From a virus (lineage: Duplodnaviria; Caudoviricetes): a DNA stretch of 64,000 nt. Under the pieces are notes generated by a model. That model did not search any database. It saw nothing but the letters and a program-made list of their open reading frames with translations, and was not told the DNA's origin. The DNA lies in the IMG/VR virus record IMGVR_UViG_2830247124_000001, positions 32,001-96,000 of that record, one strand, 5' to 3'. The number at the start of each line of letters is the position of its first letter. Position 1 is the stretch's first letter. Below are positions 1 to 64,000 of the stretch, one piece after another. Made by a program: the position numbers and the translations under genes.

Positions 1-238
1 ACTGGGCCTCTACGCTGCTGAACTTCTCCCGAGCAATTTCGGCGTACTCTTGAGAGTACCAAGCATCCTCGAACTCCAAGAGAATCTCGTACGTGTTGCC
101 ATCGCTGGAGAAGTGTATGACCTTGAAATCAGTCCCGATACGATGGTCCACGATCTCTTCGAAAAGGTCGCACGCTTCCTGGCTTCCTTCGGTCGTAAAA
201 GAGACTCGCGTCGAGTTTGGCTGTCGTGTGATGTCCAT
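1..238 (-). CDS. hypothetical early protein, runs off window edge (MDITRQPNSTRVSF...)
   Basis: Hand translation from ATG at 238 is open to the window edge; acidic; same strand as the array. Confidence 0.65.
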   Translation of the reverse strand, partial: MDITRQPNSTRVSFTTEGSQEACDLFEEIVDHRIGTDFKVIHFSSDGNTYEILLEFEDAWYSQEYAEIAREKFSSVEAQ

Positions 239-241
239 AGC

Positions 242-259
242 TTCAAAGAATTATTTGAG
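242..259. promoter_or_regulatory. 18-bp palindromic site
   Basis: TTCAAAGAATTATTTGAG, intergenic. Confidence 0.7.
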
Positions 260-274
260 TTACTACGTAGCAGG

Positions 275-568
275 TTACCGGTTGTAAAACGGAAGCTGTT
301 TCCAGTCATCTACTCCCTCGGGACACTCCGCGTCGTAGTGCTTGTCCGTGACAGGATCGTACACCCACTGGTGATTACCCCACTTGTCGTGGAGCACGTC
401 GTGGCCATCGATCTCACATCCGGTCATGCACGCCTTGTCGAAGGATTGCTGGACGCGATGAGCGAACTCCCCGCACATGCCTTGATTGATCTCCCTGGGA
501 GAGTGATTCCACTCCCAGTTTCTTAGAACGTCCAATACGATTTCTGTGACAGAGTTTGGTCTGCTCAT
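275..568 (-). CDS. hypothetical protein (MSRPNSVTE...)
   Basis: ORF 275..679 trimmed to the ATG at 568 that follows the repeat and ACCAGACCC leader; GxC...H...D motifs. Confidence 0.75.
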   Translation of the reverse strand: MSRPNSVTEIVLDVLRNWEWNHSPREINQGMCGEFAHRVQQSFDKACMTGCEIDGHDVLHDKWGNHQWVYDPVTDKHYDAECPEGVDDWKQLPFYNR

Positions 569-602
569 AGCGTGGTTAGTTTGGGTCTGGTAATGGGGTT
601 GA

Positions 603-682
603 ATTACCTCATGTGCGGGCTTATTTGCCTGCCGCATCGCACCCGCCGGTCCCGTTAGGGACCCACGGATGTCACTCACTCA
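603..682 (-). ncRNA. two-hairpin intergenic RNA element, copy 1
   Basis: UAAC hairpin, GCGAU linker, then GCGGC-AGGCAAAUAA-GCCCGC. Confidence 0.7.
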
Positions 683-892
683 CGAGTTGGATTCGACCGC
701 AACGATCAGGGACACGAAGGTCAGCAGGGAAAGCCCCATTAGAGCGGCAAGTCCGGTGCCGCTCTCGAACCCCATCGCGCTGAACGCTTCGTTGAATCCC
801 CACCCGATCAGGTATATCGCATACAATCCAGTCGGGATGCCGAAAAACGCTTTCAGAAAGGTTTTCATGAATCTCTTGTCTGCTTGAGTCAT
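680..892 (-). CDS. small two-TM membrane protein
   Basis: Two hydrophobic segments; start trimmed to MTQADK. Confidence 0.75.
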   Translation of the reverse strand: MTQADKRFMKTFLKAFFGIPTGLYAIYLIGWGFNEAFSAMGFESGTGLAALMGLSLLTFVSLIVAVESNS

Positions 893-925
893 GGGTCTGG
901 GTAATTCTGTCGTAGAGTATCGAAG

Positions 926-996
926 CGGGGACTTATTTGCGTGCCCCATCGCACCCGGCCCGTGATCGAACACGTTGCCGGGTGTCACTCACTCAC
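926..996 (-). ncRNA. two-hairpin RNA element, copy 2
   Basis: Long hairpin (loop UUCGAU) then GGGGC-ACGCAAAUAA-GUCCCC. Confidence 0.65.
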
Positions 997-1010
997 GCTC
1001 ACGCTAATCG

Positions 1011-1250
1011 CTACTCGAACGGGGAAACGTGCCCGTGATTGCCTCCACCTGGAAGCAACTCGGGGTCCTCCGCAAAGTTATCATCGTTCTCGGTGGCGAA
1101 GATGACTTCCCTTCGCTGGGCTCGGTAGATCGTGATGTCACGGTACACCTCGGTCGTGAAGTCTGCGAGATAGTCGCGCAATTCGTCCAGCTTGTCTTGC
1201 GCTTCGCCCTCTGTTTCGGCGTCAATTTCGGCAGTCAGAAGAACCTTCAT
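1011..1250 (-). CDS. acidic hypothetical protein
   Basis: ORF trimmed to MKVLL after the ACCAGACCC leader. Confidence 0.75.
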   Translation of the reverse strand: MKVLLTAEIDAETEGEAQDKLDELRDYLADFTTEVYRDITIYRAQRREVIFATENDDNFAEDPELLPGGGNHGHVSPFE

Positions 1251-1280
1251 GGTTTGGGTCTGGTGTGGTTCGTAGAACAT

Positions 1281-1346
1281 TGAGACGAGGGCTTATTGGC
1301 TTGCCCCATCGCACCCACCACCCCCGTTAGGGGGTCATGGGTCTCA
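1281..1346 (-). ncRNA. two-hairpin RNA element, copy 3
   Basis: CCCC-UAAC-GGGG hairpin then AAGCCAAUAA loop. Confidence 0.7.
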
Positions 1347-1370
1347 CTCACTCACTCACTCACTCACTCA
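1343..1370 (-). repeat. (TGAG)7 microsatellite overlapping a stop codon
   Basis: (CTCA)7 on the + strand. Confidence 0.9.
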
Positions 1371-1819
1371 CGGTGATTCCGTCGCATACGCTCGGCCTCC
1401 TCGTATTCACGCTCGAAGGGGCCTGTCGTCCGCTCCCCGTCTACGGACTTCTGAATCAGACCGATCACGCCCTCCACGGTCTGGCGACCGTAGGGCTCTT
1501 GACGGAGGGGCGTGTCGGCCTCGAAGAGACCCGCGCTCCCCATCGTGTACTTCCCACGCTTGAGGCTGATCGAACGCCCGCTCTCGAAGCGGATGAAGGC
1601 GTGCCCGTGAATGTCCCCCACCTCACCGTCGTAACCGACGGAATCAATCTCGGGGATACGGATCGCCCGAAGGGTCTCCACCATCTCCGGAAACGTGAGA
1701 GTAACGCGGGTGCCTTCGCCCAGGCAATTCACGCACTCGCCCTCGTGATTGTCCAGGGACGTTTCGCCGGTGCCTTCGCAATCGCTGCACTGTACCAAGG
1801 TCGTCTTTTCGATGTCCAT
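1364..1819 (-). CDS. protein with DnaJ-type CxxCxGxG zinc finger
   Basis: CSDCEGTG and CVNCLGEG. Confidence 0.8.
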   Translation of the reverse strand: MDIEKTTLVQCSDCEGTGETSLDNHEGECVNCLGEGTRVTLTFPEMVETLRAIRIPEIDSVGYDGEVGDIHGHAFIRFESGRSISLKRGKYTMGSAGLFEADTPLRQEPYGRQTVEGVIGLIQKSVDGERTTGPFEREYEEAERMRRNHRE

Positions 1820-1837
1820 AGGAATGGGGGTGTTGAA

Positions 1838-1855
1838 TTCAAAGAATTCTGTGAG
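1838..1855. promoter_or_regulatory. 18-bp palindromic site
   Basis: TTCAAAGAATTCTGTGAG. Confidence 0.7.
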
Positions 1856-1926
1856 TTACCTCGTGCGGACTTATTTGCGTGCCGCGTCGTACCCAGGAGG
1901 ACCGTTAGGTCCCCGTGGGTGTCACT
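1852..1926 (-). ncRNA. two-hairpin RNA element, copy 4
   Basis: GGACC-UAAC-GGUCC, ACGCAAAUAA loop, then GAG-GUAA-CUC. Confidence 0.7.
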
Positions 1927-1928
1927 GG

Positions 1929-2168
1929 CTATTCGTTCGGGCCGAGAAAGGCGTTGACGTTGTCGTACTTCGGTTGGTTATTCTCCTCCGTGATAATGAG
2001 ATTCTGCTCTTCGTCCACCATCTCGACGCGGAGACGACCGTCGTCTCTATCGAGACTGATGTAGATACTTCTTGGCCCATCTTTGATTTTGATGACCTCT
2101 CCTACGGAGACTTCTACCTCTCGCTCGTGATTTTCGTGCGAGTCAACGAGTGTCACTTGCTTGCTCAT
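1929..2168 (-). CDS. hypothetical protein
   Basis: 79-aa acidic ORF between two elements. Confidence 0.75.
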   Translation of the reverse strand: MSKQVTLVDSHENHEREVEVSVGEVIKIKDGPRSIYISLDRDDGRLRVEMVDEEQNLIITEENNQPKYDNVNAFLGPNE

Positions 2169-2207
2169 GTCGGTGTGGGGTTGATACCTGAGTAAGTGAG
2201 TCGCCTA

Positions 2208-2270
2208 CGGCGGACTTATTGGCTTGCCACCATCGCACCCACCGGACCCGTTAGGGTCCAGCAGGTGTCT
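2208..2270 (-). ncRNA. two-hairpin RNA element, copy 5
   Basis: 14-bp stem with 3 G-U pairs and UAAC loop; AAGCCAAUAA loop. Confidence 0.75.
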
Positions 2271-2281
2271 GTTATTGCAAG

Positions 2282-3025
2282 TTACGCCGCTACCGCTTCG
2301 CGGAGAACCTTCGGGGTACGAGCTATCTTCTGCTCGGCAAATTCGCGCTGATCGATGGGGCGCTCGTCGCCATCGAAGCGTGGAGCCGAGTGCATCCAGG
2401 CGATTTGCGCAATTGCCTCGGTTGCCAGGATGCTCAGTGCGTCGTCGCCGGTGAACATCTGAGCGTGGGCGTTCCAGGTTCTCCATTCACCCTTGAGGGT
2501 GAACGGCGCGTTTTCCGATCCCAGGTGGACGTGACCCAGGATGTCGTGGATCCAGCGAAATATGTCGTTGTGTAGCATCCTCCGTCCGTTGGCATCGGTG
2601 AACCGCGAAGGGTTCGTGAGGGGGTGGTCTGCCGGGAAATCGCCGGTGCCGGTGCTCATGACCGGCAGGTGCTGGTGATTGCGGACGTGAGTTACCATGC
2701 CCTCGGCGCTGTCGAATGGGTCGCGGTCTACGACCTCGGCCTTGTAGCCGAACGCCCGGAGGAGCCGAAACTGCTGCCCCAACTGCTCGGTGAACTCGCC
2801 GTAGGCGTCTACGACCTTGCGCCGATCCACTTCGCTGGGCCGCCGGTCTGCGCCCTCGAACCACCGGGCGAGCGAACGGATTGCGTCCGAGTCTGGAACC
2901 TGATGTTGGAATGAGTAATCCACCGTAGGTGAATCGCCCAGGACGTGGATGCGGTAGTGACGAACGATGTTTTCGAGCCGTTCGGACGTGCCGTGAGCGA
3001 TTCGCGTTTTCGTGAGCGTAGCCAT
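2282..3025 (-). CDS. conserved phage protein with FRxxHDxxGH...GE...H motif (putative metal-dependent hydrolase)
   Basis: IFRWIHDILGH...FTLKGEWRTWNAH...ATE. Confidence 0.7.
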   Translation of the reverse strand: MATLTKTRIAHGTSERLENIVRHYRIHVLGDSPTVDYSFQHQVPDSDAIRSLARWFEGADRRPSEVDRRKVVDAYGEFTEQLGQQFRLLRAFGYKAEVVDRDPFDSAEGMVTHVRNHQHLPVMSTGTGDFPADHPLTNPSRFTDANGRRMLHNDIFRWIHDILGHVHLGSENAPFTLKGEWRTWNAHAQMFTGDDALSILATEAIAQIAWMHSAPRFDGDERPIDQREFAEQKIARTPKVLREAVAA

Positions 3026-3103
3026 GAGTGTTTGCGGGTCTGGTAGTGAGCGAGTGAAAGGGAGCGGGCCAGTGTCGCCCGATCCCCAATGATGCTATAA
3101 GCC

Positions 3104-3132
3104 AATGTAAGAATTCCAGATGAGAATGTCAA
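3104..3132 (-). promoter_or_regulatory. sigma70-like early promoter
   Basis: TTGACA-N17-TACATT on the minus strand. Confidence 0.8.
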
Positions 3133-3761
3133 GCCTCGATCCAATTGCGGGCGGTTGTCCACACGACCGCTTGAGCTTGTGCTGGCTCGATTCCGTGCAG
3201 GGTGGCCAGCATCTCGACCGCACGGCTGATCGAGCGTCGTGCGTTGCCCGTGATGCTCTTGATGTCGAAATCAGCGAGCTTGAACATCCACGAGTCAACC
3301 GTCACCGGCGTGAGATTCCCGTTTAGGTTCTCGGTGAAGGGCTGAACCTTCGCCCCGGAAGGATGCGCCTGATCGTCCCCGTCCAGGTACTTGATCGCCT
3401 GGGTAGCGTTGTTCCGGTACGTAGTGTACCTCGAAGAAACCTCTACCTTCCAGGTGTAGGGGTAATCGTCCCAGACCTCTACGAGCTTGCTCAGACCGGA
3501 CATATTCGCGGTCCAGTTCGTCATGGGCGAGAGGATCGCCGCCGCACCCGCCATTCGCTCGGTGCTCACGCCAATCCTGCGAGCTAACTCGGAGCATCGC
3601 TCGTTGGCCTTCGGGTACCACTCAAGGCCGTTCTCGAAGGGTGTCTCAAGCCTCTCCCCAACCCGCATGATCTTGCGGTAGCGGTTGAAGCACGAGAACG
3701 TGCGTGATCGCTCTTTGCGGTTGATGCAGCTACTGGTGTCGATGATGTCGGAATCGTACAT
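3129..3761 (-). CDS. conserved phage protein, possible HhH-GPD/glycosylase-like fold (DUF7178-like)
   Basis: WY...AAILSP...W..N...GAKV..F..NL.G...VTVDSW...QAVVW pattern; start trimmed to MYDSD. Confidence 0.65.
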   Translation of the reverse strand: MYDSDIIDTSSCINRKERSRTFSCFNRYRKIMRVGERLETPFENGLEWYPKANERCSELARRIGVSTERMAGAAAILSPMTNWTANMSGLSKLVEVWDDYPYTWKVEVSSRYTTYRNNATQAIKYLDGDDQAHPSGAKVQPFTENLNGNLTPVTVDSWMFKLADFDIKSITGNARRSISRAVEMLATLHGIEPAQAQAVVWTTARNWIEA

Positions 3762-3820
3762 GATCGCGTCTGATTTTCGTGAGTGAGAGTAGGGCGCTGT
3801 TGCTTCCAACGCTATAACCC

Positions 3821-3849
3821 AATGTAAGAATTCAACATCGGGATGTCAA
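3821..3849 (-). promoter_or_regulatory. sigma70-like early promoter
   Basis: TTGACA-N17-TACATT. Confidence 0.8.
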
Positions 3850-3852
3850 ACT

Positions 3853-3906
3853 GGGGGTTATTTGCGTGCCCATAGGCCCCACCGGGCGAATGAACGCCCG
3901 ATGGGA
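3853..3906 (-). ncRNA. two-hairpin RNA element, copy 6 (slightly degenerate)
   Basis: CGGGCG-UUCAUU-CGCCCG hairpin then ACGCAAAUAA. Confidence 0.6.
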
Positions 3907-3924
3907 CTCAAAGAATTCTGTGAG
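3907..3924. promoter_or_regulatory. 18-bp palindromic site
   Basis: CTCAAAGAATTCTGTGAG, 1 nt from a stop codon. Confidence 0.7.
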
Positions 3925-3925
3925 A

Positions 3926-4186
3926 CTACTTCGAGAAAATGACCTGCTCGTCGAGGGACGGCGTGTCGGGTGGGCCTTGGCCGTGATACGTGCGCTCCCC
4001 AGGCGATTCGCGCTCGTTCAAGGCGTCACGGAAGGCTGTGCGCTTGATGACGGATGCCTTCGCGCCCGAACCCGATCCTGGAGTGTGTGTCTCCATGCGC
4101 TCCAATTCGCGCTCGGCCTCACGAAAGGGCATATCGAACGCTTCGTCCTTGAATTTCTCGTATCGGGGGTCTGTTACTGGTCCCAT
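3926..4186 (-). CDS. hypothetical protein
   Basis: 86-aa ORF in the array. Confidence 0.7.
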   Translation of the reverse strand: MGPVTDPRYEKFKDEAFDMPFREAERELERMETHTPGSGSGAKASVIKRTAFRDALNERESPGERTYHGQGPPDTPSLDEQVIFSK

Positions 4187-4228
4187 AGGGACAGGGGGGT
4201 TTGTGTGAGTGAGTGATTTACTTTCTAC

Positions 4229-4286
4229 GGAGGGCTTATTGGCTTGCCTCCATCGTGCCCGCCAGTCCCGCTAGGGACCGGCAGGC
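4229..4286 (-). ncRNA. two-hairpin RNA element, copy 7
   Basis: GCCUGCCGGUCCC-UAGC-GGGACUGGCGGGC ACGAU GGAGGC-AAGCCAAUAA-GCCCUCC. Confidence 0.75.
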
Positions 4287-4294
4287 AGGATCCC

Positions 4295-4441
4295 CTACGA
4301 GAACGCCGGTCGCGCCTCGTAGCTTCGTCCGTAGCTGTCAAGAATCTCCGTCAAGCGGGCGAGTGTGTCCGGGTCGCTGGCACGGAACGCTTTCGTGGCC
4401 GTCGTGATCTCGAACGTGTGGTTTGCGCCTCGGTGGTTCAT
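4295..4441 (-). CDS. 48-aa hypothetical protein (not in ORF track)
   Basis: MNHRGANHTFEITTATKAFRASDPDTLARLTEILDSYGRSYEARPAFS; fills the slot between two elements and has the ACCAGACCC leader. Confidence 0.7.
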   Translation of the reverse strand: MNHRGANHTFEITTATKAFRASDPDTLARLTEILDSYGRSYEARPAFS

Positions 4442-4487
4442 AGTGGTTTAGGGTCTGGTAGATTCACTGTAAGTGAAAGTCGTCTAC

Positions 4488-4545
4488 TGGGCACTGGCTG
4501 GCCCGGTCGTGCCCGCCAGCCTCGTTAGAGGCTCACGGGCGGGGG
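4488..4545 (-). ncRNA. two-hairpin RNA element, copy 8 (variant loop)
   Basis: AGCCUC-UAAC-GAGGCU then GGGC-CAGCCAGU-GCCC. Confidence 0.65.
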
Positions 4546-4547
4546 TG

Positions 4548-5132
4548 TTACTCGCTCCAAGCGTCAGCGAGTTGGTCCTTCGTGATGTCGTCGGGGGCGA
4601 ACATGCCACCCACTTCGTGATACCTGCCACCGGCTTTCAGATCCGTGCGGACGTAGAACTCCGCGTGCTCCTGATCGGGACGTGTAATGCGCTTGAACAT
4701 AGCCCCGGTGACACCCTTTACGGTGAATTTCTCAACGGTCTTCGTGCCCTTCCGGTCTATGCTCGGACTTCGCTTGACATCCGGCCACGAGAGATCGAAG
4801 CACACGTCCGGAAAGTGCGGGTTGATCTCGTCTATGAACTCAAAGACTTCGTCCTTGAGAGCGAGGTATGTGTCTTTAGACACCGCACGCATGTACTCAA
4901 CATCTCCGGTGATTTCAGACTCCGGAAATTCACGCACGGCGATCACTTCGACCTCGACGGTGCGACCGTACCGGCCATCGTGTGTCTTGAACTGGATCTC
5001 GGGAAACACCTCGGTGCCGTCGTCGAGGACGACCCCTTCGAGGGTCTGCATCGCAAACCGACCCTCGTTCGTGATGCCATCATGTGCGACGAGACGGCTC
5101 ATCAGGTTCATGCTCAGGTTAGTGTTTTCCAT
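4548..5132 (-). CDS. hypothetical protein
   Basis: ORF trimmed to MENTNL; acidic. Confidence 0.8.
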   Translation of the reverse strand: MENTNLSMNLMSRLVAHDGITNEGRFAMQTLEGVVLDDGTEVFPEIQFKTHDGRYGRTVEVEVIAVREFPESEITGDVEYMRAVSKDTYLALKDEVFEFIDEINPHFPDVCFDLSWPDVKRSPSIDRKGTKTVEKFTVKGVTGAMFKRITRPDQEHAEFYVRTDLKAGGRYHEVGGMFAPDDITKDQLADAWSE

Positions 5133-5164
5133 CGTATCGATTACGTAGTAATGGGAGTGAGTGT

Positions 5165-5235
5165 GAGTTACCTCGTATGAGGGCTTATTGGCTTGCCTCA
5201 TCGTGCCCACTGGTCCCGTTAGGGACCGGCGGGCG
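5165..5235 (-). ncRNA. two-hairpin RNA element, copy 9
   Basis: UAAC hairpin, AUGAGGC-AAGCCAAUAA-GCCCUCAU, then GAG-GUAA-CUC. Confidence 0.75.
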
Positions 5236-5241
5236 GTTGCC

Positions 5242-5523
5242 TTAGTTGATCGAGTCGATGAAATTCATGAACCGCATGGCGTGACGATCACACGAGAACG
5301 TGATTCGCACGTCTCCGCTTTCGAGAATCTCTACGACCGGGGGGTCTATCGGGTCGCCCAGGTCGTGCGATCCTGCACGGAAGTTCAGCGCATTGACCAC
5401 GTCAGTGATGATCGAGGGCCAATCACGCATGTACGTGGTCGTGAGCTTGACTGCGTGATTCGTGCGCCTTGCCGCCGCCTTTTCCAGCGTGCCGAGTGAG
5501 GATGTTGCTTCGGAAGTAGCCAT
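5242..5523 (-). CDS. hypothetical protein
   Basis: 93-aa ORF downstream of a promoter. Confidence 0.7.
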   Translation of the reverse strand: MATSEATSSLGTLEKAAARRTNHAVKLTTTYMRDWPSIITDVVNALNFRAGSHDLGDPIDPPVVEILESGDVRITFSCDRHAMRFMNFIDSIN

Positions 5524-5579
5524 AACGCGAGTGTATGTGTTCGAGTGAGTGAGAACCCCGCCCCGTCAACGTAGAAACC

Positions 5580-5608
5580 AATGTAAGAATTCAAACATCG
5601 GCTGTCAA
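5580..5608 (-). promoter_or_regulatory. sigma70-like early promoter
   Basis: TTGACA-N17-TACATT. Confidence 0.8.
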
Positions 5609-5629
5609 GTCGGCCCGAAGGGCCTGCGC

Positions 5630-5827
5630 CTACTGCGCCCACGGGTCGCTGCGCCGTATGCGAGAGGCTCGGTGCTGGGCATCTTCGCGGATGCGCTTTT
5701 CACGGGCGCTCTCTTCGCGGCATCGCAGGCACAATTCGCCTTCGAGTTGAGCGATGTGAGTCTCTTCGCCGCATTGAACGCAGCGAAGATAATCCATCGA
5801 GTCGAGTTGTTCTTGGGATAGATCCAT
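5630..5827 (-). CDS. small zinc-finger protein
   Basis: CVQC...CLRC. Confidence 0.75.
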   Translation of the reverse strand: MDLSQEQLDSMDYLRCVQCGEETHIAQLEGELCLRCREESAREKRIREDAQHRASRIRRSDPWAQ

Positions 5828-5872
5828 AGCGTGATGCTTCGTGTGAGCGTTAGTGAGTGGACACTGCTGGTA

Positions 5873-6136
5873 CTAAAGACCACCACGGCCCATAGGGCCG
5901 AATACGTAGTGCGTCGGAATCAGCACCAGCACGTCCTCGCCATCGTAGGTGTACGTGTAGACCTTGTCGCCGCTTCTCCAAGCAAGGCGCGAGTCTGCGT
6001 CCGGGTCGAGGTGCAGGATCTCTTTGTACTTTCGGTCCCATAGGGACCGAACGGTTTCATGAGCCTCCGTAAGCGAATCGCCCGCGACGACTGGTTCTTG
6101 CTTCGGGCCAGTCAGGTTCACCAGATAATACTCCAT
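5873..6136 (-). CDS. hypothetical protein
   Basis: Trimmed to MEYYLV after the CACACGAAGCA leader. Confidence 0.75.
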   Translation of the reverse strand: MEYYLVNLTGPKQEPVVAGDSLTEAHETVRSLWDRKYKEILHLDPDADSRLAWRSGDKVYTYTYDGEDVLVLIPTHYVFGPMGRGGL

Positions 6137-6170
6137 GACGTGTACGTGTAATGCTTCGTGTGAGTGATAG

Positions 6171-6243
6171 CGAGTTACCTCCGTGGTGGGCTTATTGGCT
6201 TGCCACCGGCGAACCCAACGGGCGAAGCAACGCCCGATGGGTT
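6171..6243 (-). ncRNA. two-hairpin RNA element, copy 10
   Basis: UUGCUU-loop hairpin then GGUGGC-AAGCCAAUAA-GCCCACC. Confidence 0.75.
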
Positions 6244-6260
6244 TCAAAGAATTCTTTGAG
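6243..6260. promoter_or_regulatory. 18-bp palindromic site
   Basis: TTCAAAGAATTCTTTGAG. Confidence 0.7.
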
Positions 6261-6261
6261 T

Positions 6262-6558
6262 TCAGAGCTTCGTGGGTCCCGTTACGTGGACACCCTTCAC
6301 GCGGAACAGGTACTCATCCCCGTCCCAGCGAACCGTGATCGTGTCGCGGGGATCGAAAATCTCGGAGCACTGGTGCAGACCGTAAAGGTCTGTGTAAAGG
6401 CGCTCCACCGGGCCTTGGTCGTCTACGGCATTGTCCTCGGTGACGTAGAACTGCCAGGATCCGGTGTTGATGTACTCTCCTTCGGAGTCGTGCAGGTGAA
6501 AGCTGCAAAACGGCGGCTCAGGGGTCGTAGCGTCGATTGCTTCGAGGGTGTATCTCAT
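6262..6558 (-). CDS. hypothetical protein
   Basis: Trimmed to MRYTLE. Confidence 0.75.
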   Translation of the reverse strand: MRYTLEAIDATTPEPPFCSFHLHDSEGEYINTGSWQFYVTEDNAVDDQGPVERLYTDLYGLHQCSEIFDPRDTITVRWDGDEYLFRVKGVHVTGPTKL

Positions 6559-6598
6559 GGCGTGATGCTTCGTGTGTGAGTGAGAGTGAGTTACCTCG

Positions 6599-6946
6599 TT
6601 AGAGGTTGGCCCGCCAGTCCGTAGGGAGACTGGCAATTTCTCGCATCGTCTCTACGAGACGCTCCACAGACACGGGTCCCTCCACGCCGATGTCTTCGCG
6701 GCTGACAACGTCTCCATCGTAGATGATGCTGCCTGATCTATCGATCATGGCGATCTCGTAGTTCGAGTCGTCGGTGTTGTAAGCCATTTCTCCCTGGATG
6801 ATGCTAATGCCGTAGCCATTAGCAAACCAGACTCGCACTTGATCTGGAGCGTGGTCACGCTGGTTGAACTCCGTGTCGATGACCGGTAGGTCATGCAACT
6901 GCTCGGAGAACCAATCTTCGGTGTCTGAAACGACGGAATCTATCAT
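6599..6946 (-). CDS. conserved phage hypothetical protein (F.NGYG.S...YE.A motif)
   Basis: WFANGYGISII...YEIAMI; start trimmed to MIDSVV. Confidence 0.75.
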   Translation of the reverse strand: MIDSVVSDTEDWFSEQLHDLPVIDTEFNQRDHAPDQVRVWFANGYGISIIQGEMAYNTDDSNYEIAMIDRSGSIIYDGDVVSREDIGVEGPVSVERLVETMREIASLPTDWRANL

Positions 6947-6983
6947 GGCGCAATTGCTTCGTGTGATGAGGGAGTGAGTGACT

Positions 6984-7040
6984 GAGGACTTATTGGCTTG
7001 CCTCGTCGCTTCCACCGGGCGAAGCAACGCCCGATGGAAG
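6984..7040 (-). ncRNA. two-hairpin RNA element, copy 11
   Basis: CUUCCAUCGGGCG-UUGCUU-CGCCCGGUGGAAG CGAC GAGGC-AAGCCAAUAA-GUCCUC. Confidence 0.75.
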
Positions 7041-7057
7041 TCAAAGAATTCTGTGAG
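7040..7057. promoter_or_regulatory. 18-bp palindromic site
   Basis: GTCAAAGAATTCTGTGAG. Confidence 0.7.
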
Positions 7058-7059
7058 AG

Positions 7060-7566
7060 TTACTGCTCGATCAGGTACATCTGCTCGCAATCCCGGACGG
7101 TCTGGTGCGGGAAGAGCGCCTCGGTCTCGTAGTCGGTGCCACGATCCTCGTCGATGACGGCCAGAGGGTAGTAAGCTACCCTTGTGAGGGGCTGTGGCCG
7201 CCCCATCACGCCTGCCTTGTCATCGTAGACCCAGGCCGTCCACTTCGATGTCTCGTTAGAGACCTCGTTGGCAAACCAAGGCGGAAGTGCGAGATCGTAG
7301 TGCCCCTTCGAGATTCCGAGCGTATCTTCCACGACGGCCTCGGCCAGATCACCTACGGTGCGGATCTGCTCCGCGAGCTTGAGTGATCTCGCCCCCGCCT
7401 TGCTCTTGCGGAGGTGCAGTGGACCACGCCCGTCATCCACGTCCAGGGACACGAACCCTGGGATTTCCTTGGACTGCTTGATGGACTTGACGTAGAACAC
7501 TTTCTCGCCGTCGTAGACGATCTCGCCTTCGAAGGACTCGCTAAGGGTGTCGATTAGGTCTTGCAT
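7060..7566 (-). CDS. hypothetical protein
   Basis: 168-aa ORF in the array. Confidence 0.8.
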   Translation of the reverse strand: MQDLIDTLSESFEGEIVYDGEKVFYVKSIKQSKEIPGFVSLDVDDGRGPLHLRKSKAGARSLKLAEQIRTVGDLAEAVVEDTLGISKGHYDLALPPWFANEVSNETSKWTAWVYDDKAGVMGRPQPLTRVAYYPLAVIDEDRGTDYETEALFPHQTVRDCEQMYLIEQ

Positions 7567-7593
7567 AGCAACTTTGGCTTCGTGAGTGAGAGT

Positions 7594-7660
7594 GAGTTAC
7601 CTCGTGGGCACTGGCTGGCCCAAGCGAACCCCACGAGCGAATTAACGCCCGCCGGGTTGA
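7594..7660 (-). ncRNA. two-hairpin RNA element, copy 12 (variant loop)
   Basis: UUAAUU-loop hairpin, GGGC-CAGCCAGU-GCCC, then GUAA hairpin. Confidence 0.65.
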
Positions 7661-7665
7661 CGTGA

Positions 7666-7902
7666 CTACGTGAACAGCGAGTTCAGGACCTTCGCGGCGG
7701 CGGAATCTTCGCCGTTGGCCCACCGCAAGTTTTGGAGATACTCTACGGGGTCCTCGTGCTTGATCGCCTCTGCGATGACCTCTCGCTGGTCGGAATAGTC
7801 GTTGTTCGGGGTGGCATTAGCCACCAACTGCTCCTCCATCGAGCGGAGGACGTTGCGCGTCATCTCGTGCGGATCGTCGAATACCGGTTCGTGGAGTTCC
7901 AT
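7666..7902 (-). CDS. hypothetical protein
   Basis: Trimmed to MELHEP. Confidence 0.75.
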   Translation of the reverse strand: MELHEPVFDDPHEMTRNVLRSMEEQLVANATPNNDYSDQREVIAEAIKHEDPVEYLQNLRWANGEDSAAAKVLNSLFT

Positions 7903-7962
7903 GGCTACGTGTGATCGTGTGAGTGTGAGTGAAAGCCGTCGGCCTCTGCCAACGGATGAACC

Positions 7963-7991
7963 AATGTAAGAACCCAACTCTGGAATTCCAA
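7963..7991 (-). promoter_or_regulatory. sigma70-like early promoter
   Basis: TTGGAA-N17-TACATT. Confidence 0.7.
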
Positions 7992-8010
7992 ATCCTCTGG
8001 CCCCGCAGTG

Positions 8011-8253
8011 CTACGCGAGAGAGTCGAGCGTGTCCTCAAGCGTGCAGGTAAGCCGCAACGCGGCATCGCGGGTCCCCTGGTGGTCGGACTCCATCCGAGA
8101 CTCAAGGTACTCCATAGGAGTAAGGCTGGAAGGATCGTCGATGGCCTCCTTCGCCACGCGCTGGATCGTGCCTGCACGGGTGGTTCGCCTGCCGGATTCA
8201 GCGATCTTGTGACGGAAATACCGAAGTATTTTTTCTTGCTTGGATTCACTCAT
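8011..8253 (-). CDS. hypothetical protein
   Basis: 80-aa ORF. Confidence 0.7.
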   Translation of the reverse strand: MSESKQEKILRYFRHKIAESGRRTTRAGTIQRVAKEAIDDPSSLTPMEYLESRMESDHQGTRDAALRLTCTLEDTLDSLA

Positions 8254-8295
8254 GGCGTGATTGCAATTGCGTGATGAGAGCGATTGAATTCCCTA

Positions 8296-8352
8296 CGGGG
8301 ACTTATTGGCTTGCCCCATCGGCCTCACCACGCGAATCAACGCGCAGTGAGA
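8296..8352 (-). ncRNA. two-hairpin RNA element, copy 13
   Basis: UUGAUU-loop hairpin then GGGGC-AAGCCAAUAA-GUCCCC. Confidence 0.7.
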
Positions 8353-8370
8353 CTCACAGAATTCTGTGAG
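8353..8370. promoter_or_regulatory. 18-bp palindromic site (perfect)
   Basis: CTCACAGAATTCTGTGAG, a perfect palindrome. Confidence 0.75.
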
Positions 8371-8375
8371 TTAGC

Positions 8376-8654
8376 TTAGAAGTTAGCGGCATTGAACACC
8401 CAGTCCCCGAGCGATCCTTCGGGCGTGGACTGGGCAAGATGCTGATCGTAGCTGTCCCGAACCTCGTTCAGCCGGTCCCGAGACAGGCGGCCACACATGG
8501 CCATGCCGATGATCTTACGATCATCGTCTCGATCTTCGAGCAGGTTGGCAGTTACCCGAACGTAGCCGGGATTGTCCATGAGTTCGAGTTCCACGTCATA
8601 GACGTGGTCTACTGTCTTGGTACGGAGGTTCTGGAGTGCTGGAGAGATTTCCAT
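8376..8654 (-). CDS. hypothetical protein
   Basis: 92-aa ORF. Confidence 0.75.
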   Translation of the reverse strand: MEISPALQNLRTKTVDHVYDVELELMDNPGYVRVTANLLEDRDDDRKIIGMAMCGRLSRDRLNEVRDSYDQHLAQSTPEGSLGDWVFNAANF

Positions 8655-8714
8655 ATCGCGGGATTGCTTCGTGTGAGTGTGAGTGAATCGCTGCCTTCTG
8701 GCAACGGATCAACC

Positions 8715-8743
8715 AAGGTAATGAGCCTAATGTTGGAATTCAA
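8715..8743 (-). promoter_or_regulatory. sigma70-like early promoter
   Basis: TTGAAT-N17-TACCTT. Confidence 0.7.
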
Positions 8744-8762
8744 GCCGGTCCGAAGGACCCGC

Positions 8763-9002
8763 CTACGCTACGTGCCCCTCCGTGGCCGTGATGTAGGGAT
8801 CATCACGGAAGTGATCGAGGAGGTCGGTCCGTGCCTGCGCAGAATGCCCGTTCGTGGCAATCTGCACCCCGTGAGTTGTCTCAGCTACGGGACACATGCC
8901 CGTGATCGACCGGGCGGCTGCACGGATCTGCTCGTTGACGAATTCATCGTTCGTATGAACGATGAGATGCTTGGGACCGTCGATCTCTACGAAAAACTTC
9001 AT
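8763..9002 (-). CDS. hypothetical protein
   Basis: Trimmed to MKFFVE. Confidence 0.7.
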   Translation of the reverse strand: MKFFVEIDGPKHLIVHTNDEFVNEQIRAAARSITGMCPVAETTHGVQIATNGHSAQARTDLLDHFRDDPYITATEGHVA

Positions 9003-9040
9003 GGCGTGATGCAATTGGCGTGTGATGAGGTAGCGAGTGA

Positions 9041-9095
9041 TGGGCACTGGCTGGCCCAGTCGATCCCACCACGCGATCCAACGCCCGGTGGGATT
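9041..9095 (-). ncRNA. two-hairpin RNA element, copy 14 (variant loop)
   Basis: UUGGAU-loop hairpin then UGGGC-CAGCCAGU-GCCCA. Confidence 0.65.
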
Positions 9096-9111
9096 CAAAG
9101 AATTCTTTGAG
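9094..9111. promoter_or_regulatory. 18-bp palindromic site
   Basis: TTCAAAGAATTCTTTGAG abutting a stop codon. Confidence 0.7.
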
Positions 9112-9450
9112 TTAGATCACGAAGTGCTTCAGGAGTGCCCATGCAGCCTTCCGGTCTACGTCATCCCCGTGCAACACTGTCTTAGACAGTGTCACGAGCG
9201 GATGAATCCCCTCGGAGCGGAGTCCGTCCAGAGCGAATTTGGCTACGGAGATCATGGTCGCGGCGAACGTGGGATCGGTCACGGCGTGCTCGGTATCCTG
9301 GCCGCCCACGACCCTCTTGGAGAGCTTTTTCAGACGAATCTCGAAGAGGTCCTCGTGAAAGGTGGCGTTATCCACCGCGTCCGATTCGCTCATAGAGCGA
9401 ATGTTCTGAATTACTTCGTTTGCGGTGTCGTTCTTGTCGGAAGCTGTCAT
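9112..9450 (-). CDS. hypothetical protein
   Basis: Trimmed to MTASDK. Confidence 0.75.
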   Translation of the reverse strand: MTASDKNDTANEVIQNIRSMSESDAVDNATFHEDLFEIRLKKLSKRVVGGQDTEHAVTDPTFAATMISVAKFALDGLRSEGIHPLVTLSKTVLHGDDVDRKAAWALLKHFVI

Positions 9451-9515
9451 AACGTGCGCGAATTGCTTCGTGTGAGGGAGTGAGAAGTCCGTCGGCCTCT
9501 GCCAACGGATCAACC

Positions 9516-9544
9516 AATGTATGACTCGGATGTTGGAATTCCAA
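9516..9544 (-). promoter_or_regulatory. sigma70-like early promoter
   Basis: TTGGAA-N17-TACATT. Confidence 0.7.
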
Positions 9545-10002
9545 ACGCTCTACCTGCGTAGCACTGCGGGCAAAGAGCGCGTCCCCAACTCGCCGGTGGA
9601 TGGGCGGAGGTCAATTTGAGAATCCCAATGGGAGGTCCATCCCCTACGGGGATGAGTTCGGTATTGGGGTCAATCCACGGGCGTGCGCGTGCGGATCGGC
9701 GTTGGAGCGGGTGGTTTTCGGTGGTTTCCCGTAGGGAGTTGGGTGAAAGGGGTTGTGGGTGGACCCGTAGGGCCGCAGATGGGCGCTGAGGAATATCCAT
9801 CGCTCTGGGGTGACTCTATAGAGTCAAATGAATCAAGGCTTGATTTACCTCTCGTGGGCCGATCTGGGCGCAACGCGAATCCGCCGTAGGCGGCGCTGAA
9901 TAGGCTTTTTTCCGGGGATGTATAAATCCCAGTTCAGCCAAAAAAAAACTCCCCACCACCCCTTTAGGGGTGATGAGGAGCGAGTTACCTCTCGTGATGC
10001 CC

Positions 10003-10036
10003 AAAAGCCCCACGGCGCGGTGCTTCGCGCCGTGGT
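10003..10036 (-). terminator. intrinsic terminator-like hairpin
   Basis: CCACGGCGCG/CGCGCCGTGG stem followed by GGCTTTT on the minus strand, just after the stop at 10049. Confidence 0.55.
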
Positions 10037-10048
10037 GGGCGGGGCTGG

Positions 10049-10867
10049 CTAGACGAGATCGCCCAGGAGGTCCTTGACCTCCTCCCGCACAATCTCGCGG
10101 ATCCGCTCCTCGGTGACCGAGTCGCAGTCGCAGTCGGAGTCATCGACGTTGTCGATGCGTTCGTCGATCCGCTTGTCGATCAACTTCTGCATCATGGCTC
10201 CGACTTCTGCCGTGCCCGTGGACTCCGTGGCGTCTGCGGCGCTGTCAGCGTCGTCAGAATCGGAGTTCTCTGACGTGTCCGAGCCGGTGGACTCCGTGGC
10301 GTCCGTGTCGCTCATGTCAGCTTCGCAGTCGGCGTCATCGGCGGATCGCCAATCCCGTTCGGCGTAGTTTTCGTCATCCTCCTGGCACTCTACGGCGTCT
10401 TTCGCCTGGATAATGCGCAGGAAAGACTCCGTGTGAGAGTGGTAGACGCCGTCCTCAGCGTCGTCGTAGTCACTCTCGGCGGAAGACCCGCAAAACCCTG
10501 TGCGGATCATGTGCGCCGTTTGGCGCTTCTTCAGGTTCAACCCCCAGCTCTGGTTGTCCCGCACCGTGCGGAGCAACTCCGTGAGTTGCTTGGCCTTGAA
10601 CTGGTCCGTCAACTGGTCACGGCTCCAACTGGTCGGATCGAATTCCAGGGATCCTCGGTCCATGCGGTCAAGCACGGGCTGTAGCGCCGCATAATGCACG
10701 AGCGACAGTGCGGCTGCCTGCTCGCTACCGGAGTCGATCCCGTCGAGTGATTGAGTTACCTTGGCGATCTGGTGCTTGGAGTTCTGCGCGGCGTGGCGCG
10801 GGCCTTGGTCGCCGTGGGTCTTGGCTTTGATGGCTTCGTTGAGGTTGCTGATGGCTTGCGTGCTCAT
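10049..10867 (-). CDS. acidic hypothetical protein, isolated transcription unit
   Basis: 272 aa with DATESTG twice in an acidic linker; has its own promoter and terminator. Confidence 0.8.
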   Translation of the reverse strand: MSTQAISNLNEAIKAKTHGDQGPRHAAQNSKHQIAKVTQSLDGIDSGSEQAAALSLVHYAALQPVLDRMDRGSLEFDPTSWSRDQLTDQFKAKQLTELLRTVRDNQSWGLNLKKRQTAHMIRTGFCGSSAESDYDDAEDGVYHSHTESFLRIIQAKDAVECQEDDENYAERDWRSADDADCEADMSDTDATESTGSDTSENSDSDDADSAADATESTGTAEVGAMMQKLIDKRIDERIDNVDDSDCDCDSVTEERIREIVREEVKDLLGDLV

Positions 10868-10933
10868 AAGCGCGGTTTCTTTCTGCGTGAGTAGCGAGTG
10901 AGTGATTCGCTGCGTCGTTGCAACGGATTCCCC

Positions 10934-10962
10934 AATAACGCCGATTCTGGATCCGATTGCAA
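10934..10962 (-). promoter_or_regulatory. variant early promoter
   Basis: TTGCAA-N17-GTTATT followed by the same GG...ATCCGTTG leader as other copies. Confidence 0.5.
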
Positions 10963-11060
10963 GAATTCCAGAGAATCCTTTCGTGCAGGGTACCGCGCAT
11001 GAAAAGTTGCGCCCGTCCCTGATCCCACACGCTGTGTCCCAAAACTCGGGATCCAGATCG

Positions 11061-11168
11061 GGTTTCGGGACGATTGGTTTCGGGAACTGTTTTGGGACGG
11101 ATTTGCCCCCGTTTAGGCCCGGATTTGCCCCCGGATTTGCCCCGTCCCAGAATCGGACGTTTTCGGGA
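11061..11168. repeat. short direct repeats in the divergent non-coding region
   Basis: CGGATTTGCCCC x3 (11098, 11120, 11132); TTTCGGGA x3. Confidence 0.7.
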
Positions 11169-11460
11169 AGGGTCCAAGGCGCGGCTGAATTGCGGGTGCT
11201 GTGCGGGCTGTGTGCGGGTTTCGCGCACCCCTGGGGGTGGGGGGTCGTGCATTATGCGCCATCGCGCCCCCCTATCCGCGCTTGCGACGCGGTCGCGCAC
11301 GCTCGCTCACATATTATTATCTTCATGTGTGATGCTACGAACCTCAATTCTGAGAGGGTCAACCAAACCCCCGGTCACCAAACCACCCCACTCCCCAGAT
11401 AGGCTCCAACCAAACCACCCCACCCCGTTAGGGAACCTACCCAAGATACTGTCTCTCGCT

Positions 11461-11478
11461 CTCACACAATTATTTGAG
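11461..11478. promoter_or_regulatory. 18-bp palindromic site
   Basis: CTCACACAATTATTTGAG. Confidence 0.65.
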
Positions 11479-11569
11479 AAAGGTCAATCCGCCAACGCTG
11501 GAACCCGTCTGTTGAATTCCAGTACCTGATAACTAACCAGACCCCATTCACTCAACACCCCCCTCTACT

Positions 11570-12148
11570 ATGAACCTATCGAAGCAAGAGCGACGAGACA
11601 ACGCCCAGCAGTTCCTCCAGGCATTCTCGAACCGAAGGGACTGGCTAGTCCTCGACACCGAGACCACCGGCCAAGACCCCGGCGAAGATGAAGTCGTAGA
11701 GATTGCGGTGCTCACTGCACGGGGTGAGGTCCTCGTTGACAAACTGGTCCGACCCAAGACCCAGATCGACGAAGCCGCATCGGAGGTCCACGGCATCTAC
11801 TGGGACGACGTCGAGCGCAAGCCCCATATCACCGGCATCCGGGAGCTTCCGTTCTTGCTTACCGGCCACCCAGTGCTGGTCTACAACAAAGACTTCGACA
11901 TGCCGATCATACGAAACTCGATCTTAAACGCCGGTGGAGAGCCGATGGCTCAGTTCTGGGACCCGAGGTGCGTCATGAAAGCCTACGCGATGGCCTGCGG
12001 AGACTGGAACGAGCAGTACGGCTCCTACTCCTGGGTGAGCCTGGAAGGGGCGTGCATAGACCAAGGGATCGAGATCGGTGAGGACATTGAGCTTCACCGG
12101 GCCCGAGGGGATGCAGAGCTTACCCGACGTCTTGTCCACTCGTTCTAA
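11570..12148 (+). CDS. DEDDh 3'-5' exonuclease (DnaQ/epsilon-like)
   Basis: LDTETTG, HGI, YNKDFD, HRARGDA. Confidence 0.92.
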   Translation: MNLSKQERRDNAQQFLQAFSNRRDWLVLDTETTGQDPGEDEVVEIAVLTARGEVLVDKLVRPKTQIDEAASEVHGIYWDDVERKPHITGIRELPFLLTGHPVLVYNKDFDMPIIRNSILNAGGEPMAQFWDPRCVMKAYAMACGDWNEQYGSYSWVSLEGACIDQGIEIGEDIELHRARGDAELTRRLVHSF

Positions 12149-12374
12149 AACTGACGGGGCCCACGCCCGCACAGATAGACGTTCGGCAGCAAGAGGCCCC
12201 AGGACACCTTATATAACAAACGGGCGCACGCGCTCTAATAAACGCTCTGGAGAGAGGCAAATGAAGTGCCCGTAAAGCAGAATGATAATCATTGGAACAT
12301 AACTGTAGAATTCAAGTTTGATAAGTATAGTCGCACGCAAGAAGCCCCACCGTGGTGGCCAATCATGACCGGTT

Positions 12375-12734
12375 GTGAGCCAAGCACAGACTCTTGACAG
12401 CTACGAGTGGGGAGACCCCAGGTGGAACGTCGAGGAGATCGTCGATGCCTGGGCCGTGCGGAAGCTCATCGATGAAGCCAAGGTGGACAACGACGACCTT
12501 GCTCTAATCGACGCCGGAATCAAGAGCGAAGCGGACCTTCCGCCAGAGTGCTTCAAGCGTCTCGTGCTTGCGGTGGCTGCGATTCCCGGCCATGACACTA
12601 AGGGGGTCCCGACCTCCGACAAAGTAAGTGCGGTCATCCGGGTGGACGTCGAGTACATTGCGCCCCTGGTAGACGAGAAGACAGGAGAGCCTCTGCCCAA
12701 CGAAGTCCTTCACTGCGATGTCTACTTAAATTAG
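12375..12734 (+). CDS. hypothetical protein
   Basis: 119-aa acidic ORF with GTG start. Confidence 0.65.
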   Translation: MSQAQTLDSYEWGDPRWNVEEIVDAWAVRKLIDEAKVDNDDLALIDAGIKSEADLPPECFKRLVLAVAAIPGHDTKGVPTSDKVSAVIRVDVEYIAPLVDEKTGEPLPNEVLHCDVYLN

Positions 12735-12746
12735 CCAACCCCAAAC

Positions 12747-13133
12747 ATGTCCGATACGCGCTCTTCTCCCGGAGGAAGATTCCTCGGCCTACTGCTCTTG
12801 CTGTTCATCGGCTTGAAGCTGACTGGACACATCGATTGGTCTTGGCTGTGGGTACTTGCTCCTCTATGGGGGCCAATCGCAACGGTGCTTCTAGTCGTAT
12901 TGTGCGGCGTGCTTTTCATAGCAGCGGCTGGAATTACAGACTGGCAATACCAACGCCACTATTGGGAGGCCAAAATTTACCGCTGGTGGCATGGAGAACC
13001 CCAAGATCCAGTCAGTTGGGCCCGGATAGAAAAACCAAATTACCACACGAAGATCACCCTGATTAAAGAGATCCGGGCAGAGTTCGACATGAAGATCAAA
13101 GAGGCCAAGTCTGTGGCCGACAAAGTTTGGTAG
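12747..13133 (+). CDS. membrane protein (LKLTG.IDWSW.WV.AP.W family) with C-terminal bL12-CTD-like motif
   Basis: Two TM segments; KITLIKEIRAEFDMKIKEAKSVAD. Confidence 0.7.
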   Translation: MSDTRSSPGGRFLGLLLLLFIGLKLTGHIDWSWLWVLAPLWGPIATVLLVVLCGVLFIAAAGITDWQYQRHYWEAKIYRWWHGEPQDPVSWARIEKPNYHTKITLIKEIRAEFDMKIKEAKSVADKVW

Positions 13134-13137
13134 AGAT

Positions 13138-13470
13138 ATGGCACGTACGTGGCGCGATATTCCGAATAGTCCGTACCGGCAGCACAAATTTTTGGGGCGG
13201 GCTGCGCTTCAAGAAAAAAAGCAGGCGGACTACACAAAAAAAGTGCGGGACAAGGATAACAAAGGAATGCACCGGTCCCCGCCCAAAGGGTGGCGAAATG
13301 ACCACCAGCGCCGGTTCCGGTCCAACGCAAACGACCAGCTTCGGAAAATCGAGCAGGCGTACTGGAAAAACCCGACCAAGTACATCGGGAAATCTGCTTT
13401 CTCAATTATGGGGATGGAGGTAGACGTCGTTCTTCCCCTTCCGAAGGAATACAAACCCTACTACTGGTAA
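13138..13470 (+). CDS. basic hypothetical protein
   Basis: 110 aa, K/R-rich. Confidence 0.65.
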   Translation: MARTWRDIPNSPYRQHKFLGRAALQEKKQADYTKKVRDKDNKGMHRSPPKGWRNDHQRRFRSNANDQLRKIEQAYWKNPTKYIGKSAFSIMGMEVDVVLPLPKEYKPYYW

Positions 13471-13474
13471 ACCC

Positions 13475-13654
13475 ATGCAGAGAGACGTCACGCACAAAGG
13501 CACGTTTACGGTCGAGTCCACCAAAAAAGAGGGTGGGCACGAAGAGACCTACATCTACCACCGTGGCCGCCTGATACACAAGCGGTGGCGTCCGGAGAGC
13601 GGAAAGAGCTACAGCCGCACGTTCCCGAAGTACGGCTCCGGGTTCAATAGCTAA
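13475..13654 (+). CDS. 59-aa hypothetical protein (not in ORF track)
   Basis: MQRDVTHKGTFTVES...GFNS; fills the gap between neighbours. Confidence 0.55.
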   Translation: MQRDVTHKGTFTVESTKKEGGHEETYIYHRGRLIHKRWRPESGKSYSRTFPKYGSGFNS

Positions 13655-13704
13655 CACGAAAGCTGGTTTGTGCTACACATCCAGCAAAATCTGTTACACA
13701 AGCA

Positions 13705-14505
13705 ATGAGCCTACCCAACGTCACTTCCCTTGCCAAGCGTCTCGGATTCGCGGCGGCCCTGATTCTTCTGGGGGCCCTCGCGTTTGCACTCGTCCCGATT
13801 ACGTGGTCTACGTTCGCCGGTGCCTTGTTTAAGGTATCGATTTGCGTGGCCCTGTGGATCGGGTTTGACGAGGTCTTCCTGGACGAGTTCAACACCGCTG
13901 AGGAACTCAAGGGGAGTCCTCTTGCGATTTCGATTACCCTCCTGGCCCTGTCAATCCTTCTGGCCCCGGCCATTGCCTCGGCCCAAAAAACGTGCCCCTC
14001 CCCGGATGGCACCCGGACAGAGCTACCCCAGACAGAGCTACACGAGGTGGCCGCCGAGCACGTCGGTGTTACAGAGACGCCCCCTGGTTCGAATAAGGGC
14101 CGGGAGGTTGAGATGTACATGGAGACTGTTGGGCTCGGCCAAGGGGGATACCCCTGGTGTGCCGGGTTCGTTCACTACGTCATGTTGGAGGCAGGCGTCG
14201 ATCCGCCGGTCCGCAGCGCAGGGGCGACAGACTACATTACCGAAGAGTCTATTTCTGCAAAGAAGGTCATCAGAGGAGAAGCCGAGGTACCAACCAATTC
14301 GCTTGCCGTGTACCGCCGGGGCAACTCCTGGAAAGGTCACATCGGCATTGTACGGGAGTGGGACGGGCACTGTGGGCGCACGGTCTCGGGAAACACCTCC
14401 TCTGGAAGCGGCAGCCAAAGAGAAGGAGACGGGGTTTACGAGAAAGCCCGGTGCGTCAACTATGGCAACTACTTCCGGATCGTGGAATTCACCCCCACCG
14501 AATAG
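13705..14505 (+). CDS. membrane-anchored CHAP-domain peptidoglycan hydrolase (endolysin)
   Basis: About 3 N-terminal TM segments; PWCAGFV, GHIGIV, SGNTS catalytic Cys/His pattern. Confidence 0.85.
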   Translation: MSLPNVTSLAKRLGFAAALILLGALAFALVPITWSTFAGALFKVSICVALWIGFDEVFLDEFNTAEELKGSPLAISITLLALSILLAPAIASAQKTCPSPDGTRTELPQTELHEVAAEHVGVTETPPGSNKGREVEMYMETVGLGQGGYPWCAGFVHYVMLEAGVDPPVRSAGATDYITEESISAKKVIRGEAEVPTNSLAVYRRGNSWKGHIGIVREWDGHCGRTVSGNTSSGSGSQREGDGVYEKARCVNYGNYFRIVEFTPTE

Positions 14506-14518
14506 CTATGCTATCTCT

Positions 14519-14536
14519 CTCACATAATTATTTGAA
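14519..14536. promoter_or_regulatory. 18-bp palindromic site
   Basis: CTCACATAATTATTTGAA. Confidence 0.65.
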
Positions 14537-14568
14537 TCCGCCCTACGGGGCACACATGATACTTTCGC

Positions 14569-15180
14569 ATGAGAAACTTCAAAAACATCGAAAACGAAAA
14601 GCGCCGCCGGTACACCTACGACGTCGATGAGGTGTCCAAGCGTGTAGTGGTCATTCAGAACCCGACTGCGCTTCACGTCAAGGACTCGGGGGCCCACGTC
14701 ATTTTAGCTCAAGGGCCGTTTGGCAACTTTACCGAGAAGATAATTGAGCCGGGGTGGGAAAACCAGGACATCGTGTTCAAGGAGGACACCATTCAGGCGA
14801 AGGCCAAATACCCGTTTGAAGAGACCCGCAGCGTTGAAAAGGTTGACAGACTTGACAGAGTTGACGCGAGTGGCGGGGTTGGGCTTGGCGTTGTTGGTTC
14901 GGGTGCCGGGATTGGAAGCGTTGCTTCGGCTGCCGCAGACAAAACTGCGAGGGACGTGATGGACCAAGGGATGGACGAGGACACCTCCATCACCGAGCTT
15001 CCCTGCCTTGAGCACGAAGCGGATGAGGTACCCCCGGAAGACGTGTGCGGCTTCTACCCCTCTTGCGGGTGCAGCACCACCATCAAGAGTTGCTGCCAAG
15101 ACCACCCCGTGGAAAACGGCGGTGACGGCGGCGAAGGAGAGCCCCCGAATCCAGACTTTTCAGAGACCCCTCAGTTTTGA
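14569..15180 (+). CDS. hypothetical protein with Cys-rich C-terminus
   Basis: 203-aa ORF. Confidence 0.7.
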   Translation: MRNFKNIENEKRRRYTYDVDEVSKRVVVIQNPTALHVKDSGAHVILAQGPFGNFTEKIIEPGWENQDIVFKEDTIQAKAKYPFEETRSVEKVDRLDRVDASGGVGLGVVGSGAGIGSVASAAADKTARDVMDQGMDEDTSITELPCLEHEADEVPPEDVCGFYPSCGCSTTIKSCCQDHPVENGGDGGEGEPPNPDFSETPQF

Positions 15181-15617
15181 TGCAACGCTCCCTCCTCCCA
15201 TTTACCGGCACGACGGAGTACACCATTGTGGTGGCCGGGTCTCGGACAATTGAGGACCCGGAGGTTACGTACGCGGCCATCGAGCGGTCTGGGTATCCTA
15301 TCTCTGAGGTCGTTTCTGGAACCGCACATGGACCAGACACACACGGAGAAAACTGGGCGATAATGAACGACATCCCGGTAAAGAGAATGAGCGCTGACTG
15401 GGAGTCGAAAGGAAAGAAGGCCGGTATGCTTCGCAACAAGAAAATGGCCGCGTACGCAGACGGAGTTGTTGCGGTGTGGGACGGGGAAAGCGCAGGCACG
15501 AAACAGATGATCGATCACGCTCACGACCAGAAGATGCCGGTTTTCGTTTCTATCCTGGGCGGGGGTGACTACCAAAACCGGTACTACGATCTGTCACTGA
15601 ACAAAATTCCCACCTAA
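15177..15617 (+). CDS. SLOG-family protein (YspA/DUF2493-like)
   Basis: VAGSR, VSGTAHGPD, ADW...AGMLRN..M, WDGES.GT..MI. Confidence 0.88.
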   Translation: MMQRSLLPFTGTTEYTIVVAGSRTIEDPEVTYAAIERSGYPISEVVSGTAHGPDTHGENWAIMNDIPVKRMSADWESKGKKAGMLRNKKMAAYADGVVAVWDGESAGTKQMIDHAHDQKMPVFVSILGGGDYQNRYYDLSLNKIPT

Positions 15618-15633
15618 CCCTGACTGTGCAATA

Positions 15634-16038
15634 ATGGAATTCCCACCCCCAAAAGTTGACGTGTACCGCAACCTCAAGACCGGCGGGTTTTCAATCCGGT
15701 CCCGAGACCCGGACCACTTCGATGGGGCCTATGGCCGTGTCGTCGCCCACTGCAAGCAAGCACTGGTCGGGGATGTAGAGTTTGTGGTACAGCAAGGGGC
15801 GAGGGAGCGTGCAGTTGAAGAGGGCCAGAGGAGCGTACATGCGTTCGTTCGCGGCGTCCTGATTGGCAGCGGAGAACTCCCCTCCCTGTCTGAAAAGCAG
15901 GTGCGCCACTGGAATGAGGTTACGTACAATCCGTTCGAGCAATCTGACTTTGTGATGGTGGGGTCCGAAGAGCCTGTCTTTACTGCTCCCCTGGCGCTTC
16001 TGGGGCAGGAGACGGCCTGGATTCCCGACAGTGTTTGA
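15634..16038 (+). CDS. conserved phage hypothetical protein
   Basis: VYRNL...GRVVAH...VHAFVRG...YNPF pattern. Confidence 0.75.
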   Translation: MEFPPPKVDVYRNLKTGGFSIRSRDPDHFDGAYGRVVAHCKQALVGDVEFVVQQGARERAVEEGQRSVHAFVRGVLIGSGELPSLSEKQVRHWNEVTYNPFEQSDFVMVGSEEPVFTAPLALLGQETAWIPDSV

Positions 16039-16124
16039 ATTCAGGAAACATATTATACATACGCCAGTAAGAGTCTGTGTATCAAACCCCGATATTTTTC
16101 GGGGTGTTGATCTATATACCCCTA

Positions 16125-16967
16125 ATGTCTCAAAAACGGAAAAGCACCGTCCGGTCGAAGTTCAAGAAGTGGCTGGCTATTCCGAAGGGCAAGAGGGAGG
16201 GGAAGACCGGCATTTCTACCCAAACGGAGTTTGCCGAGAAGATGGGGGTAGCGAAAGCGACCCTGTCCCGGTGGAAGAAGGAACCGGGGTTCATGAACGG
16301 GGTCGAGCATACTCGCCGTCTGCACCTGGACGAGGCCCTGTCCGACGTTTACGAGTCGATGATCCAACGGGCCAAGGAAGGAGACCCCCAGGCCATGAAG
16401 ATGGTCATGGAGCAGGCCGGTCGTTGGAAAGAAGACATCCAAGAGGATACCGACGTGTCGGAGGATGACCTGGAGGGGTCCTCCAACGAGAAGCTGGCCG
16501 GGATGATGGCGTCTATGCTGTCCGGGGCGGCTGGAGAAGGAGAGTCTGTGTTGCAGGCCCGCATTCTGAAGTCCCTTGGAGACGACGTCCCCAACGACTT
16601 GAAAAGGCAGATCAGAGAAGAAAGCCAGAGCGGGGAGCCGGTTTCCAGCAGTGGGCAAACCGAAGGGGAGGACGACGAAGATGAGGCCGACGACGAGGTG
16701 GAAACCGAGGAGGCTGGCCCCGAATCTGAGGAGGACGGACCTAAAAACGGCCAGTCTGACCAGGATGAGGAAGTTGCAGATCAGAACGAGGAAGTTGAAG
16801 AAGAGGGCGAAGAGTTCGAGCTAGAGAACCACCTGATGGAGGGCATGGACGAGGGTGGTAGCGACACGTTTGACCCCACCGAGGAAGTTGGAGGTCAGGA
16901 GAAAGAAGAGGATGACCTCGAAGACCTGGACACGACCGAAGACTTTGAAATCCCACTCGACTGGTAA
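16125..16967 (+). CDS. terS: terminase small subunit-like HTH protein with acidic tail
   Basis: TQTEFAEKMGVAKATLSRWKK helix-turn-helix; directly upstream of TerL. Confidence 0.65.
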   Translation: MSQKRKSTVRSKFKKWLAIPKGKREGKTGISTQTEFAEKMGVAKATLSRWKKEPGFMNGVEHTRRLHLDEALSDVYESMIQRAKEGDPQAMKMVMEQAGRWKEDIQEDTDVSEDDLEGSSNEKLAGMMASMLSGAAGEGESVLQARILKSLGDDVPNDLKRQIREESQSGEPVSSSGQTEGEDDEDEADDEVETEEAGPESEEDGPKNGQSDQDEEVADQNEEVEEEGEEFELENHLMEGMDEGGSDTFDPTEEVGGQEKEEDDLEDLDTTEDFEIPLDW

Positions 16968-17019
16968 CCACCCACCGACCCAATCACCGGCACTTGCCGG
17001 GGCTCCCGAGCCATGGTAA

Positions 17020-19902
17020 ATGTCAAAGCTCACCGGCTCTAAGTACCAACCCGACACCAAGAAGCTGAAGAAGCTCCAGCGGGAGCTTGCTCGGCGGAAG
17101 AAGATGGTGTACTACCGGAAAAACCCCGGTCGGTGGCTCATCGACAAGCTGGGGTTCAGTCCCGAGTCCCTGAAGTGGAGCCTCTACGACGAGTACGAGG
17201 GCCACAACTGGGACGACAAGGACCCAAATCTGATAACCCCCAACCCCCTCCTTCGTGCGCTCAACGCTCTTGCGAAGGGTAAGGACGTGGGGATCGAAGC
17301 AGCTACTGGAACTGGAAAAGCTCAAAGCATGGACACACCAATACTGACACCATCCGGTTGGACTAAAATGAGAGAGATCGAGGTGGGAGATCCTGTGGTC
17401 GGATCCGACGGAACGGCGACAGAGGTCACCGGGGTGTATCCACAAGGCGTAAGAGACCAGTATCGTGTCGAGTTTGATGACGGTTCGTCCACAACCTGTG
17501 ACCCGGAGCATCTGTGGACGGTTCAGTCAGTGGACGACAGAACCCGTGGAAAGCACAGGGTGAAGACAGCCGCACAACTGAAGCATGAACTGGAGACTGG
17601 TAAAGATGGCCGGGGGTGGTGGATACCCATGGTCGATCCGGTTGAGCATCCTGAGAAAGACTTGCCCCTAGATCCATACGTGTTGGGAGTTCTTCTCGGA
17701 GATGGAGGACTAACTTCGGGATCGCCTATTCTAAGCACAGATGACCAATATATCGTAGATGAAGTGAACTCAAGAATACCGTCAGAGATCACAGTCAAAC
17801 ACAGATCCAATTACGATTATGGAATAGTTAGGAAGGGGGGTCGTGATAATGGTGGTATCACAAACCCGGTCACGAAAGCCTTAAGAGAACTTTCGTTGAT
17901 GGGACTAAAGAGTGGCGAGAAGTTTATTCCAGAGACCTACCTAACTGCTTCTATAAGTCAGAGGGTTGCTTTACTAAACGGGTTGATGGACACAGACGCT
18001 TGGTGTCAGCAAGACGGAACTTCCTTCATCTACAGTACAGTCTCCGAAGATTTGGTTGATGGCGTTCGCAAATTGACGCAATCCCTGGGCGGTACGGTAG
18101 GTGTTTCAAATAGAGAAGGTGGTGAGAACGCTCAGAAGTCTTATCGTGTGAGCGTTAGATTGCCAAACCATATCAATCCCTTCCTTCTGCCTCGGAAGGC
18201 GGACATGGTCAAAGACCGGAGCTATGGCAAGCCGAAAAGAAAAATAGTTTCAATCGAGCATGTGGGTCGAGCAGAAGCCCAGTGCATTAGAGTCTCTGCT
18301 GAAGACTCGTTGTACGTGACAGAAGACTACATTGTGACTCACAATACGTTCATGAGCGCGGCCATCGCCTTGTGGTTCGTGGACTGCTGGCCTAAGATAA
18401 CAGACGGGGACAGCGGAGAGGTATTGGACCCAGGGGGGTTGGTTACCACGGTGGCTACGAAGCAGGACCAACTCAGGGAGGTCCTCTGGAAGGAGATCGG
18501 AAACTTCCGCCCGCAGTTCGACCAGATCCACCCCCAGGCCGAATGGCTGGACCTGAAGATACGGATGTCCCCAGACGCGGAGGCAGGGTCGAAAGAGGGG
18601 TGGGGCATTTCGGGGCTCACCGCATCGGTGGGTTCCAACGAGAAGGTCTCGACCAAATTCAGTGGGATACACGGGCCCCACATGCTGTTCATCATGGACG
18701 AGGCTACCGGCATCTCCCCCGCGATTCTGGAGGCGATTGAAAACACCTGCACCGGTAACCACAACCTCCGGTTGGCCCTGGGTAACCCCCGGTCTCAAAA
18801 CGACCCCCTCCACCAGTTTTGCTTGCAGGACGACGTGGAGCACATCCGGGTCTCTGCGCTGGACCACCCCAACGTCGTGCTCGGGGAAGAGGTCATCCCA
18901 GGAGCCGTCACGCGGCGCTCTATCCGGCGCAGGATGAAGAAGTACAAGGACCCGAACCACCGCATTATCCTCTCCAGGGTCCACGGAGTAAGCCCCAGCA
19001 CGTCGGGAATGACCCTGTTCCCGGACGACGCGATTCACAACACAAAACCCCACGCCCACAAGGGCCCAATCAAGCACCTCCGGGTGCGGCCACCTGGGGA
19101 GGGAGACCTCCGGATCTACCGCAAACCCAAGCACGACAAGCTCGACAGGTACGTCATCTTTGCGGACGTCGCCGGTGACCGGTCGAAGACGGGGGACTAC
19201 CACGCCGCTGTTGTTCTGGACCGGGAGACCAGAGAGATCGCGGCGGTCCTGCACATGCGCGGGCCCCGCACAAATTACATTGGAGAGCTTATGAAGCTGG
19301 CAGACGTCTACACGATCAAGTACGGCAAAACCGGAAACCGGGTGTACGACGAGGAGAGCAACCGTTTCGTCCCGGAGAAGAAAGACTTCATGCCCCTTCT
19401 AGCGTATGAGCGCAGCGGGGTCGGGGGGCTTCACATGGACACCCGCATCGAAGAGTACGAGAACGTCTACCACCAGAGAAAGACTGACACGCAGGAGGAT
19501 GCCAACGAGCGAAGCACGATTGGGTGGGACACCAACCGGCAGACGCGCCCGGACATGATCGACGCGCTGGAGGAGTGGGGTCTTGAGCTTATCGACAACC
19601 CCGACCGGCTCACCGACAAGACCCTCTGGAATGAGGCCCGGACTTTCACCTTCGACGAGAACGACGGGAAGAAAGGAAAATGGAAAGCCGAGCAGGGGTG
19701 TCACGATGACGTCATCATGGCCACAGCCGGTGCCCTGGTGGTGGACAGCATCACCAGAGGACACATGGCCGACACCTCAACCTTCGAAGACACCACCAGC
19801 GAAGAGAAGAGCCCAGTTGCCCAGCGTTTCGAGCGGCAGGCCGAGCAGAACGACGGGGGTTGGAACACCGACCTTCCCTCCATTGGCGGGGACCTTCCAT
19901 AA
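17020..19902 (+). CDS. terL: terminase large subunit containing an intein
   Basis: Walker A ATGTGK|T, Walker B FIMDEA, LGNP, nuclease FADVA...HDDVIMA. Confidence 0.93.
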   Translation: MSKLTGSKYQPDTKKLKKLQRELARRKKMVYYRKNPGRWLIDKLGFSPESLKWSLYDEYEGHNWDDKDPNLITPNPLLRALNALAKGKDVGIEAATGTGKAQSMDTPILTPSGWTKMREIEVGDPVVGSDGTATEVTGVYPQGVRDQYRVEFDDGSSTTCDPEHLWTVQSVDDRTRGKHRVKTAAQLKHELETGKDGRGWWIPMVDPVEHPEKDLPLDPYVLGVLLGDGGLTSGSPILSTDDQYIVDEVNSRIPSEITVKHRSNYDYGIVRKGGRDNGGITNPVTKALRELSLMGLKSGEKFIPETYLTASISQRVALLNGLMDTDAWCQQDGTSFIYSTVSEDLVDGVRKLTQSLGGTVGVSNREGGENAQKSYRVSVRLPNHINPFLLPRKADMVKDRSYGKPKRKIVSIEHVGRAEAQCIRVSAEDSLYVTEDYIVTHNTFMSAAIALWFVDCWPKITDGDSGEVLDPGGLVTTVATKQDQLREVLWKEIGNFRPQFDQIHPQAEWLDLKIRMSPDAEAGSKEGWGISGLTASVGSNEKVSTKFSGIHGPHMLFIMDEATGISPAILEAIENTCTGNHNLRLALGNPRSQNDPLHQFCLQDDVEHIRVSALDHPNVVLGEEVIPGAVTRRSIRRRMKKYKDPNHRIILSRVHGVSPSTSGMTLFPDDAIHNTKPHAHKGPIKHLRVRPPGEGDLRIYRKPKHDKLDRYVIFADVAGDRSKTGDYHAAVVLDRETREIAAVLHMRGPRTNYIGELMKLADVYTIKYGKTGNRVYDEESNRFVPEKKDFMPLLAYERSGVGGLHMDTRIEEYENVYHQRKTDTQEDANERSTIGWDTNRQTRPDMIDALEEWGLELIDNPDRLTDKTLWNEARTFTFDENDGKKGKWKAEQGCHDDVIMATAGALVVDSITRGHMADTSTFEDTTSEEKSPVAQRFERQAEQNDGGWNTDLPSIGGDLP
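17320..18345 (+). mobile_element. 342-aa class 3 (Ala1, WCT) intein with LAGLIDADG homing endonuclease
   Basis: Starts AQSMDTPILTP and ends IVTHN|T; LGVLLGDGG and LNGLMDTDA motifs; lower GC than flanks. Confidence 0.92.
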
Positions 19903-19915
19903 CGCTCTTGCTGAA

Positions 19916-19933
19916 CTCAAATAATTATTTGAT
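19916..19933. promoter_or_regulatory. 18-bp palindromic site
   Basis: CTCAAATAATTATTTGAT. Confidence 0.7.
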
Positions 19934-19968
19934 TCTGCCTCGCTTGCGGGGCTTATTTCACGTTCTAT

Positions 19969-22152
19969 ATGCCTTACGACGCACAAGATTATGCCCTTCT
20001 GGACACGTTTCCGAGCCAGATCGAATCGGATGCGGATCTGGTCCAGAACCGCATGAAGGCTCTAACACAAGACCTTCAGTGGAGAGAAGAGCACACCGAC
20101 ATGGACCGGTGTGCGGAGCTATACCACGGAAACGATGATGGTGAAGAGCAGGACGGCATTCCCCGCGTGAACAAGATCCAATCAGCGGTTGATGAGCACG
20201 TCAGCGTGGCCCTCCAGAACGTGCCGAAGGTCGAGATGAAGGCCGTAAGGGAGACGGCGCGGTTCGAGAACCCCCTGAAGCAAGCGGTCATCAAGCGGGC
20301 GGTTGAGGATTCGGAGCAGACGATCAACGCGATGATGCGGGAAATCTTTCGCAGCAACGGGTTCCGCGACGAATACGAGAAGGCCCTGCGGCAGGCAGGA
20401 ATCTACGGGGTGGGGTACCTAGTCACCGACCTCGACCAGACAATGGACGTCCGCGAGGACTCTCGTCTCCGGAAGCTGATGAAAAAGCCGATGGACCAGT
20501 GGACAAAGCGGGACGCGGAGCTTTACCGGGTACTGTCCCAGCGGGTGAGCATCTACCAAGCAGACGCCCGTGACGTCGTGTTTGAGCACGGCCACCGGTC
20601 CTACGGCGATGGGGACATCCTGCGGGCCTCTGTCATAGAGCGTGCCTCTACCCATGCCCTACGCACGAAGTACCAGAACCAAGACATCAAACCCGGCACC
20701 TTTCCCTACTACGTCGAAGAGGACCCGAGTGCAGATGGTGACATTACCGCCATTGTCACTACCTGGGAACTGGAGCCTGTCTTTGTCGAGAAGACCATCG
20801 AGCGCGGCGGGGAGGAGATCACCACGGAGTTTACGACCTGGAAGATGGTCAAGACGCGGATCGCCGGTGGACAGCTTGTAGAGAAGGACGTGTCGGATCC
20901 GTTCGAGTCGCGGGCCCGCCTTCCGGTCGTGCCGGTCTACCTGCGCGAAAGCGAGGACCATCCCTACGGCGACGCGCTCCCGCTTCGAAAAGAGCAGAGC
21001 GAGCGGTTCATTAACCTCATGAGAGTCATCATGTACAAGAGCGCCAAGAACAGCGTCTCCAACCAGGGGGCCCTGGTGGACACCACCAAGCTCTCCCCCG
21101 ACGACCGGCAGCGGGTGGAGCGCGTGTTCGATCAAGGCGGGGCGGCGGCCCTGGATAACATCCCCCAGAACTCCAGTCTGGAGGACATTGTCATGCCGCT
21201 GAAGATGAACTCCAGCCTGTCGAGCGCACCGGTCGAGGCGATGCAGAACGAGGAGCGCAGCTTTCAGGAAGACACCAATACTCTGGACATGCAGGCCCTC
21301 AACCGGTCGGAGTCCGGTGCAGCGAAGCGGGCCCAGGTCCAGGCGTCGGACCGCACCAAGAGCGTAGCGAACCACAACATCAAGGTCTCCAAGAAGCGGG
21401 TCTACGACAACGTCTACGAGCTTGTCCAACTGACCTATGGAGACGAGGAGCTTCCGGCCATGGTCCGGTCCCCGGACGGCGGGCGCAACCAGACCAGTCT
21501 CAACCAAGAGGCAGAGGCCGAGGTCCCGAAGGTGTCCTCCGACGGAAAAACCCTTGCCTCCCCCGAGCGGATGAGCAAAAAGAACCCCCTGGGTATCATC
21601 AAGGAGAGCTTCAAGTTCAAGATCAACGACGCAACCCTTCCGATGGCCGCTGAGACGAAGGCCGGTGGTGACCTCCCCGGCGACCCGGTCAACCGGTTCA
21701 ACCTGCTTCTGATGTACCTCCAGAGTGGGCTCATCACCAAGGAGTACATGCGGGAGCTTCAGTTATCGGACGAACTGAAGATTGGGGACGATGCCTACCG
21801 TACCCAGGCGAAGCAGCGCCAGAAGGCCCTACAGCGAAAAAAGAAGCAGCAGATGGCCGCCCAGCAAGCCGCCGCCTCTGGCAACCAGGAGGCCGCCGGT
21901 CGGATTGCCAGCCAGCAGATACCGGGAGAAGGGCAGCCCGGAGACCCGGCCACAGAAGGCCGTCAGCAAGGCCCTACTCCCCAACCGCAAGGACAGAACG
22001 TACCGGGGTCCGTAGGTGGTGAAGGGGACGGCGACGGCGGTGACCGGGCAGGAGAAGGTCTTCTTGCCCTGCAAAGCATGGAGGGAGCAAACGGACCGGG
22101 CGCTGAATCTGGCGGACCGACTCCGCAAGAACAGGCCCGCGACCAGCGATAA
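19969..22152 (+). CDS. portal protein
   Basis: 727 aa directly after TerL; P22-like layout (NKIQSAVD, GIYGVGY, PYG) and Q-rich tail. Confidence 0.8.
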   Translation: MPYDAQDYALLDTFPSQIESDADLVQNRMKALTQDLQWREEHTDMDRCAELYHGNDDGEEQDGIPRVNKIQSAVDEHVSVALQNVPKVEMKAVRETARFENPLKQAVIKRAVEDSEQTINAMMREIFRSNGFRDEYEKALRQAGIYGVGYLVTDLDQTMDVREDSRLRKLMKKPMDQWTKRDAELYRVLSQRVSIYQADARDVVFEHGHRSYGDGDILRASVIERASTHALRTKYQNQDIKPGTFPYYVEEDPSADGDITAIVTTWELEPVFVEKTIERGGEEITTEFTTWKMVKTRIAGGQLVEKDVSDPFESRARLPVVPVYLRESEDHPYGDALPLRKEQSERFINLMRVIMYKSAKNSVSNQGALVDTTKLSPDDRQRVERVFDQGGAAALDNIPQNSSLEDIVMPLKMNSSLSSAPVEAMQNEERSFQEDTNTLDMQALNRSESGAAKRAQVQASDRTKSVANHNIKVSKKRVYDNVYELVQLTYGDEELPAMVRSPDGGRNQTSLNQEAEAEVPKVSSDGKTLASPERMSKKNPLGIIKESFKFKINDATLPMAAETKAGGDLPGDPVNRFNLLLMYLQSGLITKEYMRELQLSDELKIGDDAYRTQAKQRQKALQRKKKQQMAAQQAAASGNQEAAGRIASQQIPGEGQPGDPATEGRQQGPTPQPQGQNVPGSVGGEGDGDGGDRAGEGLLALQSMEGANGPGAESGGPTPQEQARDQR

Positions 22153-22237
22153 TTGAATTCTCGAAACACTTTATGTAGTCATTGGTTTAACGTATTGTAT
22201 GACCCGTCAATAAGACGGGTTCAATTTCACATACACG

Positions 22238-23470
22238 ATGCCTAACACTACCAACCCCGAGACCCAGCAGCAGACTGAACCCTCCCCTTCCGAACCTACC
22301 AGCGGCTCCACCAGTGGCGGGGCTTCCCAGCTTTTCGACGAGCCGGAAGAGATTGGAGAGGAGCAGTCCGATTCTGCAATTACGGATCCGGAAGCGGATT
22401 CGGCTGAAACGACCAGTTCAGAGAACGAAGACCCGCAGTTCACCGAAGACGGTTCCACAGAGCCTGACGGTGAGCCTCGATCTGAGGAGAGCGATTCCTC
22501 CCCAGATCCAGGTGCTGACGCTGAGGATGCCACCACAAGTGAGCAGTCCGACGCCGAGGCCGGAGAAGACGCGGAGGAGTCTGCCGAGTCAGAGGAAGAA
22601 GAGACGACTGACTCTCCCTATTACGAGGGTGAGGAGTCTACCTATCTGACGGAGGACGACGCCCGCGAAGGAATCGAAGAGAAGGACCGCTACATCACCG
22701 ACCTCGAAGACCGTCTGGACGAAACCGAGTCCCAGGCAGAGGAAAAGGTGCAGAACCTCCAGAGCGAACTGGAAAGCACCCAACAGGAGTTGGAGCGGAT
22801 TCGCAGCGCGGTCGATGAAGAGACCCGCGAAAACTTCGCCATTCAAGACTACCTTCCAGAGCGCTTCCAGGGCAAAACGGAAGCGGACTTTGCCGACAAT
22901 AGCGAGTTGGCCGAGTTCAAGGAAGCGAAGCTCGACGCAAAGGCTGAGATGAAGCACGAGCGGAAGCAAGAGGAGCGCCGCAAAGAGCAGATGCAGGAAG
23001 ACATTGCAGAGGCTCACCGCGAGGCTCAAGAGTTTGTCGAGGAGCAGGTTGACGCTGAATCCTTCGGTGCCACAAGCCCGGAGAGGCAGGCCAAGCTGCG
23101 CAGCTTCCTGGAAGACACTCCCGAAAACGCGGAGTACAGCAACGTCGAGAAGGCCCAGTTTATCGTGGCTGCCTTCGGCGAAGAGGATGGCGAACGATTT
23201 CTTTCTGGCCTACAGGCCGAGTTCGGCGGATCGTCTGCACGGAGCACTTCCACGACCAACGGTGCCAGCCAAGACTCCTCCACCCAGAACCCGGAGGATG
23301 AGAAGGCAACCGAGGACGAGGAGGTCGCCGAGCAGATTAAGAAGTCCCAGACGTCTCCTGGTGCCCCGGAAACCAAGCCGCGCACCGATTCAAACGAGAT
23401 GTCCCGCCGAGAGGAGATGGACCACGCCTTCCGCAAGAGCGCCAAAGAACAGGGGCTCTTCCAGCGGTAA
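22238..23470 (+). CDS. capsid scaffolding protein
   Basis: Very acidic coiled coil between portal and capsid genes. Confidence 0.7.
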   Translation: MPNTTNPETQQQTEPSPSEPTSGSTSGGASQLFDEPEEIGEEQSDSAITDPEADSAETTSSENEDPQFTEDGSTEPDGEPRSEESDSSPDPGADAEDATTSEQSDAEAGEDAEESAESEEEETTDSPYYEGEESTYLTEDDAREGIEEKDRYITDLEDRLDETESQAEEKVQNLQSELESTQQELERIRSAVDEETRENFAIQDYLPERFQGKTEADFADNSELAEFKEAKLDAKAEMKHERKQEERRKEQMQEDIAEAHREAQEFVEEQVDAESFGATSPERQAKLRSFLEDTPENAEYSNVEKAQFIVAAFGEEDGERFLSGLQAEFGGSSARSTSTTNGASQDSSTQNPEDEKATEDEEVAEQIKKSQTSPGAPETKPRTDSNEMSRREEMDHAFRKSAKEQGLFQR

Positions 23471-23640
23471 GGCACCCCAACAACGCGCCCCGACCAGCCA
23501 CCGAGGCTGGCGGGACACTTTCATTCTTTTAGGGCCTGAAAAGCTCTACTGCGCGGCGTTGGACAATTGCTCTGGAGGCTATGCCTCCACTACTTGCAGC
23601 CTTCTGACGGCTGTCAGGTAGGCATTCTACTTAGTCAGCT

Positions 23641-24837
23641 ATGGCACAGCTTAGTGCAGGAACGCTTGAAGAGCAGGCCGACCTGCTTACGAACCCGTCA
23701 CTTCAGCGGTCGATGATCCGGACGATCAAGGATCGTGGAGCGCGTGAACTGATGGCGCAACTTCCATTTAAGTCGTTCGTCGGTAAGTCGTACGACTTCA
23801 CTATTGAAGACGAGATTGGCACGGGCAACAGTGCTCAGGATCCTTATGGTGACACGATTCCGAGCGGTGGTGGGAAGAACCAGCGCGTGTCGGTCGGCGT
23901 CACGATGATGATCCGCAACGCGGTCACCCCCAAGATCGACGTGGTCGGGAAGAGTGACTTCTTCCAGCAGCGTGAGGACGACTTCGAGAAGGAAGCTAAG
24001 AAGCTCGGGCGCGACTTCTTCCAGCAGTTCCTCAATGGGCTCCAGGACGACACTGGCACCCACGAGTCGTACAACCTCAAGGGTCTGGAGTATTGGTTCA
24101 AGAAGCACGACGTGAACTCCCAGACGTTCTACGCGACCGATGACGCTACGCTCACCGGCAACGCGGAGAACCTGTCCTACACCCACATCGACGAGCTTCT
24201 CAGCCGTCAGAAGGGTGAGCCCTTCCAGGTCATGTACATGAACCGTGAGACCAGCATTGCCTTCCGTGGTCTCCTCAACAACATGCCGGGAAATGTCGCG
24301 GGCATGATGATGGAGGATACCTTCGGTCGCCAGATGTTGCATTACGACGGGACGCCCATCGTCGTCAATGATTCGGTTGCCATGGACAAGCCCTTCGCTG
24401 AGGCTACGGTCAGCGGGACCACGGTTACGGTCACGGACCCCGGCTTCCTTGGGTTCAGTGAGCTTGTTGTCGGCGAAAGCATCACGGTCGGCGGAAGCTC
24501 CACGACCGTCGCTTCGGTGACGGACACCCACACGGTGGAAGTCAGCGACGGTACTGCTCTTTCTGACGGTTCCGGCCAGTCCGGTGTCGTCGAGCAGCAG
24601 AACGTCATCTATGCGGGACGCATGGACCCGACCGATGGAATCGCTGCGGTGTACCACGAGAACCGTGGGGTTCCGGCAGATGCGGGCGAGCACTACGGCG
24701 CAATCGCCGGTTTCGATGCTCAGGACCAGGGCCTTCTGGAGTCGGCTCCGCGCTACCAGTCGCGGCTTGACTTCTACGGCCAGACGGTCGTCCACGACCC
24801 GGAGGCGCAGGCTCGCGTTCTCGGCTTCTCCATTTAA
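23641..24837 (+). CDS. major capsid protein
   Basis: 398 aa after scaffold; strongly biased codon use; followed by a terminator. Confidence 0.8.
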   Translation: MAQLSAGTLEEQADLLTNPSLQRSMIRTIKDRGARELMAQLPFKSFVGKSYDFTIEDEIGTGNSAQDPYGDTIPSGGGKNQRVSVGVTMMIRNAVTPKIDVVGKSDFFQQREDDFEKEAKKLGRDFFQQFLNGLQDDTGTHESYNLKGLEYWFKKHDVNSQTFYATDDATLTGNAENLSYTHIDELLSRQKGEPFQVMYMNRETSIAFRGLLNNMPGNVAGMMMEDTFGRQMLHYDGTPIVVNDSVAMDKPFAEATVSGTTVTVTDPGFLGFSELVVGESITVGGSSTTVASVTDTHTVEVSDGTALSDGSGQSGVVEQQNVIYAGRMDPTDGIAAVYHENRGVPADAGEHYGAIAGFDAQDQGLLESAPRYQSRLDFYGQTVVHDPEAQARVLGFSI

Positions 24838-24895
24838 TTCTAGCATCGCGTTCTTTGAAGACTGAGCCGAAGAGCGCGGTGGTAGGGAAATCTTG

Positions 24896-24955
24896 GCCAC
24901 TGTGGCCCCACCTACAGTTGAAACCTGGGGTGGGGCCATTAGGGCCATTTTTTTC
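24896..24955 (+). terminator. intrinsic terminator
   Basis: TGGCCCCACC...GGTGGGGCCA stem followed by T7. Confidence 0.75.
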
Positions 24956-25003
24956 ACCGGCGCATTTTTGCGCCATAGACACCCCTAACCAGGGAATCAC
25001 ACA

Positions 25004-25684
25004 ATGGCTCAACGACAAGTAAGCATTCCCGGCGAATCGACGTCGAATATGTACTTCGTGTACACCCGTCGGCGCGACTCCGAGGGACGACTGATTGAAG
25101 GCCAGTGGATGGGAATCCGTGGCTGGCGACAGGGCCTCAAGGGGCCCCTTACAAAAAGCGAAGCACAGAACATCCAGGCGCAGATCGGCGCGGAGATTAT
25201 CCCAGTCGAGGTTGAAGACTTTGATGGGCTAATCCTGAAGGCATTTGAGAAGGTCGGAATCGACCCGCCCGAAGACCTGATCGAGGAGTTTGCCTCGGAG
25301 GAATCCGGCAGTGAGGCGGCTGACACTGTAAGCGAAGAGACCCGCCAGAAGGAAGAGGAGATCCGAGAGCTTCTGGATGAGCACGATGAAGAGGAGGCGA
25401 CCCAGGCTCTTGAACATGCGATAGAGCTTCTTTCTGAGGAGCCCACGGAGGCGTCTAAGGTCGGCTCTCCCGAGCAGGAGGAATCCCTCGAAGACACGAT
25501 CCAACCGGAGAAGGCCGCCGCTGAAGACAGAGAGGAGGACGGTCCTGGACCGGAGTGGCCCGGTTACAACGAGGCCATCGAGATCATGAATGACCACGGC
25601 TTCGACTGGATGGAAGCTGGTGGCGGGCGAAAGACCGCCAACGTCAAGGACGCCTGGGAAGAGTTTGGTTCTCAGTTCAAGTAA
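25004..25684 (+). CDS. acidic hypothetical (head-associated?) protein
   Basis: 226 aa after the capsid gene. Confidence 0.75.
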   Translation: MAQRQVSIPGESTSNMYFVYTRRRDSEGRLIEGQWMGIRGWRQGLKGPLTKSEAQNIQAQIGAEIIPVEVEDFDGLILKAFEKVGIDPPEDLIEEFASEESGSEAADTVSEETRQKEEEIRELLDEHDEEEATQALEHAIELLSEEPTEASKVGSPEQEESLEDTIQPEKAAAEDREEDGPGPEWPGYNEAIEIMNDHGFDWMEAGGGRKTANVKDAWEEFGSQFK

Positions 25685-25725
25685 CCCTCCTCCCCGCCAT
25701 TTGGCGGGCTCAATAGCCAATACAG

Positions 25726-26415
25726 ATGCAAGCCTCAGTTAGCGATCTCGTCGAACAGGTGCGGCACGAGCTTGACGAGGTGACCCTTTCTGGAGAGATG
25801 GTCCTGACGGACTCTTCTCTTGAGGACCGGGCATCGTCGAACTTCAGCAACGCCTCGATCAAGGACCGTCTGATGGATGCCACCCGGCACATCGCCGCTC
25901 GCGTCCGGGCGACGTACCTGAAGCCTTTCGTAATCACGGTTACCCCCGCCGACTTCGACCCTCCGTACGACACGACCACGCCGAAAATTTTGCGACTGGT
26001 CGGGACCCAGGTTACCGCCGAGGATTCCGGAGCCAGCAAGATTGATGCAACCCGTCGCACAATGGCCGCCCATCTCAAGCTCGAAAACGGGCGTGGACTA
26101 AACGCGAGGGAAGACTACCCGGTCTTTGTTTTCGAGGACTTCGAGCTTCTCGTTCAAAACGGGATTGACTCGGTGAAAGAAGCGAAGGCCGTGCGCGTAC
26201 CGGGACAGGAACCGGCGCAGAAGTACAGCGACGTTGTCGCCCTTCCGGACGCCTTCGAGGGAGCGGTCGTGGCCCACGCGGTGTCCAGTTGCTTCGAGAC
26301 GCTTCGGATGGCAGAAAACGCGACTCAGTCCAAGAAGCGCCTCGCCGAAGAGCTTCGTGAATACCGGCTTCCCTTCCGCTCCGCAAACGAACAGCGAGAG
26401 CAAAGCGAAGAGTGA
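25726..26415 (+). CDS. head-tail adaptor/ring protein, paralog 1
   Basis: Shares NFSN, YPVFV.ED and C-terminal helix with the next gene. Confidence 0.65.
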   Translation: MQASVSDLVEQVRHELDEVTLSGEMVLTDSSLEDRASSNFSNASIKDRLMDATRHIAARVRATYLKPFVITVTPADFDPPYDTTTPKILRLVGTQVTAEDSGASKIDATRRTMAAHLKLENGRGLNAREDYPVFVFEDFELLVQNGIDSVKEAKAVRVPGQEPAQKYSDVVALPDAFEGAVVAHAVSSCFETLRMAENATQSKKRLAEELREYRLPFRSANEQREQSEE

Positions 26416-26471
26416 ACCTGCTCTCGGCACTATTCTCTCGGCACTAGGCCGAGTTCTACCTTCAATACCTC

Positions 26472-27143
26472 ATGACCGCTGATACGGTAATTACACGAAT
26501 CAGGCGACGCCTCGACCAAGTCCCCCTCAACGTAGAGTCTGTAGACAAAGACTCCGACGTGCTCGGGTCCGTTTCGACAAACTTCTCGAACGAGGATCTT
26601 CTCGACCGCATCAACAAAGCGACCCGTGCGATCATCTCGAAGGTCAAGGCCCAGCACGTCCCGATGGCCATCGAGAAGAAGACGTCGGTCAATGGGATTG
26701 AGCAGTCCGCAGTCCGCCTCCTGCCCCGCCGAGTGTTCGGCAGTGACGATGGAGGCACGACCTACGTGCGAGCTTTCGAGAGGAGCGTCGATACGCAGCG
26801 CCGACTCGAATCCAGGATTTCGAACCCTGGCCGAGAGGCAACGGCACAGTATCCGGTTTTCGTCTACGAGGATGGCCGCTTTCAGATTTTTCCGGAGACG
26901 CTCGGGGTGAAGGCGTTTGTCGTGGAGGCCCCTTCCGGGGCGACCTCTACAAGCGACACGCTGGTTCTGGACGAACGCTTTGAGCGTGCGATCACGGACT
27001 ACGTCTCGGCCAATTGCTACCAGACAATGCGCCGCACGAACCTCGCGGAGTTCTTCATGAACCTCTACAACCGGGATCTTCAGCCCTATTCGCTGGACCT
27101 TCGTTACGGGTCTCTCGACGACCAGGAAATCGACGTGGAGTAA
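26472..27143 (+). CDS. head-tail adaptor/ring protein, paralog 2
   Basis: Paralog of 25726..26415. Confidence 0.65.
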   Translation: MTADTVITRIRRRLDQVPLNVESVDKDSDVLGSVSTNFSNEDLLDRINKATRAIISKVKAQHVPMAIEKKTSVNGIEQSAVRLLPRRVFGSDDGGTTYVRAFERSVDTQRRLESRISNPGREATAQYPVFVYEDGRFQIFPETLGVKAFVVEAPSGATSTSDTLVLDERFERAITDYVSANCYQTMRRTNLAEFFMNLYNRDLQPYSLDLRYGSLDDQEIDVE

Positions 27144-27184
27144 TCCTGGCAAGAATCGCAGCGTACCCCCAATAAAAATTCCCT

Positions 27185-27769
27185 ATGGCCAATACCAACG
27201 GACTATATAATGTAGATCAGCTTCGGAGCGAGATCGGTAGCCCGACTGCCGACCCCCGAGAACCAGGGGCCGTGCTTGACAGCGAGCTTCAGGGGATCAT
27301 CGACCGGGAGGAGAGCACCCTCGACAGCATGATCCTCTCCCGTCTGGAGAAGCGCTCTCTTGAGTCGGTACCGACGACCGACCAAAAGGCACACGAAGAG
27401 ACGACCGTCTCCCTCGTAAATGAGACGAGTCATGCGGAGGGTACTGTAGACGACAAGTTCTACGCGATCACGTTCTTCGAGGGGGAGGGCCCGAACGACA
27501 ACTTCTTCGAGTACGACCCGAACCTGCAAGTCGAGTCGGTCGGTTTTTTCGAGCGCCGCCGGTTCACGTTCGTCTCGAACAAAGCGTTGGTCATTCCGGC
27601 AGACACCTCGACCATCGACCTGTACCTTCCGGTAAAGACGAAGGTGAGAAGCCGCATGGGCGGCCTCATTGCGAAGGCGAACAGCAAGATCCTCGAACTG
27701 GCCCAGTCGATGGCCCAAAGCAAGGCCCAGCAGGGCGAGCGCCTCGAACGGTCGGACCTGGACCAGTAA
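27185..27769 (+). CDS. putative virion neck protein
   Basis: Position in the structural module. Confidence 0.55.
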   Translation: MANTNGLYNVDQLRSEIGSPTADPREPGAVLDSELQGIIDREESTLDSMILSRLEKRSLESVPTTDQKAHEETTVSLVNETSHAEGTVDDKFYAITFFEGEGPNDNFFEYDPNLQVESVGFFERRRFTFVSNKALVIPADTSTIDLYLPVKTKVRSRMGGLIAKANSKILELAQSMAQSKAQQGERLERSDLDQ

Positions 27770-27792
27770 ACGTGCATCTTTGAGAACCGACT

Positions 27793-27810
27793 CTCAAATA
27801 ATTATTTGAC
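27793..27810. promoter_or_regulatory. 18-bp palindromic site
   Basis: CTCAAATAATTATTTGAC. Confidence 0.7.
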
Positions 27811-27847
27811 TTCGGTGGCCTTCCAGCCACACAACCTCTGACTCACC

Positions 27848-28231
27848 ATGGCCTCCTTTCCAAAATCAGAAGTCGCGGGAATTGCGATGCAACAGATCCT
27901 TAGCCAGTCCAATGAGGAGGGGGAGTCGATGTCGGTTCGGTCCGACCGCAAGAGCGAAGCAGAGTATTACGTCGGTCTCGCGCTGGAGGAGATGAAAGAC
28001 GAGTACGGCTACGACCCCGCAGAGAAGAAGACGACCCGCGCCAAGCCTGCGGTCATCCGGTACGTGAAGGTGTCTCTGATCGGTCGGGCCGCCTCTGTAG
28101 ACCAGCAGTTCACCATGCTGGCGGACAAATGGGCACAAGCGGTCAACCGCAAGGCCAACCAGGAAGACCGAAACTCCAAAGACGACGAGTACGACTCGCG
28201 CCGCATCGACCTGTACGATACCCAGGAATAA
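27848..28231 (+). CDS. putative virion protein
   Basis: 127 aa, directly before the tail fibre gene. Confidence 0.6.
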   Translation: MASFPKSEVAGIAMQQILSQSNEEGESMSVRSDRKSEAEYYVGLALEEMKDEYGYDPAEKKTTRAKPAVIRYVKVSLIGRAASVDQQFTMLADKWAQAVNRKANQEDRNSKDDEYDSRRIDLYDTQE

Positions 28232-28298
28232 CTAGAGCAAACGCCCGAACCTCCTCGGGTCACGGGAGTCTTGACTCCCTTTTCTACCAACCCCTTAC

Positions 28299-31200
28299 AT
28301 GCCACTCGGACCTTCTCGCCCCAGCAGCAACGAGGGCTCTTTCGAAAACAACACGAGAGGCGACGCCCGCAAAGCGGGGTACGCCCCAGAGGAAGGGCCC
28401 ACTGACTTTGAAGACACCACCAGAAACGCCTACGTCAGCGAGTACCCGTTTCAGATCGGCACAGAGGCGATCCTTTCCCTGTCGGCCTACCTTGAAAAAG
28501 AGGGAGACGTGTCCATCTCAGTCTTCTTTGCTGACGCGAGTGCCCGTCTGGCCCGCTACTCAGCAAGCACAAGCGAGTGGTCCTACGTGCCCTCTCCTGG
28601 GTCGGACCAGTACATTCAAATCAGCGAGGACGGCGGCCTTACCTGGAACCGTTACCCGATAACAACCCCCACCTCTTCTGACAACGCCAAGTCCATTCGT
28701 TTTCAGCGGTCTGCGGACCAGCCTGAAGTAGATGCCACGTCTGTCACAGGGGGTACTGGGTGGAACGACACCCCCTCCTACCCCTCCCCGCAGGTTCAGC
28801 GCCGAAACACGCTTTGGGCGACTGTCGGGAGAGTAGACACCAACAACGGGAATGTCGTTGAGGAGTGGTCTACCCCCTTCCCGGTGATTGGCGTTCACTC
28901 TTCCCACGGGGTTGTAGCGCAGTATTCCGGCGGGTCTGGAAACTGGTCCGACGACTACGACTCGCTAAACCACAGCCAGATTCGCTTTAGCGCAGACCAC
29001 GGGGGGAGTTGGACATCGGCGTTTACCTTCTCAAATGGAAGCGTAAAGTTTCAAAGTGGCTACCGCCCACCGGGATACGACAAGAACAAAACCGACCCCG
29101 GAATAGCCTGGACAAACAGCCCGACGACTGACACTCTTGAAGAGAACGGAACGCTATGGGCCCTTCGGAAGAACCCCAGCACCGACGGACCTACGTGGCT
29201 TGAGCCGGTCCAGGTTGTTACCGGCTCCACGCCGTGGCAGGATAGAATCGTCAGCAAGCAAAACGATTCCGGCAAGAAGAAGACGTTTGAGACCCGGTCG
29301 GACTTTCTCTCGCTTCCGCTATCGAATCAGGAGCTTACCTACTACTGGCGCTTGACGGGCGGTTTGCTTGAAAGCCCAATTGTCGGGTACCACACGTTCG
29401 ACCGAAACCGGGAGCCGGAATTCGACGGAAACCTCACCGTCGAGGGACAAGACCTTATCTTGCGTCTGACCGGAGATGAGGACGTGCGGTCCTACGACAT
29501 AGCAGTCAACATCGGAGGGTCGGAGATCCCAGAGCCTTCAAGCGGAGAGCACTTCGAGAGACAAAACTTCGAATACGGCCTCAATCTCGGCCCGATTGAA
29601 GACGGCCAGACCGCTCTTGTAAGCGTAGCTGCATACATTTCTCTTGGGGGAGTGGGAGGGCTTGAACGATACACAGACGGCGACACTGGCACGCGCAAGA
29701 CCTTTGTCCTCGAAAACGATGGGGATGGGTACGTCATGCAGGGGAGGTTCTCCAGCGCGAAGGACGGGCCGATTTCCTCACAGGCATCCGGTGGGGATAG
29801 CTTCGTCCAGATAAGCAACAACGGCGGGGTCCGGTGGAGCAAGAGTCTCGACACGGCGGGGTTTGCCAACACCGGCATACAGGAAAACATCTACTTTCAG
29901 AGGGGGCTGGGAGCACCAGAGATCGACACGTACGGCACAGGAGGGCCAGGGCCGGATTGGAGCAACACGCCGCCAAGTGGCAGCCTCACCCTTTGGATGA
30001 CCCGTGGCCCAGTGGACGAGAACGGAGACCTTCAGCCGTGGGGCCGGTGGACGACGCCAGTTGTTTTTCTTTCGGAGGTGGCCGGAAGAACGATGCCACC
30101 GGACAAGGCAATCGCGCAGTTCTCCGACCAGCCCGATGGCCCGTGGTACGATAAGTATTCGAACACCACCGTCGGTGACAACGCCGGGTACGTCCGGGTA
30201 AGCTGGGATGACGGCGCAACATGGCAGGTGTCTGACATGGACACGCCCGATGATAACCCGATCAACCCGGTTGTCAAGCAAAACGTCGTCAACCGGTTTC
30301 AGCGGTCCTCTTCAGAGCCGAGCGTAAACAACGGCAGCTACTCTAAACCGGGGACCGGTTGGACAGACTTTCCAAGCACATCTAGCAGCGAGGACCTTTG
30401 GATGATCTCGGGGCTGGCGGACCTGGACAAAAACGAGCTAATAGACCCGTGGAGCGATCCAATACGTCTCGTTGAACCGGCCACGAGGCCCTCGTTTATC
30501 GAGTTTGGTGAGACGGCAAGCGGCCCGTGGAATTCGATTTACGAATCTGCGGGGGAGACGGCCAATACGTTTGATCCGGCAGACGGGTATTTCCACATCT
30601 CACGCGACAACACTGCAACCTGGACCCAGTCTCGACCGCTGAGTGAGGCATACTTCAAAAAGCAAACTGCCGAGCCCTCCTCGACTACCGACCCGTCTGC
30701 GGACGGGTGGGACGAGACGCCCCCAGAGGGTTACCCCAATACAGAGGTAAATCTCTGGATCACTATGAAAGACGGGGTTTCTTGGACCGACCCTGAAAAG
30801 GTAAAGCAAGACGTAAGCCCGAAGGGACCGCAAGAAACGGAGGTCTACATCCAGTATTCCAACGACAAAACCTCCTGGCACGACGACATCCGAGAGTCAG
30901 ACAAGTGGATGCGCCAGCGGATCGGAAATGGCCTATGGCGAGGTCCTTTCCGGATAAAGGGAGAATCCGGAGACGATGGCCGGTACCGAAACTTCCTCTT
31001 CAAGGCCAGCCGGTTCCCCAACGACGGGCCCGCCATCGACTCCACAATTCCGGATTGGGACAGCAGCGTAAGCTACGCTGAAGGGGACCGGGTGTTTTAC
31101 GATGGAGACGGCACCTACGAGTATTGGGTGGCCCAGTCTGCACACAGTGGAACGGCCCCCTCTACATCTGCAAGCCAGTGGGGCAACGTCTCGGAGAACA

Positions 31201-34200
31201 CCTTCGACGCGGACTCCGGGTGGGTAGACGGCCCGTTCGGGGCCCTGCAAAATGGAGACAGCGAGGAGATTTACGTCTGGTCGATCAACGCGGATTTCGA
31301 GCCGGACCCGTCCTCCACCACCGACACCCGCCTGGAGAAGTGGGACGGGCCTGGGCGGTTCAACGGGATCGACGCGCAGGACTACTACATCAAGCCGGAA
31401 AACGGGCGGTCGATCAAAAACAGCAACCCCGACGCCAGCCTTCCCTTCCAGGTAGTCGAGATTCAGGGAGGAGAGCAGGATGTGATCGCGGATTCCGGCA
31501 CTGGCCCTGAGCTTTACTGGAAGGACCCGTCGGTAGACTACTCTTCGGTCAGCCGCGACTACGACCTGATCGACACGATCACCGGCATCTCCAGCACGCG
31601 GGAACCGGCCTTTGGGGCGTCGGAGATTGAGGGGAACCTGACCCTTTTCCTGCGGGCAGGCAGCGCGGAGTCGGACGCGAGCTACGACACGATCAACATG
31701 TTTGACGTAACCGATGGGCTCTCGGGTATTTACATCGAGACCCCGAGCGGCGTGCTCATGACGCATTATGCGGCCCGAGAAATCGATGCGGTCTCCCCCT
31801 CCTCCCTATCCTTTACTGCACGGTTTACCGACACACAGGGCACACAGCACTCCAAGGACGTCGCGTTTACCGGATCGGAGGACTCCAATGGCGACTTCAT
31901 CGTTGACGTCTCGATTGGGTCCGTCCTAAACGACGCTGCCATCAGCGAGGTGCGGGTGAAAGAAAATGGGACCGTCGCCTCTGCGTCGTCTGGCAACACG
32001 GCCACCGGATCGGTTACCAACCCTGGCGAAATCATCGTCGAGGTAGAGGGCAAGGACCCGAACACCGGCGACGTGGTCACCTCATCTGAGCAGCTTCAGA
32101 CGAGCGTCGATGAGGGGCAGTACAGCATACGGGTCCTGGACGGGAAATCTATCGAGCAGAGCAGCGACGGGGTCATGGACTTTGAGGCGTGGCGCTCCGA
32201 CGGAGACGGGACCCGGCAGGTGTCTCTCTCCAATACCGAATTTCAGATGGTCCTGCGACCGAATGAGGCGAATTCGGTCTCGCTGACGGACCCGGTTGAG
32301 GTGAGCCAGTCAGACCTGGACAGCACCACCAACACCCTACAGCTTCAAGACGGAAGCGGCACGGCCCTCGACTCGGTGAGCCTGACGAAGGTCAACCAGA
32401 TCACCCCGAGCCTCCAGTACGAAATTGACCAGAAGTCCAACCTGAAGGGCAATGGCAAGGAGTGGGGGCACCTGAAATTCTTCATAGAAGGAGACCCTGC
32501 CCAGACGGTCGATACGGTGGGCGTGAGGAAGGCCGTTGCCCAGAACCTCGAAGAGGAAGACCGGAACAAGCCAGAAACGCAGTTCGATGACATAAGCGGA
32601 AACTCCTCCCCGTACACCCAAAAGGTTGAGCTAAAGAAGAAGCACAACTCCTTCATCGAGATCAAGATCACGTTCACCAGTGACCGCGATCCGATCCGGA
32701 AAGCCTTTACGTTCGACCACGACCTGCGCCCAGAAGCCAACTACGAGGTGCCGAAGGCTAGGTCACAAACTTATGGAGGGAGTATATCAATTGGTTTCCG
32801 GACGTTGGCGAGCAAAGAGCTTATCTACGAAGTCTCGGCACGGGGGGACGCAGATGTCGGCGGGTACAAAATTGTGTTCATCCACGACAAAGGGGGCACG
32901 AATCAGAGAAAGTTCGAGACCCACGTAGAGGGAAGTCAACTAGACACGCTTGTTCCACACGACCAGTGGAGCGACAATAACTCTGTTGGTGATGGTGTAG
33001 AGGACAGCGGGTTCTATATAGACCAACAGAGAATCCTGCAAACCATTCAAAACGAGGCGTATCTCGATACCTACGAAGCAGACATCGAGGTAACGGCGTA
33101 CTCCGGGTGGGACCCGAATGGCGGCCCCACGGGAAATGGCGGCGTTACAGGCCGGAAGGACGAAAACGCATTCAGCAAGAAGGTTGGCGTGCAACAGGGA
33201 GCAGTCGGTCGTTTCCGGCCAGAGCTTACCACTGTGAACCTGAGTCCGGTGACCAAGGGAACGAACAACGACGAGGTTTCGATCTACGTCGATGTAAACT
33301 CGGATGCGGATGGCTACACCCTCAAGTGGGAGGTGTACGACGATACCGATACTCTAATCAACGAAAAGTATCTTGACGGGTCCAGCGAGTTTGACGGCAT
33401 CCCGATAGAGGGCTCAACAATCGCTCCTGGGGAAAAGCAGTTTTACATCGACAAGGTCCCTGAAGAGTCTGATAGCAACGGCCCTGGGCGGGGACTCGTG
33501 AAGGTCGTTCCGATTGGATACCAGGGGCAAGTTGCTGAAGCTGGCGAAGAGACAGTCATCTCTCTTGCCCCAAAGACGCAGCCGGGGACGCGGTTCTCCA
33601 TTGTTGGAGGCTCTGGAAGCGAGACGACCGTAAGTAGCGACACCACCTCAGCCGGGACCCTGAACGTATCTTCCGACTCCGACGGGGCCGGTGGCCAGAC
33701 GTACAACGTCAACGCCCCTCAGAGCATCGGCCCAAACGCAAGTCCGGACTTCTCTGGGCTTTCGCTCAACAGCGGCTCTACCACCGCAAACGAAATCACC
33801 GACGACACGTCCCTGACCGATGGGAGCGCCACGTCCCTGCCCACGGAGAATGCCGTGAAGTCCTACGTGGATAACAATACTAGCCAGTACACTGACAGCG
33901 ATGCCGTAGACGCTATCGAGTCCACTCGCATTAACAGCCTGCGGCTCGAAAACCAGGAGTTTGATTCTACAAGCGCAGACGAGAGCCAGGGCGTATTTGT
34001 GTTCGACAAGAGCGCGGGCCTTGCGTACTTCAACGACGCCACCAATGCCCCTGGCGGGGACCTGAGCGGCACCGACGCGACGAAGTGGCACCGGGTTCTG
34101 GATACTAACGTACTGGACACAGGGAGCGAGCTTACCCTGAGCCGCAACGGCACCGAAGGTCAAGTGGGACTCTCTATCGACCAGGGGGACGGGAGCGAAC

Positions 34201-37200
34201 TCAATGCCGACAAGCTCGACGGCTACGAAGGCAGTGACCTTGCGGCGCGTGGGGAAAACGAGATCATTACTGGTAGATGGAAGTTTCGGGATAATGTTGA
34301 GACAGGAGCGGCTGCTGGTGCTTTTATTGAATTTGAGGACGCCACACCTACTCGCACGGGCTTTGTAGGGGACGGCTCAAGCAAGGATTCTGATATATAC
34401 GTCGGCTCCGATAGCGGAGGCGTGCGGCTTTGGGCGCAGGGAGCTACCCAATTGTACGCAGACCCCGATGGGGTGGGGGTAAACACAACAGAACCACAGT
34501 CAGCATTTGAGACAGAGGGGCGCATATTGCAATCTGACGGGTCGGTCCCAACTGTTGATGGGGGCGGGATTCAGTCCGTAGAAAGTTTTCCCCGCCTCGT
34601 GCTCGATGACCCCACCGAAGCTACAGACAGCAAGGTGTGGGAGCTTGTCGGAGGGCTTGACGGGAACAGAGGAAACCTTGCGATCCGGGCAGTGGACGAC
34701 ACGTTCTCCAATGCAACCCGCGCCATTGAGTTTATCCGTAACGGGTACTCAATGAAACAGGTCAACATTCCGTCCGCTCGCGTCGGCATCGGGACAAACA
34801 CCCCCGAATCAGGCAACCTTTTGGATGCCCACTCAAGCGGGTTTTCTCAAGTAACCCTTAGCTCTGATCGTGGGTCGTCAGAGGGTACTAACATCGGGGC
34901 CTACGCATGGCACGACTCGAATGGGGATCGGAGGGGAGTCATTCACGGGCGGACGAGCGGGATGGTGCGAATTGGAAATCAGGTCGATGGCAGCATTTTG
35001 AATGTCACCGCTGATCGGCGGGTGGGCGTGCTAACAGAAAGCCCGAACGTGCAATTCGAGGCGACCAAAGGCATCGCAACGGCAGGAGGGAAAGGCATTG
35101 CGCTACAAGGAACCAATGATGTTGACGTTCAAGACTATGGGGTTGTGCTCAATGCGATGGGAACCAGTGGGGCCATTTATATTGACGAGTCAAAACTGGA
35201 CGCGTTCGACATTACCCGATTCCACAATAGCGGGAGCAATTACCGCTCTGTGTTGAAGGCTGATCCGGGGGCCGATGCGATTACTGGTGATTCTTTTACG
35301 GCCAAGACATTTGGATGGCAGATCACCAAGGAGGGAGAGGCAGACTTCCGGCGGATCTATACCGATGAGCTTGTGGCGAAGTCGTTCGTGACGGACGTAA
35401 CGCAGGCCCTTGCCGGAAGCGACTTTCTCACCAAGTCCGTTGCCACGTTGGCCCTCGACTACACCATTCCGTCACCGGGTAATACCTCGGCAATGCGGGT
35501 CAACGACCTGCCGGGGCAGAAGGGCGTGAAGGTGTTCGAATCGGGGGATTGGGTGCGGTTTCGGGTCGTAGACAAAAGCAGTGGGGGGCTTTCTGTCTTG
35601 GACGTGTGGGGGACCGTCGCATACCTCAACGACGTGGGAGACGGAACGCAGCGGTGGGACTTTACCCGCCAGGATAGCAACACTGCCGCCAATGGAAAGA
35701 CGGTCGGAAAAGACGCCGCCGTGCTCGACTACGGGGGCGGCGGGACAGATGACACAGGCAGCATCAGGCGCACCGTAGAGGGCAACAATGCGCCCCTTGG
35801 CGCTATCGAGACGTGGAGCGGCGACCCGATGAGCGGCTCAAATTATACGACGCACCTAGCGTACGGAAACCTCTCGGGCGTGAGCAGCAGCAACCCCAAC
35901 ATCAACCCGAGCGGGTGGGGACTCTACACGGAGAACGGATATTTTGAGGGGGAGATTGCCGCGACGACAGGCGAGATCACCGACCACATCACGATTAACA
36001 ACAATACCCGCATCGGAACAGATGCGTTCGGTAGTCAGGCATTCCCGGGCAGTGGAACGACCTCTTGGGTGGGTACAGACAGTGGGGGCAACCAGGCAAC
36101 CATCGGCGTAAGCACGCCGAACCACGCTGCTTATTTTTGGGGAGATGCGCCTAACTATGCTTACATGAGGGCGCGAAGTAATTCAAGTAAAAACGAGTTT
36201 ATGGCGGGTCTTTATGGTGGCTTTTGGGAGACACGTCTTATAGTCGGTGGCGATGATATACTACACGCAAACCGGGACGGAAATGGCAAAGTAGAGCTTT
36301 CTTCGTTTACAGTCGGCCCTGAAAGAATCACGAATGGAAACGTCCACATCGGCAACAGTGTCGGAAATCCGTGGATCAACGATAATGCAGTCGTCATGGG
36401 GTACTACAACGACGGATCAATGCCATTCATGGGCATCCGACGAGATTCCAACAACTTTATTGGACTGAACGCGGATTCTGGTAATTATGATATGCTGGTT
36501 CGATCAAATGGGGACGATGTGTTTAGAGTCGAGGGCGGAACCACGACAATCGCCGGATGGACCGTTTCTGGAAACGAGCTTACCACGTACTACGGAAGTG
36601 GAGATATACAACTCGGCGGTGAAGCGAATGGAATCTGGGACAGCAACTCAAATGAGGGAATGTATATCACAGGGTGGTCAGGCGGGAACGCCTCTCAAAT
36701 TGGGATCGTCGGGCCGAACGGCGGATGGACCGGATTCTGGAATGATGCCCCGGGCAACCAGTACATGAAGACGGAAAGCCCCGATGGGAATACGTATTTT
36801 CAGGCTGGGGAGGCGGGCGGAAAATGGGTAGTTAATGCGGAAATAGATAACGGCAATGGGGTTAGAACTGAAATGGGGGAGACGTATGCCTCGGGCGCGA
36901 TTGGATTTCGGGTCGTGGACATAAGTAACACGTCAAAGCAGATTCGGATGATCGACCGCTCTGGAAACTTGGAGTTTCTTGCTTATGAAAGCAGCGATGA
37001 TTTCGTCTCAATAGGAGAGGGGTATCCCCGGCGAAGCGGCGATCCATACGGAGGAAGCGTGTCGGGTATGGGGATTACAGTTGTAGCAAATGGGAACGTG
37101 GTGTTCGAGACGGATACTAGCGGCGCATATGTAGACAACCTCGAAGTGCGATCTAACGCTACCGTAAGAGGGGACGCTATTGTTGAAGACGAACTATTCG

Positions 37201-37931
37201 CACAAGACATTGAATTCACTGGCCAGATACGAACATCGAATTATGAGATCACGCTAAATGCGGGATATGGGTTGTCTATGTTGGCGAGTCAATCTGTTGG
37301 AGAGAAAAACGCTCTCTCTTGGTTTCAAGACGATGGAAGTGGCTCTCCTGTCACGCAGTCTTACATACAAGGATCTGGCAAGGGATTAGATCTTAAATCT
37401 GAAGGGGAAGTCAAAATGATGGGCGAAGACTTTATATTCACCCCAGATCCGAACTTAGACACTAGCTCTGGCGCTCCCAGATTCAAGGTTTCGGGAATGA
37501 AAATGATTCTTGAAGGTCTGAAAAAACAAGTCTACGCAAATAATGATTGGGAGATTTATCGAACTGACAATGGCTATTTGAAAATCAATGTTCCACAGAC
37601 TAGTTCTGGCCCCACCGCTGATCTTAGAACAGGTCAGATTGGTGGTCTGGAGGTAACGCTAGATGCCGGAGGTTCCTATGGTGGCTCATCAGGCATAGAG
37701 TATAAGTTTGATTATACAGACAACGGAAGCTACGATACCTCTTGGAGCACCAATCCAGAATCAACTACGACATATAATAGTTATCAGAGCTACACTGCTA
37801 GAGTAAAAGTAAAAGACAGTGACGGAAAAACTGATACTGATACGGTGAGCTTCACGCTCAGTGACTCAAGTGATGGTGGTAGTGGTGGTAGTGGTGGTTC
37901 TTCTGGTGGTGATAGTACAATTGCATTTTAG
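28299..37931 (+). CDS. giant tail fibre/receptor-binding protein (3210 aa)
   Basis: Asp-box repeats SxDxGxTW, CBM5/12-like WDSSVSYAEGDRV, VGIGT.TP repeats, C-terminal PKD-like domain. Confidence 0.85.
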   Translation: MPLGPSRPSSNEGSFENNTRGDARKAGYAPEEGPTDFEDTTRNAYVSEYPFQIGTEAILSLSAYLEKEGDVSISVFFADASARLARYSASTSEWSYVPSPGSDQYIQISEDGGLTWNRYPITTPTSSDNAKSIRFQRSADQPEVDATSVTGGTGWNDTPSYPSPQVQRRNTLWATVGRVDTNNGNVVEEWSTPFPVIGVHSSHGVVAQYSGGSGNWSDDYDSLNHSQIRFSADHGGSWTSAFTFSNGSVKFQSGYRPPGYDKNKTDPGIAWTNSPTTDTLEENGTLWALRKNPSTDGPTWLEPVQVVTGSTPWQDRIVSKQNDSGKKKTFETRSDFLSLPLSNQELTYYWRLTGGLLESPIVGYHTFDRNREPEFDGNLTVEGQDLILRLTGDEDVRSYDIAVNIGGSEIPEPSSGEHFERQNFEYGLNLGPIEDGQTALVSVAAYISLGGVGGLERYTDGDTGTRKTFVLENDGDGYVMQGRFSSAKDGPISSQASGGDSFVQISNNGGVRWSKSLDTAGFANTGIQENIYFQRGLGAPEIDTYGTGGPGPDWSNTPPSGSLTLWMTRGPVDENGDLQPWGRWTTPVVFLSEVAGRTMPPDKAIAQFSDQPDGPWYDKYSNTTVGDNAGYVRVSWDDGATWQVSDMDTPDDNPINPVVKQNVVNRFQRSSSEPSVNNGSYSKPGTGWTDFPSTSSSEDLWMISGLADLDKNELIDPWSDPIRLVEPATRPSFIEFGETASGPWNSIYESAGETANTFDPADGYFHISRDNTATWTQSRPLSEAYFKKQTAEPSSTTDPSADGWDETPPEGYPNTEVNLWITMKDGVSWTDPEKVKQDVSPKGPQETEVYIQYSNDKTSWHDDIRESDKWMRQRIGNGLWRGPFRIKGESGDDGRYRNFLFKASRFPNDGPAIDSTIPDWDSSVSYAEGDRVFYDGDGTYEYWVAQSAHSGTAPSTSASQWGNVSENTFDADSGWVDGPFGALQNGDSEEIYVWSINADFEPDPSSTTDTRLEKWDGPGRFNGIDAQDYYIKPENGRSIKNSNPDASLPFQVVEIQGGEQDVIADSGTGPELYWKDPSVDYSSVSRDYDLIDTITGISSTREPAFGASEIEGNLTLFLRAGSAESDASYDTINMFDVTDGLSGIYIETPSGVLMTHYAAREIDAVSPSSLSFTARFTDTQGTQHSKDVAFTGSEDSNGDFIVDVSIGSVLNDAAISEVRVKENGTVASASSGNTATGSVTNPGEIIVEVEGKDPNTGDVVTSSEQLQTSVDEGQYSIRVLDGKSIEQSSDGVMDFEAWRSDGDGTRQVSLSNTEFQMVLRPNEANSVSLTDPVEVSQSDLDSTTNTLQLQDGSGTALDSVSLTKVNQITPSLQYEIDQKSNLKGNGKEWGHLKFFIEGDPAQTVDTVGVRKAVAQNLEEEDRNKPETQFDDISGNSSPYTQKVELKKKHNSFIEIKITFTSDRDPIRKAFTFDHDLRPEANYEVPKARSQTYGGSISIGFRTLASKELIYEVSARGDADVGGYKIVFIHDKGGTNQRKFETHVEGSQLDTLVPHDQWSDNNSVGDGVEDSGFYIDQQRILQTIQNEAYLDTYEADIEVTAYSGWDPNGGPTGNGGVTGRKDENAFSKKVGVQQGAVGRFRPELTTVNLSPVTKGTNNDEVSIYVDVNSDADGYTLKWEVYDDTDTLINEKYLDGSSEFDGIPIEGSTIAPGEKQFYIDKVPEESDSNGPGRGLVKVVPIGYQGQVAEAGEETVISLAPKTQPGTRFSIVGGSGSETTVSSDTTSAGTLNVSSDSDGAGGQTYNVNAPQSIGPNASPDFSGLSLNSGSTTANEITDDTSLTDGSATSLPTENAVKSYVDNNTSQYTDSDAVDAIESTRINSLRLENQEFDSTSADESQGVFVFDKSAGLAYFNDATNAPGGDLSGTDATKWHRVLDTNVLDTGSELTLSRNGTEGQVGLSIDQGDGSELNADKLDGYEGSDLAARGENEIITGRWKFRDNVETGAAAGAFIEFEDATPTRTGFVGDGSSKDSDIYVGSDSGGVRLWAQGATQLYADPDGVGVNTTEPQSAFETEGRILQSDGSVPTVDGGGIQSVESFPRLVLDDPTEATDSKVWELVGGLDGNRGNLAIRAVDDTFSNATRAIEFIRNGYSMKQVNIPSARVGIGTNTPESGNLLDAHSSGFSQVTLSSDRGSSEGTNIGAYAWHDSNGDRRGVIHGRTSGMVRIGNQVDGSILNVTADRRVGVLTESPNVQFEATKGIATAGGKGIALQGTNDVDVQDYGVVLNAMGTSGAIYIDESKLDAFDITRFHNSGSNYRSVLKADPGADAITGDSFTAKTFGWQITKEGEADFRRIYTDELVAKSFVTDVTQALAGSDFLTKSVATLALDYTIPSPGNTSAMRVNDLPGQKGVKVFESGDWVRFRVVDKSSGGLSVLDVWGTVAYLNDVGDGTQRWDFTRQDSNTAANGKTVGKDAAVLDYGGGGTDDTGSIRRTVEGNNAPLGAIETWSGDPMSGSNYTTHLAYGNLSGVSSSNPNINPSGWGLYTENGYFEGEIAATTGEITDHITINNNTRIGTDAFGSQAFPGSGTTSWVGTDSGGNQATIGVSTPNHAAYFWGDAPNYAYMRARSNSSKNEFMAGLYGGFWETRLIVGGDDILHANRDGNGKVELSSFTVGPERITNGNVHIGNSVGNPWINDNAVVMGYYNDGSMPFMGIRRDSNNFIGLNADSGNYDMLVRSNGDDVFRVEGGTTTIAGWTVSGNELTTYYGSGDIQLGGEANGIWDSNSNEGMYITGWSGGNASQIGIVGPNGGWTGFWNDAPGNQYMKTESPDGNTYFQAGEAGGKWVVNAEIDNGNGVRTEMGETYASGAIGFRVVDISNTSKQIRMIDRSGNLEFLAYESSDDFVSIGEGYPRRSGDPYGGSVSGMGITVVANGNVVFETDTSGAYVDNLEVRSNATVRGDAIVEDELFAQDIEFTGQIRTSNYEITLNAGYGLSMLASQSVGEKNALSWFQDDGSGSPVTQSYIQGSGKGLDLKSEGEVKMMGEDFIFTPDPNLDTSSGAPRFKVSGMKMILEGLKKQVYANNDWEIYRTDNGYLKINVPQTSSGPTADLRTGQIGGLEVTLDAGGSYGGSSGIEYKFDYTDNGSYDTSWSTNPESTTTYNSYQSYTARVKVKDSDGKTDTDTVSFTLSDSSDGGSGGSGGSSGGDSTIAF

Positions 37932-37951
37932 ATCTAACTTTAATATATAAT

Positions 37952-38419
37952 ATGAACAGCCGACCAGCCCCTTATAAATCTCCAGTAAGTGGAAGAGAAT
38001 GGGATTGCTTTATTCCGTCTGCGGCGTCTCTTCCCACAGGAATTGGAAAGAACGAATTGATTATAGATATTTCCGATGTGAGAGAACATATGGGGTTTCC
38101 AAAGCGATACCGTACGGGTATTGCTACTCTTACAAGAGGGATGAAACGGTTTGTCGTTGGGCCGCCACCTGATCACGTACCTTCGTGTATGTCGGACCTC
38201 TATTGGTACATGAGCCTTGCAGGAGATCGCCTTGTAAAAGGATGGTATGCTACTTGTTTTCTTTTGACCGTGCATCCCTGGGAAGGCGGCAATGGCCGGA
38301 CAGCGAGAGAATTTTACCGAAGATATACTGCTTCCAACGAAGACAGAAACTCACTTCGTGGTCGCCTGAGAGGAGCACTTCCCAAATTCCAACCGCCTAG
38401 AAATCTTTATCCGGCTTAA
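37952..38419 (+). CDS. Fic/Doc-family protein
   Basis: HPWEGGNGRTAR matches HPFxxGNGRxxR; low GC. Confidence 0.8.
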   Translation: MNSRPAPYKSPVSGREWDCFIPSAASLPTGIGKNELIIDISDVREHMGFPKRYRTGIATLTRGMKRFVVGPPPDHVPSCMSDLYWYMSLAGDRLVKGWYATCFLLTVHPWEGGNGRTAREFYRRYTASNEDRNSLRGRLRGALPKFQPPRNLYPA

Positions 38420-38556
38420 AGCTGTCCCAGGTGGGAGAAGCAAAGGCGGCGATGGCGACTTCTTAAAATCTCGGATCAATCTGAATTCCAACAAGTAAGA
38501 CTAACAACACATCATTCAAGACAAAGCAGGACTCCCCTGCACAAGCCAACCCCTCA

Positions 38557-39258
38557 ATGATGCCTACCCTTACAAACGAAGAGATCCTATTCGCCTTTCA
38601 GCGCCTCCAGATGATCGGGCAGCAGGGACTTCCGATCAAGGTGTCCTACGCTGCGACCCAGACGAAGAAGAACCTGGAGCCTTACGCGGAGACCTTTCAG
38701 GAGAAGACCGAGGACGTAGAAGAAGGCACCGACGAGTTTGAAGAGCACCTTTCTCAAGAGTTCGACGTGGAGGTACACGAGGTGGCTCCTGTTCATCTGG
38801 ACGGGAGCGGACTTGCGCCAGAGCTTTTTGTCGGTATCGGCTTTCTCTTCCGCGAAGACGAGGAACGGCAGGAAGAGACGTTCGAGATCACCAACGGTGA
38901 GCTTCTTCAGGCCACCAACACGCTCTACCGGTGGGCACGCCTTGAATTTGACAGCGGCGGGGCAATCGTCTCTCTCGCCGGTGCAATCGACAGCCTCCGA
39001 GGCAGCGACGCTGGGAAGATGCAAGAGCGCTTGGGAGAGTTCAACCAGCGCATCGAGTCGGCACAGGAGCAGCAAGAGGGCTCAGATCAGGAAGGCCCAG
39101 AGCAAGAGGTCTCCAAGATCGAAGAGGAGCGAGAGAAGTACCTGGAGGAGACTACGGAGGTCACCGTTTCCTTGATTGACCTTGAGGCGATTGCCTCGAA
39201 CGAAGACGTTGAGGTCGCCCCGCTGGAAATCGAGATACTGTCCCCTCTTCTCAAATAG
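38557..39258 (+). CDS. acidic protein with internal duplication (possible tail assembly chaperone)
   Basis: Halves LTNEEIL...LSQEFDVEV and ITNGELL...LEETTEVTV. Confidence 0.65.
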   Translation: MMPTLTNEEILFAFQRLQMIGQQGLPIKVSYAATQTKKNLEPYAETFQEKTEDVEEGTDEFEEHLSQEFDVEVHEVAPVHLDGSGLAPELFVGIGFLFREDEERQEETFEITNGELLQATNTLYRWARLEFDSGGAIVSLAGAIDSLRGSDAGKMQERLGEFNQRIESAQEQQEGSDQEGPEQEVSKIEEEREKYLEETTEVTVSLIDLEAIASNEDVEVAPLEIEILSPLLK

Positions 39259-39265
39259 AGCAGGT

Positions 39266-39283
39266 CTCAAATAATTCTGTGAG
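39266..39283. promoter_or_regulatory. 18-bp palindromic site
   Basis: GGT-CTCAAATAATTCTGTGAG-ACC (extended symmetry). Confidence 0.7.
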
Positions 39284-39327
39284 ACCGCTTTCCCTGCGCT
39301 TTGCAGGGAACCCACTCTCAAAACTAA

Positions 39328-42084
39328 ATGGCAGAGAACGTCACGATCCAATTCCAGGCCGGAATGAACCGGCGTGCCGACGCCCCGGCCCAGGCCCCGT
39401 ACGAGCTTCACAACGCAAAGCTCGGCGTCCACGGAGGCGTCCGGGCCTACCGGGCCCCGGAAGTGATGGAGGACCCGGCGGTCACCCAGGAGCCGAACAC
39501 TCCCGACGAGCCCGGTGGCGAAAAGCCTTGGATCCGTTGGAACGACCAATGGTTCTCCCGCTTCTCCGATTCGTTTAACGACGCGAACGGGGAGCCGGTG
39601 GAGGTACTTCAAAACCACGACAAGCATAATGGCAACCTGTACGTCACGGGAACGAAGTCCCGGCAGTTGAGCGGAGACAATCAAAAGTCTCCCCATACGT
39701 GGCGGGTGGATAAAAACGCCAATGGATTCGACCCTTTTGTGTTAAGCGAACCACCGGCGATAACTTCAATTGCTGTGAGCGGCTCATTTGAAGCTGGTGA
39801 AGCTCGTAGTGGAGACGTCTTAGACACGTCTGATAAGAAGGGTGGCATAAAAGGAAAGAGGGCGGTCTCCTATTTGGCAATTCCTGTCAACGAAAGGGGC
39901 GCTGCTGGGCCCTGGGTTTACTTCAGTCACTACCCCAAAAACGACGACGTGGACCAATACCGGGCCGTAACCTACGGCATCAACACCAACGGAGAAGCGA
40001 AATACGTTGAAGTTTACCGCACCAGGGAATGGAAAGAGGTGTACGAACTGACGAGTCAGGGCATGATTCCGCCGCCAGACCTGAGCTACTACTACTTAGA
40101 CCGGGTTAGTTTGAACCCAGACGGGATTGGGGATAATGCAAGCACGAGCGGCACACTTGTAGACGCGAATCACTGGGCCCACGAATACGACAGCGAAGAG
40201 AAGGCCGCCAACGTACTACCGACTGACACCAACGACCGGAAGATTAACGCCTGGACCTATGAAAGCATAGACTACAACAAGTATCAGAACTATGTCGATT
40301 CCCTGGAGGTCGGGTACTCGTTCGTTGTTGACTTAGGCCCTCCGGTTCATGTCGGGGCAGAGGCGATGCGAATGGTTGGCCGGGACCGGATGATGTACGG
40401 AGCCCCCCAGTGGCCTTTGAAGCCTGTGCAGTTTGCGATGGCGACGCATGACACCACAACGAGCAGGAACTCAGATTGGGGAAATAGCACTGGCAGCAGG
40501 CTCTACGCTTACGAGTACAGCGTAGCTTCTGAAGATAGCGTCGTGTACGGCCCGCCAACTACCATAGACGGAGATGCGCACCCTATTTGGCAGGGAGAGC
40601 AAGCAGTCAACATGTGGACTGGTGGGGGGTCGGAATACTCAGACCGAAATACCGCAAAATCGAACGGGGTCTACACGACGGATTCTCGAAGCCTCTACAA
40701 TATAGACGTGGATATTTTCGACCCATTCGAAGACACAACTGCAACGCGGTATCCCGAAGACGTGAACAACAAAAAGTGGGTGGAAGAGCCCAACGTAGTT
40801 CTTCTATCTGAGCGTTTTCGGCCCCTGGAAGTCACGTTTGAGGACCAGTACCAAGTTCCGGAGGGGGAAAGCATCCGGGCTTTCTCACCAGCACGGCTTT
40901 CGGAGGACGACTCGATTGCGAACTACAGCTTTTACATATACACCGACGAGGGGGTACACAGCGGAGAGCTTACCCAAGACAACGCGCAGACGTACCGGGT
41001 AAGTACCGTGGGCGTAAAAAACTACACCGTCAGTCCAGACAACACCCCGGTTTATCAGAAGTCCCTCTATCAGGTCACGAAGTACGGCAGCGTGTACATA
41101 GGGACAGACAACAGGGTCTACAGCCTGCGGGGACGTAAATTCAATGCCCTCGACTCGGCGGTCCCGAACATCTGGTACTCTGACCTTAGTGAACCGCAGT
41201 TCTCCGACGTCGAATACCAAGCAATCTACAACAACTACTCCGACGTTTGGAGCCAAGTCGGCGGGTTCGACGGGGACAAAACCCTAACCCCTTACGACAT
41301 TGCGTACGACCAGCACCGAGACCAGATCATGGTTGCTACGCTGAACAACGTCTGGATATTCGACATCGACCAGGAGGGGTGGGTTGGAAACTACAACGTA
41401 TCCGGAGTCGAGAACCTCCAGTACATAGGAAGCCTCGAAAGCTCCAATACGGCTACTCACAAGGCCGTGATGGCCCACAAAAACCCAGGGTCGAGCGCAG
41501 AGTACGTGCTTCTCAACGAAGACGGAGAGCCGCTTACCGACAATGCGGTGGTCACAAACCCCATCTTGCGCAGCCCCAACGAGTCGAAGATCCGGGAGGT
41601 GACTGCTGACTACGACCCCCTTTCCAGAGACGCGGACGTGAGCTTAAACAGCGGGTCTACGACAGTGAACGTAGAGTCTGGTGACACTTTCGACACGGCC
41701 TCTCCGTCGCTGGACAAGATGGCAACGGTGTTTATTCCGCAAGGCGAGGACGGGGGTTCGAAGAACCTCACCGGCCTTATTGGCTCTGTCACCGACGCGA
41801 CCACAGCAGAGCTTACCGAACCGGCAGGGGTAGACGCCGCCACTACCTCCCCCATTCCACTGCGGTGGTTCCCCCCGGCGATCATCCGCCAAGAGCCGAC
41901 CGGCGACCACTACTCGGTAAACGACGTGAACGGAGACCCTGTGCGGCGCACCGAACTTGCCTACAAGATACACCCGAGGCGTCGGCGATACCCGCGCATG
42001 AACGGGACCGGCCACGTCATGCGGGTCGAGAAATTTCGCAACTTCAAGAGCTTGCAACTGAAGGTCGAGCAATCAGACCTGTAA
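39328..42084 (+). CDS. tail nozzle/stabilisation-like protein
   Basis: 918 aa, N-terminal F.AGMN, beta-rich; precedes the ejection proteins. Confidence 0.65.
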   Translation: MAENVTIQFQAGMNRRADAPAQAPYELHNAKLGVHGGVRAYRAPEVMEDPAVTQEPNTPDEPGGEKPWIRWNDQWFSRFSDSFNDANGEPVEVLQNHDKHNGNLYVTGTKSRQLSGDNQKSPHTWRVDKNANGFDPFVLSEPPAITSIAVSGSFEAGEARSGDVLDTSDKKGGIKGKRAVSYLAIPVNERGAAGPWVYFSHYPKNDDVDQYRAVTYGINTNGEAKYVEVYRTREWKEVYELTSQGMIPPPDLSYYYLDRVSLNPDGIGDNASTSGTLVDANHWAHEYDSEEKAANVLPTDTNDRKINAWTYESIDYNKYQNYVDSLEVGYSFVVDLGPPVHVGAEAMRMVGRDRMMYGAPQWPLKPVQFAMATHDTTTSRNSDWGNSTGSRLYAYEYSVASEDSVVYGPPTTIDGDAHPIWQGEQAVNMWTGGGSEYSDRNTAKSNGVYTTDSRSLYNIDVDIFDPFEDTTATRYPEDVNNKKWVEEPNVVLLSERFRPLEVTFEDQYQVPEGESIRAFSPARLSEDDSIANYSFYIYTDEGVHSGELTQDNAQTYRVSTVGVKNYTVSPDNTPVYQKSLYQVTKYGSVYIGTDNRVYSLRGRKFNALDSAVPNIWYSDLSEPQFSDVEYQAIYNNYSDVWSQVGGFDGDKTLTPYDIAYDQHRDQIMVATLNNVWIFDIDQEGWVGNYNVSGVENLQYIGSLESSNTATHKAVMAHKNPGSSAEYVLLNEDGEPLTDNAVVTNPILRSPNESKIREVTADYDPLSRDADVSLNSGSTTVNVESGDTFDTASPSLDKMATVFIPQGEDGGSKNLTGLIGSVTDATTAELTEPAGVDAATTSPIPLRWFPPAIIRQEPTGDHYSVNDVNGDPVRRTELAYKIHPRRRRYPRMNGTGHVMRVEKFRNFKSLQLKVEQSDL

Positions 42085-42146
42085 AAGAAATACTTCCAAT
42101 ACTCTAATACGGCCTGATTCAAGGCCGCCTTACCTACTTCATTCAA

Positions 42147-42929
42147 ATGGCTATCGGAACGCTCACGGCAATGGGCATCTCGGCAGGAGCCTCCCTCCTG
42201 GGCAAAGGTGCCAACGCTATCTTCAACGACCGCCCGGACATTCCGGATTTCACCAGCGAGGTCGCAGGAGAGTTTGACGAGGCCCAACGCTCCCTCTCTC
42301 GGAAGCAGGACCGGCAGACCGACCAAGTACAGGCGGACGCTACGGCTGCGGGGGTCAACCCGGTTTCCGCCATGGCCGACGTGATCGAGTCGAACAATCA
42401 GGCCCAGGCGGACCTCCAGGCGAAGGAGGCCGACGCAATGGCCGCCGCCGAAAACAAGGAGAAGCAGATGAAATACGGGCGTGCCCGCCAGAAGTATCAG
42501 TCCAGGGCCCAGGGCATTGGATCTCTGGTCAACGCCGTATCGACGGGCGTCTCCAACAAGGCCGCTCTCAACGCCATCGAGGGAATGGAAGAAGATAAAA
42601 AAGGTGGTGGCGAGGGCGAGGGTGAGGGGGGCAGCGGCCAGGGGTCTTCCGGTGGCGGAATGGCAAGTGCAGCCTCAGCGGGCAACAACGTCGGATCCCA
42701 ATCTGGAGTCGGTGGCGGGCCGACCACAGCCAATGGTCGTTTTACGGACCCGAGCCTCTACGGAAGCGGCAATGAAGGCACTGGCGAGGGAATTGGAGGC
42801 GAGACTCTAAGCATACTTTCCGAAATGATGGGCGGTCAGATGGGGCCTCTTTTTGAGCAGCTTGCTGCCGACCAGATGGACGGTTCTGGGATGCCTGAAG
42901 AAATGAGCTTTGGAATCGGCTCCTACTAA
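42147..42929 (+). CDS. internal virion/DNA ejection protein
   Basis: Gly/Ala hydrophobic N-terminus MAIGTLTAMGISAGASLLG plus coiled coil. Confidence 0.65.
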   Translation: MAIGTLTAMGISAGASLLGKGANAIFNDRPDIPDFTSEVAGEFDEAQRSLSRKQDRQTDQVQADATAAGVNPVSAMADVIESNNQAQADLQAKEADAMAAAENKEKQMKYGRARQKYQSRAQGIGSLVNAVSTGVSNKAALNAIEGMEEDKKGGGEGEGEGGSGQGSSGGGMASAASAGNNVGSQSGVGGGPTTANGRFTDPSLYGSGNEGTGEGIGGETLSILSEMMGGQMGPLFEQLAADQMDGSGMPEEMSFGIGSY

Positions 42930-42930
42930 A

Positions 42931-42948
42931 CCCAAAGAATTATTTGAT
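42931..42948. promoter_or_regulatory. 18-bp palindromic site (1 mismatch)
   Basis: CCCAAAGAATTATTTGAT. Confidence 0.6.
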
Positions 42949-42987
42949 TTCTGCGAGGCCGGTATGGTCTCTGACTAATTTTTTTAC

Positions 42988-44811
42988 ATGCCCCCCGATC
43001 CCGAACCAACAACGCTCGACCTCATCAGAGGACTCGACGTGGGACAGTACCAGAACAACCCCCTCAACCCCGTCGCGTCACCCGATAGTCAGCCGGTGTA
43101 CCCAAACGCAATAGAGAGGGGCAAACAGGCTGTACAGGAATCGGATAGTCCCCAGGTTCTGAAGCGGGCCCGCGAGTATATCACTGGACTCATCCAGCAA
43201 AACAGGGCGCGTGGTAATCAAGCAGAGCAGGGCAACTCCAAAATCCGGAACGACCCGAGAAGCCCTGGGACGGACATGGTCGAAGGAGAGCAGGTTACTG
43301 GCACGCAGGGGTTTGAGCCTCGCTTCGACCAGTCGGGCCCGGAGAATTTTGTGCCCCCCAACCAGAGGCCGCCGCAGCAACAAGACGAACCCCCCACCCC
43401 TGGCGGCGTCCCCCAGGACATAGCAAACCCAACACAGAACCAAGGTGGCCGAGCCCCCCAACAGCGGCCATACGCAGAGAGCATGTACAACATGCTTCAA
43501 AATGCCCAGCAGGGCCAGCGCCAGCAGGGCCAAATGCCCCCGTCCCAAGAGGCGCTGAACAACATGAGCGACGCGGCCCGAAGGCAGCTTGAGGCCGAGC
43601 GTGCATCTCAGCAACCCGGCCAGTCCAGCGGCACCTACCCCGGCGCGATGTCCGACTACATCCAGGACGCCTCCGGGGACGTCGTGAAGCTACCCCCTGG
43701 CGCGAGCGACGAGCAGATACAGGCCGTTTTGGACTCGGGCAAGAGACCGGTTATCAGCCAGGACCTCTCTGGCGTGGAGAAGTTCGAGGAGATCGACGTG
43801 GACTTTTCCCGCTCGAAGGAAGCGGTCCGGGACTTTGCAGACGCGAAAGTGAAGGCCGCCAAGAAGGGAGCCCTTGCCAGCCGGGTCGGCGCAGAAAACG
43901 CCAACACGCGGCTCATGGCCAACGCACTGGGGCCCGGACTATTTCAGGCTCTCACAGGCACACAGCAGCCCACAAATCGGGGCCGCAACCTATCGGCAGC
44001 GGCGGACCGGAGCGTGCGGAAGGCCCGTCAGGCGCAGTCTCAGGCGCAGCAGACAGCGGAGTTGGCACCGGCAGAGGCCGAGCGAAGAGTTGCACAAATC
44101 GACCGACAGGAGCGACAGAAGCAGCGGCAGAGCGACCGGCAAACCCAGCAGCTTAACAACCAGCAAGAGCGCGAGCTTCAGAAGGCGCAGACCGACGCGC
44201 AGATGCGGTACGTCAACAGCGTTTACGGCATGGCCCAGGAGGAGCGCCAGAGAGAACGGAAGCGCCTGCTCCGAGAGCAAAAGCGTCGCTTGGAGAACGC
44301 CCCCAACATCAACCGCAACCAGATACAGACGGTTCAAGACTTGACCCGGAACATGAACAGCCTTGCCGACGACATGAGAAGGCTCGGAAATGCGGCGAGC
44401 GTCTTGAGAAACCCAGACGAATACACCGAACAGGAAGTAGAAAGCACCAAGCAGACGCTCGCAAACGACTTCACTATCGTGGACGGGAACCCCCTCTCGA
44501 TGGGCAATCAAAAGCTGGCCGACTCGGTAGCGAAGATGCACGAGGACCTGCGGGCAGACTACCAGAGCATCTTTAAGAAGAGAGCCACGATAACCAACGC
44601 TGCGGACAACAATGCCTTTGGTGGTGGTGGATACAGGTCTTTGGGCAACCCCGGAAGCCCCACTGGCCAAAACGCAGGCCAAAGCTCGGAGCCGACCGGC
44701 ACGATTCCCACCCCGTCGGAGGCTGGCGGCAACAGCGGCGGCGGCAATGGCGGCGACAACCGGACCGAAGAGAGCACCGGTAGCAGCAGCGACTTGTGGG
44801 GCAACATTTAA
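42988..44811 (+). CDS. Q-rich internal virion/ejection protein
   Basis: 607-aa coiled coil; position. Confidence 0.65.
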   Translation: MPPDPEPTTLDLIRGLDVGQYQNNPLNPVASPDSQPVYPNAIERGKQAVQESDSPQVLKRAREYITGLIQQNRARGNQAEQGNSKIRNDPRSPGTDMVEGEQVTGTQGFEPRFDQSGPENFVPPNQRPPQQQDEPPTPGGVPQDIANPTQNQGGRAPQQRPYAESMYNMLQNAQQGQRQQGQMPPSQEALNNMSDAARRQLEAERASQQPGQSSGTYPGAMSDYIQDASGDVVKLPPGASDEQIQAVLDSGKRPVISQDLSGVEKFEEIDVDFSRSKEAVRDFADAKVKAAKKGALASRVGAENANTRLMANALGPGLFQALTGTQQPTNRGRNLSAAADRSVRKARQAQSQAQQTAELAPAEAERRVAQIDRQERQKQRQSDRQTQQLNNQQERELQKAQTDAQMRYVNSVYGMAQEERQRERKRLLREQKRRLENAPNINRNQIQTVQDLTRNMNSLADDMRRLGNAASVLRNPDEYTEQEVESTKQTLANDFTIVDGNPLSMGNQKLADSVAKMHEDLRADYQSIFKKRATITNAADNNAFGGGGYRSLGNPGSPTGQNAGQSSEPTGTIPTPSEAGGNSGGGNGGDNRTEESTGSSSDLWGNI

Positions 44812-44871
44812 CCTGAAGCATTTTAAGCTGAAGCAAGTGCGCCCACTCGGGCGTCATACCAATGATTTTAT

Positions 44872-47800
44872 ATGCCAACCCCAAATAATCAGAACTCCTC
44901 TTCAAACCAGAACTCCTCTACGGCCCAGACCGACGAGGAGCCCAGTCCGGATGGCGGAAACTACTACGGCCCGTCGGAGGACCCCCTCGACGAGCTTCGT
45001 GGACAAAACGGAGAGCCGACCCCCAGCAACTCGACCGGCTCTTCCGACGGGACGAAGATAGACCCGGCAAACTCCCCGGCCCTGTACGAGTCTCTCGGGG
45101 TGGACCCGCTTGACTTCGGGCAGGAGATCCAGGAAACCGATGGCGGCACCGAACGGGTGGAGACCAAACCCCAGACGGTGGACACGAGCACAGACCCCAT
45201 CGACCGCAACACCGAGCAAATCTTAAACGCTGCGGCCAACGGCAACATGCCAGAGGCCCCCGAGGTTGACGTCGAGCCCCTTGAGCGGCCCGACGACTCT
45301 GGGCCCCTTCACTTCACGCGCAAGTGGTTTGGCGAGGAGCTACAGGAGACGATGGATCCGAGCAATCTTGCCGGGTTCAACGACATGAGCGACAAGGAGG
45401 TCATCAACTACGTCGCCGAGCAGCGCCCGGACTTCGTCGAGCGAGGCGTGATCGACCCGGAGAACCCGAAGGAGAGCCTCCAAAACGTAGACCAATACTT
45501 CCGGAAGCGCGTCCAGCAGCGCCAGCGCAAGACGGCCCACGGGACCTACTTCCCGGAGCTTCGCAACCACCTCGTCGCTACCACCGGAAAGGAAGCGACA
45601 GAGGCCAGCGACGAGAAGCTGGTCAAGATGTACGCCGATAAGCACTACGAGAACCAGGGGCCGACGGACGTGGCCGACGTGATCGACGACATGATCGCAG
45701 ACGGCAAGAAGCGCCAGGAGGACATGATGGAGAATTCCGATAACGTCCAGCGGGCCTCCAGCCCGAAGGAGTTCATCGACCTCACCAACAAGCTGGAGCA
45801 GCACCACGAGAACGCCGAGAAGGAAGGCTTCAAGCCGGATATGGTCGTGACGTACACCGACCCGGACACCGGCGCGGACCTGATGTTCGCTTCGCCTGAG
45901 CGGGCGGACCGCTACCAGAAGAAGATGCGCAACCGCTCTCTGGACCGAGTAGACCGTGGACCCATCGAGGAGTTTTTGGTCGGGGCAACCGCACGGGCCG
46001 GGATTGACATGGCGGACCTCTTTACCGAGATCGGCCAGTACGGAGTCCGGGTTGCAAATCAGGCCGGTGCCGAGACCGAAGATACGGTCAACGCGATGGA
46101 GGATTTCCAGAAGAACATGCAGTCGATCCGGCAGTCCGGGTCGGTTCGGCAGTCCGACGACATCGGTGACCTGGAAGTGTACGAGGAGGATGACTCCTGG
46201 TACATGCCGTCCGGGGGTGCGCTTACCGACGCCAACTGGTGGGCCTCCACCGTCGGTGAGGTCACCGGCCTGTCGGTGCCGGGGATCGGCGCTGCCGGTG
46301 CCGGGATGAAGCTCGGCTCGAAGCTGTTTAAGGGGATGAAGTTCTTTGGGCGTGCCAGCCGACTGGAAAAGATCCAAGACGCCGGGAAGCTGGTGAACAA
46401 AGCAGAGGTTACCGACGGCATGATCCGGAAGGCAAAGGGCCTGGAGATGGCCGCGAAGACCGGGACCGCCGCCGCGATGTACGAGATGCCGCTCGAAACG
46501 GGGGAGGCTCTGAAGACCCTGTACCGGGAAAACGACAACCCGTCCGCTGGGGAACAGGCTATTGCTATCGGGTCGGGGCTGGTGTCCGGATGGATCGGGA
46601 CGATTGGTGACGCCGCGTTTGCCGACGCGCTGAAGAAGAGCCTTGGCCGAGAATTTGGAGAAGAGATTCCAGACGCCGCGAAGAAAAGCGCAACGCGGGC
46701 CGTGATGAGCCGCCTCGGAACTGAGGTGAAGAAGTTCGGCGGGACCCTCCCGGTCGAGACGAGCACCGAGATTACGCAGGAGGTTACCAAGGACGTCGCC
46801 AAGCAGTTCAGCACCGAAGGGTACGACTCCTTCGAAGCCTTCTGGGAGGACAACCGCGAGAAGTACGCGGAGGTCACCGCCGGGTCCATTGGCCTGACCG
46901 CATTTATGGGCGGGATCGGTGCGGGGCCCTCCTCGGTCCGTGCCGGAATGAAGGGAATGAAGGAGCACAGCATCGGCGTCTTGGAACAGATGCACGACGA
47001 TGAAGCCCTAGCGGAATACGGCGGGTTTGGGTTTTACGAGCGGCGAAGGGGCAAGGGGCTCGAAGTGCGGGTGGAGGCAAGCAGACTGCAAGACAAGGAG
47101 ACGATTGAAAACGTCCGCCAGCGGTTTGAGGAGGAAAATGTCGATGGGGACGTGGACATCGAGGTGTTCAACGGCACGAGGCGGGTCGAGAAGGTCTCCG
47201 GGTTCGGCGAACTGCTGAAGAAGACGCCCGAAATCATGCGCAAGGTGAAGCGGGGCGACGCGGTGAAGGTAGACGGGATGAACCTCAGCCCCAGCCGCAT
47301 CGACGCGGTTGAGGACCCAGGCACTGAGCCGCAGACGTCCGCCACGGAGGGTCGGCGCAACCAGTACGAGACCCCCCTGGGCAGAACCTACGAAGGAGAG
47401 AACGCCAAGGAGCGGGCCAACGAAGCCGCCAAGCACGAGAAGTACGAGGGCTCGGTTATCGAAGACGGGGGCACGAAGTACCTCATCTCACGGGTGCGGA
47501 CTGGCGAAGACGGCGGGGACCCCCAGTTCACCGGCAAGGCCCTCGACGGCAGTGGGGACACGATCAGCCCCAGCGAAATCAGCGACGATCAGGTCGTTTC
47601 TTGGAGGAGCCAGACCCAGGACATCGATTCAGAGCTTACCCAGGAGCTTGACGACGTCAGCGGAATCGACCTCGTCAACCCGGACGAGCAGACCCAGAAG
47701 GACGTCATTTCTCTGGTCGATGGCGCACTGGACCGTGGAGACATCAGCGAAGAGAAGGCCGAGGAGCTAAAGGGCAAGATGCGTCAGTACCGCGCCGTGC

Positions 47801-50800
47801 AGTCAACGCTTGGCGAGGACAATCAGGTGCCTGCCGTGCAGGAGACTGCACGAGAGACCCGTGACCAACTCAAGACGGAACTCGATGAGGAGTTCAAAAA
47901 CCTCGTCGAGATGCGGGACTCCGACAGCAGCGACGCGGCCACAGGCGAGGACGTGACCACAGAAGACGCTACCACCGGCGAGGATGTCACTACCGGCGAA
48001 GACGTTACCACCGGCGAGGACGTGACCGGTGAAGACGTGACCGCAACTGATACGGATGTAGGCGAGGCGGATGTCGAAGCCCAACAAGATGTTGAGGATC
48101 CACTAAACGGCATCGAGCCAATGGGTGACCAAGAAGCCGGGGGTATTGACTATGGAAAAGGCAAGCTGGATGAATGGACGCAGGAAAATCCTGACATCGA
48201 ATCGGACACGGCAGAGAAACTTGAAAACGCGAGCAACGAAGAACTGGAAACGCTCGTGCGCAGCACGGCGGCCTTTATCCAGAACCGGCGCGTCACGGGA
48301 AGTCAGCGCGACGTAGACAACGTCATCGAGACGCTGAAGGACAAAAAAGACGGTGATTCAGCAGAGGGGGACTTCCTAGTTACACAACTACCGGATGCGA
48401 TGGCGGCCCTTCGTGAACTGCGGCGACGGGCGCAAAAAGAAGCAGAGAAACAGGGGGACTCTACCTCGGCAGACTCAAATAATTCTACGAGTTCTGCCGA
48501 AGACACGGGAGGGACCGCAGAAAACCCCGGCGCGGAGACGGCCAACCAGCCGATCAGCAAGCAGATCGACCAGACCGAGTCTAGCCAGCGCGGCAACGAC
48601 ATAGACCCGGACCCCTCAAAGCAGACCTGGAGCCCAGCCGACCGTGGGGAAAGCGGCGACGTGATCTACGGCCCCCAAGACGAGCGGGCAAAGATCGAAA
48701 GCATGAACCCCCCGTCCGGAGGCAATGGGGTTAGCTACGACGTCACTCCCGAAAGCGACGCCAACACCACCAAGACCGTCCAGAAGAGCGACGGATGGAC
48801 CAAGGTACACCCCGATGACAGGGGCGAGACGAAGACAAACCCCACACCTTCTGGGAATACCGGGAGTCCTTCGGTCAAGCAGCAGGTTGCCGATGCGCTT
48901 GCCAACTTCATGGACAACACCCCGGAGGCCGTGCAGGACCGACGGCAGGAATTCAGCGACTCCCTCCCCAGTGAGTGGAGCGTCAACCGCGTCGTCCGTG
49001 ACGCCAACGCCGCAGGCACAGTCTTCGAGCGGCAGATGGACGAAGGCGAGACAGCAGATTCACCGGTCGATTACTGGGAGGTGGAGACCCCGGACGGGTC
49101 CTTCCTTCTCCCCCAGCCGCAGCAGGGTGGGTTCAATGAGTTCGGCAACGTGGACGACAATGCAGGCACCAACAACGACATCAACTTCGGCGTCGAGGAG
49201 GATCAGGCCGTTTCAGACCCCTCGTCTATCGAGCCGGTACCCACCGAAGACATAGTTGGGACGCAGACGGAAAACACCTCAGACACGCAGAACACCGATG
49301 AGGCAGATACTGGAGACGCCGAACCCCAGGGCAGCCAGAGCGCGGTAGACAACGTGAAAGAGACGTTCATGAACTTCCTCTCTTCTGAGGACACGCGCAC
49401 CAAGAGCTTTGAGGAGTTCAAAACCTTCGTTGAGGAGAACCTCAGTGGCGCTACCGCCAAGCAGGTAGAGTACGCCAGAGATAAGGCAAACATGCAGGTA
49501 GTGGAGGACGCCGACAATGGCGTTCCATACTATCAGGTCGATTACAACGGAGAGTCCTACGTCTTCCCGAAGCCTCTCAACGACAATGAGCTTGACCGGG
49601 TGGGCACTATATTTGATGGAGACGCCCGTTCAATTGACGAGATCACTGACGTTACCCCCGCGACGTTAGAGGGTGGTGGGCCACTGGTTTCGGAGACCGG
49701 TTCTGTGAGCACGGCCTCCTCTGAAGCAAGCTCGGACTCTGGAGAGACGAGCACGGAAGATAACCAGACTGAAGATAGCGGCACCGAGGATACCGGTGAC
49801 ACTAGCCAGGACACCGACCAAGACACTGACCAGGACACAGAGACTGACGATACGGAGACTGACACCGAGGGCGACACGTTTGAAGAGAGGGAGTCGTTCA
49901 CAGACTTCGCTGAAGAACTCGGCCTCGGGGACAGATACGGATTCCTGCACAAAATTGCGGATAACCTGAATCCTCTGACAGTCCGGTTGGCAGATGAGAG
50001 CGAGTTTAGTGCCGACACGACAAACGCGGTCTACGATCCGGAGAGCCGCACCATTTACGTTAAGAGAGGCCGTTCGGCGGAAGAGGTCAACGAGACGCTG
50101 GCCCACGAGATCGTCCACGCGATTGCCGTGGCTGAAGGCGCGTACAACACCAGCAAGGTAAAGAAGGAGGCCAAGACAATTGCCAGCGATGTGGTGGCGA
50201 AGCTCGAAGAGCGGGCCAAAGAAGTTGCCGAGAGAGACAACATCGAGTCCCTCGATGAAGGCCAGACTCTTCTGGGCAAGGCCGAGCGCCACCTCAACGG
50301 CATTGCGCGGAAGGTGGCAAGTGGGGAGATGGACTTCAGCGAGATGTTCACCTACGCGCTGACGGACCCGGACATTGCTGCGGTCCTGGACAGCCTGCCC
50401 GCAGAGCGGGACGTCTCCACAAGCGACACGATGTGGACGAAGATGAAGAACATCATCAAGGACGCTATCGCGTCGGTCGCCTCCAAGTCTCGATTCGTGG
50501 GCGAGGACGTCGGCCCCAGCGAGCTTGACCGGGTCGAGTCGCTTCTGAACATCAACGAACTAGCCCCTGATGGCGCACTGGAAAACGAGAGCTTCAAGCA
50601 GGAGCTTGACCGGAAGCAGCGGAAGCGCAAGCGACGTGTGGAGGATGGCCGGGTCTCTCAGTCCGCCGCCGACCAGACATGGAGCACCTCCGACGAGGAC
50701 ATCCTGTTCGGCCCGGACGGCCAGCGAGGGACCGTGCAGAAGAGCGCGTTCGGCACGTTCGACGTGCTGACCGAAAGCAACGGACTGGTAAAGGTCGAGA

Positions 50801-53800
50801 AGGACAGCGGGTGGACAAAGATCCCGCAGGACTCGACTCAGGAGGCCGCCGAAGACAACCAGTACATGCAGAACGAGGGGGACCATGTGGCCACCCCGAT
50901 GAAGACCGCAGAGTCGGCAGATCCCGGCAACGCAGATGAAGCCATTACAGACGACCCGGTCGTGTACCGCTCGGCCTTGAAGGCGGCTGAGGAGAATGGC
51001 ACCCCGGTGCGCGTGATAGAAAATGGGTCGGGCTCCACGACCGAAGAGGAGGTACTTGTCCTGGACGAGTCCGGACGAGAGGTTGACTCCATCACCCGCA
51101 CGGAGCTTAAAAACAACTACGGAATCACGGAAGGCACCCAGGTTGAATCCCCGTCTGACAGGAACCTCACCTCAGAGGAGATCAGCCAGATTAGCGCGGA
51201 GTTCAGCGCATTTCTCGACGAGACCGACGCCGACCTGAGCGACCCCTCCGAGGTCCAGGAGGCGTACGACGAGTACCGCAGTGGAGACGGAGACGTCGAG
51301 GTCCAGACCCGAACCGTTTACGCGGAGACGGTCGGCGGCAAGACGGTGATCCGCCAGAACTCCTCCGACGCCGTTAGCGACGCCCGCACAAATTCGGTCA
51401 CAAAGTACCGCGTGTTCAACGTCGGTGGGGCCGAGTTTATCACCCCGACGAAGCGCGGCAACAGCTACGCCGGGACGGCCCTCCTCTCCGAGTTTGGCAA
51501 TGCGGACTACAGCAACCAGACGTTCGACCCGGCAGTCACAACCCCGGTCGAGCCCTACACCACCCTGATCGACGCTACTGGCCAGAGGGTAGCGATGGGG
51601 TACGGCACCAGCATTCAGCACCTTCTCGACCAGGAGAACGGGGCGAAGCAGGCGAAGACAGTAGGCGAGTTGACGCTGACCAATGACCCGGAAACGCGGC
51701 CTTCGGTCAAGGAACTGAAGGACGAGTACCAGCGGCAAGACAGCACAGTCTCGGAGGCTAAGGAAAAGATCGCCGAGATTGAGTCGCAGGCCAACAACCC
51801 AGAGGAAAATAGCTCTTACCAGGAGGCGCAGGGCAGGCGGCAGGAGGCCATGGAAAACAAGAAAGCTCTGGTCGAGCACCTGGAAAACCGCATCTACGAC
51901 GGAAACCGCAAGTACGAGGGACGTGGAGAGGACGTGCTCAGTGGCAGAGAAGGGCCGTCCAACACCACACGCCGGGTATCCAGTGGCCGACAGGTACTGG
52001 AAAGCCAGGAGGCTTCAGAGACCGCAGAGCGCTCCGACGCACGAGAAGAGGTGCGCCAGTTGCTTGGTGAGGAGAGTCTCGGGATGCGCCCGGAGGCTGT
52101 CCGGAAGGTCACCGAGCAGCTTCGCTCGATGTGGGCCAACATGCCGAAGGTACAGGTTCTGGGCTTCGCCTCGGAGCTACCAACGCACGTCAAGAAGAAG
52201 GCGGGCGCGAGGCTCGGCGCAGTGGAGGGACACTACGACCCGGTTTCCGGAAAGGTGTTCTTGGTTAGCAACAACCTTGCTACCGCCCAGCACGCGGCGA
52301 AGGTTGCCCTGCACGAGATCGCCGGTCACCATGGGCTCCGCAATGTCATTTCTGCGGAGCAGTTCAACCCGGTCATGAAGGAGGCATTCCGCGCACTGGA
52401 GGGACAGGTCCTTGAGTCGGACGGCACGCTACGCCGAGCAGAATCCGGCGAGCGGGAAAGCACGCTTCTCCGGGTCGTCTCCAGGGGACGCGACATAGAC
52501 CTCTCCACAGACGAAGGCAAGGCCGCCGCCGCAGAGGAAGCGATGGCCCGCCTTGCAGAGACCGCCCCGCAGACTACGGTTCTGGCCGACGTCTGGAACA
52601 AGATTTACCGCATGGTGCGGCGGGCAATCAGGCCGGTGGCCAACGCCGCCGGGTTCGACGAGATGACCATGTCGGACGGAGAGATCCGCTCGATCCTGGC
52701 CAATGCGCGAGGGTCTCTCGGGACAAAGGGCACGACCTTCACCATCGGGTCGGACACGACCGCCGAGCACCCCTGGCACGAGATGGGCTTCAAAATGTCG
52801 GGCCCGACCTACTACAGCCGCATGGCTGACGTTATCTTGAACCCGGACGACAAGGTGAACCAGAAATTCCGGAACGGCAACGAGGTCTCCCCCTCCACCA
52901 TGAAGAGCCTTCTGGAGTCGGTCCAGAACGGGCGCTTCAAGAAGGCAGAGCTTGAGGCCATCGGCATCATGGACTGGCTCGATAGCCTGGAGGAAGACGT
53001 CGGTCTGGAGGATGTCCAGGAGTTTATCGAAGAGCACCAGATCCACATCGAGGAAGAGGTTGTCCTGTCGAAGGAAGAGAACCGGCTCAACCGAGCAGAC
53101 CGGGCGCTGGAGGAGGCCAGACAGCAGGTCACCGACGCGGAAAACGAAGCCGAGCAGGCACAGGAAACGCTCGACAGTGAGTCCTACGAGATCACGCAGG
53201 AGCTTATCTCAACCCTCGAAGAGGAGTTCAACACAGACCGCGCCGAGAGCGTCGGCGCAAGCCTGCAAGGGGTCGTTGACCAAGCCGTCAGCCAGAACGA
53301 CCCGTCGATGATCGTTGACCTCCTGGACGACCTTGGTGACGTGAGCGATGAGGTCACCGGCCACATGATGGACATGTTCAGTCTGGTGGAAACGTACCTC
53401 GGGGCCCAGGAGAGGCTTTCTGAGGCGCGGGAGCAGATGAGCGAGGCAGAAACCGAACAGCGGCGAGCCCAGGCAAATTACGACGAAGCCGTTGAGAGGG
53501 ACCGGTGGATGAACATTCAGTATTCGACCTACGGCCTCGACGGTGGAGAAAGCCCGATGAACATCGTGCTTCGCCTTCCGGATACCGTTGCCACCCGGCG
53601 CATTGAGCGGAAGATCGCGGACATCGACGGGCGTCTCGAAGACATCGTGGACACCGACCGTGCGGACGTGACCGCCGAGGAGCAGGAAGCTCTTCAAGAG
53701 CGCTACGACCAGTTGCGCCAGGAGAAGAGAGACCTGACTCAGCAGTTGGAGAACGAGCAGTATAGCACAAGCCACTTTGAGGACAACAACGTCCTGGCCC

Positions 53801-56800
53801 ACATCCGCACCAACGTCCGGGAAGTGAACGGCTTCAAAACCCTATTCGTCGAGGAGATTCAAAGCGACTGGGTACAGGACGGGAGAGACAAGGGCTTCCG
53901 GAAGACACAGATGGAGGCCGAAGAGAAGGTCAGTGAACTGATGGAAGAGCTTGACGCTTTGGAGGAAGAGCGGCGAGAGATCGTTGACAACAGCACCTTC
54001 GAGCGCACCGACGAGCAGCAGGCCCGCCTGGACGAGAACCGCAGAAAAGAAGAGGATCTCATAAACGAGGTCCAGGAACTCAGGGACGTCGCGGAAGGAA
54101 CCAGCGACAGCGTCCCGGACCTTCCGGACGTGCTGAAGCAAAACTGGTACAACTTGACCGCCAAGCGCGTGATGCTACACGCCGCGAAAAATGGGTTCGA
54201 TACCGTTGCCTGGACCACCGGCGACCAGCAAGCTGACCGGTACCACCTTGGCGACCAGTTTACAGAGTTGCGTTACGAAGAGGGTCGCCTGACGGGCGTG
54301 AAGGAGTACAACGGTAATGAAATCAGATTCAACCTTGAAGAGACCGCATCAGGCATTGGGGAGCAGACCGCACTGGAAGACATCGTGGGCGAGACCCTGG
54401 CCCAGGATCTACGACAGGAATACCAGCGCACCGGCGAGGAGGTAACGCGGTCCGGGCGCGAGGAGATCGACAACGTAGACCGGCGCAATGGGATGCAGGA
54501 GTTCTACGACAACAAGCTCTGGAACGTCTTCTCCGACTTCACCGAGAAGTACGGCGGGCAGGCCGCACCGGCAGAGTCTGGTGAGTTTGCAGTTGGCCCG
54601 AATGGAGAAAACAACGTCCACGCCGCCACGGTCCCGGAGGAGATGAAGAACCAGCTTCCGGAGTCCGGGGTCCCGCTCTTCAGCCTCTCAAGCAGCCAAG
54701 TCACGAGCGAGAACTTCAAGGAGTGGTTCGGAGACTGGCAAAACATCGGGGAGCGCTCCAGCAGGGCCGTCGATCAGACGACCGGCGAACCGCAGGTCTA
54801 TTACCACGGGACGTCACAAGACTTTGTGGAGTTTGAGAGCGAAACGGGATTGCGGTGGGCCACGCCTAGCTCCAAAAACGCACAGACCTACAGCGAACGC
54901 AGCGCAGAGAAAACAGACGGCACGGGCCAAAACATTATGCCTGTCTTCGTCAACACGAAGAACCCGCTTATGCTGATGGAGCTTGGCCACCGCGCTTCGC
55001 TTCCGGAGATCGTCGCAGAAATCAACCGGCAAACGCCCCAGGACAATAACATCATTGCGGAAACCCAGCAGAGCTACCAGGACATCCAACTTGCGATGCT
55101 GGACAACGGGATTCCCAGAGACGTTCTCTCCCAAGAGCAAATCCCCGTGTTCGCCGTGGTCGAGTCGGGGGGCATTGCCGGAACACTAAAAGTGTCGGGC
55201 TTCGACGGCATTCAGCTTACCGATATGGACAGCGACGGGATGGTCCACGAGGCAATGGCGACCTTCGAGAAGAGCCAGTTCAAGTCCGCCACCGCCAACA
55301 ACGGCAACTTCTCGGACGGAGAGGGCAACATACTCAAGTCCGAAAACGCCGAAGAGGTCTCCGAGTCCACCGGCGCTTCGGATAACTTGGGCCGGGACCG
55401 CGAGGGCCCTGGCGCAGAGTCCCCGCTCAACCCCGAGACAATTGTCGGAGAGATCCGCAATATGCTCTCCCAAATGAAGGTCGTCGGCAGCGAGGCCCAC
55501 GACCGGGTGAAAGACTTCTTGATCGAGCGCGGAGAGCAGGCGATGGTGGACCCCAATGGCCGGATCGTGATCGAGAGCTTCCAGGACGTCCGGACGATCT
55601 CCGAGATGGTCGGGGAGTACCTCTACTACGAGTGGCGGGATGCCATCCAGGGGGACTTGATGGCCGCCAGTCCCGAGCAGATTAGCGCCGCCTTCGAGGA
55701 GCTTGAAAATATCGCCCGCAACATCGACCGCGTGAACGATGAGATGGACGCGGAGGCTGCCCGCACGCTTGCGTTCTCGAAGCTCTTGGGCGACCACCTT
55801 CTTCGGGGGCGCGACACGAGCGGCGTGGCACCTGAACTCACAAAATTATTTGAGAGCTTCGCCGATAAGTACAACCTGGAGCAGAACTTCTACCACGTCC
55901 AGGACATGTTCCTGTCGCTCGACGACCAGGGGAAGCTCGACCGGTTTGACGCGAAGGTTGCGATGACCGAAGAGAATGGTTCGATAGGCAAGGAGGTCTT
56001 CAAGGACCCGGTTGGCGCTGCGAAGGAGTGGATGCAGGAGGCCAGCAAGTGGGCCCTGAAGAAGCAGGAGCAGTGGTACGAGATGATGTACGACCAATAC
56101 TACCCGATCTACGTCATGATGAGGGACATGAACGGCGGCGCGATGCCCGACACCGTGGAAGAAAACTTCTACCTCCACGCCCGAATGCAGCACGGGGCCG
56201 AGGCTCTGGCAAAGGTATTCTTGGAGAACGGAGTCCGTACCCTCGATGGCCGGTCGCTAGGCAACAGCATGACCGACGCGCTTGCCCCCGTTTCCGAGAC
56301 GCAGCGCATGTACCGAGACTTCGCCCGGTACGCCGTTGCTCGGCGAGCGAAGGAGCTTCACGAGCAGAAGCGCCGCGACGAAGACGCCGAAGGGCCGAGC
56401 CGACCCGACGACTTCGAGGTCAAGATCCCGGAGGACGAGGCCGACGCGAAGATAGAGCAGCTTTTCGCTGACGAGTCAGAGACCTTCCAGCAGGGCACCG
56501 AAAACGAGCGAAGTGGCCTTAACTACAACAAGAGCGACTTCGAGCAGGCATTCAAAGACCTCCAGGAGTACAACAGCGCCCTCCTGGACTACGCCGTAGA
56601 CGAGGGCTACCTCAACGAAAACGAAGCGGACGCCATGAAGGAAATGAACAAGGCGTACGTCCCGTGGCAGCGTGTCATGGACACCGACGAGGCGAAGAAA
56701 AATGTAGACGCTGGGTCCGACGATGGGCTCGACGTCTTCGAAGGTGGGTCCAAGGACCTCGTAATTGACAACCCGCTGAAGAGCATCGTCGCCAACACCC

Positions 56801-59319
56801 ACAGCCTGCTGCGGGAGATCCACCGCAACCGGATTTACGAGGGTCTCTACAGGAACATCCCGACAAGCACAGGCGACAACGGCAGGAACAACCTCACCGG
56901 GTCTTACGCCCGAGAGGTCGCCCCGCCGGAAGAGCGCATCAACTACACGGTTGAGAGCGTCGTGCAGAAGCTCACCAACGAAGGGGTTGATGAGGAACAA
57001 GCCAAATCGGTCCGGGAGACCATTACCGACGAGAACGGAGAGCTTCTCTCGTTCTTCGTCCCGAAGAAGTTCAAGGGGTCCAATGGGTCACCAGACGACA
57101 TCGTCCGGGTCATGGTCGATGGAAAAGAGCGCTGGATGCAGGTTGAGGCCGAGTTCGAAAACGCGCTCGGGAACGGAGACACCAACGCTTCGAAGATCGC
57201 CCAGGGGCTGAATGGAGCCCCTGTTGCGGAGACGTTCAGGTCGATGGCAAACGCCTTCCGTGGGCTTGTCACATCGGAGAACCCGATCTTCGGCGCACTC
57301 AACCTATTCAGAGACCTTCCGACCAGAGCCATTCAGACATTGTCTCAAGGACCAGCCGAGGCGATGGTCGGCATGTTCGGAGCCCTGGAGATCGGTAGGA
57401 ACTTGGTAAAAAAGGATAATGGTAACTACGACCAGCTTATGGAGGACTTCCTGACCAGCGGTGCAGGAATGGCCACCTTGTCGATGGTCGAGCGCCAAAC
57501 CGCCCAGGACGCAGACAGCGTGCGCCGAGCCGCCGCTGGCGGAAAGAGCCAGGGAGCAGGCATACAGGACATGTTGTCCGCGTTCGAGACCTACGCCCAG
57601 GAGAAGAAGGAGGGCGGAAACCCCTCCCTTATGAACGCGCTGAAGCAGGGCCTGGGCCGCCTCAGTCCGCGACGGGCCAGCCAAAACTTCAACAACGCCC
57701 TAGAAAATGCCAACCGGGTCAAGGAATTCAAGGAGGTCCGGAGCAACGTGATGAAGGAGAAGGCCGCCAAGTACGCCGAGGAGAACAACGGCGCAGAGCT
57801 TGCCAACGACCAGGAGGCGTTGAGGAAGGCCAAGCGTGAGGCGGCCCTCAAGGCCGGTCTCCGGGCCCGAGAGGTCGTGATCGACTTCTCCCGTACCGGA
57901 AGCTGGGGCCGGATTGCCAACCGCTACGTTCCCTTCTTCAACGCGGCCCTCCAGGGGTACGACGTCGTGAAGCGAACCATCCGACAAAACCCCGGTCGGG
58001 CCGCGAAGATGATCGGACTGACGCAGGTCGTCCCCTCGATATTCGTTGCCGCACTGAACGCAGGCAACAAGTATTACGAGGAAGAAGACGACTTTACGAA
58101 GGACCGGTTCTGGCTTCTGCCCAACCCTGCCGGGGACCACGACTCGGAGGGCACGGCCATGGACTTCATCCGGATTCCGAAGCCCCACATCTACGGGGCG
58201 TTCGGCTCGGCAGTTGAGCGGTTCGTCAACTACGGAATGAAGGAAGGGCACATTAGCGAGGGAGACCTCCTCGGCCTGCTGGAAGGATTCGGCGACCGCG
58301 TTCGGCGCGGGCAGGAGTCCGGATTCGTCCAGTCGGTTGGCGCTCAGTTGCCGTTCAACGTAGCCCGACCAATCGAAGAAGGGCCGGTCCGTGGGACGGC
58401 ACTCTCCGCGATTGACTTCTTCGGTGTCCACCCACTTCTAACAGTTGGAGAGCACGCGGTCAACTACTCCGTCTTCCAGGGCCGAGAGATCGTTCCAGAG
58501 GGAGACAAGAGCCGGTTGGAGCCCTACCTCACCTATTCGGAGACTTCCTCTAAGACCGCACGAGAGGTGGCCGACGCGGCAAATCAGATGGGCGTTCAGA
58601 TGTCTCCCCGAGTGGTGGACCATTACATCGACGGCCTGTTTGGCACCGGTGGACGGATTGCGGTTAGCTCCATCTCGGACAACGCACTCAACGCCACGAC
58701 CGGCGCAGACTCCGACAACATCAAGACGATCAAGAACAAGGCTGTCCAGGAGCTTCAGTCCGGAGAGGCAGACCCGTCGGAGCTAAAGATGAGCTACGAA
58801 GGATACAAGCCCGACGGCAGGCGGGAGACCTCCACCCTATCGTTCCCGGACCTTGGGTTTATGATCGACCCGCTGACCAAGAGCTTCGTTGCCGGGGACC
58901 AGTTCCGTGGCAGCAAGTCGGTGTCTCGGGCCTACCGGCACGTCAACCGCGCTAAGAAGAAAGCCAGCAGCCTCGAAGACATGGTCAAGAAGGGCCGCCC
59001 GAAGAGCGAAATCCGAGAGTACATCGAGGACAACCTCCTGGCCATCCAGCTAGGTGGGGCCGGGTCTGAGGGCGGCGGCCTCGCCAGCGACGTGAGGCAG
59101 GAGCTTATGGACCTTCAGAACCAGAAGAAGAAGCTGCTCGGTGCTGGGTTCGACGAGAAGAGCGCGACTGAGAAGCTGGGAATGCTGCAAGGCATCTGGC
59201 TCAAGCAGGTCGAGATGACCAGAGACTTCAACGAGAAGGTCAACGGCGAGATGGACAAAATCCACGAGGGCAAGATCGATACCGGCGAGATTGCCGACGA
59301 CGTGGTCAGCGACCTGTAA
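44872..59319 (+). CDS. 4815-aa large polyvalent (ejected) protein
   Basis: HEIVH and HEIAGH zincin motifs, EEIQSDW block, ART-like F..WFG...YHGT...GFDG block, C-terminal DFSR.G...PFFNA.LQG...RIPKP (LPD38-like). Confidence 0.85.
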   Translation: MPTPNNQNSSSNQNSSTAQTDEEPSPDGGNYYGPSEDPLDELRGQNGEPTPSNSTGSSDGTKIDPANSPALYESLGVDPLDFGQEIQETDGGTERVETKPQTVDTSTDPIDRNTEQILNAAANGNMPEAPEVDVEPLERPDDSGPLHFTRKWFGEELQETMDPSNLAGFNDMSDKEVINYVAEQRPDFVERGVIDPENPKESLQNVDQYFRKRVQQRQRKTAHGTYFPELRNHLVATTGKEATEASDEKLVKMYADKHYENQGPTDVADVIDDMIADGKKRQEDMMENSDNVQRASSPKEFIDLTNKLEQHHENAEKEGFKPDMVVTYTDPDTGADLMFASPERADRYQKKMRNRSLDRVDRGPIEEFLVGATARAGIDMADLFTEIGQYGVRVANQAGAETEDTVNAMEDFQKNMQSIRQSGSVRQSDDIGDLEVYEEDDSWYMPSGGALTDANWWASTVGEVTGLSVPGIGAAGAGMKLGSKLFKGMKFFGRASRLEKIQDAGKLVNKAEVTDGMIRKAKGLEMAAKTGTAAAMYEMPLETGEALKTLYRENDNPSAGEQAIAIGSGLVSGWIGTIGDAAFADALKKSLGREFGEEIPDAAKKSATRAVMSRLGTEVKKFGGTLPVETSTEITQEVTKDVAKQFSTEGYDSFEAFWEDNREKYAEVTAGSIGLTAFMGGIGAGPSSVRAGMKGMKEHSIGVLEQMHDDEALAEYGGFGFYERRRGKGLEVRVEASRLQDKETIENVRQRFEEENVDGDVDIEVFNGTRRVEKVSGFGELLKKTPEIMRKVKRGDAVKVDGMNLSPSRIDAVEDPGTEPQTSATEGRRNQYETPLGRTYEGENAKERANEAAKHEKYEGSVIEDGGTKYLISRVRTGEDGGDPQFTGKALDGSGDTISPSEISDDQVVSWRSQTQDIDSELTQELDDVSGIDLVNPDEQTQKDVISLVDGALDRGDISEEKAEELKGKMRQYRAVQSTLGEDNQVPAVQETARETRDQLKTELDEEFKNLVEMRDSDSSDAATGEDVTTEDATTGEDVTTGEDVTTGEDVTGEDVTATDTDVGEADVEAQQDVEDPLNGIEPMGDQEAGGIDYGKGKLDEWTQENPDIESDTAEKLENASNEELETLVRSTAAFIQNRRVTGSQRDVDNVIETLKDKKDGDSAEGDFLVTQLPDAMAALRELRRRAQKEAEKQGDSTSADSNNSTSSAEDTGGTAENPGAETANQPISKQIDQTESSQRGNDIDPDPSKQTWSPADRGESGDVIYGPQDERAKIESMNPPSGGNGVSYDVTPESDANTTKTVQKSDGWTKVHPDDRGETKTNPTPSGNTGSPSVKQQVADALANFMDNTPEAVQDRRQEFSDSLPSEWSVNRVVRDANAAGTVFERQMDEGETADSPVDYWEVETPDGSFLLPQPQQGGFNEFGNVDDNAGTNNDINFGVEEDQAVSDPSSIEPVPTEDIVGTQTENTSDTQNTDEADTGDAEPQGSQSAVDNVKETFMNFLSSEDTRTKSFEEFKTFVEENLSGATAKQVEYARDKANMQVVEDADNGVPYYQVDYNGESYVFPKPLNDNELDRVGTIFDGDARSIDEITDVTPATLEGGGPLVSETGSVSTASSEASSDSGETSTEDNQTEDSGTEDTGDTSQDTDQDTDQDTETDDTETDTEGDTFEERESFTDFAEELGLGDRYGFLHKIADNLNPLTVRLADESEFSADTTNAVYDPESRTIYVKRGRSAEEVNETLAHEIVHAIAVAEGAYNTSKVKKEAKTIASDVVAKLEERAKEVAERDNIESLDEGQTLLGKAERHLNGIARKVASGEMDFSEMFTYALTDPDIAAVLDSLPAERDVSTSDTMWTKMKNIIKDAIASVASKSRFVGEDVGPSELDRVESLLNINELAPDGALENESFKQELDRKQRKRKRRVEDGRVSQSAADQTWSTSDEDILFGPDGQRGTVQKSAFGTFDVLTESNGLVKVEKDSGWTKIPQDSTQEAAEDNQYMQNEGDHVATPMKTAESADPGNADEAITDDPVVYRSALKAAEENGTPVRVIENGSGSTTEEEVLVLDESGREVDSITRTELKNNYGITEGTQVESPSDRNLTSEEISQISAEFSAFLDETDADLSDPSEVQEAYDEYRSGDGDVEVQTRTVYAETVGGKTVIRQNSSDAVSDARTNSVTKYRVFNVGGAEFITPTKRGNSYAGTALLSEFGNADYSNQTFDPAVTTPVEPYTTLIDATGQRVAMGYGTSIQHLLDQENGAKQAKTVGELTLTNDPETRPSVKELKDEYQRQDSTVSEAKEKIAEIESQANNPEENSSYQEAQGRRQEAMENKKALVEHLENRIYDGNRKYEGRGEDVLSGREGPSNTTRRVSSGRQVLESQEASETAERSDAREEVRQLLGEESLGMRPEAVRKVTEQLRSMWANMPKVQVLGFASELPTHVKKKAGARLGAVEGHYDPVSGKVFLVSNNLATAQHAAKVALHEIAGHHGLRNVISAEQFNPVMKEAFRALEGQVLESDGTLRRAESGERESTLLRVVSRGRDIDLSTDEGKAAAAEEAMARLAETAPQTTVLADVWNKIYRMVRRAIRPVANAAGFDEMTMSDGEIRSILANARGSLGTKGTTFTIGSDTTAEHPWHEMGFKMSGPTYYSRMADVILNPDDKVNQKFRNGNEVSPSTMKSLLESVQNGRFKKAELEAIGIMDWLDSLEEDVGLEDVQEFIEEHQIHIEEEVVLSKEENRLNRADRALEEARQQVTDAENEAEQAQETLDSESYEITQELISTLEEEFNTDRAESVGASLQGVVDQAVSQNDPSMIVDLLDDLGDVSDEVTGHMMDMFSLVETYLGAQERLSEAREQMSEAETEQRRAQANYDEAVERDRWMNIQYSTYGLDGGESPMNIVLRLPDTVATRRIERKIADIDGRLEDIVDTDRADVTAEEQEALQERYDQLRQEKRDLTQQLENEQYSTSHFEDNNVLAHIRTNVREVNGFKTLFVEEIQSDWVQDGRDKGFRKTQMEAEEKVSELMEELDALEEERREIVDNSTFERTDEQQARLDENRRKEEDLINEVQELRDVAEGTSDSVPDLPDVLKQNWYNLTAKRVMLHAAKNGFDTVAWTTGDQQADRYHLGDQFTELRYEEGRLTGVKEYNGNEIRFNLEETASGIGEQTALEDIVGETLAQDLRQEYQRTGEEVTRSGREEIDNVDRRNGMQEFYDNKLWNVFSDFTEKYGGQAAPAESGEFAVGPNGENNVHAATVPEEMKNQLPESGVPLFSLSSSQVTSENFKEWFGDWQNIGERSSRAVDQTTGEPQVYYHGTSQDFVEFESETGLRWATPSSKNAQTYSERSAEKTDGTGQNIMPVFVNTKNPLMLMELGHRASLPEIVAEINRQTPQDNNIIAETQQSYQDIQLAMLDNGIPRDVLSQEQIPVFAVVESGGIAGTLKVSGFDGIQLTDMDSDGMVHEAMATFEKSQFKSATANNGNFSDGEGNILKSENAEEVSESTGASDNLGRDREGPGAESPLNPETIVGEIRNMLSQMKVVGSEAHDRVKDFLIERGEQAMVDPNGRIVIESFQDVRTISEMVGEYLYYEWRDAIQGDLMAASPEQISAAFEELENIARNIDRVNDEMDAEAARTLAFSKLLGDHLLRGRDTSGVAPELTKLFESFADKYNLEQNFYHVQDMFLSLDDQGKLDRFDAKVAMTEENGSIGKEVFKDPVGAAKEWMQEASKWALKKQEQWYEMMYDQYYPIYVMMRDMNGGAMPDTVEENFYLHARMQHGAEALAKVFLENGVRTLDGRSLGNSMTDALAPVSETQRMYRDFARYAVARRAKELHEQKRRDEDAEGPSRPDDFEVKIPEDEADAKIEQLFADESETFQQGTENERSGLNYNKSDFEQAFKDLQEYNSALLDYAVDEGYLNENEADAMKEMNKAYVPWQRVMDTDEAKKNVDAGSDDGLDVFEGGSKDLVIDNPLKSIVANTHSLLREIHRNRIYEGLYRNIPTSTGDNGRNNLTGSYAREVAPPEERINYTVESVVQKLTNEGVDEEQAKSVRETITDENGELLSFFVPKKFKGSNGSPDDIVRVMVDGKERWMQVEAEFENALGNGDTNASKIAQGLNGAPVAETFRSMANAFRGLVTSENPIFGALNLFRDLPTRAIQTLSQGPAEAMVGMFGALEIGRNLVKKDNGNYDQLMEDFLTSGAGMATLSMVERQTAQDADSVRRAAAGGKSQGAGIQDMLSAFETYAQEKKEGGNPSLMNALKQGLGRLSPRRASQNFNNALENANRVKEFKEVRSNVMKEKAAKYAEENNGAELANDQEALRKAKREAALKAGLRAREVVIDFSRTGSWGRIANRYVPFFNAALQGYDVVKRTIRQNPGRAAKMIGLTQVVPSIFVAALNAGNKYYEEEDDFTKDRFWLLPNPAGDHDSEGTAMDFIRIPKPHIYGAFGSAVERFVNYGMKEGHISEGDLLGLLEGFGDRVRRGQESGFVQSVGAQLPFNVARPIEEGPVRGTALSAIDFFGVHPLLTVGEHAVNYSVFQGREIVPEGDKSRLEPYLTYSETSSKTAREVADAANQMGVQMSPRVVDHYIDGLFGTGGRIAVSSISDNALNATTGADSDNIKTIKNKAVQELQSGEADPSELKMSYEGYKPDGRRETSTLSFPDLGFMIDPLTKSFVAGDQFRGSKSVSRAYRHVNRAKKKASSLEDMVKKGRPKSEIREYIEDNLLAIQLGGAGSEGGGLASDVRQELMDLQNQKKKLLGAGFDEKSATEKLGMLQGIWLKQVEMTRDFNEKVNGEMDKIHEGKIDTGEIADDVVSDL
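47941..48045 (+). repeat. in-frame tandem repeat (T/G)EDVTT
   Basis: About 6 imperfect 15-18-nt units encoding GEDVTT. Confidence 0.8.
55837..55854. promoter_or_regulatory. 18-bp palindromic site, intragenic
   Basis: CTCACAAAATTATTTGAG inside the 4815-aa gene. Confidence 0.6.
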
Positions 59320-59522
59320 ATCAGCGACCGGCAAAGACGTTACATACGAAATTTCCCACCCACGCCTTGGTAGCCGCAGAATGATGTCAAGGGGTTGGCA
59401 CTGCGGCTACCTGGGACCGGTGGGATTCGGATCACTCAGGCCCCGAGCCTGTACAATTTAACAAGATGGAATTCTAACAACGACCTCCAGTTACGGGATG
59501 TTATGTTCAGTCGTACTCACTC

Positions 59523-60110
59523 ATGATCGGATCTTGGGAAACTTTAACGCTTGTTGTCGGCGCTCTTGTGGGCGTCGGTAAATTGCTTTGGGACGTTTTG
59601 AAGAGGTTTATCAACTGGAGAGGACACACCCTCTCAGAAAAAAACTCCCGGCGAGTAGAAGAGCAGCGGATACAATCAGAAGAAGACCGGCTGATATACA
59701 AGGACCTCCGAGACCGCGTCAACCGCCAAGACAAAGAGATCCGGAAGATCCGTGATGACCTCCACGAGTGGAAGGACCAGTATTACGAACTGCACACCAC
59801 AAGCCAAGAAATGAAAGTGCAGAATAAGATTCTCAGCAAGTCGAATAGGAAGCTCCAGAGAGCGCTCAACGTGCTCCGGAACTACCTGCAAAAGATCACG
59901 ACACGCCTTTCAGATTACGAGGACATCCCTGCCCCGCCCCAGGTTGCGCAGGATACGTTCGCCATGGGGATCGACGAGGAGATTTTAGACGACATTGCGA
60001 ACCCAAATATCGACACGTCAAGTGTTCTCGGAGAAGAGGACATCCCCAACGAGGATGACTTTGGGTACAACGAACCACCCTCCACGAGCGAGAACGGAAC
60101 CTCAGAATAA
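59523..60110 (+). CDS. single-TM coiled-coil protein (holin/spanin-like)
   Basis: N-terminal TM plus coiled coil. Confidence 0.55.
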   Translation: MIGSWETLTLVVGALVGVGKLLWDVLKRFINWRGHTLSEKNSRRVEEQRIQSEEDRLIYKDLRDRVNRQDKEIRKIRDDLHEWKDQYYELHTTSQEMKVQNKILSKSNRKLQRALNVLRNYLQKITTRLSDYEDIPAPPQVAQDTFAMGIDEEILDDIANPNIDTSSVLGEEDIPNEDDFGYNEPPSTSENGTSE

Positions 60111-60119
60111 CCCCCTCCA

Positions 60120-60827
60120 ATGACCAAGATCATCAAGGCGCTCAACATTCTTCGCGGATCGCTGAGGTGGGTAGTCCTCGGTAGCGTCCTGGCCCTCCTG
60201 GCTTACGGCGCGTTCACGTTTCTTCCGGAAACCGGATCCGCCCCTACGAAAGTCTCCAGCAGCGGGGATTCGATGTACGTGGCCCCCTCTCCCCTCTCAT
60301 TTCTTGAAAACGGGCAGGTCCTCACCACCGACAAAGACGGAAACACCCAGTCCCACGGGGACACCCCGGAGGACAAAGAGCCCGGAGGCACCCTGCGCAT
60401 CGGGCCCGAGAGCGACAGCACCGGCCCCGCAGTACACGCGAACAAGCAGTTCGTTGAGCTTGCAATCGAGAGGGACCGCAACTCCTGGTTCCCTGACTTG
60501 AAGAGCAGTTCTCGCCCGGTGCGAACGCTCAACCAATCGAACCAGAAGGTAGTCTACACCCCGCCATCGAAAGGATTCATTGAATGGGACTTGAGACCGT
60601 CACTCGGATTTGGAGTTGTGTCGATGCACCCGTCCGTCGTCGCCGGGGCCTCCCCGCTGCGCGTCGGGCCTGTTAGACTGGGCCCATACGTGTCCGTCCC
60701 CACGAGAAAGGACGGCAAGGCTGCCGTCATGCTGGACCTCAGCACTCGTTTTTTTGACCACTTAGAGACCGGCATCGGCGTGACACACCGACAAAATCTT
60801 GCGTTCAGCGTAAGGTACCGGTTCTAA
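60120..60827 (+). CDS. membrane protein, candidate spanin
   Basis: N-terminal TM; C-terminal amphipathic beta strands ending YRF. Confidence 0.55.
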   Translation: MTKIIKALNILRGSLRWVVLGSVLALLAYGAFTFLPETGSAPTKVSSSGDSMYVAPSPLSFLENGQVLTTDKDGNTQSHGDTPEDKEPGGTLRIGPESDSTGPAVHANKQFVELAIERDRNSWFPDLKSSSRPVRTLNQSNQKVVYTPPSKGFIEWDLRPSLGFGVVSMHPSVVAGASPLRVGPVRLGPYVSVPTRKDGKAAVMLDLSTRFFDHLETGIGVTHRQNLAFSVRYRF

Positions 60828-60840
60828 CAACACATTCTAT

Positions 60841-62289
60841 ATGAAGGTTGACTCCCCTACATTTCGTAAAATCAAAGACCTGTATGGGTACCCAATCTAC
60901 AAAGGACACGTAGGTCGCCGGGTGCTGATGCGGGAGTTCGACCTCTCTCGAACAGAAGCCGAAGAGGTGCTGGAGGCCATCCGCGAGCCGTCCGTGGACC
61001 CGGAGGCCGTCGTGGTCATCGACTCCATCGACGAGGTCGAGTATGACGCGGAGAAGGGGCGCTACGTTTTCCACGGAGAGGACCCGTTCGGAGAACCCAC
61101 CTCCGTCACGAAACCGGAGGAGGACGTCCAGTCGATGAAGAAGGACTACACGATGAGGGGCTATACTCAGAAGGAGACGGCCATCAACAACGGGCTGGAT
61201 CCAGTCATCTTCACCGAGATCCGGAAGGCCATGGACTGGACGCACGACTCGGTCCCGGCCACCGAGGAGGAGCTTAAAGACCAGAGCGCAGAGGAGGCCG
61301 CCGAGCGTTTGGCCCTGGAGCAGAAGAAGTCCGAGACGCGCAAAGAGATTGAGAAGGTCAAGAACCGGGAGATCCGGAAAGACGCTGAGAACTGGAGGAA
61401 GTTCGATCAGGTCGTTCTCAAAAAATTATGTGAGAAGATCCCCTCCGACGCTGTTGCCCCCCAGGCAAAGCGGATTTACAGCCCCGACCAGGACAAGGAC
61501 CTGAAGGCGGCGGTTGTCCCGAGCTTCGACATTCACTACGGGAAGCAGGGGATCCTGAACATACACGACGACCTGGACCCCTTCGGGCGCAAAGATGCCG
61601 AGCAGCGCTTGATTGAAAGCACCGAGCGCCTGATCGAGGACCTGACCCGGTTCAACACAGAGAAGATATATCTGGCCTTCGGGTCGGACTTTTTCCACGT
61701 AGACAATCACGGCGGCACCACCACGGGCCGTTCGGTCAACGAGGGCACGGTGCAGGACATGGACGGCACGCCCGAGCAGATATTCACCGACGGCTGTGAT
61801 CTGATGAGGGTACACGTCGATATGCTGCGCCAGATCGCTCCCATCGACGGGTTCGTGGTTCCCGGAAATCACGACAGGATGCTCTCGATTGCCTTGATGA
61901 AGTACATGGAGGGGGTCTTCGAAAACGCCACTGACATTCAAATCGACGGAGACGTCCGGAGCCGGAAGTACCGATCCTACGGGGAAACCCTGATGGGCTT
62001 CGATCACGGCGACGGTCTCCGAAGCGGAGACATCAAGTCCGTGCTCCTAGACGAGGCCAGAGACATGATGGCGGGCACCAGCGAGACGGTGTTCTTCACC
62101 GGCCACAAGCACCACGAAGTGAAGGAGGACCTGGGAGGGGTCACGACTTATCAGGTCGGTAGCCCCTCGGGGGACGACCGGTACCACGACATCAACGCAT
62201 ACGTCGCAGCACGCGAGCAGTCAACCGCTTTCCTCTTAGACAAGGAGCGAGGAATGCACGCTCACCTCAATTACCCGTCGGCCATTTGA
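60841..62289 (+). CDS. calcineurin-like metallophosphoesterase with N-terminal helical region
   Basis: DIHYG, GSDFFHVD, GNHD, HGD, GHKHH. Confidence 0.88.
   Translation: MKVDSPTFRKIKDLYGYPIYKGHVGRRVLMREFDLSRTEAEEVLEAIREPSVDPEAVVVIDSIDEVEYDAEKGRYVFHGEDPFGEPTSVTKPEEDVQSMKKDYTMRGYTQKETAINNGLDPVIFTEIRKAMDWTHDSVPATEEELKDQSAEEAAERLALEQKKSETRKEIEKVKNREIRKDAENWRKFDQVVLKKLCEKIPSDAVAPQAKRIYSPDQDKDLKAAVVPSFDIHYGKQGILNIHDDLDPFGRKDAEQRLIESTERLIEDLTRFNTEKIYLAFGSDFFHVDNHGGTTTGRSVNEGTVQDMDGTPEQIFTDGCDLMRVHVDMLRQIAPIDGFVVPGNHDRMLSIALMKYMEGVFENATDIQIDGDVRSRKYRSYGETLMGFDHGDGLRSGDIKSVLLDEARDMMAGTSETVFFTGHKHHEVKEDLGGVTTYQVGSPSGDDRYHDINAYVAAREQSTAFLLDKERGMHAHLNYPSAI
61417..61434. promoter_or_regulatory. 18-bp palindromic site, intragenic
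   Basis: CTCAAAAAATTATGTGAG. Confidence 0.55.
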
Positions 62290-62312
62290 GTCGGCACCAA
62301 CCCACACCAACA

Positions 62313-62939
62313 ATGAAAGCACAGAATCCACTCATGCGGCTTTCCCAGGACTCCGGGGAAGTGCGCGATACCGCGTCCCCAGAGCAGGTCGATAAGATGG
62401 CAGACGAGAATCAGGCCCGGAAGTCCCCGGAGCGCCAGCCTGCCCCACGCCAGCAGCAGCCCAAACGGTCCGGGCCCTCTTCCGAGTCAGGCGACGCGAT
62501 GCCGAGCAAGGGAGAGATGAAGCGCCTGATGCAGGAGTTTCCCACGCCACAGACGGCTCTTCTTGCGGCCAGTTGGGGAGAGAACGCGACCAAGAACTGG
62601 ATGGAAAGCGGCGCGGACCCCAGTAAGATTCCGGAGAAGGACAAGCAGTTCGTTTCCGAGATGCTTCCGAAGATGAAGCGGGGATCAGACGCGCCCGTCG
62701 AAAGCAGGCGCGTTGTCCAGGGAGCCGATGGTGGCCCCTCCGCTCAGGAGGCTAAGATGGCCCGCATAAAGGCGCGGGAGGAGATGATGGCCGGTGCCGT
62801 GTCTCAAGGGGCGAAGGACCGCTCCGCTGCGCGTGAAGCTGCACGCGGGCAGTTGCGACAAATGCGCGGAGAGCAGGCCCGCCAGCAGACCCAGACGCCT
62901 GAAGTGAGGCGCAGTGCCCCAGATCAGGGCCGCGCTTAA
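62313..62939 (+). CDS. hypothetical protein
   Basis: Start trimmed to MKAQNPLM. Confidence 0.7.
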   Translation: MKAQNPLMRLSQDSGEVRDTASPEQVDKMADENQARKSPERQPAPRQQQPKRSGPSSESGDAMPSKGEMKRLMQEFPTPQTALLAASWGENATKNWMESGADPSKIPEKDKQFVSEMLPKMKRGSDAPVESRRVVQGADGGPSAQEAKMARIKAREEMMAGAVSQGAKDRSAAREAARGQLRQMRGEQARQQTQTPEVRRSAPDQGRA

Positions 62940-62988
62940 AGCCCTTCTCGTTTCGATACTGCTCACTACCTCTATAACCCAGACCCCC

Positions 62989-63741
62989 ATGCCAAAACCT
63001 AACGTCGGAAAGTTTCTTATGAGCGACAACCCGCTCATGGCCCTCACTGCAAACGACTCTTCCGCCCCCAGCGACAGCACCGAAAGCGGTGGTGGAGGGT
63101 CTTCTCGCCCCGCCGCGTCGCGCAGGAGCGACACCTCACCTCCCGCCCAGAGATACACTGGCAGTTCCAACAGCCGTGGTGCCGGGAGTCGCAGTGCTGA
63201 AAGCGACACCGCTCCCGTGGGGCCGCGCAAAGAGACGCCGGTGAGCGTGGGGGAGTTCATGATGTCGGACAATCCCCTGAAGACGATCAAGAGAAACGCC
63301 AGAAAGGCCGGAACAGACGTGCCGGATAGCCTCGTCGATGCTCTGATCCAGCAGGAGTCTGGTGGGGACCCGGACGCTGTGTCTTCGGCAGGGGCCGTTG
63401 GGCTTGCCCAGTCGATGCCGAAAACAGCCAAAGACCCCGGATACGGAGTTGAGCCTCTCGATGACCCACGCGACCCGGAGCAGGCCCGCCGGTTTGCGGA
63501 GGACTACCTCGGAGCAATGCTCGACGAGTTCGAGGACCCAGGCCACGCGCTCATGGCGTACAACTGGGGGCCCGGAAACGTAAAGCGCTGGAAGTCCAAT
63601 GGCGGGGACCCCAGCAAAGTCCCGGACGAGACCAGAGACTACGTCAAGTCCTTGGGGCCTGCCGCCGCACGGTCCACCGGCCAGGAGATCAACACGCCGT
63701 TTTACTCTTCTGGTGGAGGCACGGTCGCAACTGCACGCTAA
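62989..63741 (+). CDS. lytic transglycosylase (SLT domain)
   Basis: QESGG...S.AGAVGLAQSMP, AYNWGPG, ETRDYV. Confidence 0.9.
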   Translation: MPKPNVGKFLMSDNPLMALTANDSSAPSDSTESGGGGSSRPAASRRSDTSPPAQRYTGSSNSRGAGSRSAESDTAPVGPRKETPVSVGEFMMSDNPLKTIKRNARKAGTDVPDSLVDALIQQESGGDPDAVSSAGAVGLAQSMPKTAKDPGYGVEPLDDPRDPEQARRFAEDYLGAMLDEFEDPGHALMAYNWGPGNVKRWKSNGGDPSKVPDETRDYVKSLGPAAARSTGQEINTPFYSSGGGTVATAR

Positions 63742-63752
63742 ACGGCCACAGG

Positions 63753-64000
63753 CTAAACGACCGTTGTCGGCTCGGAGGGGTTGGGAAGACTACTGCCTGG
63801 AACCTCCGGGCCTTCAATCGAGGAGTATTCTTTGTCGGAGCAGTCGATGAACCACTCGGCCACCCAGACGTCTACCCGCCCGTCGCAAACGATCTCTACG
63901 TGGACGGCCTTCTGGGGAAACCAGACCTTCCCGTCATCTCCAGGAAACGATATGCCCTTCTCTGTCTGGTACCCCACCTCTGAGGTGTGGAAGTACAGGC
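63753..64000 (-). CDS. hypothetical protein, convergent, start possibly beyond the window
   Basis: ORF 63753..63977 on the minus strand. Confidence 0.45.
   Translation of the reverse strand, partial: LYFHTSEVGYQTEKGISFPGDDGKVWFPQKAVHVEIVCDGRVDVWVAEWFIDCSDKEYSSIEGPEVPGSSLPNPSEPTTVV

What the first reader, a model, noticed from the sequence alone, without database searches (positions are those of the whole stretch)
603..9095. Fourteen copies of an unrecognised two-hairpin structured RNA punctuate the early gene array
Seen: copies lie at about 603, 926, 1281, 1852, 2208, 3853, 4229, 4488, 5165, 6171, 6984, 7594, 8296 and 9041. Each sits between the stop of one small gene and the start of the next. 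On the sense (minus) strand each reads: a ~13-bp hairpin (loop UAAC/UAGC or UUNNWU), a CGAY-type linker, then a 5-6-bp stem with loop AAGCCAAUAA (variants ACGCAAAUAA, AGGCAAAUAA, CAGCCAGU), often followed by a GAG-GUAA-CUC GNRA hairpin. Stem sequences differ between copies but pairing is kept (GGAGG/CCUCC, GGUGG/CCACC, GCGG/CCGC; GGUCCC/GGGACC versus GGACCC/GGGUCC versus AGCCUC/GAGGCU). Many imperfect pairs are G-U on the minus strand and A-C on the plus strand (copies 1, 5, 7, 11), which points to folding as sense RNA. Inference: this is a cis-acting RNA whose conserved loop is read by a protein or by RNA polymerase. Candidate roles are mRNA processing into monocistronic units (analogous to T7 early RNase III sites), put/nut-like antitermination, a translation enhancer, or a new self-cleaving motif. 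I do not recognise it as a known family.
Basis: partly seen in the sequence, partly recalled or inferred. Interest (0 to 1): 0.92.

Follow-up and report, generated by a model that had tools for sequence, protein, structure and literature searches.

The report
Repeated two-hairpin RNA between phage genes
A previously undescribed folded RNA motif is repeated 19 times between the small genes of a salt-lake phage, where it probably marks off and protects individual messages, and related phages gain, lose and swap genes at its copies.

Summary
All 14 copies are confirmed. The family has 19 copies, all on the minus strand, within 12.8 kb of a 109-kb phage genome with terminal repeats. True copies score 40-75 bits; everything else scores 15 bits or less.

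Both helices covary: 13 of 17 pairs change on both sides, and 0 of 500 shuffles reach the observed values. Non-Watson-Crick cells are G-U 27 times and A-C twice, so the sense strand folds. No copy has a U-tract and Rfam gives no match.

Every copy starts 5-27 nt after a stop codon. In 4 of 19 a promoter follows directly, so the element belongs to the upstream gene's 3' end.

Contigs of related phages from hypersaline metagenomes break synteny at these repeats.

Best reading (0.45): an intercistronic mRNA processing or stability signal read by an unknown protein, whose DNA also acts as a crossover point, as T4-type PeSLs do. Function is inferred; no RNA data exist. Other first readers noted this element on this same DNA (e1-6224360); it was not found on other DNA.

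The parts
9032..9094 (-). element copy: H1 with hexaloop, then H2 type B (loop CAGCCAGU)
   Evidence: R1 53.0 bits. Palindrome P lies directly upstream.
8291..8353 (-). element copy: H1 with hexaloop, then H2 type A (loop AAGCCAAUAA)
   Evidence: R1 69.2 bits. P lies upstream.
7596..7658 (-). element copy: H1 with hexaloop, then H2 type B, followed by GAGGTAACTC
   Evidence: R1 52.7 bits. Sequence.
6978..7040 (-). element copy: H1 with hexaloop UUGCUU, then H2 type A
   Evidence: R1 72.8 bits. Joints 1866->6980 and 4016->6984 end here.
6180..6243 (-). element copy: H1 with hexaloop, then H2 type A, followed by GAGGTAACTC
   Evidence: R1 66.5 bits. Joint 5833->6184 ends here.
5173..5235 (-). 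element copy: H1 with tetraloop UAAC, then H2 type A, followed by GAGGTAACTC
   Evidence: R1 75.4 bits. Joints 2242->5216 and 5210->5605 touch it.
4479..4541 (-). element copy: H1 with tetraloop UAAC, then H2 type B
   Evidence: R1 54.1 bits.
4224..4287 (-). element copy: H1 with tetraloop UAGC, then H2 type A
   Evidence: R1 72.1 bits.
3846..3907 (-). element copy: H1 with hexaloop, then H2 type A variant (ACGCAAAUAA), with a promoter directly downstream
   Evidence: R1 63.0 bits. Promoter 3849-3821. H2 to ATG is 90 nt.
2204..2267 (-). element copy: H1 with tetraloop UAAC, then H2 type A
   Evidence: R1 68.9 bits. Joint 2242->5216 and loose ends at 2233 touch it.
1859..1921 (-). element copy: H1 with tetraloop UAAC, then H2 type A variant, followed by GAGGTAACTC and P
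   Evidence: R1 69.0 bits. Loose end at 1895 continues into the H1 of copy 2204-2267.
1281..1343 (-). element copy: H1 with tetraloop UAAC, then H2 type A, preceded by a (GTGA)n tract
   Evidence: R1 72.9 bits. Joints at 1285, 1292 and 1318.
921..984 (-). element copy: H1 with hexaloop UUCGAU, then H2 type A variant
   Evidence: R1 57.5 bits.
609..671 (-). element copy: H1 with tetraloop UAAC, then H2 type A variant (AGGCAAAUAA)
   Evidence: R1 70.8 bits. Back-joint 1864->613 (table 5c).
9095..9110 (.). 16-bp palindrome P (TCAAAGAATTCTTTGA type) between the stop codon and H1. Further array copies at 8354-8369, 7041-7056, 6244-6259, 3908-3923, 1839-1854 and 243-258.
   Evidence: 16 sites in the window, 0 expected. 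Loose ends at 242 and 1838.
5580..5608 (-). sigma-70-like promoter TTGACA-N17-TACATT. The same type lies at 3821-3849 and 3104-3132.
   Evidence: 10 of 12 matches each.
7963..7991 (-). weaker promoter-like site TTGGAA-N17-TACATT. Similar sites at 8715-8743 and 9516-9544.
   Evidence: Read from the sequence and repeat families D7, D11-D13. The scan did not call them.
9948..9981 (-). the one canonical hairpin-plus-T-run terminator on this strand, upstream of the array. Its hairpin resembles H1.
   Evidence: R1 15.1 bits.

Best explanation
The element is a cis-acting structured RNA module of about 57 nt that closes the 3' end of small gene cassettes in the phage's promoter-rich, presumably early, region.

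Shown:
- It folds on the sense transcript into two hairpins. H1 is 11-14 bp with a freely varying, covarying upper stem. H2 is 5 bp with one bulge.
- The bottom of H1 (CCC/GGG), the linker (YRCGAY) and the H2 loop (core AGCMARU) are conserved in sequence.
- It follows the upstream stop codon by 5-27 nt and has no U-tract.
- It lies inside promoterless runs of up to seven genes, so transcription must pass through it.

Inferred: the conserved H1-base, linker and H2 surface is recognised by a protein, most likely an endoribonuclease or RNA-binding protein of host or phage. Cleavage or binding there would punctuate the polycistronic early mRNA. The upstream message would end in the very stable H1, protected from 3' exonucleases. 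The downstream message would start with H2 and a C/A-rich leader that lacks a Shine-Dalgarno sequence. Each cassette would thus be insulated.

Shown at the DNA level: because the module is repeated, it is also a place where related phages have deleted, replaced and re-joined cassettes. The junctions sit at varied positions in H1, H2, the palindrome, the leaders and the promoters. That fits homologous exchange, as described for T4-type PeSLs.
For: - Family and specificity: 19 copies at 40-75 bits against 15 bits or less elsewhere in the genome, with filters off.
- Covariation: 13 of 17 pairs change on both sides, and 0 of 500 shuffles reach any measure.
- Strand: G-U 27 against A-C 2. The minus-strand fold is more stable in 15 of 19 copies.
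- Position: stop to H1 is 5-27 nt in 19 of 19. H2 to ATG is 33-49 nt in 15 of 19. A promoter follows H2 directly in 4 of 19.
- Not a terminator: at most 3 T (after H1) and 4 T (after H2) in the next 10 nt. The scan calls only one canonical terminator on this strand in window 1-12000.
- Read-through is required: I see no promoter between 3104 and about -60, while six elements lie there.
- Graded conservation: mean pairwise identity is 0.45 for the H1 top, 0.64 for the H1 base plus linker, and 0.73 for H2.
- H1 loop classes and H2 types occur in all four combinations.
- Cassette seams: of the 15 joints shown (4 more exist but were not shown), 21 of 30 endpoints are intergenic, where 23% is expected (p = 8e-8), and 10 of 30 lie in elements (p = 5e-4).
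- Well-anchored joints: 5829->6145 (sides 203 and 215 letters, two runs from two studies); 5210->5605, where 404 foreign letters replace 394 (side 229); 2242->5216, H1 to H1 (side 52).
- Five of the ten loose-end or between-joint strings tested map to other repeat modules of the same genome. They show palindrome-to-palindrome, H1-to-H1, H2-to-H2 and promoter-to-promoter joins.
- Precedent: PeSLs (PMC2839356, abstract and section 13 read). T7 RNase III signals, and 3' hairpins as stability determinants (PMC3867540, passages read).
Against: - There is no RNA evidence at all: no mapped ends, no expression data, and no RNA run holds the stretch.
- No candidate nuclease or RNA-binding protein was found. 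RNase III, Csy4 and Cas6 families are absent from the phage. The RegB search rang in no control genome, so it is uninformative.
- 30 of 35 array proteins were scanned, and only DUF7178, PAPS_reduct and Resolvase pass Pfam cut-offs.
- H1 (11-14 bp) plus a separate H2 is not the interrupted roughly 20-bp helix of T7 RNase III sites.
- All covariation comes from paralogous copies in one genome. Part of it may reflect reassortment of a few hairpin types rather than stepwise compensatory change.
- C-to-T bias on the non-template strand could add some G-U excess, though hardly 27 to 2.
- Several joints have short sides (20-27 letters). These may only mean that a relative carries an element followed by a different gene.
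- Repeats can be kept alike by gene conversion without any RNA function.
Confidence: 0.45

Rival explanations
1. Transcription attenuator or conditional terminator. H1, perhaps helped by a factor bound at H2, stops part of the RNA polymerases at each cassette end. This would give a gradient of expression, or a delayed class of genes that needs a phage antiterminator. It is the role proposed for the stem-loops of PeSLs.
For: - The element sits right after stop codons.
- H1 is very stable, with whole-element folds of -24 to -34 kcal/mol.
- 4 of 19 copies are followed at once by a new promoter, the terminator-then-promoter order of PeSLs (PMC2839356, section 13).
- The only canonical terminator nearby has an H1-like hairpin.
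Against: - 0 of 19 copies have a U-tract.
- Six elements lie in a promoterless run of seven genes that must still be expressed.
- It does not explain the conserved H2 loop.
Confidence: 0.2
2. Translation insulator or standby element for the downstream gene. The host seems not to use Shine-Dalgarno sites here. The hairpins would lock up G/C-rich sequence so that the C/A-rich leader stays single-stranded. The frequent GAGG or UAGG just after H2 might hold a 30S subunit.
For: - H2 to ATG spacing is narrow, 33-49 nt, in 15 of 19 copies.
- Leaders lack Shine-Dalgarno sequences and are C/A-rich.
- A GAGG, UAGG or GGAG word lies within about 12 nt after H2 in about 10 of 19 copies (my reading).
Against: - In 4 of 19 copies a promoter separates the element from the next gene, so the main transcript of that gene lacks the element.
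- Several genes in the array have the same leaders without any element, for example those starting at 6558 and 5827.
Confidence: 0.1
3. Single-stranded-DNA recombination site of an integron-like cassette system. The hairpins fold in one DNA strand, as attC sites do, and a recombinase excises and inserts cassettes.
For: - The array is co-oriented, with a structured, sequence-variable site at each cassette's 3' end.
- Cassette content differs between relatives, with junctions in the elements.
- A serine resolvase gene ends the array.
- G-T wobble in single-stranded DNA would give the same strand asymmetry.
Against: - The phage has no tyrosine recombinase and no Y1 transposase.
- Serine resolvases act on double-stranded sites (recalled).
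- Junctions lie at many different positions (H1, H2, palindrome, leader, promoter) and not at one crossover point.
- The H1 base is CCC/GGG, not the attC core (my reading; the attC core is recalled).
Confidence: 0.07
4. Processive antitermination signal, put-like (RNA alone) or nut-like (hairpin bound by a phage protein), that modifies RNA polymerase.
For: - It has two hairpins of put-like size.
- H2 is about the size of boxB, with a conserved purine-rich loop preceded by a conserved linear stretch.
Against: - Nineteen copies would be far more than such a signal needs.
- None is placed just after a promoter.
- Four lie just before one.
- There are no canonical terminators inside the array to overcome.
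Confidence: 0.06
5. Released small RNA that acts in trans, as a decoy or sponge for a host RNA-binding protein or defence system, or a small self-cleaving ribozyme.
For: - Many copies would give a high dose.
- The loop is conserved.
- Phage RNA decoys are known (a preprint on phage-encoded guide RNAs, seen only in the listing).
Against: - There is no conserved pseudoknot or loop-loop pairing (my reading).
- No ribozyme or small-RNA family matches.
- The strict placement after stop codons is not explained.
Confidence: 0.05

Closest known systems
PeSLs (promoter-early stem-loops) of T4-type phages (Arbiol et al. 2010, PMC2839356; Comeau et al. 2014, PMC4122927)
   Same: - Short composite motifs repeated between small ORFan genes of a hyperplastic early region.
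- They contain a stable stem-loop with G-T pairs marked.
- They act as crossover points for insertion, deletion and replacement of genes between close relatives.
   Different: - PeSLs are defined by a sigma-70 promoter with one stem-loop in or beside it.
- Here only 4 of 19 copies adjoin a promoter.
- This element has two hairpins with a conserved 10-nt loop, shows strand-specific RNA covariation, and shares no sequence with PeSLs.
RNase III processing signals of the T7 early polycistronic mRNA (Nicholson review, PMC3867540, passages read)
   Same: - Structured signals between cistrons of a long host-transcribed early mRNA.
- Cleavage leaves 3' hairpins that stabilise the upstream message.
   Different: - T7 has five sites, each a single interrupted helix (recalled).
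- Here there are 19 sites of two separate hairpins, with H1 only 11-14 bp and a conserved single-stranded loop.
- No cleavage has been shown, and the phage has no RNase III gene.
REP/BIME elements as intercistronic mRNA stabilisers in enterobacteria (recalled: Newbury, Higgins and co-workers, 1987; not read here)
   Same: Repeated extragenic hairpins just after stop codons inside operons, which protect upstream mRNA from 3' exonucleases.
   Different: - REPs are chromosomal and often occur in inverted pairs.
- They are tied to RAYT transposases (recalled), and none is present here.
- They have no second hairpin with a conserved loop.
Integron attC sites (recalled)
   Same: A structure-conserved, sequence-variable, strand-specific hairpin at the 3' end of each co-oriented cassette.
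   Different: - The phage has no tyrosine integrase.
- There is no attC-type core at the stem base.
- Junction positions vary.
Intrinsic terminators; HK022 put and lambda nut sites (recalled)
   Same: - A G+C-rich hairpin after a gene, as in terminators.
- Two hairpins, as in put.
- A small hairpin with a conserved loop after a conserved linear box, as in nut.
   Different: - No U-tract in 0 of 19 copies.
- The copy number and the placement relative to promoters fit neither put nor nut.

Membership tests
Any Rfam 15 family | Score at or above the family's gathering threshold | tested here: not met
   0 matches in the whole window. At E up to 5-10 only chance-level partial hits appear, e.g. P37 at 22.8 bits against a threshold of 50.
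Intrinsic (Rho-independent) terminator | G+C-rich hairpin | tested here: met
   H1 is 11-14 bp in all 19 copies.
Intrinsic (Rho-independent) terminator | U-tract directly after the hairpin | tested here: not met
   At most 3 T in the 10 nt after H1 and 4 T in the 10 nt after H2, in 19 of 19 copies. None of the 14 window copies is called by the terminator scan.
T4-type PeSL | Sigma-70-like early promoter as part of the motif | tested here: not met
   A promoter directly follows H2 in only 4 of 19 copies.
T4-type PeSL | Stable stem-loop in an intergenic motif repeated among ORFan genes | tested here: met
   Of 30 array proteins scanned (of 35), 27 have no Pfam family over the cut-off.
T4-type PeSL | Indels and replacements between close relatives have their ends in the motifs | tested here: met
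   21 of 30 joint endpoints are intergenic and 10 of 30 lie in elements. Loose ends map to other modules. These are contigs of metagenomes, not finished genomes.
T7-type RNase III site | Single, roughly two-turn double helix with an internal loop, cut by RNase III | tested here: not met
   Each copy is two separate hairpins, and H1 is 11-14 bp. Cleavage cannot be tested with these tools.
Integron attC / cassette system | Adjacent tyrosine integrase (IntI) | tested here: not met
   PF00589 is absent from the 109-kb genome, while the control rang in 14 of 14 genomes.
Integron attC / cassette system | One fixed crossover point in a conserved core at the stem base | tested here: inconclusive
   Junctions lie at varied places, but the relatives are 80-99% alike, so exact points are uncertain. 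The H1 base is CCC/GGG.
REP/RAYT | Associated Y1 (RAYT) transposase | tested here: not met
   PF01797 is absent from the phage. The host genome was not available.
HK022 put / lambda nut | One site just downstream of each early promoter, acting on RNA polymerase | tested here: not met
   No copy lies just after a promoter, and 4 lie just before one. The activity cannot be tested here.

The most novel reading that the evidence does not exclude
The element is the recognition site of a dedicated, still unidentified RNA-cutting or RNA-binding protein. That protein would punctuate phage early transcripts cassette by cassette, much as Cas6 or Csy4 cuts CRISPR repeats but acting on messenger RNAs. The same module defines mobile gene cassettes at the DNA level. 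It would then be a new kind of unit that carries its own RNA-level insulation and drives turnover of early, probably anti-host, genes in hypersaline phages.
Probability: 0.15. Interest if true: 0.85.

Novelty: new variant of a known kind. Interest (0 to 1): 0.6.

Why it matters
- It adds a well-supported new structured RNA family: 19 copies, strong covariation, sense-strand specific, no Rfam match.
- It comes from a phage lineage with no close relative in GenBank phages, PLSDB or the served IMG/VR records.
- It links two things usually studied apart. One is RNA-level punctuation of polycistronic phage messages. The other is DNA-level shuffling of ORFan cassettes in natural populations.
- If a specific protein reads the conserved H1-base, linker and H2 surface, the pair could serve as an insulator or processing tool that works at high salt.
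- The array would also be a good place to look for rapidly exchanged anti-defence genes.

Tried and rejected
**Relatives**
A script screened them by fold energy and motif count, not with the covariance model. None of the 13 candidates it printed has the H1-linker-H2 layout.
- A 19-mer and a promoter pattern gave 0 hits in viral contigs.
- The major capsid protein and an alignment of the 272-aa protein gave no related viral locus.
- Relatives of the PAPS-reductase-like protein, at 61% identity or less, lack the element. In 80 viral loci (1.33 Mb) the best hit was 17.1 bits. In 80 metagenome loci (0.77 Mb) there were 0 hits.
- A 19-mer scan of genome contigs gave 20 single hits in unrelated taxa. 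All are partial matches to the typed word, at 18-28 bits.
- GenBank phages gave no DNA match in near or distant mode. PLSDB gave none. The 272-aa protein matched neither collection.
- Protein clusters show that contigs at 90% identity or more exist in JGI and Logan data. Orthologous copies could therefore not be aligned.

**RNA evidence**
- No RNA holder is listed.
- Read laying printed only 40 of 672 single-letter differences, and none lies in a helix. Population-level compensatory change could not be tested.

**Partner protein**
- RNase III, Csy4 and Cas6 families are absent from the phage. The RegB search rang in no control genome, so it is uninformative.
- The Atlas look-up of the 272-aa protein gave nothing usable.

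**Readings dropped**
- A coding reading: an ATG lies in the linker of only 8 of 19 copies (my count).
- An antisense promoter in H2: the spacing to any -35-like word is wrong (my reading).
- H1-loop to H2-loop kissing: UUGCUU against AAGCAA fits only a few copies.

Supplementary files of the papers were not opened.

Full report
**Context.** The window is bases 32001-96000 of a 108,994-bp virus record with direct terminal repeats.
- Its major head protein is only distantly related (26-28% identity) to those of T5-like phages of about 110-120 kb.
- It also encodes a terminase-like protein, a small terminase, an exonuclease, a 3210-aa protein and a 4815-aa polyvalent protein.
- The first 10 kb of the window, together with about 5 kb before it, is a minus-strand array of about 35 small genes.
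- Thirty of these proteins were scanned. Only three pass a Pfam cut-off: DUF7178, a PAPS-reductase-like protein and a serine resolvase at the far end.
- Three TTGACA-N17-TACATT promoters are called by the scan. I read several weaker ones of the same build from the sequence.
- That these genes are 'early' is an inference from this layout.

**The observation.**
- A covariance model built from 18 copies finds 19 copies in the whole genome. All are on the minus strand, between genome 28318 and 41094.
- They score 40.5-75.4 bits. With filters off, the next best hit is 15.1 bits.
- Each copy is H1 (11-14 bp, loop of 4-6 nt or more), a 6-7-nt linker, and H2 (5 pairs with one bulged base).
- The H2 loop is AAGCCAAUAA or a close variant in 16 copies and CAGCCAGU in 3.
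- Pairing holds in 89.3% of 299 cells, against 71.1% after shuffling. Thirteen of 17 pairs change on both sides. No shuffle in 500 reaches any of the five measures. Sliding the 3' partners by 1-3 columns drops pairing to 37-54%.
- Mean pairwise identity rises from 0.45 in the upper part of H1 to 0.64 for the H1 base plus linker and 0.73 for H2.
- The conserved surface is therefore the junction of the two helices plus the H2 loop.

**Which strand folds.** In the consensus helices of the 19 copies, the non-Watson-Crick cells are G-U 27 times and A-C twice (p = 1.6e-6). The minus-strand RNA fold is the more stable one in 15 of 19 copies (mean -28.8 against -26.1 kcal/mol, Wilcoxon p = 0.013). A double-stranded DNA palindrome would show no such asymmetry. 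Mutation bias on the non-template strand could contribute, but hardly at this ratio. The simplest reading is selection on the sense transcript. A fold in single-stranded DNA of that strand is not excluded.

**Placement.**
- H1 starts 5-27 nt after the upstream stop codon in 19 of 19 copies.
- The next ATG follows H2 by 33-49 nt in 15 copies.
- In the other 4 copies, a promoter begins a few bases after H2.
- The element therefore goes with the 3' end of the upstream gene and is not part of the leader of the next gene.
- No copy has a U-tract: at most 3 and 4 T in the 10 nt after H1 and H2.
- The only canonical terminator called on this strand lies upstream of the array.
- Six elements lie in a stretch of seven genes in which I find no promoter. 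RNA polymerase must therefore read through them.

**Known families.** Rfam gives nothing at the gathering thresholds and only chance-level partial hits at E up to 10. The phage has no gene for a tyrosine recombinase, a Y1 transposase, RNase III, Csy4 or Cas6. The RegB search was uninformative.

**Relatives and natural variation.** I could fetch no related phage that carries the element.
- Public runs helped instead. Hypersaline-lake and brine metagenomes from three studies hold parts of the array. I laid contigs of four of these runs on window 1-9500 at 80% likeness or more.
- These contigs break synteny at the repeats. Of the 15 joints shown (4 more exist but were not shown), 21 of 30 endpoints are intergenic, where 23% is expected (p = 8e-8). 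Ten of 30 lie in the elements (p = 5e-4). Nine of 15 joints have both ends intergenic.
- Well-anchored cases:
  - 5829->6145 removes the 87-aa gene by a leader-to-leader join (sides 203 and 215 letters, in two runs from two studies).
  - 5210->5605 replaces the 93-aa gene by 404 foreign letters, between H1 and a promoter (side 229).
  - 2242->5216 joins the H1 of one copy to the H1 of another and removes five genes (side 52).
- Loose ends of contigs map to other modules of the same genome. These show palindrome-to-palindrome joins that remove 1.5 or 3.1 kb, an H1-to-H1 and an H2-to-H2 join that each remove the 79-aa gene 1929-2168, and a promoter-to-promoter join.
- Five other strings tested are absent from this genome, so they are cassettes that this phage lacks.
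- Both H2 types occur with both H1 loop classes inside the genome, as expected if exchange also happens within the element.
- Caveats: these are short metagenome contigs. Several joints have sides of only 20-27 letters. Exact crossover points cannot be fixed at 80-99% likeness.

**Mechanism.**
- Shown: a sense-strand two-hairpin fold with a conserved junction and loop; obligatory read-through; attachment to the 3' ends of cassettes; and synteny breaks at the repeats.
- Inferred: the conserved surface is read by a protein. Cleavage or binding there cuts the polycistronic message into units that end in H1 and begin with H2 plus an unstructured C/A-rich leader. This parallels the five RNase III signals of the T7 early transcript and the stabilising 3' hairpins they leave (PMC3867540, passages read).
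- The DNA-level behaviour parallels the PeSLs of T4-type phages, where repeated promoter and stem-loop motifs between ORFan genes mediate modular shuffling (PMC2839356, abstract and section 13; PMC4122927, abstract). A PeSL-like motif has also been reported in the haloarchaeal virus HGTV-1 (PMC3950731, one passage).
- I put 0.45 on the processing and stability reading, 0.2 on attenuation, and less on the other rivals.

**Novelty.** The RNA motif itself is new: it matches no Rfam family, was found in no served collection, and did not appear in my paper searches, which are not exhaustive. The kind of thing is known, namely repeated intercistronic hairpin modules in a plastic phage early region. 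I therefore class it as a new variant of a known kind. It is of good but not exceptional interest, because it is so far confined to one phage lineage and no function has been shown.

Noticed in passing
window 243-258, 1839-1854, 3908-3923, 6244-6259, 7041-7056, 8354-8369, 9095-9110, 11462-11477, 14520-14535, 19917-19932, 27794-27809, 39267-39282, 42932-42947, 55838-55853, 61418-61433: A 16-bp AT-rich palindrome (TCAAAGAATTCTTTGA type) occurs at 16 sites in the window, where 0 are expected. It appears in both genome arms and often lies just after stop codons. In the array it sits directly before H1 in 5 copies. Relatives' contigs also join at it. It looks like the binding site of a dimeric protein, stoperator-like (recalled).
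   Followed up: partly
window 584-591, 1257-1264, 3037-3044, 4452-4459 (minus strand), and many leaders in L009 12800-18000: Genes of the array lack Shine-Dalgarno sequences. Two leader types recur just before the ATG: (CT)ACCAGACCC and CACACGAAGCA(A)TCACGCC. This suggests a host that starts translation without Shine-Dalgarno pairing.
   Followed up: partly
window 1336-1378; also about 675-690 and 985-1010; L009 about 16838-16860: (GTGA)n tracts lie between the stop codon and H1 in four copies. The 4-nt repeat places TGA in all three frames, so it stops translation whatever the frame, which would suit a junction where different genes are joined on. Read laying skipped 1336-1378 as a repeat.
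   Followed up: no
window 9934-9981 minus strand: The only canonical hairpin-plus-T-run terminator on this strand near the array. Its hairpin resembles H1 (loop UAAA) and it is preceded by a GAGAGGTAACTC box.
   Followed up: partly
window 44872-59319 and 28299-37931, plus strand: Two giant ORFs. The 4815-aa protein has ART-PolyVal and LPD38 domains of polyvalent proteins. The 3210-aa protein has only a weak PKD match.
   Followed up: no
L009 13114-13689 minus strand (genome 27114-27689): A serine resolvase with an HTH_7 domain closes the small-gene array. It is preceded by a palindrome P copy.
   Followed up: partly
window 8745-8765 and 5610-5630 minus strand: Genes that are followed by a promoter, not by the element, often end with a small GGNCC-UUCG-GGNCC hairpin just before the -35 box. 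This is a simpler terminator-then-promoter layout, closer to PeSLs.
   Followed up: no
window 5195-5201, 631-637, 943-949 minus strand: An ATG in the linker (CGATG) is in frame with the downstream gene in three copies, which lengthens naive ORF calls. An ATG is present in only 8 of 19 linkers, so I do not read it as a start codon.
   Followed up: partly
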